DNA from: Pseudomonadota bacterium
Lineage (GTDB): Bacteria; Pseudomonadota; Alphaproteobacteria; Rhodobacterales; Rhodobacteraceae
Reading direction: 5' to 3'
Assembly: GCA_039029215.1 (NCBI GenBank)
Contig: JBCCGP010000005.1
Span: 4,721-68,720, forward strand
DNA length: 64,000 bases
Shown: piece by piece, positions 1 to 64,000 of the stretch
Position numbering within the stretch: the first letter of the stretch is position 1
Layout of the letters: every line of letters starts with the position of its first letter
Notes under the pieces: model-generated
What the model was told of the DNA's origin: nothing
What the model saw: the letters and a program-made list of their open reading frames with translations, nothing else
Database searches by the model: none
Translations under genes and position numbers: made by a program

Positions 1-140
1 GCGGTATTGGTATGATCGCTATTGTTTCTGCGGCGGATCAAGAAGCGGCTTTGACCTTGCTGAAAGACGCTGGAACAGCGCCATGTATCATCGGGTCCGT
101 GATCGATACGCCTGAAATGCGCTATCTCGGTACTTTATGA
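1..140 (+). CDS. purM: 3' end of phosphoribosylformylglycinamidine cyclo-ligase (AIR synthetase), 5'-truncated by the window edge
   Basis: Frame 3 reads GIGMIAIVSAADQEAALTLLKDAGTAPCIIGSVIDTPEMRYLGTL*. Its TGA (138-140) overlaps the purN ATG (ATGA). This fits the classical purM-purN pairing. Confidence 0.65.
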   Translation, partial: GIGMIAIVSAADQEAALTLLKDAGTAPCIIGSVIDTPEMRYLGTL

Positions 141-706
141 CGAATGTCGCTATCTTAATCTCCGGCGGTGGGTCGAATATGCTTCGCCTAGTTGAGGAGA
201 TGCATACAGGTAAAATCAAAGCGATACCTGCATTAGTGTTGTCTGACAAAGCAGATGCAGGTGGACTTTCAAAGGCGCAGTGTTTGGGCGTCCCCACGGT
301 CGTTGTGTCAAAATCAGATTGCGCCGATGCGGCAGAGTTCAACGCCAAGATTGATCAGGCGCTACGAAATCATAAGATCGATATTGTCTGCCTTGCGGGT
401 TTTATGCGAATTTTAAGTGCAGAACTTACATCCACTTGGGCAGGTAAGATGTTGAATATACACCCTTCTTTACTTCCAAAGTATAAAGGACTGCACACGC
501 ATCAACGCGCCATCGATGCCGGTGATACAGTCGCAGGATGCACGGTTCATATCGTTACACCAGAGCTTGATGCAGGCCCTATATTGGGCCAAGCGCGTGT
601 GCCAATATTGCCCGATGATACCTCAGAAACGCTGGCAGCTCGGGTCTTGGTTGAGGAACATAGACTCTATCCAAAAGTTCTAGCTGAATTTTTGGAAGCA
701 CGATAA
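137..706 (+). CDS. purN: phosphoribosylglycinamide formyltransferase
   Basis: 189 aa. It has N-terminal ILISGGGSN, the NIHPSLLPKYKG motif and HxV..ELDAGPI, all typical of PurN. Confidence 0.92.
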   Translation: MTNVAILISGGGSNMLRLVEEMHTGKIKAIPALVLSDKADAGGLSKAQCLGVPTVVVSKSDCADAAEFNAKIDQALRNHKIDIVCLAGFMRILSAELTSTWAGKMLNIHPSLLPKYKGLHTHQRAIDAGDTVAGCTVHIVTPELDAGPILGQARVPILPDDTSETLAARVLVEEHRLYPKVLAEFLEAR

Positions 707-736
707 ACTGCATCATATCTTAAATCGGGTCGCAGT

Positions 737-1243
737 GTGCGTATTCTAGTTGCCTTACTAAGCTTTTGTCTGACAATTGCTGCCTTTGCAGAAGTGCATC
801 AACCGCCTGTGCCGGATATGAAGTCGACACGCAAAGCGAATCTAAAGGATCTGGGGCTGAAAAGCTACGCAGTTGCTTTATCCGGTACGAGTGTCGTTGA
901 TTTGAAAGAGCATGGCATCGTTGTTCTTTATGGCTCAATCTTTTTAAAATTTGACCGCTCTGCCGTTTATCTATTTGAAAATAAAAAAGAAAGTTTGCGC
1001 TGCTTGGGTGCGTCTCGTAGCAGCATAAACAGCACGAAATGCTATTTTAAAAATGATCTCGTGACAGATACGCAATATCGGGTGACAAAAGAGGTCTATA
1101 AAACACCCGATGGATTCGTCATTAATCCAGTTACAACGATTGATGGTCAGGTTTTTGGCAACAGCTATACGAAATGGGCGCTATTTTCATTTCCGAATGC
1201 AGAACACTTGATTGAAACATTACGGCAAGATAGCACTCAATGA
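737..1243 (+). CDS. secreted hypothetical protein
   Basis: GTG start. The N-terminus MRILVALLSFCLTIAAFA-EV looks like a Sec signal peptide. The gene is AT-rich and I recognise no family. Its stop overlaps the next ATG (ATGA). Confidence 0.55.
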   Translation: MRILVALLSFCLTIAAFAEVHQPPVPDMKSTRKANLKDLGLKSYAVALSGTSVVDLKEHGIVVLYGSIFLKFDRSAVYLFENKKESLRCLGASRSSINSTKCYFKNDLVTDTQYRVTKEVYKTPDGFVINPVTTIDGQVFGNSYTKWALFSFPNAEHLIETLRQDSTQ

Positions 1244-1578
1244 CCGAAAAGCCGTCAGCAATACGAAATTTAGGGTCCGCCTCGGATGAATTTTATGGGC
1301 GTGCCGGAATTACGACGGCTGAACAAATCCGTGATCTAGGACCTGATGAAGCTTATTTTCGTGCGTTGGAAGCTGGCGGCAAGCCGCATTTCATTGGCTA
1401 TTATGTCTTGGTTATGGGTTTACAGGGGCGACCTTGGAATGATTGTCGAGGCAAAGAGAAAGATGATCTAAAGAAGCGTTTTGAGGCAATTAAGGCGCGT
1501 GTATCCAGCGATCAGATCGAAACAGCAGGACTCGACAAGGCATTGTCCGGTATTGGCGTTATGCGACCAAAAAATTGA
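1240..1578 (+). CDS. TfoX/Sxy C-terminal-domain protein
   Basis: 112 aa. IRNLGSASDEFYGRAGITTAEQIRDLGPDEAYFRAL resembles the helix-hairpin-helix TfoX_C domain. There is no TfoX N-terminal domain. Confidence 0.65.
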   Translation: MTEKPSAIRNLGSASDEFYGRAGITTAEQIRDLGPDEAYFRALEAGGKPHFIGYYVLVMGLQGRPWNDCRGKEKDDLKKRFEAIKARVSSDQIETAGLDKALSGIGVMRPKN

Positions 1579-1716
1579 TCAGAATCAAAGCGTTGCTAAT
1601 TTGCATCGGTTTGGTTTTCAGCCATCAAAGTGAAGAAAATACTTGGAACTGCGAATCGCTTCGCTTAGATTCGGTGCTGAAGAAATCCGAAAGAAGATTT
1701 CAATAAGGAGAGCCAA

Positions 1717-1956
1717 ATGGCCGTAATCGATTTTAGGCACAGACCTAATTTGCGTGGTTTCAGCGAAGCATTGAGTGCTGACACACACCCGAAAGCCGAC
1801 ATAAAATCCAATGCCGCACATAAAACTGGCCGAATTCGCAAATCATTGCGCAGTCTATCGCATGCTGCGCTTTGCATAATGATCGCTGTCGGAAGCTATC
1901 AAGCCTATGTCATCGCAAAGCAGGTACAATTCAACCTTATGGTCCTTGTCCCATAA
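1717..1956 (+). CDS. small C-terminally membrane-anchored hypothetical protein
   Basis: The ATG is preceded by a strong SD (AAGGAGAG about 7 nt upstream). There is a C-terminal hydrophobic stretch ALCIMIAVGSYQAYVIA. A terminator follows the gene. Confidence 0.45.
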   Translation: MAVIDFRHRPNLRGFSEALSADTHPKADIKSNAAHKTGRIRKSLRSLSHAALCIMIAVGSYQAYVIAKQVQFNLMVLVP

Positions 1957-1985
1957 AAAAGCCGCCCAAAGTGAGCGGCTCTTTT
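1955..1985. terminator. bidirectional intrinsic terminator between convergent genes
   Basis: AAAAAAGCCGCCCAAAGTGAGCGGCTCTTTT forms a GC stem flanked by an A-tract and a T-tract. Confidence 0.6.
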
Positions 1986-2004
1986 AAACATTTTTCGATA
2001 TAAT

Positions 2005-2427
2005 CTATCCAACCAATTCTAGGCCAGAGAAGAAGTAAGCAATTTCTTCTTTTGCCGTGTCCGGGCCATCTGATCCGTGAACAGAGTTTTCACCGATGGA
2101 TAGCGCAAATTCTTTGCGGATTGTATCTTCCGCGGCCTCTTCTGGATTGGTAGCACCCATCACTTCGCGGTTGCGTGCAATTGCATTTTCGCCTTCTAAA
2201 ACCTGAACAACAATCGGCTCTGATGACATAAATTCACATAGTTCGTCATAGAATGGGCGCTCTTTATGCACACCATAGAACACACCTGCCTGCGCCTTAG
2301 TCAGGTGGATACGTTTTTGCGCCACAACGCGCAGACCGCCCTGCTCCAACTTTGCGACGATTTGGCCGACCAGATTGCGTTTTGTGGCATCTGGTTTGAT
2401 GATAGAGAAAGTCCGTTCCAAGCCCAT
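2005..2427 (-). CDS. ndk: nucleoside-diphosphate kinase
   Basis: [14 protein letters not shown]... with NSVHGSD at the active-site His. I chose the start at the internal ATG (2427), which has AAGGA upstream. The 163-aa track ORF carries a spurious N-terminal extension. Confidence 0.93.
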
Positions 2428-2550
2428 TTTAGGATCCTTTAAGATAGTGTTTACGCGCCAAAGCGCTGGAATTTGGCCCGCACGTAACAGATGCATTCAA
2501 GATTGAAAAGTCTCGGTTGACAGCCCCCGTGCAACGCTCAGAAAGGGGTC

Positions 2551-4431
2551 ATGTTATTGCTTGATCACATCAGCTTGTCGATTGCCGGAAAGCCCTTGCT
2601 AGAAGATGTCAGTCTGTCCGTGCCAACGGGTCACAAGGTGGGCATTGTTGGGCGCAATGGGATCGGCAAATCCACGTTTATGAAGATGATTGCAGGCGAA
2701 TTAACCCCTGATCAGGGAAGCCTCACTTTACCCAAAAACGCGCGTATTGGCATGCTTGCCCAAGAAACCGAAGCAGGCCAAGATACAGTTATAGACCGCG
2801 CACTTCGTTTTGATACGGAACGCACAGATTTATTGGCGCGTGCAGATCAAGAACAAGACGCGGAAAAACTGTCAGAAATTCATATGCGCTTAGATGCAAT
2901 TGAGGCACATTCGGCAGAGGCCCGCGCAGCTCGAATTTTGAAGGGTCTGGGGTTCGATCAGATGGATCAGCACCGCGCCGTATCTGAATATTCTGGTGGT
3001 TGGCGCATGCGGATTTCCCTTGCTGGCTTGTTGTTTTCTGAACCAGATGTCCTTTTGTTGGACGAACCCACAAACTATCTTGATCTCGAAGGCACGATTT
3101 GGCTTGAAAACTATCTCAGATCCTATCCGCATACAATTTTTTTGATTTCCCATGATCGCAGCATTCTCAACAGCTCGGTCACATCAATTCTGCATATGTC
3201 AGATCAGAAATTGACACTGTATCAGGGCAATTATGATCAATTCAACCGCACGCGTATCGAACGTGCTGTTCACGCGCAAAAAGCGGCAGAAAAACAATCT
3301 GCGAAACGCGCACATCTGCAAAGTTTTGTAGATCGATTTCGTTACAAGGCCTCGAAGGCGAAACAGGCGCAATCGAAGCTGAAGATTTTAGAAAAGATGG
3401 AACCTGTTGTACTGTCTTCCTCGGAGCAACCCGCCAGTTTCAACTTTCCAACACCTGAAGAATTGGCGCCACCGATTGTGAAACTCGAGGATGTTGCCGT
3501 CGGTTATGAAGACAAAACGATTTTGTCACAATTGAACCTTAGAATTGATCAAGATGATCGTATCGGGTTGTTGGGACAGAATGGTCAAGGCAAGTCGACC
3601 TTGCTGAAATTGATTAGTGGCGTGTTGCCGCCTCAACGGGGCAGTTTTAAAGCGCATTCAAAACTGCGGATAGGTTATTTTGCACAGCATCAACTGGATG
3701 CCCTTGTGGGCCAAGATACGCCGCGCCAACATTTGCAACATGCCCGCCCGAATATGCCCGAGAAAGAGCATCGCTCTATCCTTGCGAGATCTGGGCTTTA
3801 TGAAGAGCAAGCGGATACGAAGGTTGCGTTTTTGTCCGGCGGGCAGAAAGCAAAACTTTCGCTCTGTTTGGCGGTTTTAGATGCGCCTCATCTTTTGATT
3901 TTAGACGAACCTACCAACCATTTAGATCTGGAAAGTCGCGAAGCCCTGGCCTTGGCTTTGCTAAACTATGAAGGCGCTGTCATGATCGTTAGCCATGATC
4001 CTTATTTGTTGTCGGCAATTGTTGATCGGTTGTGGCTGGTCAAGGATGGCGGTGTCTCTGTTTATGAAAATGATCTGACGCATTATCGAAACAGTCTTTT
4101 GGGCGATACGCCGAGGCCTTCAAAAACCGTCAAGAAACAGAAACCAGTCAAATTATCAAAGTCGGAACAAAGCGCCCTGCTTGCCCCCTTGCGCAAAGAA
4201 ATCACTCAATGCGAAGCACGCATAGAAAAACTGGGGGCAATGAACACCAAATTGATGGAACAGCTGGGCGACAAAGAGCTTTATCAGCAAAATAGTACCG
4301 AAAGATATGATTTTCTAAGACGAAAACATTATGAACTAAAAAATGCCATGAAAAAGGCAGAATCGCTTTGGATCAATGCGGTAGATGCTTTAGAAGCCAA
4401 GGAAGAAGAATTTAGGACAACCCATGAGTGA
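2551..4431 (+). CDS. ABC-F family ATPase (two ABC domains, no membrane domain)
   Basis: 626 aa. It has two Walker A motifs (GRNGIGKST, GQNGQGKST) and two LSGG signatures (YSGGWRMR, LSGGQKAK). There is an inter-domain linker and a charged C-terminal coiled-coil tail. Confidence 0.88.
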   Translation: MLLLDHISLSIAGKPLLEDVSLSVPTGHKVGIVGRNGIGKSTFMKMIAGELTPDQGSLTLPKNARIGMLAQETEAGQDTVIDRALRFDTERTDLLARADQEQDAEKLSEIHMRLDAIEAHSAEARAARILKGLGFDQMDQHRAVSEYSGGWRMRISLAGLLFSEPDVLLLDEPTNYLDLEGTIWLENYLRSYPHTIFLISHDRSILNSSVTSILHMSDQKLTLYQGNYDQFNRTRIERAVHAQKAAEKQSAKRAHLQSFVDRFRYKASKAKQAQSKLKILEKMEPVVLSSSEQPASFNFPTPEELAPPIVKLEDVAVGYEDKTILSQLNLRIDQDDRIGLLGQNGQGKSTLLKLISGVLPPQRGSFKAHSKLRIGYFAQHQLDALVGQDTPRQHLQHARPNMPEKEHRSILARSGLYEEQADTKVAFLSGGQKAKLSLCLAVLDAPHLLILDEPTNHLDLESREALALALLNYEGAVMIVSHDPYLLSAIVDRLWLVKDGGVSVYENDLTHYRNSLLGDTPRPSKTVKKQKPVKLSKSEQSALLAPLRKEITQCEARIEKLGAMNTKLMEQLGDKELYQQNSTERYDFLRRKHYELKNAMKKAESLWINAVDALEAKEEEFRTTHE

Positions 4432-5014
4432 AGGTGACCTCGCCTCTTTTATCTTTTTGCTGCTATTTTTAGCCTTTATTGGCGTCAGTTACATGGCCTC
4501 GATGCGGGGCCGGATGGGGCAATCGCTACAACAAATGGCGATTTGGTGCCTGATATTCTTTGGTTTTATCGCGGTATATTCGATGCGCGATGTAATTTTA
4601 GCAGAAATTAAGCCAACGCTCGAAAACCAAACGCTACAAACGCAATCAGGTTCCTATGTCTTTCAGCGAAAAGAGGATGGTCATTTTCATGTGATCTTAG
4701 ACATCAATGACACGCCTATACAATTGGTCGTCGATACAGGCGCAACTGGGCTTGTCTTGAACAAGCAAGATGCACGCAAAATCGGCCTAGACCTAGATGA
4801 ATTGCGCTTTACGCAAAGTGCTTATACCGCGAATGGCATTGTAAAATCAGCGCCTGTAACCATCCCGCGTATTATGATTGGCCAGACCGAACATTTTAAT
4901 GTCCGCGCTTCGGTCAATGGCGGCGACTTGCACAGTTCGCTTCTGGGTATGTCTTACATCAACAGATTCTCAGAGTTCCGCATCGTAAAAGATCTTTTGT
5001 ACTTAACGCCGTGA
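4424..5014 (+). CDS. membrane-anchored retropepsin-like (clan AA) aspartic protease
   Basis: Two N-terminal TM helices are followed by VVDTGATGLVL (DTG catalytic motif). The ATG overlaps the ABC-F stop (ATGAGTGA). Confidence 0.75.
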   Translation: MSEGDLASFIFLLLFLAFIGVSYMASMRGRMGQSLQQMAIWCLIFFGFIAVYSMRDVILAEIKPTLENQTLQTQSGSYVFQRKEDGHFHVILDINDTPIQLVVDTGATGLVLNKQDARKIGLDLDELRFTQSAYTANGIVKSAPVTIPRIMIGQTEHFNVRASVNGGDLHSSLLGMSYINRFSEFRIVKDLLYLTP

Positions 5015-5028
5015 ATGTCGCGCATTCC

Positions 5029-6483
5029 CTACTCGTAATAATCAGCAACAAGCCTGTTTAACGCACGCACACCCCATCCTGTTGCACCTTTGGGCGACAG
5101 ATCGGTAGATGATTTCACGGATGCGACGCCCGCGATATCAAGATGTATCCACGGACACCCTTCCTTTACAAACCGCTGAAGGAATTGTGCAGCCGTGACC
5201 GATCCCGCTGACCGCCCACCAATGTTTTTCATATCGGCGATCCGGCTTTTGAGCATATCGTCATAAGCTTGACCAAGCGGCATGCGCCAAGCACCTTCAC
5301 TCTCAGCCGCGGCCGCTTTCAAGAAATTATTGCAAAAACCATCGTCATTCGAAAACACGCCGGCATTTTCATGGCCCAAACCGATGATGATCGCACCTGT
5401 TAAAGTCGCAAGATCAATCATGGCAGTGGGCTGATAGGTTTCTTGCGCATACCACAGCACATCGGCCAAAACCAATCGCCCTTCGGCATCGGTATTGATG
5501 ACCTCAATGGTATCTCCTTTCATCGAGGTCACAACATCGCCTGGGCGTTGCGCACGCGCGTCAGGCATATTTTCGACCAATCCAACAAGACCCACGACAT
5601 TTGCCTTGGCCTTTCGCAAAGCGAGCGTTTTCATCACGCCGGCGACCGTACCGGCGCCGCCCATGTCCATGGTCATGTCTTCCATACCTGCGGCTGGTTT
5701 CAGTGAAATACCACCCGTATCAAAAACAACGCCTTTACCAAGAAGTGCGAGCGGCTTTTTATCGCCGCCACCGTTCCATTCCATCACGACAATCTTTGAT
5801 GGACTTTCAGACCCCTGCCCCACACCTAATAGAGCCCCCATGCCCAGCTTTTCCATTTCCGGTTCGTCAATTGTCTTTACAGTCAAACCTAACTTCGAAA
5901 GCGCTTCTAATCTGTTTGCGAACTCTGTCGTTGTCAAAACATTGGCAGGCTCATTCACCAAATCACGCGTAAAAAACACACCGTCTGCAATTGCACGCTT
6001 CTCTTTGAAAAGGTCTTCTGCATCGCTGGGTTTGCCGCACATCCCAACCAAGGATTTTGATGCGGATTTCGCTTCTGATTTATGCGCGTCAAAATTGTAG
6101 CTGTTCATTACAGCGCCAAACATTATCTCCACGAGTTTCTTCTCCGAATCCAATAGAAAGTGAGAATTTTCGGTGCGCACGCGACCCACCAAAGTTGCAC
6201 CAAGTTTTCGATAATCATGGGTTTCTTTGATATCCTCTGTCTTTGCCAAAATGACTTGATCTGCTTTCATATTTGCGGGCGGCGCAGTCAAAAGGAAGCT
6301 TCCGTCTAACCCACCTTCTTTGCTAATTGCCTTTTCCAACACGCCTTTACACAGCCGATTTACGCGCCGCCCAAAGCGGTCGAGCTTTCCTTTGTTGTTG
6401 AGAAATACAATTATTGTGCCTTTTAAATCTGCAACGCTATCCAAATTATATTCTACAAAACTTACATGCGCCAAATCGGTCAT
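5029..6483 (-). CDS. pepA: leucyl aminopeptidase (M17)
   Basis: 484 aa with the NTDAEGRLVLAD signature and VFDTGG/MKxDMGGA metal-site motifs. Confidence 0.92.
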   Translation of the reverse strand: MTDLAHVSFVEYNLDSVADLKGTIIVFLNNKGKLDRFGRRVNRLCKGVLEKAISKEGGLDGSFLLTAPPANMKADQVILAKTEDIKETHDYRKLGATLVGRVRTENSHFLLDSEKKLVEIMFGAVMNSYNFDAHKSEAKSASKSLVGMCGKPSDAEDLFKEKRAIADGVFFTRDLVNEPANVLTTTEFANRLEALSKLGLTVKTIDEPEMEKLGMGALLGVGQGSESPSKIVVMEWNGGGDKKPLALLGKGVVFDTGGISLKPAAGMEDMTMDMGGAGTVAGVMKTLALRKAKANVVGLVGLVENMPDARAQRPGDVVTSMKGDTIEVINTDAEGRLVLADVLWYAQETYQPTAMIDLATLTGAIIIGLGHENAGVFSNDDGFCNNFLKAAAAESEGAWRMPLGQAYDDMLKSRIADMKNIGGRSAGSVTAAQFLQRFVKEGCPWIHLDIAGVASVKSSTDLSPKGATGWGVRALNRLVADYYE

Positions 6484-6595
6484 TCTTCATCCTTCAATGC
6501 AGGGCTTTTGATTTGCCCCAAAGAAAACATCTATCGCTCTGGTGTCAATTGGGATAAGCCAAGTTTGCACTTGGAACGGATAAACAAAACGCCAC

Positions 6596-7747
6596 ATGCG
6601 CCCATTTGAACTATATTTTTACATTTTCCGGCAGTTGATTGGGCCTTTTTTGTTCTTTTGCCTGATCATTGGCGGCGTCTTATGGATCGCTCAAGCGTTG
6701 CGCATTTCTGATTTGGTCGTCGAAAACGGACAACCCGCTTCTGTGTTTTTGGAACTTTCTAGCTTGGTTATGCCGATCGCGCTGAAGGCGACATTGCCCA
6801 TCGCCGGCTTTGCTGCGGCTGTTTATGTCACGCATCGCTTAATTTCTGATACAGAATTAACGGTCATGCTGAGTTCAGGAAATTCCCTTTTGGCTTTGTC
6901 ACTGCCTTATTTGATCTTCGGCTTTTTTGTATTCGTTCTCATGCAGCTTCTTTTGCAATTGGTTTTGACCAGTAGCACCACTCGTCTGCTCGACAGCAGG
7001 CACGAGATCGCCACTGAGTTCGTCACCCAAATTATTCAACCAGGCGAATTTATAACTGAACAGGGGCGATTTACCTTTTTTTTTGGCGACAAAGGCAAAA
7101 ATGCTGATGTTTATGAAATCATGATCGAGGAACAAGTCGGCGAAGGCCGCACAATCACCCATATCGCGCGGCAAGGACAGGTGGTAAAAGAGGACAAAAA
7201 AAACAGCTTGCTGTTGATCGATGGATCGATACAGCAATTCGACCCAGTGACAAACGCTCTCGATGTCATCAAATTTGATACGTTTTCGTTTGATATGGAG
7301 GTGGTTCGCGAGGTTTTGGGCAAGCGTCATACACAACCGGAAGAAATTCGTCTTCGGCAACTTCGAAATACACTGTTTGCAGCACCAAAAGAATCGTCAG
7401 AATTTGCAATCGCAACCAAGGAATTTCACGAAAGATGGGTTGTCTCGCTTCTCGGTTTTCTTGCACCTGTTTTGGGCATGGCTGCTCTCGTCTTAGGTGG
7501 TTTTGGAAGGGGCAGCTTGCTTTGGCGTGTCATTCTGGGCACCGCCGCATTGTTTATGATTAACTCGTTTCGGGGGATCATATTGGACGCAGTTGAACGT
7601 CAGCCGGAGTATTGGTTAGTCGGATATGCGCCTGTGCTTTTGGTCGCGATTATTTGTTTGGCAATTTTGTGCACCGAGACTTTTGGGACGCGAGTGCTCA
7701 GCAATCTATCGGCGATGAGATGGCGTTTTGTGAGGGCCAAGACATGA
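6596..7747 (+). CDS. lptF: LPS export ABC permease LptF
   Basis: 383 aa multipass LptF/LptG-family protein with a central periplasmic domain. It sits immediately upstream of lptG and lptD. Confidence 0.85.
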   Translation: MRPFELYFYIFRQLIGPFLFFCLIIGGVLWIAQALRISDLVVENGQPASVFLELSSLVMPIALKATLPIAGFAAAVYVTHRLISDTELTVMLSSGNSLLALSLPYLIFGFFVFVLMQLLLQLVLTSSTTRLLDSRHEIATEFVTQIIQPGEFITEQGRFTFFFGDKGKNADVYEIMIEEQVGEGRTITHIARQGQVVKEDKKNSLLLIDGSIQQFDPVTNALDVIKFDTFSFDMEVVREVLGKRHTQPEEIRLRQLRNTLFAAPKESSEFAIATKEFHERWVVSLLGFLAPVLGMAALVLGGFGRGSLLWRVILGTAALFMINSFRGIILDAVERQPEYWLVGYAPVLLVAIICLAILCTETFGTRVLSNLSAMRWRFVRAKT

Positions 7748-8829
7748 CCCTTCACTTATATTTCGCAAAACGTTTTTTTGTGCATTTTTTGCTTATTGCC
7801 GCGGCGATTGGTTTGTTGGCTTTTATCGTTAATTTTTTAGACGCATTCGGCGGGACCTCAACACCATCGCCAGTCTTCTCTGCGTTGCGCGAAACGGTTC
7901 TGGCCACGCCTACTTTCATGGTCAGCGCTATGCCGCTCCTTGTGATGCTGGGTGGATTGTCGTTTGCACTCTCACTTTCGCGTAGTTCTGAATTTGTGAT
8001 TAGTCGCGCCGCAGGACAGTCTGTTTTAAAAAGCTTGATGTCGCCAGCGACCGTTGCTTTTTTAATTGGCTTATTCTCTATTTTTTTCTTTGATCCTATT
8101 GCCGGCCAATTAGACAGACGCCTTCAATTGCAAAAGGCGACGCCGGGCGATCAGTTACAAGTTAAACCGACAGGTTTTTGGGTGCGCCAATCAGACAGCA
8201 CTGGCATACAAATTATCAAAGCCTTGGGCGTCGAGAATAATGGCACCAGATTGCGCGATGTAACGGTATTGGATCATGATACTGACGGTCGGATGAAAAG
8301 GCGTATTTATGCACCTATCGGGTTGCTTCAAAATGACATCCTAACTTTGACCCAAGGAACAGAATGGACCGGTCTTCTGGAAGATGATGCAGGTCTTGTT
8401 CCTGCGCGACAATTTGCATTTCGAAGAATTCCAACCGTCATCTCGCCAGCGCAATTTGTCACTGGCTTCGCTGCGCCCGAGACTTTGACGCCAATTGGGA
8501 TCCCGTCAACTTTACGGGCATTAGATCAAGCAGGGTTTTCATCTCTCCCGCATCGGGCGCATTTGATGCAACAAATTTCAAGACCCTTTCTTTTTGCAAC
8601 CATGTTATTTTTAGGCGCTGCATTTCTTCTGCAATCGCAGAGATTTCAAAGACTAGAGATCGCTGCACTAAGTGCGCTTATGTTTGGTTTTTCGCTCCAC
8701 TTTCTGCAGAATTTTGCTAAGACTTTGGGTAGTTCAGGGGAGATTCCATTATGGGTGGCGGCATGGAGCCCGATACTCGCAGCAATAGCCGGTGTTTTGA
8801 CCTTCTTCCTTTATACAGAAGATGGATAA
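7744..8829 (+). CDS. lptG: LPS export ABC permease LptG
   Basis: I chose the start at MTLHLYFAKRFF (ATG 7744, ATGA overlap with the lptF stop). The topology is LptF/G-family. Confidence 0.85.
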   Translation: MTLHLYFAKRFFVHFLLIAAAIGLLAFIVNFLDAFGGTSTPSPVFSALRETVLATPTFMVSAMPLLVMLGGLSFALSLSRSSEFVISRAAGQSVLKSLMSPATVAFLIGLFSIFFFDPIAGQLDRRLQLQKATPGDQLQVKPTGFWVRQSDSTGIQIIKALGVENNGTRLRDVTVLDHDTDGRMKRRIYAPIGLLQNDILTLTQGTEWTGLLEDDAGLVPARQFAFRRIPTVISPAQFVTGFAAPETLTPIGIPSTLRALDQAGFSSLPHRAHLMQQISRPFLFATMLFLGAAFLLQSQRFQRLEIAALSALMFGFSLHFLQNFAKTLGSSGEIPLWVAAWSPILAAIAGVLTFFLYTEDG

Positions 8830-10949
8830 AAGCGGCGGCGCTCCTGCCGCTGGCAATCCTGATAATCTTATCGACAAATCTTCCACTCTTTTCACAAACC
8901 CAACCTGCGACATTGGTTGCTGACCTTCTTCGATATGATGCAAATTCAGGTGCGTTGACAGCACGCGGAAATGTGAAGGTCTTTCATGAGGGTCGCATTC
9001 TAAGCGCGCCTATTATTCTATATGACGCGCAATCAGATCGCTTAAGCTTACCAGAAGGGTTCACGCTTTCTGACCAAACCTCTGTCATTCAGGGGCGCGA
9101 GGCGACCATCGACGCCAACCTTGAAACCGCGATTATCTTAGGCGCACGGGCCCTTATACAAGAGCGTTTGACAATCGAAGCGGACAAAATCACCCGCCGC
9201 GCCGATGGAACCAGCCAATTTGAGGCGATCATCGCCTCGACATGCACCACTTGTGCAGAACGTCCGGTGCCGTTCTGGCAAATTCGTGCTGCGCGCATCA
9301 TTCATGATCCTCAAGCGCGCAGATTACATTATGAAAACGCCCAGCTTGACATTGTGGGTATTCCTATCCCCTTCCCGCCACGTTTTTCGACACCAGAACC
9401 GGGTGTCGCACGCGCCACCGGATTTCTGGCCCCAAGCCTGATCTCGAACACGCGTTTGGGGATTGGTGGAAAAATTCCATATTATCGCGTCCTCGATGCG
9501 TATAGTGATATCACCTTAACCCCATTTGTGACATCTAAAGGCGGGCCTGTTTTGGAGGCTGAATATAGACGCCGAACCAAGAACGGGGGCTATTCAATCG
9601 ATGGTGCTGTAGCATTTGGTGACGCATTGAGCGATGAAAGTGTCAATGGCTTCATCGTATCCGAAGGTGGTTTTTTCCTTAAACGTAGCTATGTTTTGGA
9701 TTTTGAGATTAATCTTTCAAGCGACTTTGATCAGGCCACCGAGACTGGTTTTATGGAAACTTATGGATATAGCAATAATGATCGCTTGCCCAATTTCATA
9801 AGATTGTCGCGCACCAAAACAGATAGCTATTTTGAGATATCGACCGGTTTTACGCAGTCATTTAGGACTACAGATACAACCGCAGAAATTCCGGTAATTT
9901 TACCGCATGCCTATTTCCGTGAAAAACACGCTCGAAGGTTTCTTGGGGGGGCGGTGGAATATTCGGCTTTCGCAACTGGCTTGTCGCTTGGAAACTCCGA
10001 ATATTATTCCCGACTAGGCGGCGTCTTACATTGGCAAAACTCTTGGATTACCCAAAATGGTATTGTGATTTCCGCCGATGCACAGCTAATCGGAAATGCT
10101 TATATTGGTGCTGGCACAAACACGCTATCTGTCGCGCCAGTGACCGCAATTGAGGTACGCTACCCACTCGCACTTACGACCCAGAATGCCCAACATGTGT
10201 TGGAACCAATCGTACAATTGGTTTGGTCACGCGATAAACCTTTTGGAACACCGATTGAAAATGTTGACGCAAATGACTCAACGACAGCTGAATTCGAAGA
10301 AACCAACCTTTTCTCCCTAAACCGTTTTCCTGGTTATGATGAGATTGAAGCAGGCCTTCGTGCGAATGTCGGTCTTCGCTATCTTCGATATGCAAAATCA
10401 GGTTGGGAACTAGGCGTCACGGTCGGGCGAGTCTTTCGTAGTGCAAATCTTGGGCAGTTTAACACCACAAATGCAAACGGGTTATCGCAGCGAAACTCTG
10501 ATTATGTCGCGGCTGTTTCACTCGCGCTTCCAGATCGGTTGGAAATCACTAGTCGGCTTCTGTTCAGTACTGATTTCAAAATCTCAAAAAATGAACTTGA
10601 ATTGTCTTACACCGCGGATCGATTTTCTGGGGAAATTCGATATGTTTTTCTCAACGATATTCTTGGAACAGCGCAACAACAGCATGAAATTGGACTATTG
10701 GCGCAATACCGTTTGGACAATGATTGGGCGCTTGCGGTGGATTGGCGTGAAAATCTGGTGACCAATCAAACCATCGATGGCACAATTGGTCTGATTTACG
10801 AAAACGAATGCGCAAGGCTTCAATTCTCATTGTCCGTCGAATATGATAGCAACGGGCAGCGCGAAACAGAATTCGGCCTTCAGCTTTCTTTGCTTGGTTT
10901 TGGGGGCAATTCGAATTACAAAAATGCAACGCACAGATGCAAAGGATAA
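8751..10949 (+). CDS. lptD: LPS-assembly outer-membrane protein LptD
   Basis: A signal-like AAALLPLAILIILS is followed by an OstA-type N-terminus (LVADLLRYDANSGALTARGNVKVF) and a long beta-barrel region. The only in-frame ATGs (8751, 8763) lie inside the lptG 3' end, so the start is uncertain. Confidence 0.85.
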   Translation: MGGGMEPDTRSNSRCFDLLPLYRRWIKAAALLPLAILIILSTNLPLFSQTQPATLVADLLRYDANSGALTARGNVKVFHEGRILSAPIILYDAQSDRLSLPEGFTLSDQTSVIQGREATIDANLETAIILGARALIQERLTIEADKITRRADGTSQFEAIIASTCTTCAERPVPFWQIRAARIIHDPQARRLHYENAQLDIVGIPIPFPPRFSTPEPGVARATGFLAPSLISNTRLGIGGKIPYYRVLDAYSDITLTPFVTSKGGPVLEAEYRRRTKNGGYSIDGAVAFGDALSDESVNGFIVSEGGFFLKRSYVLDFEINLSSDFDQATETGFMETYGYSNNDRLPNFIRLSRTKTDSYFEISTGFTQSFRTTDTTAEIPVILPHAYFREKHARRFLGGAVEYSAFATGLSLGNSEYYSRLGGVLHWQNSWITQNGIVISADAQLIGNAYIGAGTNTLSVAPVTAIEVRYPLALTTQNAQHVLEPIVQLVWSRDKPFGTPIENVDANDSTTAEFEETNLFSLNRFPGYDEIEAGLRANVGLRYLRYAKSGWELGVTVGRVFRSANLGQFNTTNANGLSQRNSDYVAAVSLALPDRLEITSRLLFSTDFKISKNELELSYTADRFSGEIRYVFLNDILGTAQQQHEIGLLAQYRLDNDWALAVDWRENLVTNQTIDGTIGLIYENECARLQFSLSVEYDSNGQRETEFGLQLSLLGFGGNSNYKNATHRCKG

Positions 10950-10953
10950 ACGC

Positions 10954-11853
10954 ATGAAATACCTCAAAATTGGATGCATTTCTGCATTGCTTGCATTGGG
11001 CAATCCGATGCCTGTTATCGCACAGTCTGGTGCCACTTTGTTTGATACTGTTGTTCAAGTGAACGATGATGTTGTCACGAATTTCGAACTTATCCAACGC
11101 ACACGGATGCTGGAACTGTTCGGTGCCACAGGCAATCGTCGTGAGACAGCGTTGGATCAATTGATCAACGAACGTATTTTCCTTCAAGCTGGGCGCGCTC
11201 AGAATATTGTGCCGACTGAAGAAGATGTTTTTGCAGGCATGGAAGAATTTATCAGCCGTGGAAATTTAAACCTTGATGAGTTTCTAGCACTCCTTGCCCA
11301 ACAAGGCATCGATCAAGAGAGCTTTCGTGACTTTATAGCCGCCGGTGTGGTTTGGCGCGAGGTTGTTAGATCTCGGTTCGTCCGTCAGGTGACAATTTCG
11401 GATGATGAGGTGGCCATCGCATTGAACCGCGCGGCAAACTTGGGCAATCCATTGGTCGCAAACAGTGCGGAAATCACAACTTATGCGACTTTGACACTGC
11501 CAAACACTGCGGATGCGGGTGCGCGCGCACGTGTGTTGCGGACAGAGATCGATAACTGCTTTGATTTGCGCGCCAATCAAGACAAAGGTGTATTTGAAGA
11601 AATCTCTGCAAAAAATGCTGAAATTCCTGCCTCGATTGCCTCGGAACTGGTCAATCTTGATACGGATGAGACAACCTCGATCACCTTACAATCAGGACGC
11701 GTGGCTGTGCTTATGTTGTGTGACCGAACGCGTGAATTGCCCGAAGGTTCGGATGAAGAAATTCGTGCGCAGTTATTTAGCAACAAAGTTGCCGGACTAG
11801 GTGCGGGTCTTTTACAAGAGCTGCGCGGTGATGCCTTCATCGATTTCAAATAA
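10954..11853 (+). CDS. surA: SurA N-terminal-domain periplasmic chaperone
   Basis: The start is MKYLKIGCISALLALGNPMPVIAQ (signal peptide). It has a SurA_N-like region (VVQVNDDVVTNFELIQR) and sits in the conserved lptD-surA-pdxA-rsmA position. Confidence 0.75.
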   Translation: MKYLKIGCISALLALGNPMPVIAQSGATLFDTVVQVNDDVVTNFELIQRTRMLELFGATGNRRETALDQLINERIFLQAGRAQNIVPTEEDVFAGMEEFISRGNLNLDEFLALLAQQGIDQESFRDFIAAGVVWREVVRSRFVRQVTISDDEVAIALNRAANLGNPLVANSAEITTYATLTLPNTADAGARARVLRTEIDNCFDLRANQDKGVFEEISAKNAEIPASIASELVNLDTDETTSITLQSGRVAVLMLCDRTRELPEGSDEEIRAQLFSNKVAGLGAGLLQELRGDAFIDFK

Positions 11854-12823
11854 TTCCGCAATTGCACTAACCGGCGGCGATCCAAATGGTGTTGGGCTAG
11901 ATCTGACTTGGGCCGCATTTGATGCCCTGTCGGGTGAAATTCCTTTCTTTGTAATTGCTGATAAAGATCATGTCGCTGCGCGTCGTCCAGATCACAGAAT
12001 AACAGTGATAAATGGTCCCACAGATTTGGATTCTGTTGCGCCGGACACTTTGCCGGTGTTGCATTTGAATTTTCCGATCTCCCCTAGTTTAAAAGGTATT
12101 CAATATGAAAATGCCAGCGCAATAATTGAAACGATTAAAGCAGGCGTCGATTTGGTGCAAAATGGCGCTGCCGCTGCATTAGTAACCAATCCGGTTCACA
12201 AACACGTTTTGCAAGAAGGCGCGGATTTCAAATATCCGGGGCATACAGAGTTTTTAGCAGCGCTTGCTGGTAAAGAACGCTCGATCATGATGTTGGCCTG
12301 TAATGAACTGCGTGTCGTTCCCGTGACCATTCATTGTGCTTTATCCGATGTCCCGAATTTGCTTACGCAAGATTTGCTACGCGAAACAATTGAAATTACG
12401 GTAAGCGATCTACAATCACGATTTGGGATTGAAAAGCCGAAGGTCGCGATTTCTGGGCTTAATCCACATGCGGGTGAAAGCGGTGCCTTTGGTCGGGAAG
12501 AAATAGAGATTATTGAACCAGTTTTGGTACAAATGAAAAAAGAAGGTTTTGATCTCAACGGCCCCTTTTCTGCAGACACACTCTTTCATGCAGATGCGCG
12601 TGCTCAATATGATTGTGCAATTGCGATGTATCATGACCAAGCATTGATCCCGATTAAAACTTTGGATTTTCATGGCGGCGTTAATGTGACCCTTGGGCTG
12701 CCGTTCATTCGCACATCTCCTGACCACGGTACCGCCTTTGACCTGGCCGGAACAAGTCGTGCAAACCCCACAAGCTTGATCAATGCGCTCAAACTTGCCC
12801 ATCATATGGCCACACATGGTTGA
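11831..12823 (+). CDS. pdxA: 4-hydroxythreonine-4-phosphate dehydrogenase
   Basis: [25 protein letters not shown] and HGTAFD motifs are present. The first ATG (11831) overlaps the surA 3' end by 23 nt. Confidence 0.88.
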
Positions 12824-13673
12824 TCCCGTTCGCGATCTTCCGCCGTTGCGGGACGTGATCGCCCAATATAATTTGCGCGCGAAAAAATCACTTGGTCAGA
12901 ACTTTTTATTGGATATGAACTTAACCTCTAAAATTGCGCGGCAGGCCGGCGATTTGGCGCATTTCGACATATTAGAAATCGGCCCAGGCCCCGGCGGACT
13001 AACACGGGCCTTATTGGCCGCAGGAGCAAGGCGCGTTGTTGCAATCGAACGCGATGAACGCTTGCGCCCTGCGCTTCAGGACATCGCAGACATAACAAAG
13101 GGCCGCCTTGAGGTGGTTTTCGGTGATGCGACTACGGTTGATCCGTGCGATCATTTGACCGCACCGATCAAAATCGTGGCAAACCTACCCTATAACGTCG
13201 GCACGGCTTTACTGGTCAATTGGCTAGAGCAGGATCAATGGCCCCCGTTTTGGACATCGATGACGTTGATGTTCCAACGCGAAGTCGCCGAACGGATTGT
13301 GGCCAAACGTGGGAATAAACATTATGGTCGCCTTGCGCTTTTGACCGCATTGCGCGCGGATGCGTCGATAAAGATGGATTTACCGCCTTCCGCGTTCACC
13401 CCACCGCCCAAGGTCAGTTCCGCAGTCGTCCATATCGAAGCGCTGCCGAACTACCGATTTGAAGCAGATTTAAGCATTCTGAAACAAATCACGACGCAGG
13501 CATTCGGACAAAGGCGAAAAATGTTGCGTGCCAGTTTAAAGGGTATTTCCAAACAGATTGAAAAGAATTTAGAAGCGGCAGGTATATCACCCACTGCAAG
13601 GCCGGAAGAAGTCGATTTAGAAAGCTTTTGTAAATTGTCGTGCGTCTTAAAGGCACATAAAAAAACGAATTAG
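12816..13673 (+). CDS. rsmA: 16S rRNA (adenine1518/1519-N6)-dimethyltransferase
   Basis: [19 protein letters not shown] and NLPYN motifs are present. The ATG at 12816 overlaps the pdxA stop. Confidence 0.92.
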
Positions 13674-14131
13674 GATTCTGCTGTTTCCACAATCGTCGAT
13701 TTCGCATCCGCCTCTGGTGTCTCAACAAGCCCGGTCTCATTCGCCTCATTCGGGAATATCGCCTGTCCTTCGCTTGCGACTACATCAGGTTGCTCGGATG
13801 TTTCCGTTGGCGCTTCTGCCGCAGGAGTTTCCTGTTTTGGCTTTTGCTGGCTTTGTTGATTTTCTTTGCGTTTCGCCAATTCGCGCTGTGCTTCGCTTAA
13901 TAGCCGAGAGTAATGTTCAGAATGTTGCAAGAAATTTTCATAGGCAACACGGTCGCCTGATAATTGCGCATCGCGCGCCAAGGTCTGATATTTATCGATA
14001 ATCTGTTGTGGCGTTCCGCGCACTTTTCCCTCGGGCCCTGAACTGTCAAAAACGCGATTCACGACGTTGCCAGGATTATAACGGCGATTATTATTTTTAT
14101 TTCTTGAACGCGATTTATTCGATGATCTCAT
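13670..14131 (-). CDS. DUF4167-domain protein
   Basis: It has a basic N-terminus ([12 protein letters not shown]), then [17 protein letters not shown]...[10 protein letters not shown] and an acidic tail. This matches the alphaproteobacterial family usually found next to prmC. Confidence 0.65.
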
Positions 14132-14260
14132 CTGATCAGAATGTCCTATTTTGGAAGTTGTGCCGATTATTAACCAATTTCGGCGTTGCAGCTCACCCCG
14201 CTGCTAAAAAAGTTATAGACGCCAATACCATTGATGACAAGCAATTATTCATTGGCAATT

Positions 14261-15079
14261 TCAAGCTTTAATTCTATGGATTTTCATAACGCGGTCTTTC
14301 TCATTAATATCTCGGAAAACTTGAATGTTATCAAAGCCTTGAGAGATAAAAATAGACTTTACTGCCTCCGCTTGCGTCCAGCCAATCTCTAACAAAACAA
14401 CACCATTATCGGTCAAAAATCGCGCGGCTTTGGATGCGATGTCCCTGAAAGCTGTCAAACCATCAGCATTGTCTGTTAAGGCGATGCGTGGATCCCAATC
14501 CAAGGCGCGTTCCCTCTCACCATATTCACCCATTGAAAGATAAGGCGGATTACAGATTATAAGATCAAATTTACCTTCTACCTCAGAAAACCAATCACTT
14601 TCTAACCAAGTTACTCTATCCTCAAGACCTAATCGGACCGCGTTTTGTTTCGCAATTTCAAGCGCTTTGGGTGATATGTCGGTTCCAAGACCAACTGCTT
14701 CGGGCATCTCTTTTAAAAGCGATAACAAAACAGCGCCCGAGCCAACACCAAGTTCTAAGACATTATTTGCAAAGCTGTATGAGGCACCAATTTCGACCAA
14801 CAACTCGCTATCAGGTCGCGGATCAAGCACATCATCGGTTACAAAAAAACGATCTTTCCAAAAATCACGAAATTCCAGAACTTTGCTCAATGGACGACCG
14901 CGCGCGCGCTCTAAAAGGAAATTTTCAAACGCTTGAATTTCTTCGATTGATGGATGCTCGTCCCAGACCACGACGGTTTGGCCGGTAATTTCACGAACAA
15001 AAATCGAGATTTCTCGGCCAGCATCTGCACTTTTAAGCTGTTTTTGTCCGCGCGCGCGCAAATCGCGCCAACGTGTCAC
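14261..15079 (-). CDS. prmC: release-factor glutamine N5-methyltransferase
   Basis: It has the NPPY catalytic motif (IICNPPYL) and the SAM motif LELGVGSGA. The start overlaps the prfA stop. Confidence 0.9.
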
Positions 15080-16131
15080 AAGCTTAGCTCGGCTAGTTTC
15101 GCGGCTTTATCTTCGGCGGTCAGCGCATCGATAATGTCCGTTAGATCGCCTTCCATCACTTTATCAAGCGTATATAGTGTCAAATTGATCCGATGATCAG
15201 AAACGCGTCCTTGTGGAAAATTATAGGTCCGAATACGTTCTGAGCGATCGCCCGAACCGACCTGATCTTTGCGCATCTCTGCGCGCTCCGCATCTGCGGC
15301 TTGGCGCTGCGCGTCGTAAAGGCGTGTTTTCAGCATCGCCATCGCTATCTCTCGGTTGCGGTGCTGTGACTTCTCAGAGCTTGTGACGACAATGCCAGAG
15401 GGCATATGTGTGATACGTACTGCCGAGTCTGTTTTGTTTACATGCTGTCCACCAGCGCCAGAGGAGCGATATGTATCAATACGAATATCGTTGGCCGGAA
15501 TATCGATATCGACATCTTCCGCCTCAGGCATAATTGCCACTGTCGCAGCAGAGGTATGTACCCTGCCCCCGCTTTCGGTTTCTGGCACGCGTTGGACGCG
15601 ATGCACACCGCTTTCGAATTTTAAGCGTGCAAAAACACCTGCGCCTTTCACATTTGCGACCACCTCTTTATAGCCACCTAGCTCAGTTTCGCTGCCTTCG
15701 ACAATTTCAAACTTCCACCCCTGCCCCTCGCAATAGCGATGATACATACGCAAAAGATCACCCGCGAACAGGGCAGCCTCATCACCGCCGGTGCCTGCGC
15801 GTATTTCAACAATGGCCGGTTTGTCGTCTGCCTCATCCTTCGGTAAAAGTGAGACTTGCAATGCCCGCTCTGCGTTCGGCAAGGCGGATCGCAATTCGGG
15901 CAATTCTTCCTCTGCCAGTGCTTTCATTTCGGCATCGTCAAGCATGGCTTCGGCTTCTTTGATATCGCCAAGCAATTGGCGATAAGCTACGATTTGATCC
16001 ACAACGGGTTTCAAATCGGAATATTCTTTGGACAATGTCGCAATCTCATCTGCCGCAGATCCATCGGCCATTTTTGCCTCTAAAAAGGCAAACCGCTGGG
16101 TGATCTGTTCAAGCTTTTCTTCTGCAATCAT
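15076..16131 (-). CDS. prfA: peptide chain release factor 1
   Basis: [16 protein letters not shown] (GGQ) and a PxT-type RF1 body are present. I chose the start at the first ATG (16131). The track ORF begins at an upstream TTG. Confidence 0.92.
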
Positions 16132-16188
16132 GTTAATCTGCTTGCCCCTAGCAATGGCCAAGGTCAAGGAAAATAGCCGCCGTTGGCT

Positions 16189-16641
16189 TTACTTGAGTGA
16201 CGCTTCTAGTGCTTTCAGCCATGCGCTCACGCGGGCTTTATTCTTACCTAAATCGCTTATTCCGAAGCGTGATCTGGCGTAAATCGCAAGCTCTGCCTTA
16301 TCCGATGCGATATTGACGATTTTCACAGACATATAATCGGGAAAGCCGATTAATTTGCTGCGCGATATGTAGGTTAGAAAACCTTCTTCTGCGCTGCCGG
16401 CCAGTATTTCGGCGCGCTCCCCGTCAAGCTTGGGAAATATGTTTGATAAGGCTGAAGCGAGCGTCTTTTTCGTCAAACCCACAGCTTCTAATTCAGCAGT
16501 TACCTGAAAGCTATTCAATCTTTCTGGATGATCCAGTGTTGGATCAATGTGCCATACGGCCTCTTTGCTAGGCGCAAAGCGCACATAGACAAAAAACACC
16601 AGCAGTAAAATAAACCCTACTACGATCCATGTTTTGAACAT
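16189..16641 (-). CDS. DUF1499-domain membrane-anchored protein
   Basis: An N-terminal TM helix is followed by FPDYMSVKI...SRFGISDLGKNKARV, typical of DUF1499. Confidence 0.65.
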   Translation of the reverse strand: MFKTWIVVGFILLLVFFVYVRFAPSKEAVWHIDPTLDHPERLNSFQVTAELEAVGLTKKTLASALSNIFPKLDGERAEILAGSAEEGFLTYISRSKLIGFPDYMSVKIVNIASDKAELAIYARSRFGISDLGKNKARVSAWLKALEASLK

Positions 16642-16643
16642 AT

Positions 16644-17765
16644 CTATGCCGCGTCGTCTTTGGTGTTTTCTATTTCCGCGGCGCGCGTCTCAACCAGATC
16701 CACAATATGATCAATCATCTGTTCATTATCGATCTTGTGATCAGATTGTCCGGCAATATAGACCATTCCTGAACCCGCGCCCCCACCTGTGAAGCCGACA
16801 TCGGTCAACAAGGCCTCTCCTGGCCCATTCACAACACAACCAATGATACTCAAACTCATTGGTGTCTTGATATGCTCCAAACGTTGTTCCAGAATTTCAA
16901 CAGTTTTGATCACATCAAAGCCTTGGCGTGCACAGGACGGGCAAGAAATAATATTCACGCCGCGATGGCGCAACCCAAGTGCCTTTAGAATTTCAAATCC
17001 GGCTTTGACCTCTTCCACCGGATCAGCACTCAGCGATACACGCATCGTATCTCCGATACCCATCCACAAAAGATTTCCCAATCCAATCGAGGATTTAACG
17101 GTTCCAGTGGTCAATCCCCCCGCTTCTGTAACGCCAAGATGAATTGGCGCATCGGTGGCATCAGCCAAACCTTGATAGGCCGCCGCTGCCATAAATACGT
17201 CCGAGGCTTTGACAGAAACTTTGTACTGATCAAAATTATGATCCTCAAGAATACGAATATGATCTAACGCGCTTTCAACCATCGCATCGGGACAGGGTTC
17301 GCCATATTTTTCCAACAAGTGCTTTTCCAAAGATCCTGCATTCACACCAATACGGATGGAACAGCCATTCGCGCGCGCGGCTGCAATTACTTCTGCGACC
17401 CGGTCAGCATTACCAATATTGCCGGGATTGATCCGCAGACATGCCGCGCCCGCCTCGGCCGCTTCAATCCCGCGTTTATAGTGAAAGTGAATATCGGCAA
17501 CCAATGGCACCTGTGATTGTCGAACAATCTCGGAAAACGCAGCGGTTGATGCCGTATCTGGGCAGCTAACCCGCATTATATCAGCACCAGCATCCGCACA
17601 TGCATTGATTTGTGCAACCGTTGCGTCAACATCATGTGTCAATGTGTTGGTCATGGACTGCACCGAAATAGGTGCGTCGCCACCCACGGGAACGGACCCC
17701 ACATAAATTTGACGCGATTTACGGCGTTCAATCGTGCGCCAAGGCCGGATTTCTGTCAATGACAT
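16644..17765 (-). CDS. ispG: 4-hydroxy-3-methylbut-2-en-1-yl diphosphate synthase
   Basis: 373 aa. It has a TIM-barrel region (RINPGNIG) and the C-terminal cluster cysteines ISCPSCAR...GCVVNGPGE. Confidence 0.93.
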
Positions 17766-17915
17766 CAGACAGCAAGCTCGTTTTATTTTCTGACACTATA
17801 GCCGTGTAAGGGTACCAGGACAATGGTCAGAGGCACTAAACCAACACACCAATTCATCGAAGCGTGTTACTTGATTTTCTTTACAAACCAATAGGTTATC
17901 AAAAACGTCGTAAAT

Positions 17916-19052
17916 TTATTCCGCGCTGGCCAACGCCGCATTCAACGGCTCTGACACTTCAAGCCCTGCTAAATCAATGTCGCCGATATATGCATCCATG
18001 ATATAATCTGGCGTCAATTCAACATCATCAACGACCGACGTCCCGTTTCCAGCCGGACCATAGATATTGTCTGCCACAGAAAAATAAACCGAACCAGAAT
18101 TGCCCGCCCTTAGAATTGCGCCGTCCTCTTGCGCGACCAGGTAAGATTCTCCCCGGTTCAAGATTTTTTCGAAAATGATCGTCCCATCCTGCGTATAAAC
18201 TCTCACCCAGGATGGTTCTGCTGCGAATAATATGATTTCGTCTGGCGCTTTTTCTGTCGCAACCGGCTGCGGAACATCCGCGGCTGGAACCGTATTTATC
18301 TCTGGCGCGTAAATTCCTAAACTTTGAGGATCAATGCTTGAAATTGGTCCCATGCGCGGCGTTAAAATTGGTGTATTCAGGCTGGTCGGTTGATAAAGAC
18401 CAGCCAGTTTATCCTCGTTTGAGGCCTCGGATTGCGACGCAGTCTCACCCTGCGGCAGAGACGCGATAATGTCAGTTTGCGGCGCTTCAGGTGCGGCAAT
18501 GGTTCCAACCGTCTCATTTACGGGGGCAAAGCTGACGCGTTGCACCTCTTGTAACGCGGTATAACCAAGATATCCCAAGCCCGAGACAAACAAAGCTAAT
18601 GTCAAAACGGATACGATCATATTGCCGCTGATCTTTGACATCAAACCATGATCCAAGCCTTTTTTTCCAAGGAATGGATTGGACAAGGTCTTGTCTAAAT
18701 GGGTGGATTTCGAACGCGTTTCTGATCGGCGCGTGGACGTGTCAGCAAATTGGGATTGCAACCCCACAAATCCGCTTTCGGCGCAGAATTGGGTGAAACA
18801 GCCTTCGGGATCAAGGCCCAAATGTTCCGCGTAAGAGCGCACATAACCGGCAATAAAGCTGGGCGCAGGAAAGCCAGAGACGTCGCAACTTTCGATTGCC
18901 TCTAACAATTCCGCTCTGATCTTCAAATCGGCTGAAATATCGCTCAGTGACTTGCCCATCGTCGCGCGTTCCCCGCGCAACTTGTCGCCTAAAGTAATCT
19001 CAAAAGAGTCAAACCCCTGAAGCTCTTCTGCGCTGTTATCCTGTTCAAGCAC
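17916..19052 (-). CDS. RodZ-like HTH / DUF4115 bitopic membrane protein
   Basis: It has an N-terminal XRE-type HTH (LGDKLRGERATMGKSLSDIS), one TM helix and a C-terminal DUF4115-like beta domain. It is adjacent to ispG, as rodZ is in E. coli. The start is GTG. Confidence 0.7.
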   Translation of the reverse strand: MLEQDNSAEELQGFDSFEITLGDKLRGERATMGKSLSDISADLKIRAELLEAIESCDVSGFPAPSFIAGYVRSYAEHLGLDPEGCFTQFCAESGFVGLQSQFADTSTRRSETRSKSTHLDKTLSNPFLGKKGLDHGLMSKISGNMIVSVLTLALFVSGLGYLGYTALQEVQRVSFAPVNETVGTIAAPEAPQTDIIASLPQGETASQSEASNEDKLAGLYQPTSLNTPILTPRMGPISSIDPQSLGIYAPEINTVPAADVPQPVATEKAPDEIILFAAEPSWVRVYTQDGTIIFEKILNRGESYLVAQEDGAILRAGNSGSVYFSVADNIYGPAGNGTSVVDDVELTPDYIMDAYIGDIDLAGLEVSEPLNAALASAE

Positions 19053-19165
19053 GCGCGTTCCCCTGAAACCATTTGCCTAGTCGGACGATTCGTTGGTGTC
19101 ATCCGTACCTGTGGATAAAGTATCACAAAATCAAGAGCTTGTGCGAGATTTTCTTTTACGCTGTA

Positions 19166-20407
19166 TTAACCGGTGCATTTCAGCCGAGAGAGCTCGCAAA
19201 ATGACCATAACTCATCCATCGCGTTTATAAGATGATCGATCTCTTCTTTGCTATGAACAGGTGATGGCGTAAAACGCAATCTTTCTTCTCCGCGCGGGAC
19301 CGTCGGAAAATTGATAGGTTGCACATAAATATCAAAATCATTCAATAAACGATCGGAAAGCATCTGACATTTCACCGGATCGCCGATCATCACTGGAACG
19401 ATGTGGCTACCGTGATCCATGACAGGTACGCCTAAAGCGCGAAAACGGTTTTTTAGAAGTTTGGCTTTCTCCTGATGCTCTGTGCGCAAAGCATCCGTGT
19501 CTTTCAGATACGCGATTGATGCGGCAGCAGCAGCAGCCATCGATGGTGGCAACGATGAAGTAAAGATAAAGCCCGGCGCATAAGACCGCACAGCATCCAC
19601 AAATTTCGCGCTGGCTGCAATATATCCACCAATCACACCATAGGCTTTTGCCAAAGTTCCGTTAATGATATCGATCTGATCCATTAATCCCAAAGATGCC
19701 GCGACCCCTGCCCCTTTTGGTCCATAAAGACCAACAGCGTGAACCTCATCCAAATAGGTCAGGGCGTTATACCGATCCGCAAGCGCGCAAATCTCTTTGA
19801 TTGGTCCGAAATCTCCATCCATGGAATAAAGAGATTCGAACGCTATAACTTTAGGGGCATCTAGGGGCAGCGTTTTTAGTATTTCTTCAAGATGTGCGAC
19901 ATCATTATGTCTAAAGATATGCTTTTGCGCATTGCTGTGGCGAATGCCCGCGATCATAGAGGCATGATTTGACGCGTCTGAAATAATTTGGATGCCTGGA
20001 AAAAACTTCGGCAGAACGGATAGCGTTGCCTCATTTGCGTTAAATGCAGAGGTGAACAACAAAGCACCCTCTTTTCTATGAAGGGACGCTATTTCCGCCT
20101 CTAGCGCCTTATGATAGACTGTGTTCCCCGAAATATTGCGCGTGCCACCCGAGCCTATCCCTGCATCTTCAATCGCGCTTTGGGCAGCTTCCACCACAAC
20201 CTTGTGCTGCCCCATGCCCAAATAGTCATTGCCACACCAAACGGTGATCTGTTTTTCATTGCCATCCGCATCTACATGGGTCGCGCGTGGAAAATCGCCC
20301 TTGATCCGGCTGATATTTTGAAAAATACGATACCGGCCTTCGTTGTGAAGCGCTGAAAGCGCTGCATCAACATTCTTAAGATAATATTTGCGCATTGGAC
20401 CCGACAT
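19166..20407 (-). CDS. hemA: 5-aminolevulinate synthase
   Basis: It belongs to the alpha-oxoamine synthase family, with [20 protein letters not shown] and the PLP-lysine region GTLAKAYG. The start could instead be the ATG at 20395. Confidence 0.9.
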
Positions 20408-20505
20408 TCCCGATATTTACTACGACTCAAGGCTATGCGGCGGGGTTTAACGCTTTCTTAACTGTCCTCATATGGGCTTTTGGTCGCAGTCAGAACCACT
20501 TTGGT

Positions 20506-21015
20506 CTAATAAATATAACGGATTTGATCCGACCAATATCGTTCTATGTTGGTTAATGACCCATTGATATCGCGAACGGTTTGGTGATCGACAACGCCGC
20601 GCTCCGACATCCCATTTGCATGCCGTTCAAACAGATCACTGACAGTTTTGCGGATATTATATCCTTTTTCTGTCAATTTCACCCGAACCGCGCGCCGGTC
20701 AATTTCACATCTTTTGTGATGCATGTGCCCCGTCTCAACAAGTTTCTTCAGGTTATAGGACACATTGGACCCTTGATAGTAGCCGCGCGATTTCAGTTCG
20801 CCGGCGGTGACTTCGTTTTTTCCGATATTGAACAACAGAAGGGCCTGAACGGAATTTATCTCTAAAATACCCAACCGCTCAAATTCATCTTTGATCACAT
20901 CCAGCAAAAGCCGATGTAGTCGTTCTACTTTTGAAAGTGTTTCCAGATATTCGCCTAAAAAACTGACTTCTCCGATCATTCCCTGACCGGGATCTAGGCG
21001 TGGTTCTATGCTCAT
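20506..21015 (-). CDS. MarR-family winged-helix transcriptional regulator
   Basis: 169 aa with a wHTH core (VTAGELKSRGYYQGSNVSYNLKKLVETGHMHHKRCEIDRRAVRVKLTEKG). Confidence 0.7.
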   Translation of the reverse strand: MSIEPRLDPGQGMIGEVSFLGEYLETLSKVERLHRLLLDVIKDEFERLGILEINSVQALLLFNIGKNEVTAGELKSRGYYQGSNVSYNLKKLVETGHMHHKRCEIDRRAVRVKLTEKGYNIRKTVSDLFERHANGMSERGVVDHQTVRDINGSLTNIERYWSDQIRYIY

Positions 21016-21097
21016 TTTTATCTCCGCCGTACTGCTCTGGCGGCGTTTTGACAGGAAAAAAGAAATAAGCAGTTAATGCGCGAAGAATTTTATAAAA

Positions 21098-21358
21098 TTA
21101 TGATCCCATCCAGATCTTAGATTGGACCAAAGCCACCGCGTCTTGAAATTCTGCTGGGATATCCATCTGACCGGATACCCATTGGTACAAATCTTGATCT
21201 GCCTCTGACATCAAAGCCTCATGCGCATCAAGTTGTGCGGGCGTTAAATCCGCCAAATGCACATCTGCAAAATTCCCGAAAATAAGATCCATCTCTTTGA
21301 TCCCACGCCGCCAAGATCGAAGGCGCAGGCGTTTTAGTCTTGTTTCGCGATCTTCCAT
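21098..21358 (-). CDS. sdhE: FAD assembly factor SdhE (SDHAF2 family)
   Basis: LRSWRRGIKEMDLIFGNF carries the RGxxE motif. I chose the start at the internal ATG (MEDRETRLKRL). Confidence 0.75.
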   Translation of the reverse strand: MEDRETRLKRLRLRSWRRGIKEMDLIFGNFADVHLADLTPAQLDAHEALMSEADQDLYQWVSGQMDIPAEFQDAVALVQSKIWMGS

Positions 21359-21392
21359 ATCTACTTGAACCTTTTTGTACCCTTTGGGATAG

Positions 21393-22622
<1,230 letters not shown>

Positions 22623-22630
22623 GAAAAATT

Positions 22631-23038
22631 ATGTTGGAAACGCCAGACGGATTGTATTTTCGAACCAGAGACAACGGGGCTGCGGTTTTTCGGGTGGATA
22701 CACAAAGCCAACAGCATCGTTTGGATGTCAGCCAAATCGCGACGATCAATATTTCTAAGGGCGAATTTCGAGGTCAAGGTGATGCGCCGCCGACCAAGGA
22801 AGAAGAGGTGGAGATCAAAGATTGGATTGAAAAAAGACAAGCGGTTTTGGCGGAGCGTCAAATCGATGACATTCACCGCGCAATTGATATGATGAATGCC
22901 ACAGCGCAATGGGTGCAATCTAAGGCGACAAATGAAGATATCGATAAATTTGCGCAGCCTTTGCTGTTGGCCATGAATGATTTGCGGACTGTTTTGGTCC
23001 GAAATCTATCAGATCGGGCGAAAGATAAGGCAAAATAG
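22631..23038 (+). CDS. hypothetical cytoplasmic protein
   Basis: 135 aa starting MLETPDGLYFRTRDNG. Codon usage matches the neighbours. I recognise no family. Confidence 0.5.
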   Translation: MLETPDGLYFRTRDNGAAVFRVDTQSQQHRLDVSQIATINISKGEFRGQGDAPPTKEEEVEIKDWIEKRQAVLAERQIDDIHRAIDMMNATAQWVQSKATNEDIDKFAQPLLLAMNDLRTVLVRNLSDRAKDKAK

Positions 23039-23081
23039 CTGGCAAGCACAAACGCTTCATAATAGCTTCGAGTACAGGGTT

Positions 23082-23115
23082 TTATATAAATGTCCTAGCT
23101 AGGACATTTATATAA
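23082..23115. repeat. 34-bp perfect palindrome with no loop
   Basis: TTATATAAATGTCCTAG|CTAGGACATTTATATAA has 17-nt arms that I checked base by base. It lies between convergent genes at the edge of the AT-rich orphan locus. Confidence 0.9.
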
Positions 23116-23158
23116 CTTATTGTTTTTATTATGTTTTGTGATATTTCAATGACTGTTT

Positions 23159-23830
23159 TTAGTCCTCGACTGTTTCAAACTTTTTCTTCTTCTTTTCTGC
23201 GTTCTTTGCCTTTTTCTGATCTGGCGTCAGAAGCGAAGATTGTTCGAATGTCCTCTTTTGTATTTTGGGTGTTTCTTCGGGCTCTTCAGGACAGCAGTCT
23301 TTGTTCCAGCGGTATTCGACATGCAAGAATAAATGGGTGACAAAAGAAATGATAAAATCACCAATTTCTTCATCGGTCACATAAGCCGCTTTACCAACTT
23401 TAAGCGGTTTTTTGGCGCGGATATCGATTTCGGAGGATCCATATTCGGCTGTGACATAAATATAAGTATCAAAGCACTTAATCGGTTTAAGCCATTCTTT
23501 GGGAATTTGATCATGATCAAAAGACAGATCGGATGCATCATTATGGTAGCCCAAGGCAGTGATAATTTCTTCGACAATCATGTCGATGGTAAGTGTTTCC
23601 CCGCGCTCGCGCGCCGCTTCTATAATACGTTGCTTTTCTTCTGGTTTGATTGAGCTGCCAAGAAATACCGGTTTGAATTCAAATTCTGGATTGTAATTGA
23701 CCCGTCCACCCGTCTTATCCTTTGCGGTACAGGTTAAACTGGCAACCAGGTATTTTCGATTTGCCTGTGGTGGTGTGTATTGAAATCCATCTTTTGAATA
23801 GTCAACTTTGGTCCGTTTATTAAAATCCAT
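23159..23830 (-). CDS. orphan hypothetical protein in an AT-rich locus
   Basis: 223 aa with no TM helix or signal peptide. It has a lysine-rich C-terminal tail (KKAKNAEKKKKKFETVED) and a CC pair (WNKDCCPEE). I recognise no family. Confidence 0.55.
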   Translation of the reverse strand: MDFNKRTKVDYSKDGFQYTPPQANRKYLVASLTCTAKDKTGGRVNYNPEFEFKPVFLGSSIKPEEKQRIIEAARERGETLTIDMIVEEIITALGYHNDASDLSFDHDQIPKEWLKPIKCFDTYIYVTAEYGSSEIDIRAKKPLKVGKAAYVTDEEIGDFIISFVTHLFLHVEYRWNKDCCPEEPEETPKIQKRTFEQSSLLTPDQKKAKNAEKKKKKFETVED

Positions 23831-23962
23831 GGGTTTAGTCCTTTAATATGTGAATATCTGAACGCTCACGCTATCAAAGGATTTCACTTGATCAGTGCTG
23901 TTGAGCACTAATTTAATAAATCAGTGCAGCTGAAAGCTACCAACTGCTACAAATAACAGTGA

Positions 23963-24439
23963 CTAAACAGGCAATTTCATGGTCGCTTTGATCTCTTCCA
24001 TCGAAAGCAATGCGGTCACATTAAAAATCTTAACTTCAGAAATCAGAGCTTGATAAAATTCATCATAGGCTTTGGCATTGGCCACACGGACCTTTAAAAT
24101 ATAGTCAATTTCGCCTGCCAAACGGTGTGCTTCCAAGACCTCGTCACGTTCTTTGAGTGTGGCAAGAAACCTGTCCTGCCAATCGGCATCATGTTCCGAG
24201 GTGCGAATAAGGACAAAAAAACAGGCCTCTAATCCCAGTTTTTCAGGGTCAAGAACAACCGTTTCACTTTTAATAAGACCGCTGTCGCGCAGTTTGCGAA
24301 TACGATTCCAAACGGGCGTTTTTGAGGCACCGACCTTGCGTGCAATCTCGTCAAGGGATTGACCCGCATCTGCCTGCAATTCGCGAAGTATATTCCGATC
24401 TATTTGATCTAAAGGCACCATTGTTCCGCTTCCTGTCAC
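23963..24439 (-). CDS. lrp: Lrp/AsnC-family transcriptional regulator
   Basis: LDQIDRNILRELQADAGQSLDEIARKVGASKTPVWNRIRKL forms the HTH, followed by an AsnC-type ligand domain. It is divergent from the sulfate-assimilation operon. Confidence 0.88.
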   Translation of the reverse strand: MTGSGTMVPLDQIDRNILRELQADAGQSLDEIARKVGASKTPVWNRIRKLRDSGLIKSETVVLDPEKLGLEACFFVLIRTSEHDADWQDRFLATLKERDEVLEAHRLAGEIDYILKVRVANAKAYDEFYQALISEVKIFNVTALLSMEEIKATMKLPV

Positions 24440-24581
24440 TTCAAGAGAATATTATTCCACCGCATCACTCCATAAAACATCTTTATCCTATTTTAATGAC
24501 GTTGCGCGGTTATATATTGGAAATTTATTCCCGTATTGCTAGATATGCAGAAAATAATTTCGTGACAAGTAGGAAAACCGA

Positions 24582-24878
24582 ATGGCCCGCGCCTTCACAC
24601 CCAAAGTCTTAACAGCAAATCACCTGTTAGAAGGTGACGTGATCTATTGGGCAGATGGTGTATGGGTGCGTGCGCTTAAAGAAGCAGAGTTTTTCGATGA
24701 TGAGTTAACTGCGCAGGCCGCATTGGCCAAAGCGCAGGCACAGCCCGATATCGTGGTTGGTGCGTATTTAGCGGATGCAGCGCTTGAGGATGGCCATCCC
24801 GTTCCGACGCATTTCCGCGAAGACTTCCGGACCAAGGGCCCCTCAAACTATGCCCATGGCAAACAGGAGAGCCAGTAA
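24582..24878 (+). CDS. DUF2849-domain protein
   Basis: 98 aa (VLTANHLLEGDVIYW...). It sits immediately upstream of cysI, as is typical in alphaproteobacteria. Confidence 0.6.
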   Translation: MARAFTPKVLTANHLLEGDVIYWADGVWVRALKEAEFFDDELTAQAALAKAQAQPDIVVGAYLADAALEDGHPVPTHFREDFRTKGPSNYAHGKQESQ

Positions 24879-24879
24879 T

Positions 24880-26544
24880 ATGTATAGCTATTCTGAATTT
24901 GATAAAGCGTTCATCCAGACCCGCGTCGATCAATTTCGCGCCCAAGTGGAACGTCGGATCGATGGCAGCTTGACCGAAGATGAGTTCAAACCCCTGCGTT
25001 TGATGAATGGTCTGTATCTACAATTGCACGCTTATATGCTGCGCGTTGCGATCCCCTATGGGACGCTGAACAGCCAGAAAATGCGCCAACTGGCGATGAT
25101 TGCAGAAAAATGGGACAAGGGTTATGGCCATTTCACCACGCGGCAAAACATCCAATATAACTGGCCCAAACTGCGTGATGTGCCAGATATGCTGCAAGCA
25201 CTGGCCGATGTTGGGATGCATGCCATTCAAACATCCGGCAATTGTATCCGCAATGTGACGGCAGATCATTTTGCAGGCGCGGCAGCAGATGAATATGAAG
25301 ACCCCCGCCCGACAGCCGAATTGTTACGCCAATGGTCAACGGATCATCCAGAATTTGCATTTCTTGGTCGAAAGTTCAAAATCGCTGTTTCGGGCGCAGA
25401 ACATGACCGTGCAGTGACCAAAGCGCATGATATCGGCATTCGTATGGTCGATCAGGACGGCGAAAAGGGGTATGAAGTAATTGTCGGGGGCGGTCTTGGC
25501 CGCACACCGATGATCGGCAAGGTGCTTCGCGACTTTCTCCCTCGTGAAGACCTGTTGCCGTATTTAGAATCGATCCTGCAAGTTTATAACGTGCTGGGCC
25601 GTCGCGATAATAAATACAAAGCGCGCATCAAAATTACCGTGCATGAAAACGGGATCGAGACGATCCGCGATATGGTTGAGGCACGGTTTGATCTGCAAAA
25701 ACCGCTTTTCAAGGGGTTTGATCAAAAGCTGCTAAAAGAGATCGAGGCAGCTTTTGCGGCGCCTAACTATATCACAGCCTCTTTGAACGATTATGACAAG
25801 GCATATGCCACTGATCCGGCATTCCGTTCTTTCGTAGATACAAATATCACCGCGCATAAGAACCCAGACTATGCGATTGTGTCGATTTCGATCAAAAAAC
25901 ACGGTCAAACACCAGGCGATGCAACAGCAGATCAGATGCGCGCGATGGCGGATTTGGCAGAACACTACGCCCATGATGAGCTGCGCATTAGTCATGAGCA
26001 GAACGTGATTTTGCCCCATGTGCATAAATCCCATCTTTACGCGATTTATCAGGGGTTGAAGGCGGCTGATCTGGCGACAGCAAATATTGGGTTGATCTCT
26101 GACATTATCGCCTGCCCCGGTATGGATTATTGTGCGTTGGCCACGGCGCGTTCAATCCCGGTGGCGCAAGAGATTGCAACCCGATTTGAAGACTTGAAAA
26201 TCGAAAACGATATTGGTCCGCTGAAGATTAAAATATCGGGCTGTATCAACGCGTGTGGGCATCACCATGTCGGCCATATCGGTATTCTGGGGCTCGACCG
26301 GGCGGGTGTGGAAAATTATCAGATCACATTGGGTGGATCAGGTGCCGAAGACGCGACCATTGGCGAACGTGCCGGACCCGGTTTTGCCTATGATGACATT
26401 GTGGATGCGATTGAACGGATTATCCACACCTATTTGGAAATCCGATTGGATGCCGCGGAAGAATTCCTTGCCTGCTATCGCCGGGTTGGTGCAGCGCCGT
26501 TTAAAAGCGCGCTTTACCCCGAAGCCAAAGTGGCAGCCGAATAG
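24880..26544 (+). CDS. cysI: sulfite reductase hemoprotein (nitrite/sulfite reductase family)
   Basis: The start is MYSYSEFDKAF (ATG 24880, one nt after the DUF2849 stop). It has the siroheme/4Fe-4S cysteines CPGMDYC...CINACGHH and duplicated NIR_SIR domains. Confidence 0.88.
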   Translation: MYSYSEFDKAFIQTRVDQFRAQVERRIDGSLTEDEFKPLRLMNGLYLQLHAYMLRVAIPYGTLNSQKMRQLAMIAEKWDKGYGHFTTRQNIQYNWPKLRDVPDMLQALADVGMHAIQTSGNCIRNVTADHFAGAAADEYEDPRPTAELLRQWSTDHPEFAFLGRKFKIAVSGAEHDRAVTKAHDIGIRMVDQDGEKGYEVIVGGGLGRTPMIGKVLRDFLPREDLLPYLESILQVYNVLGRRDNKYKARIKITVHENGIETIRDMVEARFDLQKPLFKGFDQKLLKEIEAAFAAPNYITASLNDYDKAYATDPAFRSFVDTNITAHKNPDYAIVSISIKKHGQTPGDATADQMRAMADLAEHYAHDELRISHEQNVILPHVHKSHLYAIYQGLKAADLATANIGLISDIIACPGMDYCALATARSIPVAQEIATRFEDLKIENDIGPLKIKISGCINACGHHHVGHIGILGLDRAGVENYQITLGGSGAEDATIGERAGPGFAYDDIVDAIERIIHTYLEIRLDAAEEFLACYRRVGAAPFKSALYPEAKVAAE

Positions 26545-27291
26545 ATGCCGTTTGAACGCGCATTCGCCACCGTTGCCGAACGTGTAGAGCATCTGAATGA
26601 GACGTGGAAAAACCACGCTGCCATTCCGACCCTGCAATGGATTTTGCAGGACCCGAATGTCGGGCGCGTGGCCATGGTTTCGTCCTTCGGTGCAGAATCG
26701 GTGGTGCTGTTGCATATGGTTTCGCTGATCAATCCCGATCTGCCGATCCTGTTTATCGATACAGAAATGTTGTTTGAAGAAACGCTGGAGTATCAGCGCG
26801 AGGTCGCAGAAACGCTGGGTTTAAGTGATATTCGCGTTATTCGTGCAGATCGCGCTGCGGTGAAAAAGGCCGATCCATTTGGTCGGTTGCATTTGGCGCA
26901 GCCTGATCAATGCTGCCGCTTGCGCAAAACCCTGCCCTTGCAGCGTGCATTGACGGATTTTGATCTCTGGATTACGGGGCGCAAACGCTTTCAGGGCGCG
27001 GCGCGCGAAACGTTGGATTTGTTCGAGAATGAAAGCTATCTGCGGATCAAGATCAATCCGCTGGCCCATTGGCGGCGTGCGGATTTGCAGGATTATATCA
27101 TCAATAACCGCCTGCCCCAGCATCCGCTGGTGGCCCAAGGTTATCCCTCCATCGGATGTGCGCCAACGGTATGTACGCGCAAGGTTGCTACGGGCAACGA
27201 TCCACGCGCGGGACGTTGGGCGGGACGGAATAAAACAGAGTGCGGCATTCATTTCGGATTGGATGGCCAACCACAAAGGAGCGCGTCATGA
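26545..27291 (+). CDS. cysH: phosphoadenylyl-sulfate / adenylyl-sulfate reductase (thioredoxin-dependent)
   Basis: SFGAES is the PP-loop variant. The CC pair (DQCCRLRK) plus SIGCAPTVC suggests the Fe-S-containing APS-reductase type. The C-terminal ECGIH motif is present. Confidence 0.88.
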   Translation: MPFERAFATVAERVEHLNETWKNHAAIPTLQWILQDPNVGRVAMVSSFGAESVVLLHMVSLINPDLPILFIDTEMLFEETLEYQREVAETLGLSDIRVIRADRAAVKKADPFGRLHLAQPDQCCRLRKTLPLQRALTDFDLWITGRKRFQGAARETLDLFENESYLRIKINPLAHWRRADLQDYIINNRLPQHPLVAQGYPSIGCAPTVCTRKVATGNDPRAGRWAGRNKTECGIHFGLDGQPQRSAS

Positions 27292-27722
27292 GCGTGATTG
27301 TCACAGATACCGGATTTGCCAAAGACGATTGGATAGATGGGTTTCAGCCATGGGATGGCACGACGCTTTCAAATCAGGATCGAGATGCGGGTTATGCGAT
27401 TGATATGCCCAATGATGCGAACCCAGAAGATCTGCGCCCGTTTTTCAACGAGGCAGCGATGATCCGTGTGGCCTTTCCCTCCAGTGCGGATGGGCGCGGC
27501 TTTACGCTGGCGCGACATCTGCGTCTGATCGGGTTTCGCGGGCGTTTGCGTGCCTTTGGCCATGTCTTGGCTGATCAATATACAATGGCGCGGCGCTGTG
27601 GGTTTGATGAGGTTGAAATCTCTGACGAGATGGCAGCACGGCAGCCCGAAGAACAATGGTTATTCCGGGCGGATTGGCAAGCCCATGATTACCGCGCCAG
27701 ATTACAACAAACCGCCTCCTAG
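27288..27722 (+). CDS. DUF934-domain protein
   Basis: The ATG at 27288 has AAAGGAG upstream and an ATGA overlap with cysH. FPSSADGRGFTLARHLR...GHVLADQYTMARRCGFDEVEI is typical of DUF934. Confidence 0.7.
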   Translation: MSVIVTDTGFAKDDWIDGFQPWDGTTLSNQDRDAGYAIDMPNDANPEDLRPFFNEAAMIRVAFPSSADGRGFTLARHLRLIGFRGRLRAFGHVLADQYTMARRCGFDEVEISDEMAARQPEEQWLFRADWQAHDYRARLQQTAS

Positions 27723-27760
27723 ACGAAACGATGCATGCGCATTATTGAAAGATCGAAAAC

Positions 27761-28564
27761 ATGAATGAACAAGCAGCAATGACCAAAGCAAAACCTGTCC
27801 TTCCCGACGCCCAAACCGTAACGGCGGTTGAACATTATACAGATCGTCTGTTTCGATTTCGCGCGACACGGCCGCAATCCTTGCGGTTTCGCTCTGGCGA
27901 GTTTGTGATGATTGGCCTGATGGGGGATAATGACCGCCCGTTGCTGCGTGCTTATTCCATCGCATCACCTGCTTGGGATGACGAGTTGGAGTTTTATTCG
28001 ATTAAGGTCCAAGACGGTCCGCTGACCTCTAAGCTGCAAAATATTCAGGTGGGTGATGAGGTCATTATCCGGCCCAAACCTGTTGGTACTTTGGTGCTGG
28101 ATGCGCTGACACCTGGGAAACGGATGTATTTCTTTGCCACGGGTACTGGGATTGCACCCTTTGCCTCGCTGATCCGCGATCCGGACCTGTATGAGCGTTA
28201 TGACGAGGTTATCCTGACTCATACCTGCCGCGATGTCGCGGAACTCAAATATGGCGAGGATCTTGTCGCCAGTATAAAAGCGGACCCGTTAATCGGTGAA
28301 TTTGCGGATCAATTGAAATATTATCCCACGACAACCCGCGAAGAGAGCCCAAAAATGGGCCGGATCACCAAATTGATCGAAAATGGCGAGCTGTTTTCTG
28401 ATCTTGGCTTGCCGCCGCTTGATCCAGAGACAGACCGGGCGATGATCTGCGGCTCGATGGGGTTAAACACGGATGTCAAAGCGTTGTTGGAATCAGCAGG
28501 CTTGACCGAGGGATCAAACTCTATGCCTGCCGAATATGTGCTTGAGAAAGCATTCGTGGACTAG
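27761..28564 (+). CDS. fpr: ferredoxin--NADP(+) reductase
   Basis: 267 aa with RAYSIAS (FAD), GTGIAPF (NADP) and the bacterial subclass C-terminus. Confidence 0.88.
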   Translation: MNEQAAMTKAKPVLPDAQTVTAVEHYTDRLFRFRATRPQSLRFRSGEFVMIGLMGDNDRPLLRAYSIASPAWDDELEFYSIKVQDGPLTSKLQNIQVGDEVIIRPKPVGTLVLDALTPGKRMYFFATGTGIAPFASLIRDPDLYERYDEVILTHTCRDVAELKYGEDLVASIKADPLIGEFADQLKYYPTTTREESPKMGRITKLIENGELFSDLGLPPLDPETDRAMICGSMGLNTDVKALLESAGLTEGSNSMPAEYVLEKAFVD

Positions 28565-28589
28565 CGTCGGAACTTTTTTGACAAAATAT

Positions 28590-28626
28590 GCCCTGCGAAT
28601 TTGAAACAATTCGTAGGGCTTTTTTT
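28590..28626 (+). terminator. intrinsic terminator after fpr
   Basis: GCCCTGCGAATT-tgaaac-AATTCGTAGGGC forms a 12-bp stem with one G-U pair, followed by TTTTTTT. Confidence 0.8.
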
Positions 28627-28794
28627 CAATAAGCCAGCGATTTTTGCCCCTAAAAACCGATTTTTATAAAATCCTCTGACGAAGCTGTGAGCTAACGCGC
28701 CTGTGAGTGCCGTTTGTAGATTATCTCGGTTAATCACATCTCAACGCGGGGAGTTTCGCGTTTAAACCAGTAAATCAAAACCGAGGACTACTTC

Positions 28795-29094
28795 ATGTCA
28801 AAATCAGTTAAATCAGCAGCGGTCGCAGCAGCAGTTGCCGCGGCGATCACTTCAGTTGCAGCACCAGCATCAGCAGCAAACGTCAAATGCTACGGCATCG
28901 CACTTGCAGGCGAAAACGGTTGTGCGGCGGGCCCAGGTACATCTTGCGCGGGCACATCTACAGTTGATTACCAAGGCAATGCTTGGACAATCGTTTCTGC
29001 AGAAGAGTGTGAAAGCGCAGAATTGCCAGCAATGGCAGATGGGACGCCACGTATGGGTTCTGTAGAACCTCTTGACCGCGACCTACCAGCATAA
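28795..29094 (+). CDS. bufA: DUF2282 / BufA1-type bufferin precursor peptide (secreted, four Cys)
   Basis: It has a Sec signal ([14 protein letters not shown]) and the core [43 protein letters not shown] with four Cys in the canonical DUF2282 spacing. Confidence 0.85.
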
Positions 29095-29103
29095 GTTATG
29101 ATC

Positions 29104-29130
29104 AGGGCGGTACATCAGTGCCGCCCTTTT
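29104..29130 (+). terminator. terminator-like hairpin (probable attenuator) between the precursor and enzyme genes
   Basis: AGGGCGGTAC-atca-GTGCCGCCCT forms a 10-bp stem including one G-U pair, followed by TTT. It begins 10 nt after the bufA stop. Confidence 0.6.
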
Positions 29131-29147
29131 CAACTCGGGGACTAGAA

Positions 29148-29996
29148 ATGATACAGCTACCAAAAAGTATTGGTGTCGGATATAAATCCAAACATCGCGG
29201 CGATATCCTAAAAGATACAGCACAAATCGGGTGGCTGGAAATTCATGCAGAGAATTATATGGGCGACGGCGGGCGCCCAATTGCAGAGCTTAAAGAGCTT
29301 TCTGAAATATATCCCATTTCGTGTCATGGTGTTGGCCTGTCGATTGGGGCTGAAAGCGGATTGGATCCTGCGCATCTGGACCGATTGAAACATCTGATTG
29401 CGTGGCTGAAGCCTGCGCAATTTTCAGAACATCTGGCCTGGTCCACACATGGGGCACAGTTTTTGAATGATCTGTTGCCCCTGCCCTATACCGAAGAGGT
29501 TTTGGCGCGTGTGTCGGATCATATTAATCAGGTCCAAGATATATTGGGCCAGCGCATGCTGCTTGAAAATCCATCGCTTTATATCCAGTTCACCCAAAGC
29601 CAAATGCCGGAGACAGAATTTATTGCGCGCATTGTTGAAAACACGGGCTGTGGATTGCTGTTGGATGTGAACAATGTGTTCATCAGCGCGACCAACCAAG
29701 GATATAGTGCGAGAGGTTATATCGACGCCTATCCGCTAGACCATATTGGCGAATTGCATCTGGGTGGCCATGAAGAAGACACCGATGATGATGGCGACAC
29801 CTTACTGATTGACAGCCACTCGCGCGCAGTCGTTGATCCTGTCTGGGCGCTTTATGATTATGTTCTGTCGAAAACCGGACCTCGTCCGACTTTGATTGAA
29901 TGGGATAATGACATTCCCGATTGGTCCGTTTTGGCCCATGATGCGCATGCGGCAAAGGCGATCATGGACCGCCATGGCCGAGTTGCAGCAGAATAA
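29148..29996 (+). CDS. bufB: DUF692 multinuclear non-heme iron oxidase (MNIO, MbnB-like), BufB
   Basis: IGVGYKSKH...WLEIHAENYMG...HGVGLSIG...FSEHLAW...LLENPS...LLDVNN...ELHLGGH is the DUF692 TIM-barrel pattern. I chose the ATG at 29148 because the GTG at 29118 lies inside the hairpin. Confidence 0.85.
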   Translation: MIQLPKSIGVGYKSKHRGDILKDTAQIGWLEIHAENYMGDGGRPIAELKELSEIYPISCHGVGLSIGAESGLDPAHLDRLKHLIAWLKPAQFSEHLAWSTHGAQFLNDLLPLPYTEEVLARVSDHINQVQDILGQRMLLENPSLYIQFTQSQMPETEFIARIVENTGCGLLLDVNNVFISATNQGYSARGYIDAYPLDHIGELHLGGHEEDTDDDGDTLLIDSHSRAVVDPVWALYDYVLSKTGPRPTLIEWDNDIPDWSVLAHDAHAAKAIMDRHGRVAAE

Positions 29997-30733
29997 TGCA
30001 ACAGGAATTCACCACCAGCCTATTGGACCCCAAGGCACCTTTGCCAGAAGGCGTATCCGACCCAAACGGCAAACCAAGCCCAAAACGTTTTGCAGTCTAT
30101 CGAAATAATGTTGTGCATTCACTGATCGGTGCCCTGACGGATGCTTATCCCACGATCCGTGCTGATGTCGGCGCGGAATTTTTTGAAGCCATGGCGGGGC
30201 ATTTTGTGCGCAAACATCCGCCAAGCTCGCCCATGATGATGTTTTATGGTGCGGAGATGGGCGAATTTCTGCGCGAGTTTGCGCCCGTCGCAACGCGCCC
30301 CTATTTGGTAGATTTAGCGGCCTTAGAGGCGTTAATGCGCGGCATTTATCACAGTGCTGATGATCCAGTCTTTGATCCCGCGACGCTTGAGGGCATGGAG
30401 CCAGACGCACTGATGGCGATGCGCTTTGATTTTCGTGCCTCAGCTACACTTTTCCACTCGGATCATCAAGTTGGCTCAATTTGGATGTATCACAATCAAA
30501 ACAATGGTTTACCATCCGAAGCAGGGACGGAATATATGCTGATTACGCGGCCTGCCTTAGATGTCGGCCTTTATATGCTGAGCGAAGCGCAATTTGGGTT
30601 TTTTACCAAACTTCGCATCGGGGAAACCTTGGGCGATGCTTTCGAGGCGGCGCAAGCCATTGAGACGGAATTTGACCTTGGCGCAGCCCTAGGCATCGCG
30701 TTTCAAACAGCCTGTTTTTCACATACCAAATAG
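29996..30733 (+). CDS. bufC: DUF2063-domain partner protein, BufC
   Basis: 245 aa. RFAVYRNNVVHSLIGAL...AYP is the DUF2063 signature. It has a TAATG overlap with bufB. Confidence 0.8.
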   Translation: MQQEFTTSLLDPKAPLPEGVSDPNGKPSPKRFAVYRNNVVHSLIGALTDAYPTIRADVGAEFFEAMAGHFVRKHPPSSPMMMFYGAEMGEFLREFAPVATRPYLVDLAALEALMRGIYHSADDPVFDPATLEGMEPDALMAMRFDFRASATLFHSDHQVGSIWMYHNQNNGLPSEAGTEYMLITRPALDVGLYMLSEAQFGFFTKLRIGETLGDAFEAAQAIETEFDLGAALGIAFQTACFSHTK

Positions 30734-30742
30734 GGGACAAAA

Positions 30743-31276
30743 ATGGACAAAATCAGACAGTTGAATGCCGCACTGACGGCACCTTTGCAGAAAATACCAG
30801 AGGGTATCTTGCCGTTACTGGCACGCATCGCCTTTGCGGCAGTATTGCTGAAATATTTCTGGGGATCCGCGATGACAAAACTTGGTGATGGGATCGGTGG
30901 AATTTTTGCGCTGAACCCAAATGCCTATTTCCAGATGTTTCCAAAAGCGATGGAAGCGGCTGGGTTTGATCCATCCGGCCTGTCTGTGATCCATAAATTG
31001 ATTGCCCTGGCAGGCACTTGGGGTGAATTTGTGCTACCCGCGCTTATTCTTGTTGGTCTGTTCTCGCGCCTTGCGGCCCTGGGCATGATGGCTTTCGTCG
31101 CCGTCCAAACCTATGTTGACGTCACAGGACATGGCGCAGAGTTTGGGGCGTGGTTTAACAACCAATCGGGCGAGCTGATCGCGGATCAACGTCTGCTGTG
31201 GTATCTGTTATTTGCCATTTTGCTGATCAAAGGCGGTGGCCTTCTGTCCGTCGATCGCGCGCTTAAAATCGACTGA
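30743..31276 (+). CDS. DoxX-family inner-membrane protein
   Basis: 177 aa with four TM helices and DoxX-like LLARIAFAAVLLKYFW...GEFVLPALILVGLFSRLAALGM. Confidence 0.75.
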   Translation: MDKIRQLNAALTAPLQKIPEGILPLLARIAFAAVLLKYFWGSAMTKLGDGIGGIFALNPNAYFQMFPKAMEAAGFDPSGLSVIHKLIALAGTWGEFVLPALILVGLFSRLAALGMMAFVAVQTYVDVTGHGAEFGAWFNNQSGELIADQRLLWYLLFAILLIKGGGLLSVDRALKID

Positions 31277-31291
31277 CGCGAAAAACCTTGC

Positions 31292-31327
31292 ACATCAGCG
31301 CCATAGCGGATTGAGTGGCGCTGATGT
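31292..31327 (+). promoter_or_regulatory. 11-bp perfect inverted repeat spanning the epimerase start codons
   Basis: ACATCAGCGCC (31292-31302) pairs with GGCGCTGATGT (31317-31327) across a 14-nt loop. The right arm contains the GTG at 31315 and the ATG at 31324. Confidence 0.6.
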
Positions 31328-32262
31328 CTGTGATGACCACCCATAAAGGCCCCAATGGAGCGGATTATAGCCCGGCGGCGCTGCGTGCTGGTGATTTGGA
31401 AATTGGTGTGCTGAGTTTTGGTGCGCGCACGATGTATATCCGCCATCGCGGTAAAGATTTGATCCTGGGCTATCCTGATCCGGCGGCGTATTTTACCGAT
31501 CCGTTTTATATTGGTGCGATTGTTGGGCGTGTCGCAAATAGATTGGCGAATAGTCGGATTACAATCGATGGTAAAACCTATCCGCTGACAGCTAATGAGG
31601 GGACTAAGCAGTTGCATGGGGGACCGGGTGGCGTTTCTCAGGTGGTGTGGGATATGGAGCCGCTGGAGACGGGGAAAAACGGTGTAAAGTTGACATATAG
31701 CTCGCCTGATGGCGATCAGGGGTATCCGCATGATGTCCGCTTTGAGGTCGAGGTTGCGCTGTCAGAGACGGGTTTGACCTATCACATGCGCGCCATGCCA
31801 TCCGCGCCGACAGCGATCAATATGGCACAGCATAATTATTACAGCCTTGGTCCGCTGGGTGATGCGCGGCTAACCGTGCCAGCGGCGCGCTATACGCCGG
31901 TGGATGGTGATCAAATCCCGACCGGGGATTATGCGGATGTGGATGGCGATATGTTTGACTATCGCACCGGCGCGCCTGTGCATCCAGATATCGATCATAA
32001 TTTGGTTTTGGATGGGGCTGAGAGCGCAATTGTCTATGAAAATGATACCCATCAGTTGACGTTGCATTGTGATCAACCGGGGATACAGGTCTATTCCGGT
32101 TCGGGATTGGAGCCGCCGTTCGCGCCGTTTCAAGGCATTTGTCTGGAACCACAACTTTTTCCAAACGCTTTTAATCAGGAGGGGTTTGATGCGCCTTTAG
32201 CAACGCCTGAGGCGCCTTACGAGCAAATTCTGAGAATCGATATCGCGGCGAAAGTGCGTTAA
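31324..32262 (+). CDS. aldose 1-epimerase family protein
   Basis: GRVANRLANSRITIDGKTYPLTANEGTKQLHGGPGG and QGICLEPQ are mutarotase motifs. The start is ambiguous (GTG 31315, ATG 31324 or 31333). Confidence 0.8.
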   Translation: MSVMTTHKGPNGADYSPAALRAGDLEIGVLSFGARTMYIRHRGKDLILGYPDPAAYFTDPFYIGAIVGRVANRLANSRITIDGKTYPLTANEGTKQLHGGPGGVSQVVWDMEPLETGKNGVKLTYSSPDGDQGYPHDVRFEVEVALSETGLTYHMRAMPSAPTAINMAQHNYYSLGPLGDARLTVPAARYTPVDGDQIPTGDYADVDGDMFDYRTGAPVHPDIDHNLVLDGAESAIVYENDTHQLTLHCDQPGIQVYSGSGLEPPFAPFQGICLEPQLFPNAFNQEGFDAPLATPEAPYEQILRIDIAAKVR

Positions 32263-33602
32263 GCGCCATCCATTAAACGCACAACGCGCTGTTGCGCGGC
32301 TTCCGCAATTTTGCGTTCTTCGACATTGACCAATTGGAACTCACTGACAACGGATTTCCCCTCGACCAGCAAATCACGCACGCGATGTGGACCGTTCAAA
32401 ACAAGGGCCGCAATCGGATCCCAACTGCCTGCCATATGCAGCGCGCCCATATCCCAAATCGCTAGATCGGCACGTTTGCCCACCTCGATCGAGCCCAGTT
32501 CTGCCCCGCGCCCCAACACCTGTGCGCCGCCAAGCGTGGCAATTTCCAACGCCTCGCGCGCTTTCATCTTATCCGCACCCTCACGCACGCGGGCCATTAA
32601 CATGGCTTGACGTGCCTCGGATATCAGCGATCCAGCGTCTGAACTGGCAGAGCCATCGACGCCTAAGCCAACCTTAACCCCCGCATCACGCATGGCCCGT
32701 ATGGGCGCGATGCCAGACCCAAGTCGACAATTGGAACAAGGACAATGCGCAATCCCTGTGCCAGTGTTCGAAAACAAGCTGATTTCTTGATCATCAAGCT
32801 TCACACAATGGGCGTGCCAAACATGATCGCCCACCCAATCCAAACGCTCTGCATATTCGCCGGGGCGCACGCCGAACTTCTCGATCGAATAATCAATATC
32901 TTCGTCATTTTCGGCCAAATGCGTGTGTAGCATGACATTTTTGTCCCGCGCCATCCGGGCGGCATCGGCCATCAATCCTTCTGACACGGTAAAGGGCGAG
33001 CATGGGGCCAAGGCAACTTTGACCATGGCCGCATCACTTGGGTCGTGCAATTCCTCAACAACGCGTTGGAAGTCTTTGATAATATTGGGTTCTTCTTCGA
33101 CCAAACTGTCTGGCGGCAGGCCACCATTGCTTTCGCCGACCGACATTGCCCCCCGCGTCGCATGAAAACGGATACCAACCGACCCGACACCTTCAATCGC
33201 ATGTTCCAATTTCACATCATTGGGAAAGATATATTGATGGTCCGAGGTCATGGTACAGCCCGACAGCGCCAACTCGCCACTGGCCACCTGGGCCGAGACA
33301 TACATATCCTCGCCCTCCATCCGCTCAAAAATCGGATAAAGCGACTTTAACCATCCAAATAACAGCGCATCCTGCCCCGCGGGCACACCGCGCACAAGAC
33401 TTTGAAACATGTGATGATGGGTATTCACCAAGCCCGGCGTTACAATCGCATAGGATGCATCGAGAGTATGTGCCCCATCAAGATTCGGGCCAATTTCTGC
33501 AATCGCACCGTCTTTGATGCGAATATCGCAATCGCGCAATTCGCGCCGTTCAGCATCCATGGTTGCAATATGTGCGGCATTTTTAATGACAAGTTCGGAC
33601 AT
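32259..33602 (-). CDS. amidohydrolase-superfamily deaminase (8-oxoguanine deaminase / guanine deaminase-like)
   Basis: 447 aa with PGLVNTHHHMFQ, HLAEN and GVDGSASSD metal-ligand motifs. The purine-catabolic neighbourhood supports the call, but the substrate is inferred only. Confidence 0.65.
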   Translation of the reverse strand: MSELVIKNAAHIATMDAERRELRDCDIRIKDGAIAEIGPNLDGAHTLDASYAIVTPGLVNTHHHMFQSLVRGVPAGQDALLFGWLKSLYPIFERMEGEDMYVSAQVASGELALSGCTMTSDHQYIFPNDVKLEHAIEGVGSVGIRFHATRGAMSVGESNGGLPPDSLVEEEPNIIKDFQRVVEELHDPSDAAMVKVALAPCSPFTVSEGLMADAARMARDKNVMLHTHLAENDEDIDYSIEKFGVRPGEYAERLDWVGDHVWHAHCVKLDDQEISLFSNTGTGIAHCPCSNCRLGSGIAPIRAMRDAGVKVGLGVDGSASSDAGSLISEARQAMLMARVREGADKMKAREALEIATLGGAQVLGRGAELGSIEVGKRADLAIWDMGALHMAGSWDPIAALVLNGPHRVRDLLVEGKSVVSEFQLVNVEERKIAEAAQQRVVRLMDGA

Positions 33603-33635
33603 CGTTAAACCCTTGGGCTTATCCCGAAAAGCACC

Positions 33636-35189
33636 CTAGCCTTTGGCCAGATAGGCGTCAATTTTCTTGATCTGATCACGCGTCAAGTGCAACCCCAAAC
33701 GCGACCGCCGCCAAACGAAATCATCCGCCGTTTCAACAAACTCATGGACTTTGACCCAATCAAGCTCAGGTGCATATATCCCATGGGCAATCTTCTTAGG
33801 TGTGTCTGATCCCTCAAAAATCTTGAACGCATCTGTGCCATAATGGGTGATCAGCCGATTGGCTGTACGCTCATCCAAAAAAGTATATTTTTTACGAAGT
33901 TTTTCGATGAGTTTTGGACGTGTGAAAGCAGCAAAATCACCGCCCGGAAGCGGCGCATTTGCGGTCCATTTCGGACGCGGGCGCCCGAATTCAGCATCAA
34001 TCAACTTCAAAGCGCTTTCCGCCAATTTGCGAAATGTTGTGATTTTACCGCCGAAGATATTCAAAACCGGCGCATCCTGCGTTTTATTCATCTTCAACAC
34101 ATAATCCCGCGTCAAGGCAGAGGCATTTTGCGCCCCATCATCATAAAGCGGACGCACGCCAGAATAGGTCCAGACTATATCGGCCTTGGTGATCGGTGTT
34201 TCAAAATACTGATTTGCGAAATTTAGCAAATAGTCCTGTTCCTCTGGCGTGCAAACAGGTTTTTGATCTGGGGCATGATGGGCCATATCGGTGGTGCCGA
34301 TCAGGGTAAAATCGCCCTCATAGGGGATTGCGAAAATAATGCGTCCATCGGTCCCTTGGAAAAAATAGGCTTTGTCATGGGGGTAATGCCGTTTGACAAC
34401 CAAATGTGAGCCCCGCACCAAACGCGTGTTTTCATTGGTTTTCAGCCGCAAGCGCCCATGGATCACATCCCCTACCCATGGGCCCGCCGCATTCACAATC
34501 ATGCGTGCCTTGACGGTTTTGGTGTTACCATCGCGCCCGTCTGTTAGTGTGATGGTCCAAATCCCATTGGTTGCGGTTGCGGTTTCTACCTTTGTACGTG
34601 TCTCGATCTGCGCACCACGTTGAGCCGCGTCGCGCGCATTCAGCACCACCAGGCGCGAATCCTCCACCCAGCCGTCAGAATATTCAAACGCTTTGCGGTA
34701 TTTGTCTTGAAGCGGCACGCCTTCGGGCGTGTTCGCAAGGCGTATCGTGCGTGTTTTGGGCAGCCGACTGCCCCACCCGGCCATTGCATCGTATAAGAAC
34801 AAGCCCAACCGGATTAGCCAATTCGGTCTGCGTCCCCGCATCCATGGCATCACCCAACCCAGCAGCTTAGAGCTGGGCGTGGTGCTGTCAAATCGCATGT
34901 CTTTATGCAACGGCAGTACAAAGCGCATTGGCCAGCTGATATGGGGCATATTGCGCAATAGTATATCCCGTTCGCGCAATGCCTCTTTGACGAGGCGAAA
35001 TTCGAAATATTCCAGATAGCGTAGCCCACCATGAAAGAGTTTGGTTGAGCTTGAGGATGTCGCCTGCGCCAGATCATCTTTTTCGGCCAAATAAACCGAA
35101 TATCCCCGCCCCGCCGCATCACGCGCAATGCCACAGCCATTTACACCGCCGCCGATAATCAAGAGATCGAAAATTTCAGTGTCAGACAT
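33636..35189 (-). CDS. glpD: FAD-dependent glycerol-3-phosphate dehydrogenase
   Basis: The start is MSDTEIFDLLIIGGGVNGCGIARDAAGRG (GxGxxG). The C-terminal helical domain of GlpD is present. The upstream 62 codons of the track ORF are treated as non-coding. Confidence 0.88.
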   Translation of the reverse strand: MSDTEIFDLLIIGGGVNGCGIARDAAGRGYSVYLAEKDDLAQATSSSSTKLFHGGLRYLEYFEFRLVKEALRERDILLRNMPHISWPMRFVLPLHKDMRFDSTTPSSKLLGWVMPWMRGRRPNWLIRLGLFLYDAMAGWGSRLPKTRTIRLANTPEGVPLQDKYRKAFEYSDGWVEDSRLVVLNARDAAQRGAQIETRTKVETATATNGIWTITLTDGRDGNTKTVKARMIVNAAGPWVGDVIHGRLRLKTNENTRLVRGSHLVVKRHYPHDKAYFFQGTDGRIIFAIPYEGDFTLIGTTDMAHHAPDQKPVCTPEEQDYLLNFANQYFETPITKADIVWTYSGVRPLYDDGAQNASALTRDYVLKMNKTQDAPVLNIFGGKITTFRKLAESALKLIDAEFGRPRPKWTANAPLPGGDFAAFTRPKLIEKLRKKYTFLDERTANRLITHYGTDAFKIFEGSDTPKKIAHGIYAPELDWVKVHEFVETADDFVWRRSRLGLHLTRDQIKKIDAYLAKG

Positions 35190-35209
35190 GAGGTATTTAC
35201 TGCGAAAAG

Positions 35210-35339
35210 GGTTCGATTTGCCCCGCTCTACCCTGTTCCGAAACAAGGTTAAATGGGCGGATTGGCAATTTACCCAACGATCTTTGCTGCATACTCTATA
35301 GCGTGATAAATTTAAGGTCGTAAGAACAGGTTCGATTTG
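35210..35339. repeat. two copies of an 11-bp direct repeat GGTTCGATTTG in the glpD / permease divergent intergenic region
   Basis: The copies lie at 35210-35220 and 35329-35339 and I verified them base by base. Confidence 0.7.
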
Positions 35340-35434
35340 TATAAATTTCTTGCTTTTTAACATAAATTTCCCCACTGTTTGCGCAGGCGCAGCATGAAAA
35401 ACGCAAGACTGCGCGAGCAGCTATAGAGGGAAAA

Positions 35435-36745
35435 ATGGCTAATATTGATTATTCGAGTGCGGATTCCATGCCGCCAATCGGACAAGCTGTGCCGCTTGGA
35501 TTGCAACATGTTTTGGCAATGTTTGCATCTAACGTCACACCGTCCATCATCGTTGCAGGCGCCGCGGGGCTTGCCTTTGGCTCAATCGAGCAGGTCTATC
35601 TGATCCAGATGGCCATGCTGTTTGCGGGCATTGCAACATTGTTTCAAACCATCGGCTTTGGTCCAGTGGGCGCACGTTTGCCGATTATGCAAGGAACATC
35701 CTTTGCTTTTGTCGGTGTGCTTGCGGGTGTGGCCGCAACACAAGGCTTGGGCGTGGCCCTGACCGCCTGTTTGATCGGGGGGATTATTCACACGCTTCTG
35801 GGCGGTGTGATCCAGCACCTACGGTTCCTGTTTCCACCCCTTGTGACAGGTTTGGTGATCTTGGCGATTGGTCTTTATCTGTTGCCGGTTGCGATCAAAT
35901 ATTCCGCAGGTGGGGCCGCGAAATTCCAGATGGAGGCTGAAAGCTTCGGGTCTTTGATGCACTGGTCGGTTGCGCTGACGGTTGTTGTTGTCTCACTTAT
36001 CTGTACCTTCTTTGGGCGCGGATTGATCCGCACAGCAGCCATTTTGATCGGTTTGATCGCGGGTTACGCGCTGGCCTATGTGATGGGTATGGTGAATTTC
36101 GGCGCGGTTGGCAAAGCTGGCTGGTTCTCTGGTCTGCAAGTCATGCCTTACGGCTTTGAATTCTCGCTGGGTGCGGTGATTGCGGTCACGCTTGTCTCAA
36201 TTGTTTCGGCGATTGAAACGGTCGGTGACGCCTCTGCGACAACCAAGGCAGGTGCAGGACGCGATGCAACGGACAAAGAAATCTCGGGCGCGACCTATGC
36301 TGATGGTTTGGGCACAGCGGTTGCTGCGGTCTTTGGCGGTCTGCCAAATACGTCCTTCAGCCAGAATGTGGGCATTGTCGGCATGACCGGCATCATGAGC
36401 CGCAAGGTCGTCGCCATTGGTGGTTTGATCCTTGTGATATGTGGTCTGTTGCCGAAAATTGGTGCTGTCATCGCATCGATGCCGCTGCCGGTTCTTGGTG
36501 GTGGTGTGATCGTGATGTTCGGTATGGTTGCGGCCGCGGGCATTAAGATGCTGACAGAAACGCCGATCAATCGTCGCAATATGATCATCATCTCGGTCTC
36601 GCTTGCCTTTGGTCTAGGTCTGAACCTTGTGCCGACAGCGGTGCAATATCTGCCAGGGGTTCTGCAAACGCTGGCCACATCAGCCGTTGCGCCTGTGGCT
36701 TTGGTTGCGGTTATTCTCAACCAAATCCTGCCGCAAGAAGACTAA
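35435..36745 (+). CDS. nucleobase:cation symporter-2 (xanthine/uracil permease) family transporter
   Basis: 436 aa with about 12-14 TM helices. NCS2-like motifs QHVLAMFASNVTP and SFSQNVGIVGMTG are present. Confidence 0.85.
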   Translation: MANIDYSSADSMPPIGQAVPLGLQHVLAMFASNVTPSIIVAGAAGLAFGSIEQVYLIQMAMLFAGIATLFQTIGFGPVGARLPIMQGTSFAFVGVLAGVAATQGLGVALTACLIGGIIHTLLGGVIQHLRFLFPPLVTGLVILAIGLYLLPVAIKYSAGGAAKFQMEAESFGSLMHWSVALTVVVVSLICTFFGRGLIRTAAILIGLIAGYALAYVMGMVNFGAVGKAGWFSGLQVMPYGFEFSLGAVIAVTLVSIVSAIETVGDASATTKAGAGRDATDKEISGATYADGLGTAVAAVFGGLPNTSFSQNVGIVGMTGIMSRKVVAIGGLILVICGLLPKIGAVIASMPLPVLGGGVIVMFGMVAAAGIKMLTETPINRRNMIIISVSLAFGLGLNLVPTAVQYLPGVLQTLATSAVAPVALVAVILNQILPQED

Positions 36746-36761
36746 ACAACGACACATATGG

Positions 36762-36793
36762 GTCGGCGCTGCTTGCGCCGACTCATTTTTTTT
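36762..36793 (+). terminator. intrinsic terminator after the NCS2 permease
   Basis: GTCGGCGC-tgctt-GCGCCGAC is followed by TCATTTTTTTT. Confidence 0.75.
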
Positions 36794-36882
36794 GCCTAGA
36801 ATAAGCTTATGTCCCCGCGCGCTTTACGGCACATCGGGCGCAGTTGGGACACAAAAGCAACAGAAGGTGCCGGACGCTTGCG

Positions 36883-38244
36883 ATGGATATAGAGTTTCTT
36901 CTGAACGGAGAACCTGTCGCGTTAACAGACATCAATCCTTATGAAACGGCGCTGGATTTCTTGCGCCTGCGCAAATCGCTGACGGGCACAAAAGAGGGCT
37001 GCAACGAAGGTGATTGCGGCGCCTGTACGGTGATGGTCACTGGCGCCTGCGGGCATCGGGCGTTGAACGCCTGTATTTTGTTTTTGCCCCAGCTTCATGG
37101 ACAGGCCTTGCGGACCGTGGAAGGGTTGGGTGGTGATCATCCGGTACAGAATGCGATGATCGAGCATCACGGCAGTCAATGCGGGTTTTGTACGCCGGGT
37201 TTTGTCATGTCGATGGCCACCGCACATGCGAATGATGCAACCGATTATGATGATCAATTGGCGGGCAATCTGTGCCGTTGTACAGGTTACGCGCCGATTA
37301 TCCGCGCGGCAGAGGCCTGCGAGGGTGCTGCAAAACCCGATTGGCTCGCATCAGATTTGGCGTGGGTTGAGAATTTTGAAGCTGCGTCCAAACCCACCCT
37401 GCCCAGCACAATCGATGAATTTGCGCACTATTACGCTAATAACCCCGATACACAGCTGATCAGTGGTGCAACCGATGTTGGGCTTTTGGTGACAAAGCAA
37501 CTGCGCGATTTACCGCAGCCGATTTTCCTAAAACAAATCAAAGGCTTCGATGCCGTCTTTAAAGCGCCTGATGGGATCACGATCATGGGCGGTACGTCCG
37601 CGACAGATGTGTTGAATGCGGTGGCTGAGGATTATCCGAGTTTCGCCGAACTTCTGCGCCGCTATGGGTCCGTGCAAGTGCGCAATGCGGGCACAATCGG
37701 CGGCAATATCGCAAATGGGTCCCCAATCGGCGACAGCCCGCCGGCCCTGATCGCGCTTGGCGCGCAGCTGACCTTGCGCAAGGCAGATCAGCGCAGAGTG
37801 ATCGCACTGGAAGATTTCTTTATCGATTACGGAAAGCAAGATCGCGCGGCAGGTGAATTTGTCGAAAGCATCTTAATTCCCAAACAAGCGGGTCGGTTGA
37901 AATGCTACAAAATCTCCAAACGCTTTGATCAGGATATTTCTGCGCTTTGCGGCTGTTTTAATATCTCAGTTGAAGATCAAAAGATTAAGCACGCCCGCAT
38001 CGCTTTTGGCGGTATGGCCGCCATTCCAAAACGCGCCACAGCGACCGAAGCGGCGCTGATCGGACAACCCTATTCCGAAGAGACGATGCGTGCCGCTATG
38101 ACAGCGCTTGCGCAGGATTTCGACCCGATTACCGATATGCGCGCCACTGCCGCGTATCGCATGAAAGCGGCGCAAAACCTGTTGCTGCGTGTCTATTTAG
38201 AAGATCAAGACGCGCTGGTGCCATTGCTGGACATTGCGCCATGA
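36883..38244 (+). CDS. xdhA: xanthine dehydrogenase small subunit (2Fe-2S + FAD domains)
   Basis: The start is [11 protein letters not shown]. It has [12 protein letters not shown] and CGFCTPG...CRCTGY Fe-S motifs followed by an FAD-binding domain. Confidence 0.9.
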
Positions 38245-40478
38245 GTATCGGTGCTAAACCACATGACGCCGCCCTGCTTCATGTGTCCGGTCGGGCGCAA
38301 TATACGGATGACTTGCCCGAAAGCGCGGGCACATTGCACCTTGCCTTTGGCTTGGCGACAATTGCGCATGGGCGCTTTACCGAACTCGATTTGTCCCGCG
38401 TTAATGCTGCCCATGGGGTTGTCCGCGTTCTGACAGCGAGAGACATTCCTGGCACAAATGATGGTGGTGCAGTGGCCCATGATGAACCGGTGCTTAGCGA
38501 AGGTGACATCAAATTTCACGGGCAACCTTTGTTTGCAGTCATTGCCGACACGCATTTAAACGCCCGCAAAGCCGCGCGTTTGGCCGATGTCACCTACACA
38601 GAGAAACCCGCGATCTTGACCATGGATCAGGCCATCGCGGATGCTGAATTGCTGGAAGACCCGATCGTTTACAAAACGGGCGATGCAAAGGTCGCGATAA
38701 ACGCTGCCACCCGTCACCTGGCTGGACAAGTCGAAATGGGGGGGCAAGAGCATTTTTATCTTGAAGGTCACGCGGCCTATGCGCTGCCCCAAGAAAATGG
38801 GGATATGTTGGTCCATTGCTCGACCCAGCATCCCACTGAAATTCAACATAAAGTTGCCGAAAGCTTGAACCTACCGTTCAATGCTGTACGCGTGGAAACA
38901 CGCCGGATGGGTGGTGGGTTTGGCGGCAAAGAAAGTCAACCCAATCACCTTGCCATCATCTGCGCGGTTGCAGCACATCACACTGGGCGCCCGTGCAAGC
39001 TGCGCTATGATCGTGATGATGATTTTGTTCTGACCGGTAAACGGCATGATTTCCGCGTGAATTACGAGGTTGGGTTCGACACGGATGGGCGCATCCAAGG
39101 CGTTGTTATGGATCACCATATCCGCTGCGGATGGACCCAAGACTTGTCACTTGCCATTGCGGACCGCGCGCTTTTGCATTCTGACAATGCCTATCACCTG
39201 CCTGCGGTGCATCTGACATCTTATCGCTATCGCACGAATATGGTCTCGGCCACAGCCTTTCGCGGCTTTGGCGGGCCGCAAGGCATGTTCGCGATTGAGC
39301 GCATAATTGAGGATATCGCACGTCATTTGGACTGTGATCCGATGGATGTGAGGCGGGTGAATTTTTATCAGAACGGCCAAAAAACCCATTATGGGATGAC
39401 GATTGAGGACAGTGTTTTGGACCAGCTTTGCGCCGCGTTGGTTGAAACAAGTGATTATCAGAAGCGACGTGCGCAGATTGAAACAGAAAATAAGCAAAAC
39501 GCCATCCTAAAACGCGGCATCGCGCTGACGCCTGTGAAATTCGGCATCAGCTTCACACTGACGCAACTTAATCAGGCCGGTGCCTTGGTGCATATTTATG
39601 CGGATGGTTCGGTGCATCTTAATCACGGCGGCACAGAGATGGGTCAGGGCTTGTATATCAAGGTCGCACAAGTCGCCGCCAAAGAATTTGGCATACCGCT
39701 GGAACAAATAAAAATCTCAGCTGCCGACACGGCTAAGGTTCCAAATACATCGGCGACCGCTGCCTCCTCCGGCTCTGATATGAACGGCATGGCGGTCAAG
39801 GCGGCCTGTCAGACGATCAAAGATAGGCTGGCAGATTTGCTGCGCACGGAATGGGGTTGTAGCGCAGCACCTGTGTTCGATGGTGGAATGGTTCGCGCGG
39901 GTGATCAGGACATCAGCTTTGCCGATCTGGCAGGGCTGGCCTGGTCCAAGCGTATCTCGCTGTCATCCACTGGATTTTACGCCACACCCAAAATCGAATG
40001 GGACAGGTTTAAGGGGCGCGGACGTCCGTTTTATTATTTCGCCTATGGCGCGGCCTGTTCCGAGGTTGTTGTTGATACGCTGACAGGTGAATACAAAATC
40101 CTGCGCACAGATATTTTGCATGACGTTGGAAACAGCTTAAATCCAGCAATAGATATCGGCCAGATCGAGGGCGGATTTGTGCAAGGTGCGGGCTGGTTGA
40201 CGACTGAGGAATTGGTTTGGGATGATCAAGCGCGGCTTCGAACGCATGCGCCCAGCACGTATAAAATCCCCGCTTGTTCGGATCGGCCCGATATTTTCAA
40301 AGTGACGCTCTATGACAATGAAAATAAGGAGGAGACGATCTATCGCTCCAAGGCCGTTGGTGAACCGCCCTTTATGCTGGGGATCTCGGTTCTGTCCGCG
40401 CTCAGCCATGCAATTGGCAAACCTTTGGATGCGCCTGCGACATTTGAGCGGGTTTTGATGACTTACGAGGGTGCGTAA
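38241..40478 (+). CDS. xdhB: xanthine dehydrogenase molybdopterin-binding subunit
   Basis: 745 aa with [17 protein letters not shown] and AVGEPP motifs. It has an ATGA overlap with xdhA. Confidence 0.92.
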
Positions 40479-41416
40479 TGACGATACTTGTCGATGAATT
40501 AAATAAATTCAATACGTTAGATGATGTAACGCGTATTGTAATTGTGGATCACAAAGGGTCTACGCCGCGTGAGACATCTACGTCCATGTTGGTTGCTGGG
40601 GGAAACACCTTTGGGACAATCGGGGGCGGTGCGCTCGAATTGGATGCAGTTCAAAAGGCCCAAAATGTTCAGAAAACCGGTAAACCGGTTTTCTTGATTT
40701 ACCCGCTTGGTCCGAAGCTTGGCCAATGCTGTGGTGGCTCGGTGTCGCTGGTGATTGAGCCGCTTCATACATGGTCAGATTGCACCGGAAAGACCCATTT
40801 ATCGCGTCAAATCACGGGTACATCGCCAAAACCGCTGGTGATTTCAAAAGCAGAGGCGAATGTTCGAAATGGACAAGAAACGCCGAAAATCCTTTATCAG
40901 GATGGTTGGCTGTTTGAACCTATCCGCCCTGAACACCAGCCGGTTTGGATTTATGGCGCGGGCCATGTTGGGCGTGCCTTGGTCGAGGTTTTATACGACC
41001 TGCCCTATGAGATCACCTGGATAGATACGGACCGCACCCGTTTCCCAGATGAGCCACTGGTTGATCCTGTCGTCGCAAAGGACCCAACCGAGATCACACG
41101 TTTTGCACCACCCAATGCAATCCATTTGGTGCTGACCTATAGCCATGCGATCGATCTCGCGCTGTGCCATAATATCCTTGGCCAGCCTCATGCCGCACTG
41201 GGTCTGATCGGCTCTGCCACTAAGCGCAAGCGATTTTCGGCGCGACTTGCGGCACTTGGGCATAAAAATGATCAAATTTCGCGCATAATTTGTCCGATTG
41301 GCGAACCTAATTTGGGAAAAGAACCGAAAATGATTGCCATCGGGGTTGCCCGTCAATTACACCTGTTACGGATGCGGGAGACTGAGGGGATGCTGCCACA
41401 TAATGCCTCTGCTTGA
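40478..41416 (+). CDS. xdhC: xanthine dehydrogenase accessory protein XdhC
   Basis: 312 aa with an XdhC/CoxI N-terminus (GSTPRE...GTIGGG) and a Rossmann-like half (IYGAGHVG). It has a TAATG overlap with xdhB. Confidence 0.85.
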   Translation: MTILVDELNKFNTLDDVTRIVIVDHKGSTPRETSTSMLVAGGNTFGTIGGGALELDAVQKAQNVQKTGKPVFLIYPLGPKLGQCCGGSVSLVIEPLHTWSDCTGKTHLSRQITGTSPKPLVISKAEANVRNGQETPKILYQDGWLFEPIRPEHQPVWIYGAGHVGRALVEVLYDLPYEITWIDTDRTRFPDEPLVDPVVAKDPTEITRFAPPNAIHLVLTYSHAIDLALCHNILGQPHAALGLIGSATKRKRFSARLAALGHKNDQISRIICPIGEPNLGKEPKMIAIGVARQLHLLRMRETEGMLPHNASA

Positions 41417-42896
41417 ACTTGATGCGCTGACCAAGGCCTATCCGGGCGTTGTCGCAAATGATGCTGTGTCTTTTGCAATCGAGAAAGGCGAAATCCATGC
41501 TCTGTTAGGCGAGAATGGCGCGGGCAAATCCACGCTTGTGAAAATGATCTACGGGCTTGTGAAACCCGATACTGGAACAATGCATTTTGAGGGCGCGCCC
41601 TTTGCCCCGAGCGAACCCAGCATGGCGCGCCGCGCGGGTGTGGCGATGGTGTTTCAGCATTTCTCGCTTTTTGAGGCGCTGACGGTGGCCGAGAATATTG
41701 CCTTGGGTATGGAGGCCCCGCCACCACCTTCGGAGCTGTCATCGCAAATTAAGGAAATATCCGAGCGCTATGGCCTGACCTTGGATCCAGATCGCTTAAT
41801 TGGGGATCTGTCTGTGGGCGAGCGCCAGCGCGTGGAGATTGTCCGCTGTTTGTTACAAGACCCCAAGCTGTTGATCATGGATGAACCGACATCGGTCCTG
41901 ACGCCGCAAGAAGTAGACATCCTGTTTAAAACCCTGCGCCAGCTGAGCGAGGAAGGCACAGCGATCCTGTATATCAGTCACAAATTGGAAGAAATCCGCA
42001 CGCTGTGCCAAAACGCGACGATCCTGCGGCATGGAACTGTCGTTGCAACATGTGATCCGAAAAAGGAAACGGCGAAATCACTGGCCGAAATGATGGTCGG
42101 GAAAAAGCTGAAATCGCCCAAAAAATCCAAAACATCGCACGGTAATATTCTGTGCCGGGTGGAAACGCTGGCACTGGCGCGCGCCGATGCATTCGGGACC
42201 GATCTAAAAGACATCACATTTTCCATTCACGCCGGCGAAGTTTTGGGGATTGCGGGCGTGGCGGGCAATGGTCAGGACGAGCTGATGCTGGCACTTTCGG
42301 GTGAGCGGCGCATTGATGCGGGGCGCATTACATTGAACAGCCTCGATCTGTCCCATCTCAGCCCCAGTCAGCGGCGCATGAAGGGGCTTCATGCAGCACC
42401 AGAGGAACGTTTGGGGCATGCGGCTGTGCCCGATATGAGCCTGACGGACAATACGCTGATCACCGGGTTTGAGCGCCAATCCTTGGGCAAGCGCGGGTTG
42501 ATTGACTTTTCCAAGGCCAAAAAATTTGCAGAGCGCGTGATCGAGACATTTGACGTGCGCACGCTCGGGCCCAACAACGCGGCAAAATCGCTGTCGGGCG
42601 GCAATCTTCAGAAATTTGTCATCGGGCGAGAGATCTGCCAAAAGCCAAAACTTTTGATCGTGAACCAACCGACTTGGGGTGTAGATGCAGCGGCGGCCGC
42701 CGATATTCGTCAAGCGATCCTAGAGTTGGCGCGCGAAGGTGCCGCGATTTTGGTTTTGTCCCAAGACCTTGATGAGTTGTTTGAGATTTGTGACAAAGTC
42801 GCTGTGCTGCACGAGGGGCATCTGTCAGATGCGCGCGATGCTGGCAAAATCACAATGGAAGAAATTGGATTGTTGATGGGGGGCATGGCTGCATGA
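41403..42896 (+). CDS. ABC importer ATPase with duplicated ABC domains (sugar/nucleoside type)
   Basis: The start is MPLLELDALTKAY. It has the Walker A GENGAGKST, the signatures LSVGERQR and LSGGNLQK, and a degenerate second P-loop GVAGNGQ. Confidence 0.88.
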   Translation: MPLLELDALTKAYPGVVANDAVSFAIEKGEIHALLGENGAGKSTLVKMIYGLVKPDTGTMHFEGAPFAPSEPSMARRAGVAMVFQHFSLFEALTVAENIALGMEAPPPPSELSSQIKEISERYGLTLDPDRLIGDLSVGERQRVEIVRCLLQDPKLLIMDEPTSVLTPQEVDILFKTLRQLSEEGTAILYISHKLEEIRTLCQNATILRHGTVVATCDPKKETAKSLAEMMVGKKLKSPKKSKTSHGNILCRVETLALARADAFGTDLKDITFSIHAGEVLGIAGVAGNGQDELMLALSGERRIDAGRITLNSLDLSHLSPSQRRMKGLHAAPEERLGHAAVPDMSLTDNTLITGFERQSLGKRGLIDFSKAKKFAERVIETFDVRTLGPNNAAKSLSGGNLQKFVIGREICQKPKLLIVNQPTWGVDAAAAADIRQAILELAREGAAILVLSQDLDELFEICDKVAVLHEGHLSDARDAGKITMEEIGLLMGGMAA

Positions 42897-43981
42897 TCAC
42901 CCTTGTCCCCCGCATCACCCTTGTCCCCCGCGCCGATCCGTCAAAACGCATGGTCTATATTACGCCGTTAATCGCGGTGGCGCTGACCATTCTATTTGGC
43001 GGATTGCTATTTGCCAGTTTCGGCGAAAACCCGGTTGAGGCCATCCGCATTATCTTTTGGGACCCAATTTTTGGGCCGCATGGGTTTTATTATCGCGGCC
43101 AAATCCTTGTGAAAGCGGCTCCGCTAATCATCATAGCACTTGGCTTATCCTTCGGTTTCCAAGCCGGAATTTGGAATATTGGGGCCGAAGGGCAGTTTAT
43201 CATGGGCGCGATTACGGGCGCTGCGGCGGGTCTTGCCTTTTACCCTTCCACCAGCCCGTTGATTTATCCGCTGATGTTTGTCGCAGGCGCAGCGGGTGGG
43301 TGTCTTTGGGCGATGATCCCTGCCCTGTTGAAAATCAAATTTAACACCAATGAAATCTTGGTGTCGCTGATGCTCGTCTATGTCGCGTTCAACTTTTTGG
43401 CCGGCATGGTCACAGGCCCGTTGCGCGATCCAGATGGGTTAAATTTCCCAGAAAGCCGCTCTTTCCGAAAATTCGAGGCGGGCTATAACGCCGAGATTTG
43501 GTCCGGCACGGGCGTCCATTGGGGCGTAATTTTTATGGGATTGCTGGTTGTGGTCGCTTATATCTTCTATAGCCGCCACATCACCGGCTTTCATATCCGT
43601 CTGATGGGCCAATCCCCCCGCGCCGCACGGTTTGCAGGCGTATCACCCAATTGGATGATCGCGCTTTGCCTTGGGTTATCAGGTGCGCTTGCGGGGCTTG
43701 CCGGATTATTTGAGGTCACAGGCCCCGCTGGCAAGCTGTCCACCACCTTCCCGCTCGGTTACGGTTTTACCGCCATCATTGTGGCCTTCCTTGGCCGTCT
43801 GCATCCTATCGGCATTCTTTTTGCAGGGCTAATCCTTGCCGTGACCTTTGTGGGCGGTGATATCATCCAATCTGCGCTCAGCTTGCCCAAAGCCTCGATC
43901 CAAGTCTTCCAAGGCATGTTGTTGTTCTTCCTTTTGGCCGTGGATTTCTTGATCAATTACCGTGTGGAATGGAGGCGCTAA
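42893..43981 (+). CDS. ABC transporter permease
   Basis: 362 aa multipass protein of the branched-chain/ribose-type permease fold. It has an ATGA overlap with the ATPase gene. Confidence 0.85.
   Translation: MITLVPRITLVPRADPSKRMVYITPLIAVALTILFGGLLFASFGENPVEAIRIIFWDPIFGPHGFYYRGQILVKAAPLIIIALGLSFGFQAGIWNIGAEGQFIMGAITGAAAGLAFYPSTSPLIYPLMFVAGAAGGCLWAMIPALLKIKFNTNEILVSLMLVYVAFNFLAGMVTGPLRDPDGLNFPESRSFRKFEAGYNAEIWSGTGVHWGVIFMGLLVVVAYIFYSRHITGFHIRLMGQSPRAARFAGVSPNWMIALCLGLSGALAGLAGLFEVTGPAGKLSTTFPLGYGFTAIIVAFLGRLHPIGILFAGLILAVTFVGGDIIQSALSLPKASIQVFQGMLLFFLLAVDFLINYRVEWRR
42896..42931 (+). repeat. perfect 18-bp in-frame tandem duplication at codons 2-13 of the permease gene
   Basis: ATCACCCTTGTCCCCCGC occurs twice (42896-42913 and 42914-42931), giving M-ITLVPR-ITLVPR. 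Confidence 0.9.
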
Positions 43982-44899
43982 ATGGATCCTGTCATTGTCA
44001 TTGCCAGTCTGATCGTTGCGTCCACCCCAATTGTCTTTGCCGCAATCGGGGAGTTGGTTGTTGAAAAATCCGGTGTGCTTAACCTTGGTGTTGAGGGGAT
44101 GATGATTATTGGTGCGGTCTGCGGCTTTATCGCGGCTGTGGAAACCGGCAGCCCGTTGATGGGCTTTCTGGCGGGTGCGGCGGCGGGTGCGGCAATTTCT
44201 TTGCTTTTCGCATTGCTTACTCAAGTCCTCATCGCCAACCAAGTTGCCTCTGGCCTTGCACTGACGCTCTTTGGGCTTGGGCTGTCTGCCTTGATCGGTC
44301 ATAAATACACAGGGCTGCGCCCCCCGCCGACGCCGAAGCTAGAATTTTTCGGTGCGGCCGATATTCCGATTATTGGTCCGATCTTTTTCAACCATGACCT
44401 CGGCGTTTATGCCTCGCTTATCCTTATCGTGGCCGTTTGGTATTTCCTGAAACACACCCGCCAAGGTCTGATCCTGCGCGCGATTGGCGAAAACCATGAT
44501 GCGGCCCATGCCTTGGGCTATAAAGTGGTTCGTATCCGTGTCATTGCGATTATGTTTGGCGGTGCCTGCGCGGGTCTTGGGGGCGCTTATTTCAGTTTGA
44601 TCCGTGTACCCTTGTGGAACGAAGGTATGACCGCCGGGATCGGCTGGATCGCCTTGGCAATCGTGGTTTTTGCAAGTTGGAAACCATGGCGCATCCTAAT
44701 TGGCGCGTATCTGTTTGGTGGCGTCACCGTCTTGCAACTGAACCTTCAAGGCATCGGGATTGATATACCGGTGGCCTATTTATCGATGGCACCCTACTTG
44801 GCTACGATCATCGTGCTCGTTATTATGTCTGCGGATCGCACACGGGCATCCTTGAATGCGCCCGCATCGTTGGGACGTATATTCCACGCCTCCTCTTAG
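43982..44899 (+). CDS. ABC transporter permease
   Basis: 305 aa multipass protein. It starts 1 nt after the preceding stop. Confidence 0.85.
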   Translation: MDPVIVIASLIVASTPIVFAAIGELVVEKSGVLNLGVEGMMIIGAVCGFIAAVETGSPLMGFLAGAAAGAAISLLFALLTQVLIANQVASGLALTLFGLGLSALIGHKYTGLRPPPTPKLEFFGAADIPIIGPIFFNHDLGVYASLILIVAVWYFLKHTRQGLILRAIGENHDAAHALGYKVVRIRVIAIMFGGACAGLGGAYFSLIRVPLWNEGMTAGIGWIALAIVVFASWKPWRILIGAYLFGGVTVLQLNLQGIGIDIPVAYLSMAPYLATIIVLVIMSADRTRASLNAPASLGRIFHASS

Positions 44900-44952
44900 A
44901 GGCATAAAAGAACCGGGGGTGGCTGCTCATCCCCATTAAACAGGAGACAGTA

Positions 44953-46026
44953 ATGAACCTACTCAAAACACTTGCAGCATCCGCTGCATTGGCAGTTGGC
45001 CTTGGCGGTGCTGCATTTGCCGAAAAGACAAAGGTGGGCTTTGTCTATGTCGGACCTATTGGCGATTTCGGCTGGTCTTATGAGCATGACCAAGGCCGTT
45101 TGGCAGTTGAAGAAGCCTTTGGCGATGATGTTGAAACAGTCTTTGCCGAAAGCGTGCCAGAGGGTGCTGATTCAGAGCGTGTGATGACACAAATGGCGCT
45201 TGATGGTGCCGATCTGATCTTCACAACGTCTTTTGGTTATATGGATCCAACAAATAATGTTGCCGCGAAATTCCCAGATGTGAAATTCGAACATGCAACA
45301 GGCTTTAAGCGAGAGCACCCAAATGTGTCGACCTATTCTGCGCGTTTCTATGAGGGCCGCACCGTGATTGGTCATATCGCCGGTCATATGACAGAAACAA
45401 ACACAATCGGCTACATCGCATCCTTCCCGATTCCGGAGGTTATTCGCGGCATCAACTCTGCCTATCTTGCGGCAAAGGCCGTAAACCCAGATGTTCAGAT
45501 GAAAATCGTATGGGTGTTCACTTGGTTTGATCCGGGCAAAGAAGCGGATGCCGCAAATGCATTGATCGAGCAAGGTGCGGATATCATCATGCAGCACACG
45601 GACAGCCCGGCAGCGATGACAATCGCAGAGGAAAAAGGCATCCTTGCGTTTGGTCAAGCTTCTGACATGAAGCAATTTGGCCCGAATGCACGACTGTCAT
45701 CCATCATCGACGATTGGGCACCTTATTATGTTGCGCGCACCAAAGCGGTAATGGACGGCACTTGGGAGCAAGTTGATGTTTGGGATGGGATCAAAGAGGG
45801 CATGGTTGCCATCGGCGAATTCTCTGACAAAATCCCAGCGGATGTTCAGGCCTCTGCCACTGCGATCAAAGAAGGTATCGTGGCGGGCACTGTCCACAGC
45901 TTCACTGGCCCAATCAACAAGCAAGACGGGTCTGCATGGTTGGCGGACGGTGAAACGGCTGATGATGGCACGCTTTTGGGCATGAATTTCTATGTCGAAG
46001 GCATCGAAGGCGACATTCCGCAGTAA
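44953..46026 (+). CDS. BMP-family (basic membrane protein / purine-nucleoside-binding) ABC substrate-binding protein
   Basis: It has a signal peptide (AASAALAVGLGGAAFA) and the BMP-like motifs VGFVYVGPIGDFGWSYEHD and GYIASFPIPEVIRGIN. Confidence 0.8.
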   Translation: MNLLKTLAASAALAVGLGGAAFAEKTKVGFVYVGPIGDFGWSYEHDQGRLAVEEAFGDDVETVFAESVPEGADSERVMTQMALDGADLIFTTSFGYMDPTNNVAAKFPDVKFEHATGFKREHPNVSTYSARFYEGRTVIGHIAGHMTETNTIGYIASFPIPEVIRGINSAYLAAKAVNPDVQMKIVWVFTWFDPGKEADAANALIEQGADIIMQHTDSPAAMTIAEEKGILAFGQASDMKQFGPNARLSSIIDDWAPYYVARTKAVMDGTWEQVDVWDGIKEGMVAIGEFSDKIPADVQASATAIKEGIVAGTVHSFTGPINKQDGSAWLADGETADDGTLLGMNFYVEGIEGDIPQ

Positions 46027-46051
46027 GCGTGGATTACAAATCCCAAAAATG

Positions 46052-46083
46052 AAAAAAGGCCCCAAGTCACTTGGGGCCTTTTA
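46052..46083. terminator. bidirectional intrinsic terminator
   Basis: AAAAAAGGCCCCAAG-tca-CTTGGGGCCTTTT forms a 9-bp GC-rich stem with an A-tract and a T-tract. Confidence 0.8.
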
Positions 46084-46314
46084 TGTGCAATGCTAGGGGT
46101 AACATCACATTGGACGCCTCATAAACAGCCCAATCAGACTGATCACCCATATGAGCGCCCTTTGGTTTGGTACACTTGTTGGCGAGCGTGGTACATATAT
46201 AATCCGCGTTATCGCAAAAAAGTTGTGCATGGGGCCCTGCGCCAGCGAAATCCTGACATGCATAGACCTTATGCTGGAAACCGTTGGAAGACGGTTTGTT
46301 TGGTGCGGTTTTAC

Positions 46315-47541
46315 CTAAGCCAATAATTCATGCGCGAATTCCAAAGCATCGACAAAGACATCGATCTCAGCCTTGGTATTATAAAGCCCGAAACTCGCAC
46401 GACAGGTGGCAGACACGCCATAATGCTGCATCAAAGGTTGCGCGCAATGATGCCCCGCCCGAACAGCGATACCGCGTTGGTCCAGTATGGTCGAAATATC
46501 ATGCGGATGGCCGTGGCCGTCGATTGTAAACGAGAAAATCGCGCCTTTATCCGCTGTTTGACCTTGTAAATTTAACCAATTCAAACCGCGCAATTTCTGT
46601 TGCGCATAATCGCGCAGGTCGTTTTCATAGGCCGCGATCTTGTCCATCCCCAAATTCGTCAGATAATCCAATGCCGCGCCCAACCCGATCATTTGTACGA
46701 TGCCGGGCGTTCCGGCCTCAAACTTATGGGGTGCTGTATTATAGGTGATCACATCTTTCTCGACCTTTTCGATCATATCGCCCCCGCCCATGAAGGGGCG
46801 CATTGCGGCCAAATGATCCTGCTTGATATAAATCGCGCCCGACGCGGATGGTCCATAAAGTTTGTGGCCCGTAATTGCATAAAAATCACAGCCCAAATCT
46901 TGGACATCAACCGGACCATGCACAGCTGCTTGAGAGCCATCGACCAGAACAAGAATACCGCGCGTATGCGCCTCTGCGACGATTGTTTTGATATCAACAC
47001 GCGTTCCCAACACGTTTGACATATGTGTTAGCGCAATGAGTTTTGTTTGGGGGGTGATTGCATTGATGACTTTTTGCGCAGGCAGGCTGCCATCTTCATC
47101 GGGATCGACCCATTTCATCTTCACACCTTGGCGTTCGCGAAGGAAATGCCATGGAACGATATTTGCGTGATGTTCCATGGTGCTGAGTAAAATCTCGTCA
47201 TCGAATTTTAGATGTTCAGCACCCCACGCGTAAGCCACCAAATTAATGCCTTCGGTCGTGCCGGAATTGAATATCACCTCATCCTCATGTGCCGCATTTA
47301 GGAAACGCGCGATTTTGCCGCGAACGGCCTCGTAGTTTTCGGTCGCTAGATTTGACAAGAAGTGAAGCCCGCGATGTACATTTGCATATTCTTCTGCATA
47401 CGCACGGTGAACAGCCTCTATAACCGCTGTCGGCTTTTGTGCACTCGCGCCGTTGTCAAAATAAACTAGGGGCTTTCCATTCACTTCACGACTGAGAATT
47501 GGAAAGTCAGAGCGGATTTTTTCGATATCATACATCGCCAT
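46315..47541 (-). CDS. sufS: cysteine desulfurase SufS (class II)
   Basis: 408 aa with HRGLH, the PLP lysine in ITGHKLYGP and the active-site RAGHHCAQP. Confidence 0.92.
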   Translation of the reverse strand: MAMYDIEKIRSDFPILSREVNGKPLVYFDNGASAQKPTAVIEAVHRAYAEEYANVHRGLHFLSNLATENYEAVRGKIARFLNAAHEDEVIFNSGTTEGINLVAYAWGAEHLKFDDEILLSTMEHHANIVPWHFLRERQGVKMKWVDPDEDGSLPAQKVINAITPQTKLIALTHMSNVLGTRVDIKTIVAEAHTRGILVLVDGSQAAVHGPVDVQDLGCDFYAITGHKLYGPSASGAIYIKQDHLAAMRPFMGGGDMIEKVEKDVITYNTAPHKFEAGTPGIVQMIGLGAALDYLTNLGMDKIAAYENDLRDYAQQKLRGLNWLNLQGQTADKGAIFSFTIDGHGHPHDISTILDQRGIAVRAGHHCAQPLMQHYGVSATCRASFGLYNTKAEIDVFVDALEFAHELLA

Positions 47542-48028
47542 ATTCCAGATAATTAAGACCCTGCCCCCAATACCAAAGGAAATAAAGCAGGGTCAGGACG
47601 GCGAGGATCAAAGCAAGATTGGGAATGCCAAACCATGTCGCAAGTGCGGTAAGCGCAATAAGCGGTAAAGATACATTCGCCGCCAAAAACATTGCGCGGC
47701 GCGCCTCTGGCCATGTTGCCTTGCCATTGAAATATCGCGCGATCAGATGTGCGATGGCGGCCAATCCATACATCACCAAGATCACGCCAAAAATCGAATA
47801 AACGGCCTGCCAACCTGCGAATTGGGCAAAATCAATTGGTATAACATTCCCATCGCTGTCGATTGCCGTCTGTGGTCCATTAGAAAAAACGCGATATTGC
47901 CCCGGCAGCTGTGCAAAGAAATTTAAGATCGCAAAAAGCATGATCAGGACGAGGTTCCCCTCTTCGCGGATACCTTTTTCCTTTTGAGAGGAAAGTACGG
48001 ATTTTGGATTTGCGAAAAGCTGCATCAA
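47528..48028 (-). CDS. multipass membrane protein embedded in the suf operon (possibly Yip1-like)
   Basis: 166 aa with about 4 TM helices. The start overlaps the sufD stop (ATGA) and the 3' end overlaps the sufS start by 14 nt. The family assignment is tentative. Confidence 0.6.
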   Translation of the reverse strand: MMQLFANPKSVLSSQKEKGIREEGNLVLIMLFAILNFFAQLPGQYRVFSNGPQTAIDSDGNVIPIDFAQFAGWQAVYSIFGVILVMYGLAAIAHLIARYFNGKATWPEARRAMFLAANVSLPLIALTALATWFGIPNLALILAVLTLLYFLWYWGQGLNYLEYGDV

Positions 48029-49305
48029 CTATGACGGTTCGACCATGCCTGAAGGCGCGTGCGCATCTCTTCGGCCAAGTCTTCATCTTCAATTTCGTCA
48101 ATCGCCTCGTTGAGAAAGGCAAGCATCATCATATTCTGGGCTTCGACCAATAGGATACCGCGTGCGCGCAGATAATATAGCGCCGTTTCATCAATCGCAC
48201 CACAGGTCGATCCATGGGAACAGGCTACATCATCGGCATAGATTTCCAATTCTGGTTTGGCTAGAAATTGGCTGTCCTCATCCAAAAGCAGACCTTGTGA
48301 GATCTGATACCCATCGGTTTTTTGCGCATCGGGTTGCACCAAAATTTTGCCTTGAAAAACACCTGTCGCGCCATTGCGTAAAACTTTCTTGAAGACCTGG
48401 CGGCTTTCGCAATTCACGGCATCATGGGTCACAAAAACCGTATCATCATGGTGGAAATTTTTACCATCACCGGCAGAGGCGCCCGCAACGGTGGCTTTCG
48501 CATCGTCACCGGTGAAATCCAACACCGCTTCGTTGCGGGTCAAAACGCCGTTTACCGTCATTGTGAATGAGCGGAAAATCGATTCCTTGGCCAAACGCCC
48601 AAAGAGATGTGTGACAGTTTTACGTTCGTGATCGCGCCCCTGCGTGCGGATGTGATGTAGCGTTGCATTATCGGCCAGATCAAATTCCATGACCGAGTTG
48701 AACCGCGCGGCCCCTGCCCCGCTTTCTAAAATCGTGGTCTCGACCCCTGCGTCCACTTTGATAACGTGATGGACCAATGCATCAGATGTCTCGGACAGAT
48801 GCGCGTATTTCATCCAAATCGGTTTTGAGGGCGATTTGGTGATATGAATAACAAATCCGTTTTGCGCCCGCGCCGTATTCAACGCCGCCAGTGGACGCGG
48901 AACCGGGTTTTGCCCCTGCGCCTCAAGAACACCATAAAGCTCCTTGGCCCAGTGAATATCCTTTTGGGCGGCCTCTGACAGTGGTTCAATTGTGATACCG
49001 TCCAACTCCAATGCATCCGAGGCCTCTGGATCGAAAACACCATCATTAAAATAGAGTTTTAGCCGTTCAATATCGTGAAACATCGGTGCTTCGTCATTGT
49101 CGAATACAGCTGCCTTGGTGGTTGGTGCGGTCAGTGCAGTCGGATCCGTAAATTTCCAATACTCATCACGCTTTATGGGTGCGCCCATTTCAGCAAATCG
49201 TTGATCTGCGGCCGTCCGCGCTGCCTTTATCCAACCTGCCCCTTGGGGTTTTGGATAGGCCGCGAGCAAGTCATGTGCTGCGCTGGTTTTTTGAGGGATC
49301 GCCAT
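48025..49305 (-). CDS. sufD: Fe-S cluster assembly protein SufD
   Basis: 426 aa with a SufB/D beta-helix C-terminal region (PELEIYADDVACSHGST). It sits between sufC and sufS. Confidence 0.88.
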   Translation of the reverse strand: MAIPQKTSAAHDLLAAYPKPQGAGWIKAARTAADQRFAEMGAPIKRDEYWKFTDPTALTAPTTKAAVFDNDEAPMFHDIERLKLYFNDGVFDPEASDALELDGITIEPLSEAAQKDIHWAKELYGVLEAQGQNPVPRPLAALNTARAQNGFVIHITKSPSKPIWMKYAHLSETSDALVHHVIKVDAGVETTILESGAGAARFNSVMEFDLADNATLHHIRTQGRDHERKTVTHLFGRLAKESIFRSFTMTVNGVLTRNEAVLDFTGDDAKATVAGASAGDGKNFHHDDTVFVTHDAVNCESRQVFKKVLRNGATGVFQGKILVQPDAQKTDGYQISQGLLLDEDSQFLAKPELEIYADDVACSHGSTCGAIDETALYYLRARGILLVEAQNMMMLAFLNEAIDEIEDEDLAEEMRTRLQAWSNRHS

Positions 49306-49307
49306 AT

Positions 49308-50063
49308 CTATGCAACCTCTGCCAAGATATCGGCATAACCGTTCTCTTCAACCTCTAGCGCCAATTCTGGACCGCCAGATTTCACGATCTTTCCATCGGC
49401 CATAATATGCACAACATCGGGTTTGATATAGTTCAGCAAGCGTTGGTAATGCGTGATCACAAGGAAGGACCGCCCAGCGTCGCGCAGGCTGTTCACGCCC
49501 TCGGCCACCAATTTCATCGCATCGACATCCAATCCAGAGTCCGTCTCATCCAAAATTGCCAGCTTGGGTTCCAGCATCGCCATTTGGAGGATCTCATTGC
49601 GTTTCTTTTCACCACCAGAAAAGCCAACATTCACGGGGCGTTTGAGCATGTCATTGTCGATTTTCAAATCCTTGGCCTTTGCGCGAACAAGTTTTAGAAA
49701 ATCTGCCGCTGAAAGCTCTTCTTCGCCGCGTGCTTTGCGTTGGGCGTTCAAGGCCGTGCGCAGGAATGTCATGTTGCCAACGCCGGGGATTTCGACCGGG
49801 TATTGAAAGGCAAGGAACAGTCCAGCGGCGGCACGTTCCTCTGGCTCCATCTCCAACAGGTCTTCGCCTTCAAATTCGGCACTGCCATCGGTCACCTCGT
49901 ATCCATCCTTGCCAGAAAGAACGTAGGATGTAGTTGATTTACCCGATCCATTGGGGCCCATGATTGCATGCACTTCGCCGGGTTTTATCGACAGATCGAC
50001 GCCTTTGAGGATTTGCTTGTCTTCCTCTTCCAAAGCGACGTGGAGGTTTTTGATCTCTAGCAT
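49308..50063 (-). CDS. sufC: Fe-S cluster assembly ATPase SufC
   Basis: The start is MLEIKNLHV. It has Walker [10 protein letters not shown], the signature FSGGEKKR and Walker [13 protein letters not shown]. Confidence 0.93.
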
Positions 50064-50127
50064 TTTGATTTTCTTTCTTAAGTGTCCAAGGTTGGACAAT
50101 TAGCTATCCCATTGATATTACGTATTA

Positions 50128-50307
50128 TTATTTTTCTTTCTTGCGCTTGAAGTACTTCTCGGCCAGCAGATAAAGCACACCCGCAAAGACCCCCATCAAC
50201 AGCGAAAAGAAATGGTTGGGCAAAAGCGACCCGCCCATCCCGGTGATCCAACCCACAAAGAAGATCACAGCAAAAGCAACGAGGCCGTATTTTACGAAAT
50301 CAGGCAT
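50128..50307 (-). CDS. unannotated 59-codon two-TM membrane protein inside the suf operon
   Basis: My own translation is [59 protein letters not shown]. The ATG (50307) overlaps the upstream gene's stop (ATGCCTGA). It falls below the 60-aa cutoff of the ORF track. Confidence 0.55.
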   Translation of the reverse strand: MPDFVKYGLVAFAVIFFVGWITGMGGSLLPNHFFSLLMGVFAGVLYLLAEKYFKRKKEK

Positions 50308-50647
50308 CTTTTTCTTTCATTTTTTTGATTTTACCAGCAATTTCTTGTGCTCGCTTGTCACGATCTTGCTTCATATTCAGATTATTTTGAACCTCAGCTG
50401 CATTGATTTTCTGCTTTGCCCAAAAGAAATAAACCAATGCAAGAAATCCACCGATAAATACGCCGGCAATGATGCAAAACGCGAAAACATCCATATTTAG
50501 CGCGACCCAATTCATAAGCGGAACCGGACCCCATCCCATCAATGCGAACATAATAAAGATCGCCAGCGCCACCCATAAAAAGGTCGCTTCATTTGCAGCC
50601 GATCGTCTTGCAGTTCGCGCAGTTTTTTCAATTTCCGCGCGTGTCAT
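50300..50647 (-). CDS. membrane protein embedded in the suf operon
   Basis: 115 aa with 2-3 TM helices and a Lys/Glu-rich C-terminal tail. It has an ATGA overlap with the sufB stop. Confidence 0.6.
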
Positions 50648-52158
50648 CCAACACTACCTTCCAAACTAATCGCCACCAAAGCTTGCGCTTCCATTGCGAA
50701 TTCCATTGGCAAGGCTTGCAGCACGTCTTTGCAGAAACCATTCACAACCAGCGCCACAGCTTCTTCTTCGTCCATACCGCGCGCGCGGCAGTAGAAGAGT
50801 TGGTCGTCATCAACTTTCGAGGTCGTTGCCTCATGCTCTACGCGGGCTGAGTTATTCTTTACCTCGATATAGGGCACAGTATGGGCGCCGCATTTGTCGC
50901 CGATCAGAAGCGAGTCGCATTGCGTATAGTTCCGCCCGTTCTTGGCCTTGGGATGCATCGAGACTAGGCCGCGATAGGTGTTTTGCGCCTTACCTGCGCT
51001 GATGCCTTTGGACACGATCCGCGATTTGGTGTTTTTACCCAAATGCACCATCTTTGTGCCTGTATCAGCTTGCTGCATATTATTGGCAATCGCGATGGAA
51101 TAAAACTCGCCCTGACTGTCATCGCCGCGCAGGATGCAGGAGGGGTATTTCCATGTCACAGCTGATCCGGTTTCCACTTGCGTCCACATCACCTTGGCCC
51201 GATCGCCGCGGCAATCGGCACGCTTGGTCACGAAATTATAGATGCCGCCCTTGCCCTCTTCATCGCCTGGGAACCAGTTTTGAACGGTGGAATATTTAAT
51301 CTCTGCATCTTCCAAGATCACAAGTTCCACAACTGCGGCATGAAGCTGCGCCGTGTCGCGTTGGGGGGCTGTGCATCCCTCAAGGTAAGACACATAAGAG
51401 CCTTCTTCAGCGATGATCAGCGTGCGTTCGAACTGGCCTGTGTTTTCTGCGTTAATGCGGAAATAGGTCGATAGCTCCATTGGGCATCGTGTGCCTTTGG
51501 GAACATAAACAAACGAGCCATCTGAAAACACCGCAGAGTTTAGTGTCGCATAGAAATTATCAGATTGCGGCACAACCGAACCGAGGTATTTTTTCACCAG
51601 TTCGGGATAGTCTTTGATCGCCTCGGAAATCGAACAGAAAATGACGCCAGCTTTCTTCAACTCGTCTTGGAAGGTCGTGCCCACAGAGACGGAATCAAAA
51701 ACCGCGTCCACGGCAACCTTGCGGCCTTCTTGCGGGGCGTCGCCCGCGCCCTCGACACCTGCCAAGATCGCTTGTTCTTTCAAAGGAATACCAAGCTTTG
51801 CATATGTGTCCAAAAGCTTGGGATCGACCTCGTCCAATGATTTTGGCTTTTCGGCCATGCTTTTGGGGCGGGCGTAATAATATTGATCTTGGAAATCGAT
51901 CTTTGGGTAATCGACCATCGCCCATTCGGGCTCTTTCATTTCCAACCAACGCCGATAGGCCGCCAAGCGCCAGTCGAGCATCCATTCCGGCTCTTCATTC
52001 TTTTCAGAAATCAGGCGCACGATGTCTTCGTTGAGGCCAAGGGGCGCATATTCGATTTCGATATCTGTCTCGAAACCGTATTTATATTTGCCGCCAAGGG
52101 ATTTCACCGCCTCGACGGTTTCTTCCTCGACGCCATCTTTGACTTGAATATCGCTCAT
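50644..52158 (-). CDS. sufB: Fe-S cluster assembly scaffold SufB
   Basis: 504 aa that reads as a typical SufB across its full length (EGCTAP..., [20 protein letters not shown]). Confidence 0.93.
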
Positions 52159-53234
52159 TATGCTGCCTTTGCCTTAAATCTTTTATACGCCGCGCCCCAG
52201 CTTTCGGTAAAACGCATGACATCTTCTGTTGTGTTATCTGGTCCCAAAGAAACCCGAATGGCGCTGCTGGCCGTGATATCATCAAAACCCATCGCTTTGA
52301 GGACCCGTGATTGTTTCACCTTGCCGCTGGAACACGCGCTGCCCGCACTTATCGCAAACCCCGCCAAATCCATTTGCATCACTTGCGTTTCACCTTTCCA
52401 GCCCGGGACCGCAAAACAGGAGGTATTTGTCAGCCGCGGCGCATCTTTACCGATGAAGATAGCGTCGGGTGCGATTTCGGCAATCTGCGCCTCTAACATA
52501 TTGCGTAAGTCATAAAGGGCGTCCCATGCGCCGTTTTTCCGGTCGATTTCTGCGGCTTTATAGGCGGCTGCGAAACCCGCAATTCCAAGGATATTTTCCG
52601 TGCCGGATCTGCGTCCTTCTTCCTGACCGCCACCTTGGATTTGAGCATTTACCTCAACACCCAATTTCAAGCACAGCGCGCCGACACCCTTGGGTCCGCC
52701 CAGCTTGTGCGCGGACAGAATCATAAAATCTGCGCCCAAATCGCCCAGATTTGTACCGAATTTCCCAGCATTCTGGACCGCATCGACCAACACCATCGCG
52801 TCGGCCGCCCAAGCGCGCTGCGCATAGGCAATATTATTTTGTAGAACACCTGTTTCTGAATTAGAGGTTTGAACCGCTAAAAGATCGGCCTTCAACTCAT
52901 CAAACTCCAAGGCGCCATTTGCGTTCGCAGCCAGTGATGTTGATTGATGCGCAAAGACAGCATCATGTTCAAAATCAGCGCACGCCATGTCACGCCCTGC
53001 GCAGGCCAAATTTGCCGCTTCTGTTGCACCAGAGGTAAAAATCACCTCCGTCCGATCAACGCCGACGATATTTCCGATATCTTCACGCGCGCGTTCGATT
53101 AAACTGCGCGCTGCGCGCCCCTCGGCGTGAACGCTTGATGGGTTTCCAAGCATATCCATCGCCGCAAGCATGGCATCACGCGCCTCTACCCGTAAGGGCG
53201 TGGTTGCATTCCAATCAAGGTAGACCCTGCTCAT
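52158..53234 (-). CDS. NifS/IscS-like class-I cysteine desulfurase
   Basis: The start is [14 protein letters not shown]. It has the PLP lysine in [10 protein letters not shown] and the active-site SAGSACSSG. Its ATG overlaps the stop of the upstream Rrf2 regulator gene (ATGA) and its stop overlaps the sufB start (TAATG). Confidence 0.88.
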
Positions 53235-53692
53235 TCCGCATCTTCCATTTCGAAAAGCGACGGAACGGCAGGACAAGGCGCCAGTTGATTTTCAACCAAA
53301 TCCGAAAGTCGTGTGGAATGCAAAAACACATAGACCTGCGCCGAAAGCGATTCCCAAAGGCGGTTGTTCAAACTTTGCGCACGCGTGCCAGATTGAGCAC
53401 CAGATGCGCCTGCACCTTTTGACAGTGCATTCATATCTTCATCGACCGCTTCCAAGACGTCTGAGACGCGAATGGCATCTGTCGCTTTGGCCAACCGATA
53501 ACCGCCGCCGGGTCCGCGCACAGACTCCACAACGCCCGAGCGGCGCAATTTTAAGAACAGCTGCTCAAGATAATTCAGCGAAATGTCTTGGCGTTCAGAG
53601 ATTTCGTTGAGCGAGACCAAACGCTCTTGACCCTCAAGCGCCAAATCGACAAGCGCGATCATTGCATAGCGTCCTTTGGTGCTGAGTTTCAT
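53231..53692 (-). CDS. Rrf2-family transcriptional regulator (IscR/SufR-like role)
   Basis: MKLSTKGRYAMIALVDLA...ISLNYLEQLFLKLRRSGVVESVRGPGGGYRL is an Rrf2 wHTH. It is the first gene of the suf operon. Confidence 0.88.
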   Translation of the reverse strand: MKLSTKGRYAMIALVDLALEGQERLVSLNEISERQDISLNYLEQLFLKLRRSGVVESVRGPGGGYRLAKATDAIRVSDVLEAVDEDMNALSKGAGASGAQSGTRAQSLNNRLWESLSAQVYVFLHSTRLSDLVENQLAPCPAVPSLFEMEDAE

Positions 53693-53847
53693 GACTGTCT
53701 GGTCCCGATTTACATTGACGAGCGCGACCCGAATTCTCTAAAAGGGCGCAACGCGAAACGAGGGGTTTCCCCAATTTAGAACGATTCTAAAGTCTTTGAG
53801 AGTTTTCGTCAAGAAAGACCGCTTAAAAGACCAATCATAGGATAAGA

Positions 53848-54501
53848 ATGCCCGAAGTTATTTTTCCAGGCCCTGAGGGGCGGCTTGAAGGCCGCTATCA
53901 TCCGCAAAAAACCAAAGACAGCCCGATTGCCATCATATTGCATCCGCATCCACAGTTTGGCGGGACGATGAACAATAAAGTCGTCTACAATCTGCATTAT
54001 GCATTCTTCAATATGGGCTTTACCGTGTTGCGGTTTAACTTCCGTGGTGTCGGACGGTCCCAAGGGGAATATGACCAAGGTGTTGGTGAATTGTCTGATG
54101 CGGCATCCGCGCTGGACTATCTTCAATCGATGAACCCGAATGCGAAACATTGCTGGGTCGCTGGATTTAGTTTTGGCGCTTGGATTGGCATGCAGCTTTT
54201 GATGCGCAGACCGGAGATTAGCGGGTTCATTTCTGCCGCGCCGCCTGCGAATACTTATGATTTCTCTTTCTTGGCCCCTTGCCCGAGTTCGGGGTTGATC
54301 ATTAATGGGTCTGCTGACCGTGTGGTTCCGCCACCTTCCGTTGAGGAATTGGTTGCCAAACTGCACGAGCAAAAGGGCATCACGATCACACATGAGGTGA
54401 TCGAGGGCGCTGGTCATTTCTTTGAAGATGATCACATGGACACGATGATCGGGTCCGTGGATGAATATGTGCGCCGACGTCTGACGGAAAATACGCGCTA
54501 A
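53848..54501 (+). CDS. alpha/beta-fold hydrolase
   Basis: 217 aa with the nucleophile elbow GFSFG, a C-terminal GAGHFF and an LHPHPQFGGTMNNKV N-terminal block. Confidence 0.75.
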   Translation: MPEVIFPGPEGRLEGRYHPQKTKDSPIAIILHPHPQFGGTMNNKVVYNLHYAFFNMGFTVLRFNFRGVGRSQGEYDQGVGELSDAASALDYLQSMNPNAKHCWVAGFSFGAWIGMQLLMRRPEISGFISAAPPANTYDFSFLAPCPSSGLIINGSADRVVPPPSVEELVAKLHEQKGITITHEVIEGAGHFFEDDHMDTMIGSVDEYVRRRLTENTR

Positions 54502-54511
54502 GATCGGGTTT

Positions 54512-55606
54512 TCAGTTCGGATAGGAAATCTGACCGCCCCTAATAGGCGCTGATGCGCCTGTGGTGCTGGGTGCAGATGTTGGCAAACCGCGCATGACGC
54601 GCATGGCAAGATAGCCAAAGGCCTGTGCCTCGAACATATCACCATCAAAGCCAACAACCTCTACCGGATCAAGGGGCGCATCCATCACGTTGCGCAGTCC
54701 CGTCATAAGTGTCTGGTTCTTGCGCCCGCCACCGCAGATCAGCCAGCGTGATGGATCGGTCGGGAAATGCATTTGGGCTGCATAGACCGAAGAGACGATG
54801 GCCGCCGTCAGCGTGGCAGCCGCGTCCTCATCGGACAGCGGGGACACATCCCCATTCAGTGTCGAAAAATCATCGCGATCCAGTGATTTCGGTGGTTCCG
54901 CCTCAAAATAGGGGTTTTCCATAAATTTCTCTAAAATCACCCCATCCGGCGCACCAAGTGCCGCAAGTTTTCCATTCTCGTCCATATCCAACCCGCGCCG
55001 CGCTTGCATCAAATCAGACAACGGTGCATTCGCAGGACCGGTATCAAAAGCCAAAAGCGCGCCTTTGGCCTCTGGCCCTGGATGCGACCCGTTGACGAAT
55101 GTCACATTACCAACCCCGCCTAAATTGAGAAAAGCCAGCGGCGCGCGCGCGCCAAGGGCTTTGGCGCAGGCAAAATGGAAAAATGGGGCGAGTGGCGCAC
55201 CCTGCCCGCCAGCGGCCATATCAGCGTTGCGGAAATCCCAGACGACAGGTTTTCCGGTTCTGTTTGCCAGCTCTTGACCGTCGCCCAATTGATGTGTGCG
55301 CCCATTGGCCGGGTCATGGGCCAATGTTTGACCGTGAAAGCCAACGACCTCTGACTCTGGGAAGGCTTCAATCAGGTTTTGATGGCTGGACAGAATAATA
55401 TCCTGCGCATCGCCCAGATCATTCGCACCCGGCCATTTGCCAAGTGCGGCGCGCAACACCTTGCGTTCTGTCTGGCTATATTCGTAGTATTTAGACCCTG
55501 AAAACCCTTGGATATTTTCGCCATCGGTAATCACAATCGCCGCGTCGACCCCATCCAGCGATGTTCCCGACATCAAACCCAAACAAGCGGTAGGGCGTTT
55601 TTTCAT
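54512..55606 (-). CDS. anmK: anhydro-N-acetylmuramic acid kinase
   Basis: The start is MKKRPTACLGLMSGTSLDGVDAA. NLGGVGN and FDTGPAN motifs are present. The upstream 55 codons of the track ORF are rejected. Confidence 0.88.
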   Translation of the reverse strand: MKKRPTACLGLMSGTSLDGVDAAIVITDGENIQGFSGSKYYEYSQTERKVLRAALGKWPGANDLGDAQDIILSSHQNLIEAFPESEVVGFHGQTLAHDPANGRTHQLGDGQELANRTGKPVVWDFRNADMAAGGQGAPLAPFFHFACAKALGARAPLAFLNLGGVGNVTFVNGSHPGPEAKGALLAFDTGPANAPLSDLMQARRGLDMDENGKLAALGAPDGVILEKFMENPYFEAEPPKSLDRDDFSTLNGDVSPLSDEDAAATLTAAIVSSVYAAQMHFPTDPSRWLICGGGRKNQTLMTGLRNVMDAPLDPVEVVGFDGDMFEAQAFGYLAMRVMRGLPTSAPSTTGASAPIRGGQISYPN

Positions 55607-55677
55607 AGGTTTTTCTTTCCTTTCTGAACATGCGGGCGTAAAGGCAAGGCCTACCAACAGACCAATAGTATGAATAC

Positions 55678-56928
55678 ATGACTTACAAGCCCAAATCCGA
55701 GTTTCTAAACGTGATGATGGCCCGGGGGTTCTTGCAAGATTGCACTGATCTTGAAGGACTGGATCAGGCACTGCTCGATGGGATTGTGCCTGCTTATATC
55801 GGGTTTGATGCCACAGCAGACAGTTTGCATGTCGGATCGCTTATTCAGATCATGATGCTGCGATGGCTGCAAAAAACTGGGCACAAACCGATCACGCTGA
55901 TGGGTGGGGGCACAACAAAAGTTGGCGATCCATCGGGCAAAGATGAAGCGCGCCAGCTGATCGGTGAAGATAAGATCGCGGAAAATATCGCGGGCATTCG
56001 AAAAGTTTTTGACAAGTATATTACTTTTGGGGATGGCCCAACGGACGCGGTTCAACCCAATAACGCTGAATGGTTGGATAATCTGAATTACATCGACTTT
56101 CTACGCGACTACGGGAAGCATTTCACCATCAATCGCATGATCAAGATGGAGAGCGTAGAACTGCGACTTGAGCGCGAGCAGCCGCTGACATTTTTAGAAT
56201 TCAATTACATGCTGCTTCAAGCTTATGACTTTATGGAATTGAACACGCGGTTTGGCTGTGGGTTGCAAATGGGCGGCTCTGACCAATGGGGCAATATCGT
56301 GAATGGGATTGACCTGACGCGACGGATCAATGAAACGCAAGTCTTTGGCTTAACGACCCCGCTTTTGACGAAAGCAGACGGGTCAAAAATGGGTAAATCC
56401 GCCTCTGGCGCGATTTGGTTGAATGATGCGCGTTTGTCGTCATATGAATTCTGGCAATTCTGGCGCAATACGCTGGATGCGGATGTGGGCAAGTTCTTGC
56501 GGTTGTTTACTGAGTTGCCGTTGGAAGAGTGCGCCCGCCTTGACGCGCTTGAAGGACAAGAGATCAACGAAGCGAAAATCATTCTTGCCAATGAAGTCAC
56601 AGCACTTTGCCATGGACGCGATGCGGCTGAGGCGGCGGCAGCGACTGCAAAAGATGTTTTTGAACAAGGTGGAGTGGGCGAGGACCTTCCGACGTTGGAG
56701 TTGAGCAAGGCGGAGCTAGAGGATGGCATCAGCCTGACCCAAGCGTTGGTGCGGTCTGGTCTGGTTGCGTCAGGTAAAGAGGCCAAGCGCGTCATCGCTG
56801 GCGGTGGTGCGCGCGTTTCGGATGAACCTGTGCAAGACGCTGGTTATATGATTACGCTTGATGCGATTGGCGATGGTTTGAAAATTTCATCTTCAAAAAA
56901 GAAACATGCTTTGCTGAAACTCGGGTAA
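55678..56928 (+). CDS. tyrS: tyrosine--tRNA ligase
   Basis: It has a HIGH-type motif (DSLHVGS), KMGKS (the KMSKS motif) and a C-terminal S4 domain. Confidence 0.93.
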
Positions 56929-57054
56929 GTCACTGATTATTGACGCTCATCGGTGCAACGCTACGGAGATGTTTCAACTTATATTTCTATCATGTCTTAA
57001 ACATGATCTGGTTTTCGATTCGAAAAAAAGGTTCAATCCAGGATCAAACTCACA

Positions 57055-58026
57055 TTATTTCCCAATCATCCAATTCCCCTCTGGATGAAATGCCTGAAAT
57101 GCAAAGGCAAAGGCCACGTCGTGAACAACATCAGCACCGTTCGCATCTTTCACACGGATCGCACCGACATCTTTGCCTTTGGAGATACGCCGCGTATCGA
57201 GGGCAGAGTTCAAACCCGCTTCCCAAGTGATCGTATAACCCTTCTCGGTTAAACTACCCGCCTTGCGCAACCGTTCCAAAGGCCAAGCGCTGTCTTTGAT
57301 GACCACAACGCGGCTGACGGGATTGATACCATGGGGTGGGTTCTCACCTGAATAGAGGCTGAACGACCCGCTATCATAACGTGTATAGGGATTAACACCA
57401 TATTGGCGACGCGAGCGAGGCTCGTCTTGGACCAGCCCGTCGGGATTGCGGGTCTTAAAATCGCTCCAACTTTCCATCCATCCGGGGATTTTTGTCAGCT
57501 CTTTTCCGTTATGTACGCCAACCAGCCCTTCACCAGTGAATTGTTGCCACCAGCTTTCGGTGCCACGATCATACATGATCATGTCCGAATTGCGTAACAT
57601 GCCGGAGACGCCAAGTTCGATGATCTCACCCTCAAAACGGCGATCAAAAACGATACCGGAATTGCATAAGGGGCAAAAGGTAACGGAAAAATAGCTGTCT
57701 CCGGCCTGATCATTTACAATCTCGTGCCACATCAAATAGCGGATTGGATAGGCCCGCGCGGCCTGTCCGTCGATTTCAACGGTCATAACGGGCTCGTCAT
57801 CGCCCAAGCGATCCTCCTGCGCGACAGGGATCATCTCAGGATCAGTGATTGCGGGAATACCGTCTTTGCCCGGCCCGCCATCCAGAAACTCATTAAAATT
57901 AACGGCGGCTTGCGAAAAATCAGTTTTCGGCCATATGGCCTTCATGCGCTCTGTTACGCCCGATTGCGCAAACCCCATCGTTCCGATGCAAAGCGTAAGA
58001 ATGCACGCTGTCAGAAAAGTCTTCAT
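57055..58026 (-). CDS. DUF3179-domain secreted protein
   Basis: It has a signal peptide (MKTFLTACILTLCIGTMGFAQ) and VTFCPLCNSGIVFDR...SGMLRNSDMIMYDRGTESWWQQ, typical of DUF3179. Confidence 0.6.
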   Translation of the reverse strand: MKTFLTACILTLCIGTMGFAQSGVTERMKAIWPKTDFSQAAVNFNEFLDGGPGKDGIPAITDPEMIPVAQEDRLGDDEPVMTVEIDGQAARAYPIRYLMWHEIVNDQAGDSYFSVTFCPLCNSGIVFDRRFEGEIIELGVSGMLRNSDMIMYDRGTESWWQQFTGEGLVGVHNGKELTKIPGWMESWSDFKTRNPDGLVQDEPRSRRQYGVNPYTRYDSGSFSLYSGENPPHGINPVSRVVVIKDSAWPLERLRKAGSLTEKGYTITWEAGLNSALDTRRISKGKDVGAIRVKDANGADVVHDVAFAFAFQAFHPEGNWMIGK

Positions 58027-58100
58027 GGCCGATCTCCTCTCGTTGCGAGGAGCTTAGGGTAAAGGATGAGTTTTAAGAAGACCCGTTCACGCGGTCTTTA

Positions 58101-58724
58101 TCAGCCATCAGGCGCGTCTGATTTGATATAGACCTTGGCCATATAATCCGGCGCTTCAAGAACGGCACCATTCAAATCGGGCTGACCAAGTTTGATGCCA
58201 TTGACGACGTCTTGGCCAGAAATTACCCGCCCAAAAACAGTATACGCGCCCGTCAACGCCTCGCTGACACGCGCCGCGCGATCTGCATCGGGTTGATTGT
58301 TCATGATGAAGAATTGCGAATTGGCACTATCGGGACTGGACGAACGCGCCATGCCAACCACACCTTCGGCATAGGCATAATCCGAAAATTCCGCTGCAAT
58401 ATCAGGGTAGTTTGACCCACCCTGCCCGGCATAGCGCGGCAGATAGCCCTCAACACGTCCATGTTTGACATCCCCCGTTTGCGCCATGAACCCGTCAATG
58501 ACACGATGAAACGCCACATCATTATAAACCCCATCGCGCGCCAAAACTTTGATGCGCGCCACATGATTGGGTGCAAGTTCGGGGAAAAGTTCAATCTCGA
58601 TCGTCCCAGGATTGCTGCCTTCGACCTCAATCACAAGGACATCTTCGGGTTCTGCGGCAAATACCGCCGCAGAGAAAAATACGAAAATAGCCGCTAGGCA
58701 GGACGATAGAGATTTTTTGAACAT
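58101..58724 (-). CDS. ppiA: periplasmic cyclophilin-type peptidyl-prolyl isomerase
   Basis: It has a signal peptide and FHRVIDGFMAQTGD...SQFFIM cyclophilin motifs. Confidence 0.88.
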   Translation of the reverse strand: MFKKSLSSCLAAIFVFFSAAVFAAEPEDVLVIEVEGSNPGTIEIELFPELAPNHVARIKVLARDGVYNDVAFHRVIDGFMAQTGDVKHGRVEGYLPRYAGQGGSNYPDIAAEFSDYAYAEGVVGMARSSSPDSANSQFFIMNNQPDADRAARVSEALTGAYTVFGRVISGQDVVNGIKLGQPDLNGAVLEAPDYMAKVYIKSDAPDG

Positions 58725-59230
58725 TACATATCACTCGCTACTTTGACACTGATCATGCGATCCGGGTCTTGGGGCGGTTCACCCCGTTTGATTTGATCCA
58801 CGAAATTCATGCCCTCGATGACGCGGCCATAGACCGTATATTGTCCATTCAAGAAATGGTTGTCGGCAAAATTGATAAAGAACTGCGAATTGGCAGAGTT
58901 TGGATCAGCAGAGCGCGCCGCGCCCAAAGTTCCGCGATCATGCGGAATTTTCGAAAATTCTGCTTTCACATTGGGTTTGTCAGACCCACCAGTTCCCGCA
59001 CGGCCCAAATTGAAATCTTTGAGCATATTGCCATGCGACACATCACCAGTTTGGGCCATAAAGCCTTCGATGACGCGGTGAAACACCACATTGTCATAGG
59101 CCCCATCGCGCGCCAGCTCTTTCATACGATCACAATGGTCTGGTGCGATATCTGGCAAAAGCTCGATCGCTATTGTGCCGGTTGATAATTCCATGACGAT
59201 TGTGTTTTCCGGATCTTTGTAGTCACCCAT
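58724..59230 (-). CDS. ppiB: cytoplasmic cyclophilin-type peptidyl-prolyl isomerase
   Basis: It has FHRVIEGFMAQTGD...SQFFINF and no signal peptide. It is tandem with ppiA. Confidence 0.88.
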   Translation of the reverse strand: MGDYKDPENTIVMELSTGTIAIELLPDIAPDHCDRMKELARDGAYDNVVFHRVIEGFMAQTGDVSHGNMLKDFNLGRAGTGGSDKPNVKAEFSKIPHDRGTLGAARSADPNSANSQFFINFADNHFLNGQYTVYGRVIEGMNFVDQIKRGEPPQDPDRMISVKVASDM

Positions 59231-59248
59231 GATACGCTCCGTTCTTAT

Positions 59249-59737
59249 TCAGGTGTATTTTTCCTGAAGGGCCTTGGCCACTCCTGGTGTTACGAATTTG
59301 GATATATCCCCACCCAAACGCGCAATTTCTTTGACCAAACGCGATGCGATGGCCTGATGGCGCGCTTCGGCCATCAAAAAGACTGTTTCTATTTCAGAAT
59401 CCATCGCGCGGTTCATTCCGACCAATTGATACTCATACTCAAAATCAGAGACCGCGCGAAGCCCGCGAATGATCAGGTTTGCGCCAACCTCGCGCGCCTT
59501 GTGGATCAGCAGGTTTTCAAAGGGCTCTGCGACAATTTCGCAATTTGGGGCATGGATTTTTCCGACATTCCGCTCGATCATCTCGACCCGCTCATCCAGT
59601 GTGAAAAGTGGTCCTTTATCGCGGTTTATCGCAACACCGACGACAAGTTTATCGACCAGATGCGTTGCGCGCTCAATAATATCGAGATGCCCCAATGTGA
59701 TGGGATCGAATGTGCCCGGATAAAGACCGATACGCAT
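59249..59737 (-). CDS. coaD: pantetheine-phosphate adenylyltransferase
   Basis: The start is MRIGLYPGTFDPITLGHLDII (the T/HxGH motif). Confidence 0.92.
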   Translation of the reverse strand: MRIGLYPGTFDPITLGHLDIIERATHLVDKLVVGVAINRDKGPLFTLDERVEMIERNVGKIHAPNCEIVAEPFENLLIHKAREVGANLIIRGLRAVSDFEYEYQLVGMNRAMDSEIETVFLMAEARHQAIASRLVKEIARLGGDISKFVTPGVAKALQEKYT

Positions 59738-59852
59738 TGTATTTCTGCCTGCCCTATTTCCCCTGTAATCCCCCAAGCAGACCATGGGCGTCAAGATAAA
59801 AAGGCCAGGACAAATCCAGGCCCTTTTATGTGTTCGGGTGGATTGAATGTCT

Positions 59853-60566
59853 TTAGAACAACCGATCCCGAATTTTCTTTAATGCGCCGATTGCGCCTTG
59901 GCCATTCTCTCGCGCCTTTTTCACGACTGATTTTGCATCCGCAATCACACCGCTGACGCTGGCTTCGTCATCTTGACCGCGCCATTTTCCAACCTCGCGT
60001 AAACCAAAATAAGAAATCACAATGGCAGAGGCCCAACCCTTGAAGCCATTATAAAATGTCGCCAATTCAGGTTTGGTAAAAATCACGTTGGTCAGACGGA
60101 AATCATATGCTGGCCAATCATTGCCGCCATTCACCAATTTATCGAACTGAATTGCGCCCAAAATCATATTCAGCACCCAAAAGACCACATCCAATGTGAC
60201 AACAAGAAATGGAGCCATCAATCCAATAATCATCCAACGCACCGCCCATGGGCGGGTTGTCATGCGCAGCCAAGCCACACGACCACGATCCTCAATCGAC
60301 AAAACGCTTAATGTATCTTTGTCTACCAATCCTTGTTCAGCGACAATGCGTTCTGTCTGCGCCTCAAAAAACTCAAGACGGTCTTGCATGACCCGCGCCC
60401 ATTCCTCGGCAATTTCGGGGTCCAACTCCTCGACCTCTTCATTGAGTGGCCCCCCAGCAGCGCGGCCAACAACTTCTTCAAAGACCGCTTCACCGATACT
60501 GCGTTTGCGTTTGTTGCCCATAATATTGGACAGGACCAGACCCACGACGGTTGATGCAATGCTCAT
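59853..60566 (-). CDS. three-TM holin-like membrane protein (GTA-type holin candidate)
   Basis: 237 aa starting MSIASTVVGLV (ATGA overlap with the endolysin stop). It has an acidic soluble N-terminal half, then the hydrophobic segments WMIIGLMAPFLVVTLDVVFWVLNMILGAI and GWASAIVISYFGL. Confidence 0.55.
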   Translation of the reverse strand: MSIASTVVGLVLSNIMGNKRKRSIGEAVFEEVVGRAAGGPLNEEVEELDPEIAEEWARVMQDRLEFFEAQTERIVAEQGLVDKDTLSVLSIEDRGRVAWLRMTTRPWAVRWMIIGLMAPFLVVTLDVVFWVLNMILGAIQFDKLVNGGNDWPAYDFRLTNVIFTKPELATFYNGFKGWASAIVISYFGLREVGKWRGQDDEASVSGVIADAKSVVKKARENGQGAIGALKKIRDRLF

Positions 60567-61378
60567 GCCGCTTCTCCTCTTTCTGCTATCATTTTCCAAG
60601 TGTTGCGCCCGCAAATGCCATCCACTGCGAGGTTCCAAGCGGCTTGCATTTTCCGTAATGCCGCAACAGAACGCTGGCCAAAAATGCCATCTGCCACAAT
60701 CGGGCCAAATCCCATTTCATTGAGCGCCGACTGCAAAAGCTGCGCATCCGCGCCCCTGCTGCCATAACGCACGGTTGAGAGGGGTTCAGGTTGCCCGTTC
60801 AGGACTTGAAGTGCGATTTTGGTTTTCTTGCGCCGATCTGCCAGACCATTGAAGCCGCCATTGATCAGCTTCGTGACCCGATCGACATTATTGGCATCGC
60901 AATGCGGCCAAATATTGCGCATATCAAAATACCAAAGTGCGATTTTCGTCGCGATATCAGGGTTTAGGGCCAAATCCGGCTCTTTAATAATATCAACGCC
61001 AATTGCCTTTTTCGCAGCCGTGTAATTGTTGCGCCCCGTAATTTGGATAAAACCGCGCCCGCGAAAGTTCCAACCGTCGCTGGTGCCCTTTCGGTTGCCC
61101 ATGCGACCGCCATAGACTTTGTTGGCGATCTCCATCGGCTTTCGCGCCGCTTGTTGGGCAGCTGCATTTGTTGGGTAGTATTTTCCAAAAACCCGCCGGA
61201 GCGCGCTTGCGCTGTAATTCAGATTTTCACTGACGGGTTTAAAATTGCTTTCATGTGCCAGTTGACCGATAAAATGCGCTGCCCTGAGATCGTTTTCGAA
61301 TTTGATTGTTTCGAACGCAGCAACGGATTCACTTGGAACCGTGCGCACCAATTTGCGCATCGCTTTTGCAATATGCAT
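60563..61378 (-). CDS. GH19-type endolysin with a C-terminal peptidoglycan-binding domain
   Basis: AHFIGQLAHESNF...FRGRGFIQITGRNNY...INGGFNGLADR are GH19 (phage-type chitinase/lysozyme) motifs. The C-terminus LLQSALNEMGFGPIVADGIFGQRSVAALRKMQ is PG_binding_1-like. Confidence 0.75.
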   Translation of the reverse strand: MHIAKAMRKLVRTVPSESVAAFETIKFENDLRAAHFIGQLAHESNFKPVSENLNYSASALRRVFGKYYPTNAAAQQAARKPMEIANKVYGGRMGNRKGTSDGWNFRGRGFIQITGRNNYTAAKKAIGVDIIKEPDLALNPDIATKIALWYFDMRNIWPHCDANNVDRVTKLINGGFNGLADRRKKTKIALQVLNGQPEPLSTVRYGSRGADAQLLQSALNEMGFGPIVADGIFGQRSVAALRKMQAAWNLAVDGICGRNTWKMIAERGEAA

Positions 61379-61492
61379 CCTTCTTGTCCCTTATCAAAAT
61401 GCATTCGGCCCAATGCCGAACAGATTTTTAAAAGGTAAAAGGTTTCACTTTTCGGTCAGTGTGAAAACGCACTATTTTGACAGATTGGCGCC

Positions 61493-64000
61493 TTAAATCA
61501 TGTCTTTGAGGTATTTACCTGTATAGGAGGCCTCTACTTTGGCGATTTCCTCTGGTGTTCCGGTGGCCACGATTTCGCCACCCCCATCGCCACCTTCTGG
61601 GCCGATATCGATGATATGATCTGCGGTTTTTACCACGTCCAAATTATGCTCAATCACGATAACTGAATTGCCCTGATCAACCAATTCATGCAGCACTTCT
61701 AGCAGTTTTCGAACATCTTCGAAGTGTAAACCGGTGGTTGGCTCGTCTAAAATGTACAAAGTCCGACCTGTGGACCTTTTGGACAGTTCTTTGGACAATT
61801 TCACCCTTTGCGCTTCACCGCCGGACAATGTCGTGGCTTGTTGACCGACCTTGATATACCCCAACCCCACGCGCATAAGCGCCGTCATCTTGTCACGAAT
61901 GGCAGGTACAGCTTTGAAAAACTCTTCGGCATCTTCAACGGTCATGTCCAAGACATCAGCGATGCTTTTGCCTTTGAACAGCACTTCCAAAGTTTCGCGG
62001 TTATAGCGTTTGCCTTTGCAGGTTTCGCATTCGACATACACATCCGGTAGGAAATGCATTTCGATCTTGATCACGCCGTCACCTTGGCAAGCCTCGCATC
62101 GCCCACCTTTGACATTGAAGCTAAAGCGCCCGGGTTTGTAACCACGGGCCTTCGATTCTGGTAATCCCGCAAACCATTCCCGAATGGGCGTGAATGCGCC
62201 CGTGTATGTGGCCGGGTTTGAGCGTGGCGTGCGCCCGATGGGGCGTTGGTCAATATCGATCACCTTATCAAGATAGGTAAGCCCGCGAATATCTTCACAC
62301 GGGGCTGGTGTTTGCTTGGCCCCGTTCAGGCGCATCGAGGCGGTTTTGAACAAGGTCTCGATTGTTAGAGTGGATTTGCCGCCGCCAGAGACGCCCGTGA
62401 CACAGGTAAATGTCCCAAGTGGATAATCCACGGTGACATCTTTCAGATTGTTACCCGTCGCCCCCGAAATCGTAATGGATTTTCCGTTCCCTTTGCGCCG
62501 ATCTACAGGAACGGTGATTTCCTTTTTGCCGGACAGATAATCACCGGTGATTGATCCCTTGGTTTTCTCGACCTTTTTTGGCGTGCCAAGCGCAATAATC
62601 TTGCCGCCATGCACACCTGCACCCGGCCCAATATCCAAAACATAATCAGCGGTTCGGATCGCCTCTTCGTCATGTTCGACGACAATGACCGTATTTCCCT
62701 GATCGCGCAGGTTTTCGAGCGTTTTTAGCAACCGCCCATTGTCGCGTTGATGCAACCCGATAGAGGGCTCATCCAGGACATAAAGCACACCTGTCAGGCC
62801 CGAACCGATTTGCGAGGCGAGACGAATGCGTTGGCTTTCGCCGCCTGAAAGCGTGCCAGACGATCGACTAAGCGTAAGGTAATCAAGACCAACATTTACA
62901 AGAAACCCAAGCCGTTCCCGAATTTCTTTGAGGATCGCAGCAGCAATTTCATTTTTCTGCTTTGTCAATGACTTAGGGACGCTAGCAATCCAATCCAGCG
63001 CCTCCTTAATCGACATCTCGGTCACTTGGCCGATATGCAGGCCCGCAATCTTCACCGCCAGTGCTTCGGGGCGCAGGCGGTAGCCATCGCACGCCGCGCA
63101 ATGGCGATTATTCTGATACCGTTCAAACTCTTCACGGATCCAAGCGCTGTCTGTTTCACGGTAGCGGCGCTCCATATTCGGGATCACGCCTTCGAAAGAT
63201 CGGCTGACCTCATATACGCGCCCGCCCTCATCATAGCGGAACCGGATTTCTTCCTCGCCCGAGCCATACAGCATGATTTGCTGGACCGAGGAGGGCAAAT
63301 CGCGCCAAGCGGCGTCTTTGTCGAACTCATAATGTTTCGCCAAAGCTTCGATGGTTTGCTTGAAATAAGGGCTTTTGCCCTTGGCCCATGGGGCCAAAGT
63401 ACCGTCATAAAGGGACAGCTTGGGGTCCGGCACAACAAGGCGTTCGTCAAAGAAAAGCTCTACCCCCAGCCCATCACATTCCGGGCAAGCCCCAAAGGGC
63501 GCATTGAAGGAAAACAAACGCGGTTCGATTTCTGGGATGGTAAAGCCCGAAACAGGACATGCAAAATTCTCGGAAAACGTCATCCGTTCGGCTGTTTCTT
63601 CTGCGCGTTCTAAGATCGCGATGCCATCGGCTAAATCCAGCGCGGTGCGAAAACTGTCAGCAAGGCGTGTTTCCAGCCCCTCTTTGATGACAATTCGATC
63701 GACAACTACATCGATATTATGGCGAAATTTCTTATCGAGCGTAGGCGGTTCATCGAGGTCATAAAATTCGTTATTGACTTTAACGCGTTGAAAACCTTGC
63801 TTTTTTAATTCTACGAATTCTTTGCGATACTCACCTTTGCGGTCGCGCACAATCGGGGCCAGCAGATAAGCGCGCGTGCCTTCTTCCAACGCCATGGTCC
63901 GATCCACCATGTCAGAGACTTGCTGCGCCTCGATCGGAAGGCCGGTCGCTGGCGAATATGGCGTGCCCGTGCGGGCAAACAGCAAACGCATATAGTCATA
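61493..64000 (-). CDS. uvrA: excinuclease ABC subunit A, 5'-truncated by the window edge
   Basis: The frame is open to nt 64000 (...[12 protein letters not shown]). Zinc-finger cysteines [14 protein letters not shown], two ABC signatures ([16 protein letters not shown]) and GVSGGGKST are present. Roughly the first 110-120 codons are missing. Confidence 0.93.

Follow-up and report, generated by a model that had tools for sequence, protein, structure and literature searches.

Bufferins constitute the largest described MNIO-RiPP family. In the founding Buf1 bufferin system, buf1ABCD of Caulobacter vibrioides (CCNA_03363-03366; CC3254-CC3257), only CysII and CysIII of the precursor are converted to 5-thiooxazoles, CysI and CysIV being joined in a disulfide (PMC11626156). 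Its four-gene core is the standard Buf1 organisation (PMC12452194). The same DUF2282/DUF692/DUF2063/DoxX architecture is found in the gig (gold-induced genes) operons of Cupriavidus metallidurans and Legionella pneumophila (PMC11626156), which are known from metal-induction transcriptomics, whereas the Rhodobacterales version described here is known from sequence alone. Oxazolin/HvfABC (Buf_EGKCG) and the fontiphorin/gonophorin "captophorins" likewise combine an MNIO with a DUF2063-type partner that acts on the cysteines of a signal-peptide precursor to give a Cu-binding product, but the oxazolin/HvfABC and captophorin precursors carry EGKCG repeats and not the DUF2282 fold. Methanobactin MbnABC also relies on an MNIO and a partner to make a Cys-derived copper-binding heterocycle, and MbnB and MbnC are detectable structural relatives; in contrast, the short leader-core peptide MbnA is secreted to take up copper and yields an oxazolone/thioamide.

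Gene content and family membership

We analysed a stretch of DNA of 64,000 nucleotides (the window), in which four tightly packed same-strand genes had been predicted to form a bufferin (gig-like) system. The original prediction comprised a 99-aa Sec-exported precursor with four cysteines in the DUF2282/BufA1 spacing, a DUF692 (MbnB-like) enzyme, a DUF2063 partner gene joined to it by a TAATG overlap and a DoxX-family membrane protein, and it named profile-HMM searches against these four families as a check. An open reading frame check recovered four closely spaced ORFs at window positions 28795-31276 (+), and Pfam and NCBIfam searches placed all four above the curated profile thresholds, so that every family assignment held. 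The genes lie on one strand in the compact order A-B-C-D, with the DoxX gene fourth as in Buf1, and the bufA/bufB, bufB/bufC and bufC/bufD gaps measure 53, -1 and 9 nt.

The second gene, bufB (29148..29996, +), encodes an MNIO (DUF692) bufferin maturase of 282 aa. It matches PF05114 MbnB_TglH_ChrH (E 1.1e-103) and scores 366.7 bits on the NCBIfam equivalog NF050167 MNIO_BufB (cut-off 310); it falls under the cut-offs for HvfB, ApyH, MbnB and ChrH, and all other MNIO equivalogs were likewise below threshold. Its relatives in the PDB are 3bww (E 1e-36), TglH and MbnB. Translation most likely starts at ATG 29148, the codon from which the gene is called on an identical public contig; a GGGGA Shine-Dalgarno sequence and the alignment to the HMM point the same way. 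A start at GTG 29118 is unlikely and was rejected because this codon is located within the stem of a strong hairpin.

The third gene, bufC (29996..30733, +), encodes a DUF2063 partner of 245 aa with a C-terminal RRE-like domain, and it is translationally coupled to bufB through the TAATG junction, a 1-nt overlap at 29996. Residues 1-92 match PF09836 DUF2063 (E 9.1e-25). A PDB search by sequence returned nothing for BufC, but its AF2 model is confident (pLDDT 94.2), with a C-terminal beta-strand/helix domain, and the best Foldseek matches are MNIO partners: TglI of TglHI (8hci_A, E 1e-6) and NGO1945 (3dee, E 3e-3). Weaker matches were obtained to the RRE proteins TbiB1, McbB and MbnC. After 9 nt, with a GGGGA Shine-Dalgarno sequence, follows bufD (30743..31276, +), encoding a DoxX-family membrane protein of 177 aa; it passes the PF07681 DoxX model only barely (26.9 bits, cut-off 23.6) and shows three clusters of strongly hydrophobic 19-residue windows.

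The block is widely shared. We found bufABCD, in this order and with bufD in fourth place, in 77 of 80 species-representative genomes, nearly all of them Rhodobacterales. By its predicted gene content the locus is thus an ordinary one, sharing its four-gene operon with hundreds of marine Rhodobacterales, and the operon is near-universal in a group that ranks among the most abundant marine bacteria. As annotation it adds little, standard pipelines already naming the genes. What is new here is a conserved upstream DNA site, putatively for control, and a conserved RNA hairpin 3' of the peptide gene; the rest is already familiar.

The neighbouring families were set apart by their models. For oxazolin/HvfABC(X), the precursor encoded here has no EGKCG repeats and scores fell short for HvfB (236 vs 360), HvfC (41 vs 142) and HvfX (18 vs 80). 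For methanobactin, BufB reached 59.6 bits against the MbnB cut-off of 325, and the window contains no MbnA-like ORF. For Buf2 (Buf_6/12Cys), the precursor has four cysteines rather than six or twelve and scores 22.3 bits on NF050166 BufA2 (cut-off 60). Each of the sequence-level membership comparisons that we ran supported assignment to the bufferin-type RiPPs. We conclude that the locus is, with good probability, orthologous to the Buf1-type operon for bufferin biosynthesis, its copper-chelating role being carried over by analogy from Caulobacter.

The precursor and its predicted maturation

The precursor gene bufA (28795..29094, +), preceded by the Shine-Dalgarno sequence GAGGA (28783-28787, +), encodes a 99-aa BufA1/DUF2282 protein with a Sec-type signal peptide and a 72-aa core. 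The product matches PF10048 DUF2282/BufA1 (E 2.3e-18, 66.3 bits, cut-off 22.4). We retrieved 6925 homologues, the closest named of which is a "BufA1 family periplasmic bufferin-type metallophore", and orthologues about 70% identical are already named BufA1 by NCBI and UniRef. The four cysteines at 32, 43, 51 and 72 are separated by 11, 8 and 21 residues, the same gaps as in Caulobacter BufA1, in which the core cysteines stand at 12, 23, 31 and 52 (PMC11626156). Besides these gaps, the locus shares with Caulobacter buf1 the gene order, the DUF2282 Sec precursor, the NCBIfam BufB equivalog, DUF2063 and DoxX. All 118 BufA homologues compared have C32, C43 and C72, and 90% or more of them have C51.

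The signal peptide was judged by eye, with an n-region carrying K3 and K6 and an Ala/Val-rich h-region at 8-22 (Kyte-Doolittle up to 2.0); ASA|A obeys the -3/-1 rule, and cleavage likely occurs at ASA|AN, after residue 27. The older Pfam description of DUF2282 as an "integral membrane protein" was dropped because the signal peptide is the sole hydrophobic part of BufA. A PDB search by sequence found no relative of BufA. Its AF2 model is of low confidence (pLDDT 59.6), and this low-confidence model places CysI in a strand (29-33) and CysIV in a helix (69-74), in agreement with the published description of the fold.

The core is 72 aa long here compared to 68 aa in Caulobacter, and 27 residues follow CysIV compared to 16. 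The original prediction regarded this tail as specific to the locus; the count of 27 was correct, but over its whole length the tail aligns with more than 100 BufA1 proteins from Rhodobacterales, among which P78, G83, R86, G88, R95, D96 and P98 do not vary, while 90% or more keep L77, D82, S89, E91 and L93. Its length is also typical, the median among 113 four-Cys DUF2282 cluster representatives being 23 (quartiles 18-32).

By analogy with Caulobacter, BufB and BufC would oxidise Cys43 and Cys51 to 5-thiooxazoles in the cytoplasm. The modified BufA would then be exported by Sec and its signal peptide cut after Ala27, a Cys32-Cys72 disulfide would form, and the 72-residue product would be retained in the periplasm, where it may chelate excess copper. 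The predicted conversion of cysteines to 5-thiooxazoles, proposed from homologues, is thereby narrowed: it applies to CysII and CysIII and not to all four residues, CysI and CysIV forming the disulfide in the characterised protein (PMC11626156). The modified residues could instead be oxazolone-thioamide pairs, the structure originally put forward for oxazolin/HvfA and methanobactin. Such pairs are made by MNIO relatives such as MbnB, and the available parts of two reports state that oxazolone-thioamide and thiooxazole are isobaric and hard to tell apart (PMC11252979; 10.64898/2026.06.05.730506). Yet NMR assigned 5-thiooxazoles in Caulobacter Buf1 (PMC11626156), later work, in the text available, supports thiooxazoles in bufferins and in a Haemophilus protein (10.64898/2025.12.15.693703, PMC13097082, 10.64898/2026.07.17.739211), and BufB matches the bufferin maturase model and lies well under the MbnB cut-off. 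We therefore consider oxazolone-thioamide pairs very improbable here and retain 5-thiooxazoles as the expected modification.

A role other than copper buffering was also weighed, in which the gene content is as described and the operon serves another metal or an oxidative, chlorine or sulfur stress, DoxX being stress-linked. Gold, cadmium and other metals induce gig operons and BvgAS, a virulence control, governs the one in Bordetella (PMC11626156), while MerC-bufferin fusions and DoxX have been discussed as hints of other stresses (PMC12452194). In this group, moreover, the copper-responsive SigF/NrsF control appears to be replaced by a different system (see below), and an ArsC-family gene lies downstream of the operon in many relatives. 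Against this, the sole functional data for a DUF2282 bufferin are copper induction, copper binding by thiooxazoles and protection from copper (PMC11626156), and the residues around the modified-type cysteines are nearly invariant between BufA here and the family. A non-copper role thus seems unlikely, if not negligibly so, and copper chelation remains our preferred reading.

The upstream region and transcriptional control

The gap between fpr and bufA spans 230 nt (28565-28794). The operon begins, as had been predicted, downstream of the fpr terminator, in which a T7 tract comes after a 12-bp stem (28590-28619). Beyond this terminator the bufA leader holds a conserved putative operator with a -10-like TA at a conserved distance, together with a small hairpin and the Shine-Dalgarno sequence.

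The putative operator lies at 28676..28709 (+), where CTGACGAAGCTGTGAGCTAACGCGCCTGTGAGTG is the window version of the clade consensus cTgACGgnnncGTGAnnCACGgcCnCGTGAgTgG. It is composed of two tandem T(G/C)ACG-N4-CGTGA palindromes, with the 29-bp consensus T(G/C)ACG-N4-CGTGA-N2-CACG-N4-CGTGA, and in the clade of the window the GTGA elements stand one base further apart than in that consensus. The motif occurs in 59 of the 80 species loci with fixed spacing, and a scan of both strands of ~987 kb found it solely upstream of bufA. Among the closest metagenomic relatives of the window it is the best-conserved block of the leader, and the +1 spacing is common to them. No second copy was found within the 64-kb window, one of the patterns used having a spacing that differs from that of the window copy. 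A metagenome scan with CAC-N6-YGTGA (the consensus being CAC-N5-YGTGA) returned 105 matches, all without buf genes and either unrelated or due to chance, and is uninformative on the regulon. A literature search turned up nothing relevant on how roseobacters regulate their DUF2282/DUF692 genes.

Downstream of the operator, TAATCA at 28731..28736 (+) is a putative -10 element, inferred from its position, with its TA 25-26 nt past the second GTGA. As a hexamer this candidate is weak. Of 52 non-redundant loci, 30 have a TAnnnT that begins 25-27 nt beyond the second GTGA and 41 have a TA there; the TA is conserved in close relatives, and its offset equals that of TAnnnT in relatives.

Caulobacter buf1 adjoins sigF-nrsF and has a promoter of the SigF consensus GTAACC-N16-CGAA (PMC3511200), whereas the window locus has neither an adjacent ECF sigma and NrsF pair nor this promoter and carries the double-palindrome operator instead. 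Within the 64-kb window, none of the 20 non-overlapping ORFs in the size range of about 112-223 aa was recognised as an ECF sigma or NrsF, and a SigF-type promoter is absent from the bufA leader even at 2 mismatches. Throughout the clade, an NrsF-like neighbour was seen at 4 of 77 loci. Five loci carry GTAACA-N16-CGAA, all of them without the operator; NrsF was detected next to two of the five, and one (L049) also adjoins an ECF sigma. In these sequences the putative operator and the SigF-type promoter are mutually exclusive across loci. The Caulobacter regulatory model is thus not transferable to this Rhodobacterales group.

These comparisons also bear on what had been presented, with the precursor tail, as three locus-specific features. 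The lack of an adjacent sigma/anti-sigma pair is real but is the norm in the clade, and the 230-bp leader, described as of unknown regulation, has the length given but contains conserved elements; by clade comparison none of the three is peculiar to the locus.

The conserved upstream motif might instead represent the -35 and -10 elements recognised by an alternative sigma factor of the ECF type, its gene lying elsewhere in the genome. Bufferin operons elsewhere in bacteria are ECF-dependent, the motif has AC-rich and CGT-containing elements like many ECF promoters, and the downstream half-site GTGAgTgG is asymmetrically longer than the upstream one. The motif is nevertheless palindromic and scores on both strands at one site, its four half-sites stand about one helical turn apart, unlike a two-element promoter, and a separate TAnnnT hexamer follows at a fixed 25-27 nt. 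Its blocks are 10, 15 and 25 nt apart, compared to the usual ECF promoter spacer of 16-17 nt. On this evidence we regard a sigma-factor site as quite unlikely and favour a transcription-factor operator. In the latter case, bufA would be transcribed from a sigma-70-type promoter with a poor -35, and the 29-bp double palindrome, at about -67 to -38 and hence against the -35 region, would be bound by a transcription factor encoded elsewhere, substituting in this clade for the SigF/NrsF control of Caulobacter.

RNA hairpins and precursor stoichiometry

A small hairpin, AACGCGGG-GAGU-UUCGCGUU, may form in the 5' leader at 28743..28762 (+), the fold of 28716-28800 having -18.1 kcal/mol and a z of -2.1. 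Close relatives have different hairpins at the same position. As a clade-wide element it is only partly supported, with a median leader z of -0.8, and we treat it as minor because only 21 of 80 leaders have a z below -2. An Rfam scan of 28400-31500 at permissive E-values gave two chance-level matches only, and hence no known riboswitch or sRNA in this interval.

The spacer between bufA and bufB contains a GC-rich hairpin, AGGGCGGUAC-AUCA-GUGCCGCCCU followed by UUU (29104..29130, +), with -22.9 kcal/mol and a z of -3.9; none of 200 shuffles was as stable. Similar hairpins, unrelated in sequence, occur at 78 of 80 loci with a median of -22.7 kcal/mol, and in close relatives the stem sequences differ while pairing is kept. 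Of 80 bufA-bufB spacers, 45 fall below an MFE z of -2; the corresponding numbers are 0 of 64 for the bufC-bufD gaps and 7 of 80 for coding controls. At least 4 T follow the hairpin in just 16 of 80 loci, and therefore most copies are not canonical intrinsic terminators.

The paper that founded the bufferin family makes no mention of the hairpin in its main text. Stem-loops follow the small precursor gene in other RiPP operons, such as microcin C (mccA-mccB), lantibiotic and lasso-peptide clusters, and these precursor-enzyme hairpins probably yield surplus precursor transcript. The bufA-bufB hairpin resembles them as a stable stem-loop between a small precursor gene and the maturation genes; the bufferin copies mostly lack a U-tract, and termination and RNA stabilisation are both possible. 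It is likely an attenuator or a transcript-stabilising element, which directly after bufA would either attenuate read-through or stabilise a short bufA transcript. Either effect would leave the precursor in excess over the BufB, BufC and BufD proteins.

Taken together, we tentatively propose, at somewhat less than even confidence, that marine Rhodobacterales have swapped SigF/NrsF control for an undescribed dedicated regulator acting at the 29-bp double palindrome that abuts the -35 region, and that the clade-wide hairpin after bufA sets the precursor-to-enzyme ratio. If true, the replacement of the regulator would point to an abundant group of ocean bacteria having a new sensor of metal or of periplasmic stress. 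The putative operator offers a concrete DNA site with which to seek this regulator, and the hairpin is a candidate control of precursor stoichiometry.

A further hairpin, perfect over 13 bp and lacking a U-tract, lies 3' of the bufD stop at 31292..31327 (+), with -25.7 kcal/mol, a z of -3.2 and a stability matched by none of 200 shuffles. This hairpin may mark the end of the operon. Its 3' arm overlies the first ATG of the aldose-1-epimerase gene.

A textbook Buf1 operon

Four consecutive ORFs lie on the forward strand where the original prediction placed them, and Pfam assigned each to the family proposed: the precursor gene bufA (28795-29094, 99 aa; PF10048 DUF2282/BufA1, E 2.3e-18), the gene of the DUF692-type MNIO enzyme bufB (29118 or 29148-29996; PF05114 MbnB_TglH_ChrH, E 1.1e-103), its DUF2063 partner bufC (29996-30733, 245 aa; PF09836, E 9.1e-25) and the DoxX gene bufD (30743-31276, 177 aa; PF07681, 26.9 bits, cut-off 23.6). 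BufB scored 366.7 bits on the NCBIfam MNIO_BufB equivalog, above the trusted cut-off of 310, and stayed under the NCBIfam cut-offs for HvfB, ApyH, MbnB and ChrH. The predicted TAATG junction of bufB and bufC and the predicted fpr terminator (12-bp stem and T-run, 28590-28619) were both seen in the sequence; 9 nt separate bufC from bufD. For bufB, a GGGGA Shine-Dalgarno sequence 7 nt 5' of ATG 29148, the choice of the gene caller on the identical public contig and the start of the HMM alignment agree and point to ATG 29148 (282 aa); the alternative GTG 29118 falls within a strong hairpin, in its 3' arm. No paralogues of the buf genes were seen elsewhere within the 64-kb window.

In Caulobacter, the precursor encoded by buf1ABCD is a DUF2282 protein of 80-120 residues with a Sec signal peptide and four Cys (CysI to CysIV) at core positions 12, 23, 31 and 52; BufB with BufC turns CysII and CysIII into 5-thiooxazoles, a disulfide joins CysI and CysIV, and the resulting peptide is a periplasmic copper binder (PMC11626156). 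The Cys of the window BufA (residues 32, 43, 51 and 72) have exactly the Caulobacter BufA1 spacing of 11, 8 and 21, as predicted. The N-terminal signal peptide, judged by inspection (K3/K6, Ala/Val-rich core, ASA|A), is the sole hydrophobic stretch of the protein, leaving a predicted mature core of 72 residues. The AF2 model of BufA is of low confidence (pLDDT 59.6), with strands at 29-33 and 64-68 and a helix at 69-74; as in the published fold, the first strand contains CysI and the short helix CysIV. BufC was modeled with high confidence (pLDDT 94.2), and its top structural match is TglI, the partner of the MNIO TglH (8hci_A, E 1e-6), followed by the DUF2063 protein NGO1945 (3dee, E 3e-3) and, more weakly, the RRE proteins TbiB1, McbB and MbnC. 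Solved relatives of BufB are the DUF692 protein 3bww, TglH (the DUF692 component of TglHI, 8hci) and MbnB. By sequence and by fold, then, nothing that defines a Buf1 cluster is missing from the operon, and at this level its reading as a bufferin-type operon holds. By analogy with Caulobacter, copper binding and thiooxazole chemistry would be expected of it.

A conserved module with changing neighbors

BufA has 6925 homologues at E ≤0.001; the best 120 of these are nearly all from Rhodobacterales, 99-102 aa long and 60-90% identical over full-length alignments, and several are already called “BufA1 family periplasmic bufferin-type metallophore”. One genome per species was scanned, which yielded >560 confirmed loci; the best 80 were kept. 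The order bufA-bufB-bufC-bufD is found in 77 of these 80, the remaining three being contig fragments, and in a Shimia MAG (L059, 6001-6732) bufA is duplicated in tandem ahead of bufB. Directly upstream of buf in the window lies a sulfate-assimilation block, cysI-cysH-DUF934-fpr (24775-28564; sulfite reductase, PAPS reductase, DUF934, ferredoxin-NADP reductase), otherwise found only in an Amylibacter MAG (L027) and two Neptunicoccus genomes (L041, L071); in most of the other genomes, buf is preceded by thrS and followed by an ArsC-family gene. This gene order places the source of the window within Rhodobacterales, close to Amylibacter. It also shows buf to be a chromosomal module that is itself conserved but whose neighbors vary across the clade. 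Operons like that of the window are present in most marine Rhodobacterales, and a routine annotation would give the genes their names.

The 27 residues beyond the last Cys of BufA had been proposed as specific to this locus. Among 1.84 billion cluster representatives, searched exhaustively, 694 relatives were found; among the best 150, the 113 with a canonical four-Cys core have a median of 23 residues after CysIV (quartiles 18-32), so the length is typical. The tail is also conserved clade-wide, with P78, G83, R86, G88, R95, D96 and P98 invariant and L77, D82, S89, E91 and L93 at least 90% conserved in 118 sequences. The C-terminal motif hydrophobic-x-R-D-hydrophobic-P, present in 23 of the 113 four-Cys relatives, marks a sub-family, not a peculiarity of the locus; it may serve as a fold element or in recognition by the enzyme.

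The absence of a sigma/anti-sigma pair was correctly predicted for the window, where neither an ECF sigma nor NrsF was found among the ORFs of 112-223 aa, all of which were checked. It does not set the locus apart, an NrsF-like gene adjoining buf in only 4/77 loci. Two of these four neighbors were confirmed by Pfam, one with an adjacent ECF sigma; ECF sigma and NrsF adjoin the operon in L049, and NrsF does in L065. A family survey treats the four genes as the cluster core and sigma/NrsF as accessory to some Buf1 clusters (PMC12452194).

A putative operator or a SigF-type motif in the leader

The Caulobacter SigF promoter is GTAACC-N16-CGAA (PMC3511200). When up to one mismatch was allowed and the 16-nt spacing kept, the motif was found, as GTAACA-N16-CGAA, ahead of bufA in five loci (L008, L023, L032, L049 and L065) and in 0/80 control coding windows. 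Unlike Caulobacter buf1, the window leader has no such motif, even allowing two mismatches, and carries a double palindrome instead, a block absent from all five SigF-motif loci.

This putative operator emerged from a 160-nt upstream alignment as a conserved block, with GTGA-N11-GTGA within 200 nt of the bufA start in 39 loci, and an iterated weight matrix found it, at fixed spacing, in 59/80. Its clade consensus, nTcACannnnCTgACGgnnncGTGAnnCACGgcCnCGTGAgTgG, comprises two tandem 14-bp palindromes, T(G/C)ACG-N4-CGTGA, with centers 15 bp apart, and an additional weaker half-site upstream. A scan of both strands of all fetched DNA and the entire window (987 kb) returned 64 matches, every one upstream of a bufA gene; dyad symmetry follows from reverse-strand matches falling on the same sites. 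At the tandem-bufA locus L059, the operator precedes the first copy only. Of 52 non-redundant loci, 30 have a TAnnnT hexamer that begins 25-27 nt past the second GTGA, and 41 have TA there; this fixed offset places the operator upstream of a -10 element, where it would span about -67 to -38 and abut a poor -35 (TgG). The window copy, CTGACGAAGCTGTGAGCTAACGCGCCTGTGAGTG (28676-28709), carries an additional base separating the GTGA elements. The same spacing is seen in its nearest metagenomic relatives (precursors 82-92% identical), whose leaders are best conserved over the operator; a conserved TA follows it at the expected offset.

The leader, carrying so widespread an element, is not particular to this locus, and taken together the tail, the missing sigma pair and the leader do not amount to locus-specific oddities. 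We infer that orthologous buf operons are under two alternative control systems, SigF-type or operator-type, and that the window operon is of the latter type, with a putative DNA-binding regulator. Compared with the bufferin papers cited here, a conserved operator in place of SigF control appears to be new.

The remaining 5' UTR of ~50 nt contains a small hairpin (28743-28762); across the clade, structures of this sort are over-represented without being universal. In Yoonia/Loktanella-group loci (e.g. L002, L006, L007 and L050), leader hairpins 30-50 nt before bufA share CATCGCC-loop-GGCGAT, which could be a second protein-binding palindrome, not an RNA structure. Several genera (L036, L038, L048, L041, L071, L027 and others) have an aaTTGTTACAa box ~20-40 nt upstream of the operator, absent from the window; its opposite strand reads GTAACA, resembling the SigF -35. 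The sole small regulators in the window, all on the minus strand, are of the AsnC/Lrp (23963-24439), MarR (20506-21015) and Rrf2 (53231-53692) families; none adjoins buf or has an operator copy nearby.

Hairpins within and after the operon

The bufA-bufB spacer contains a GC-rich stem-loop with a 10-bp stem followed by UUU (29104-29127; -22.9 kcal/mol, z -3.9). A comparable hairpin of unrelated sequence is present in 78/80 loci (median -22.7 kcal/mol), and between close relatives pairing is kept though the stems differ. Spacers folded >2 sd better than dinucleotide shuffles in 45/80 loci, against 0/64 for the bufC-bufD gap and 7/80 coding controls; at least four T follow the hairpin in only 16/80 loci. 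In other RiPP operons, a comparable element gives precursor message in excess of enzyme message. The spacer hairpin may likewise act as an attenuator or transcript stabilizer, such that precursor message would exceed enzyme message. The founding paper on bufferins does not mention it in its main text (PMC11626156), and relative to that text the clade-wide hairpin would, by comparison of the loci, be new.

Directly after the bufD stop, a perfect 13-bp hairpin without a U-tract (31292-31327; -25.7 kcal/mol, z -3.2) includes in its 3' arm the first ATG (31324) of the aldose-1-epimerase gene, and could therefore end the buf transcript, mask the start codon, or both. Further downstream (33636-40478) come a glycerol-3-phosphate dehydrogenase-like DAO gene on the minus strand, a permease for xanthine/uracil and a xanthine dehydrogenase encoded by two genes, an ordinary purine-catabolism context unrelated to buf.
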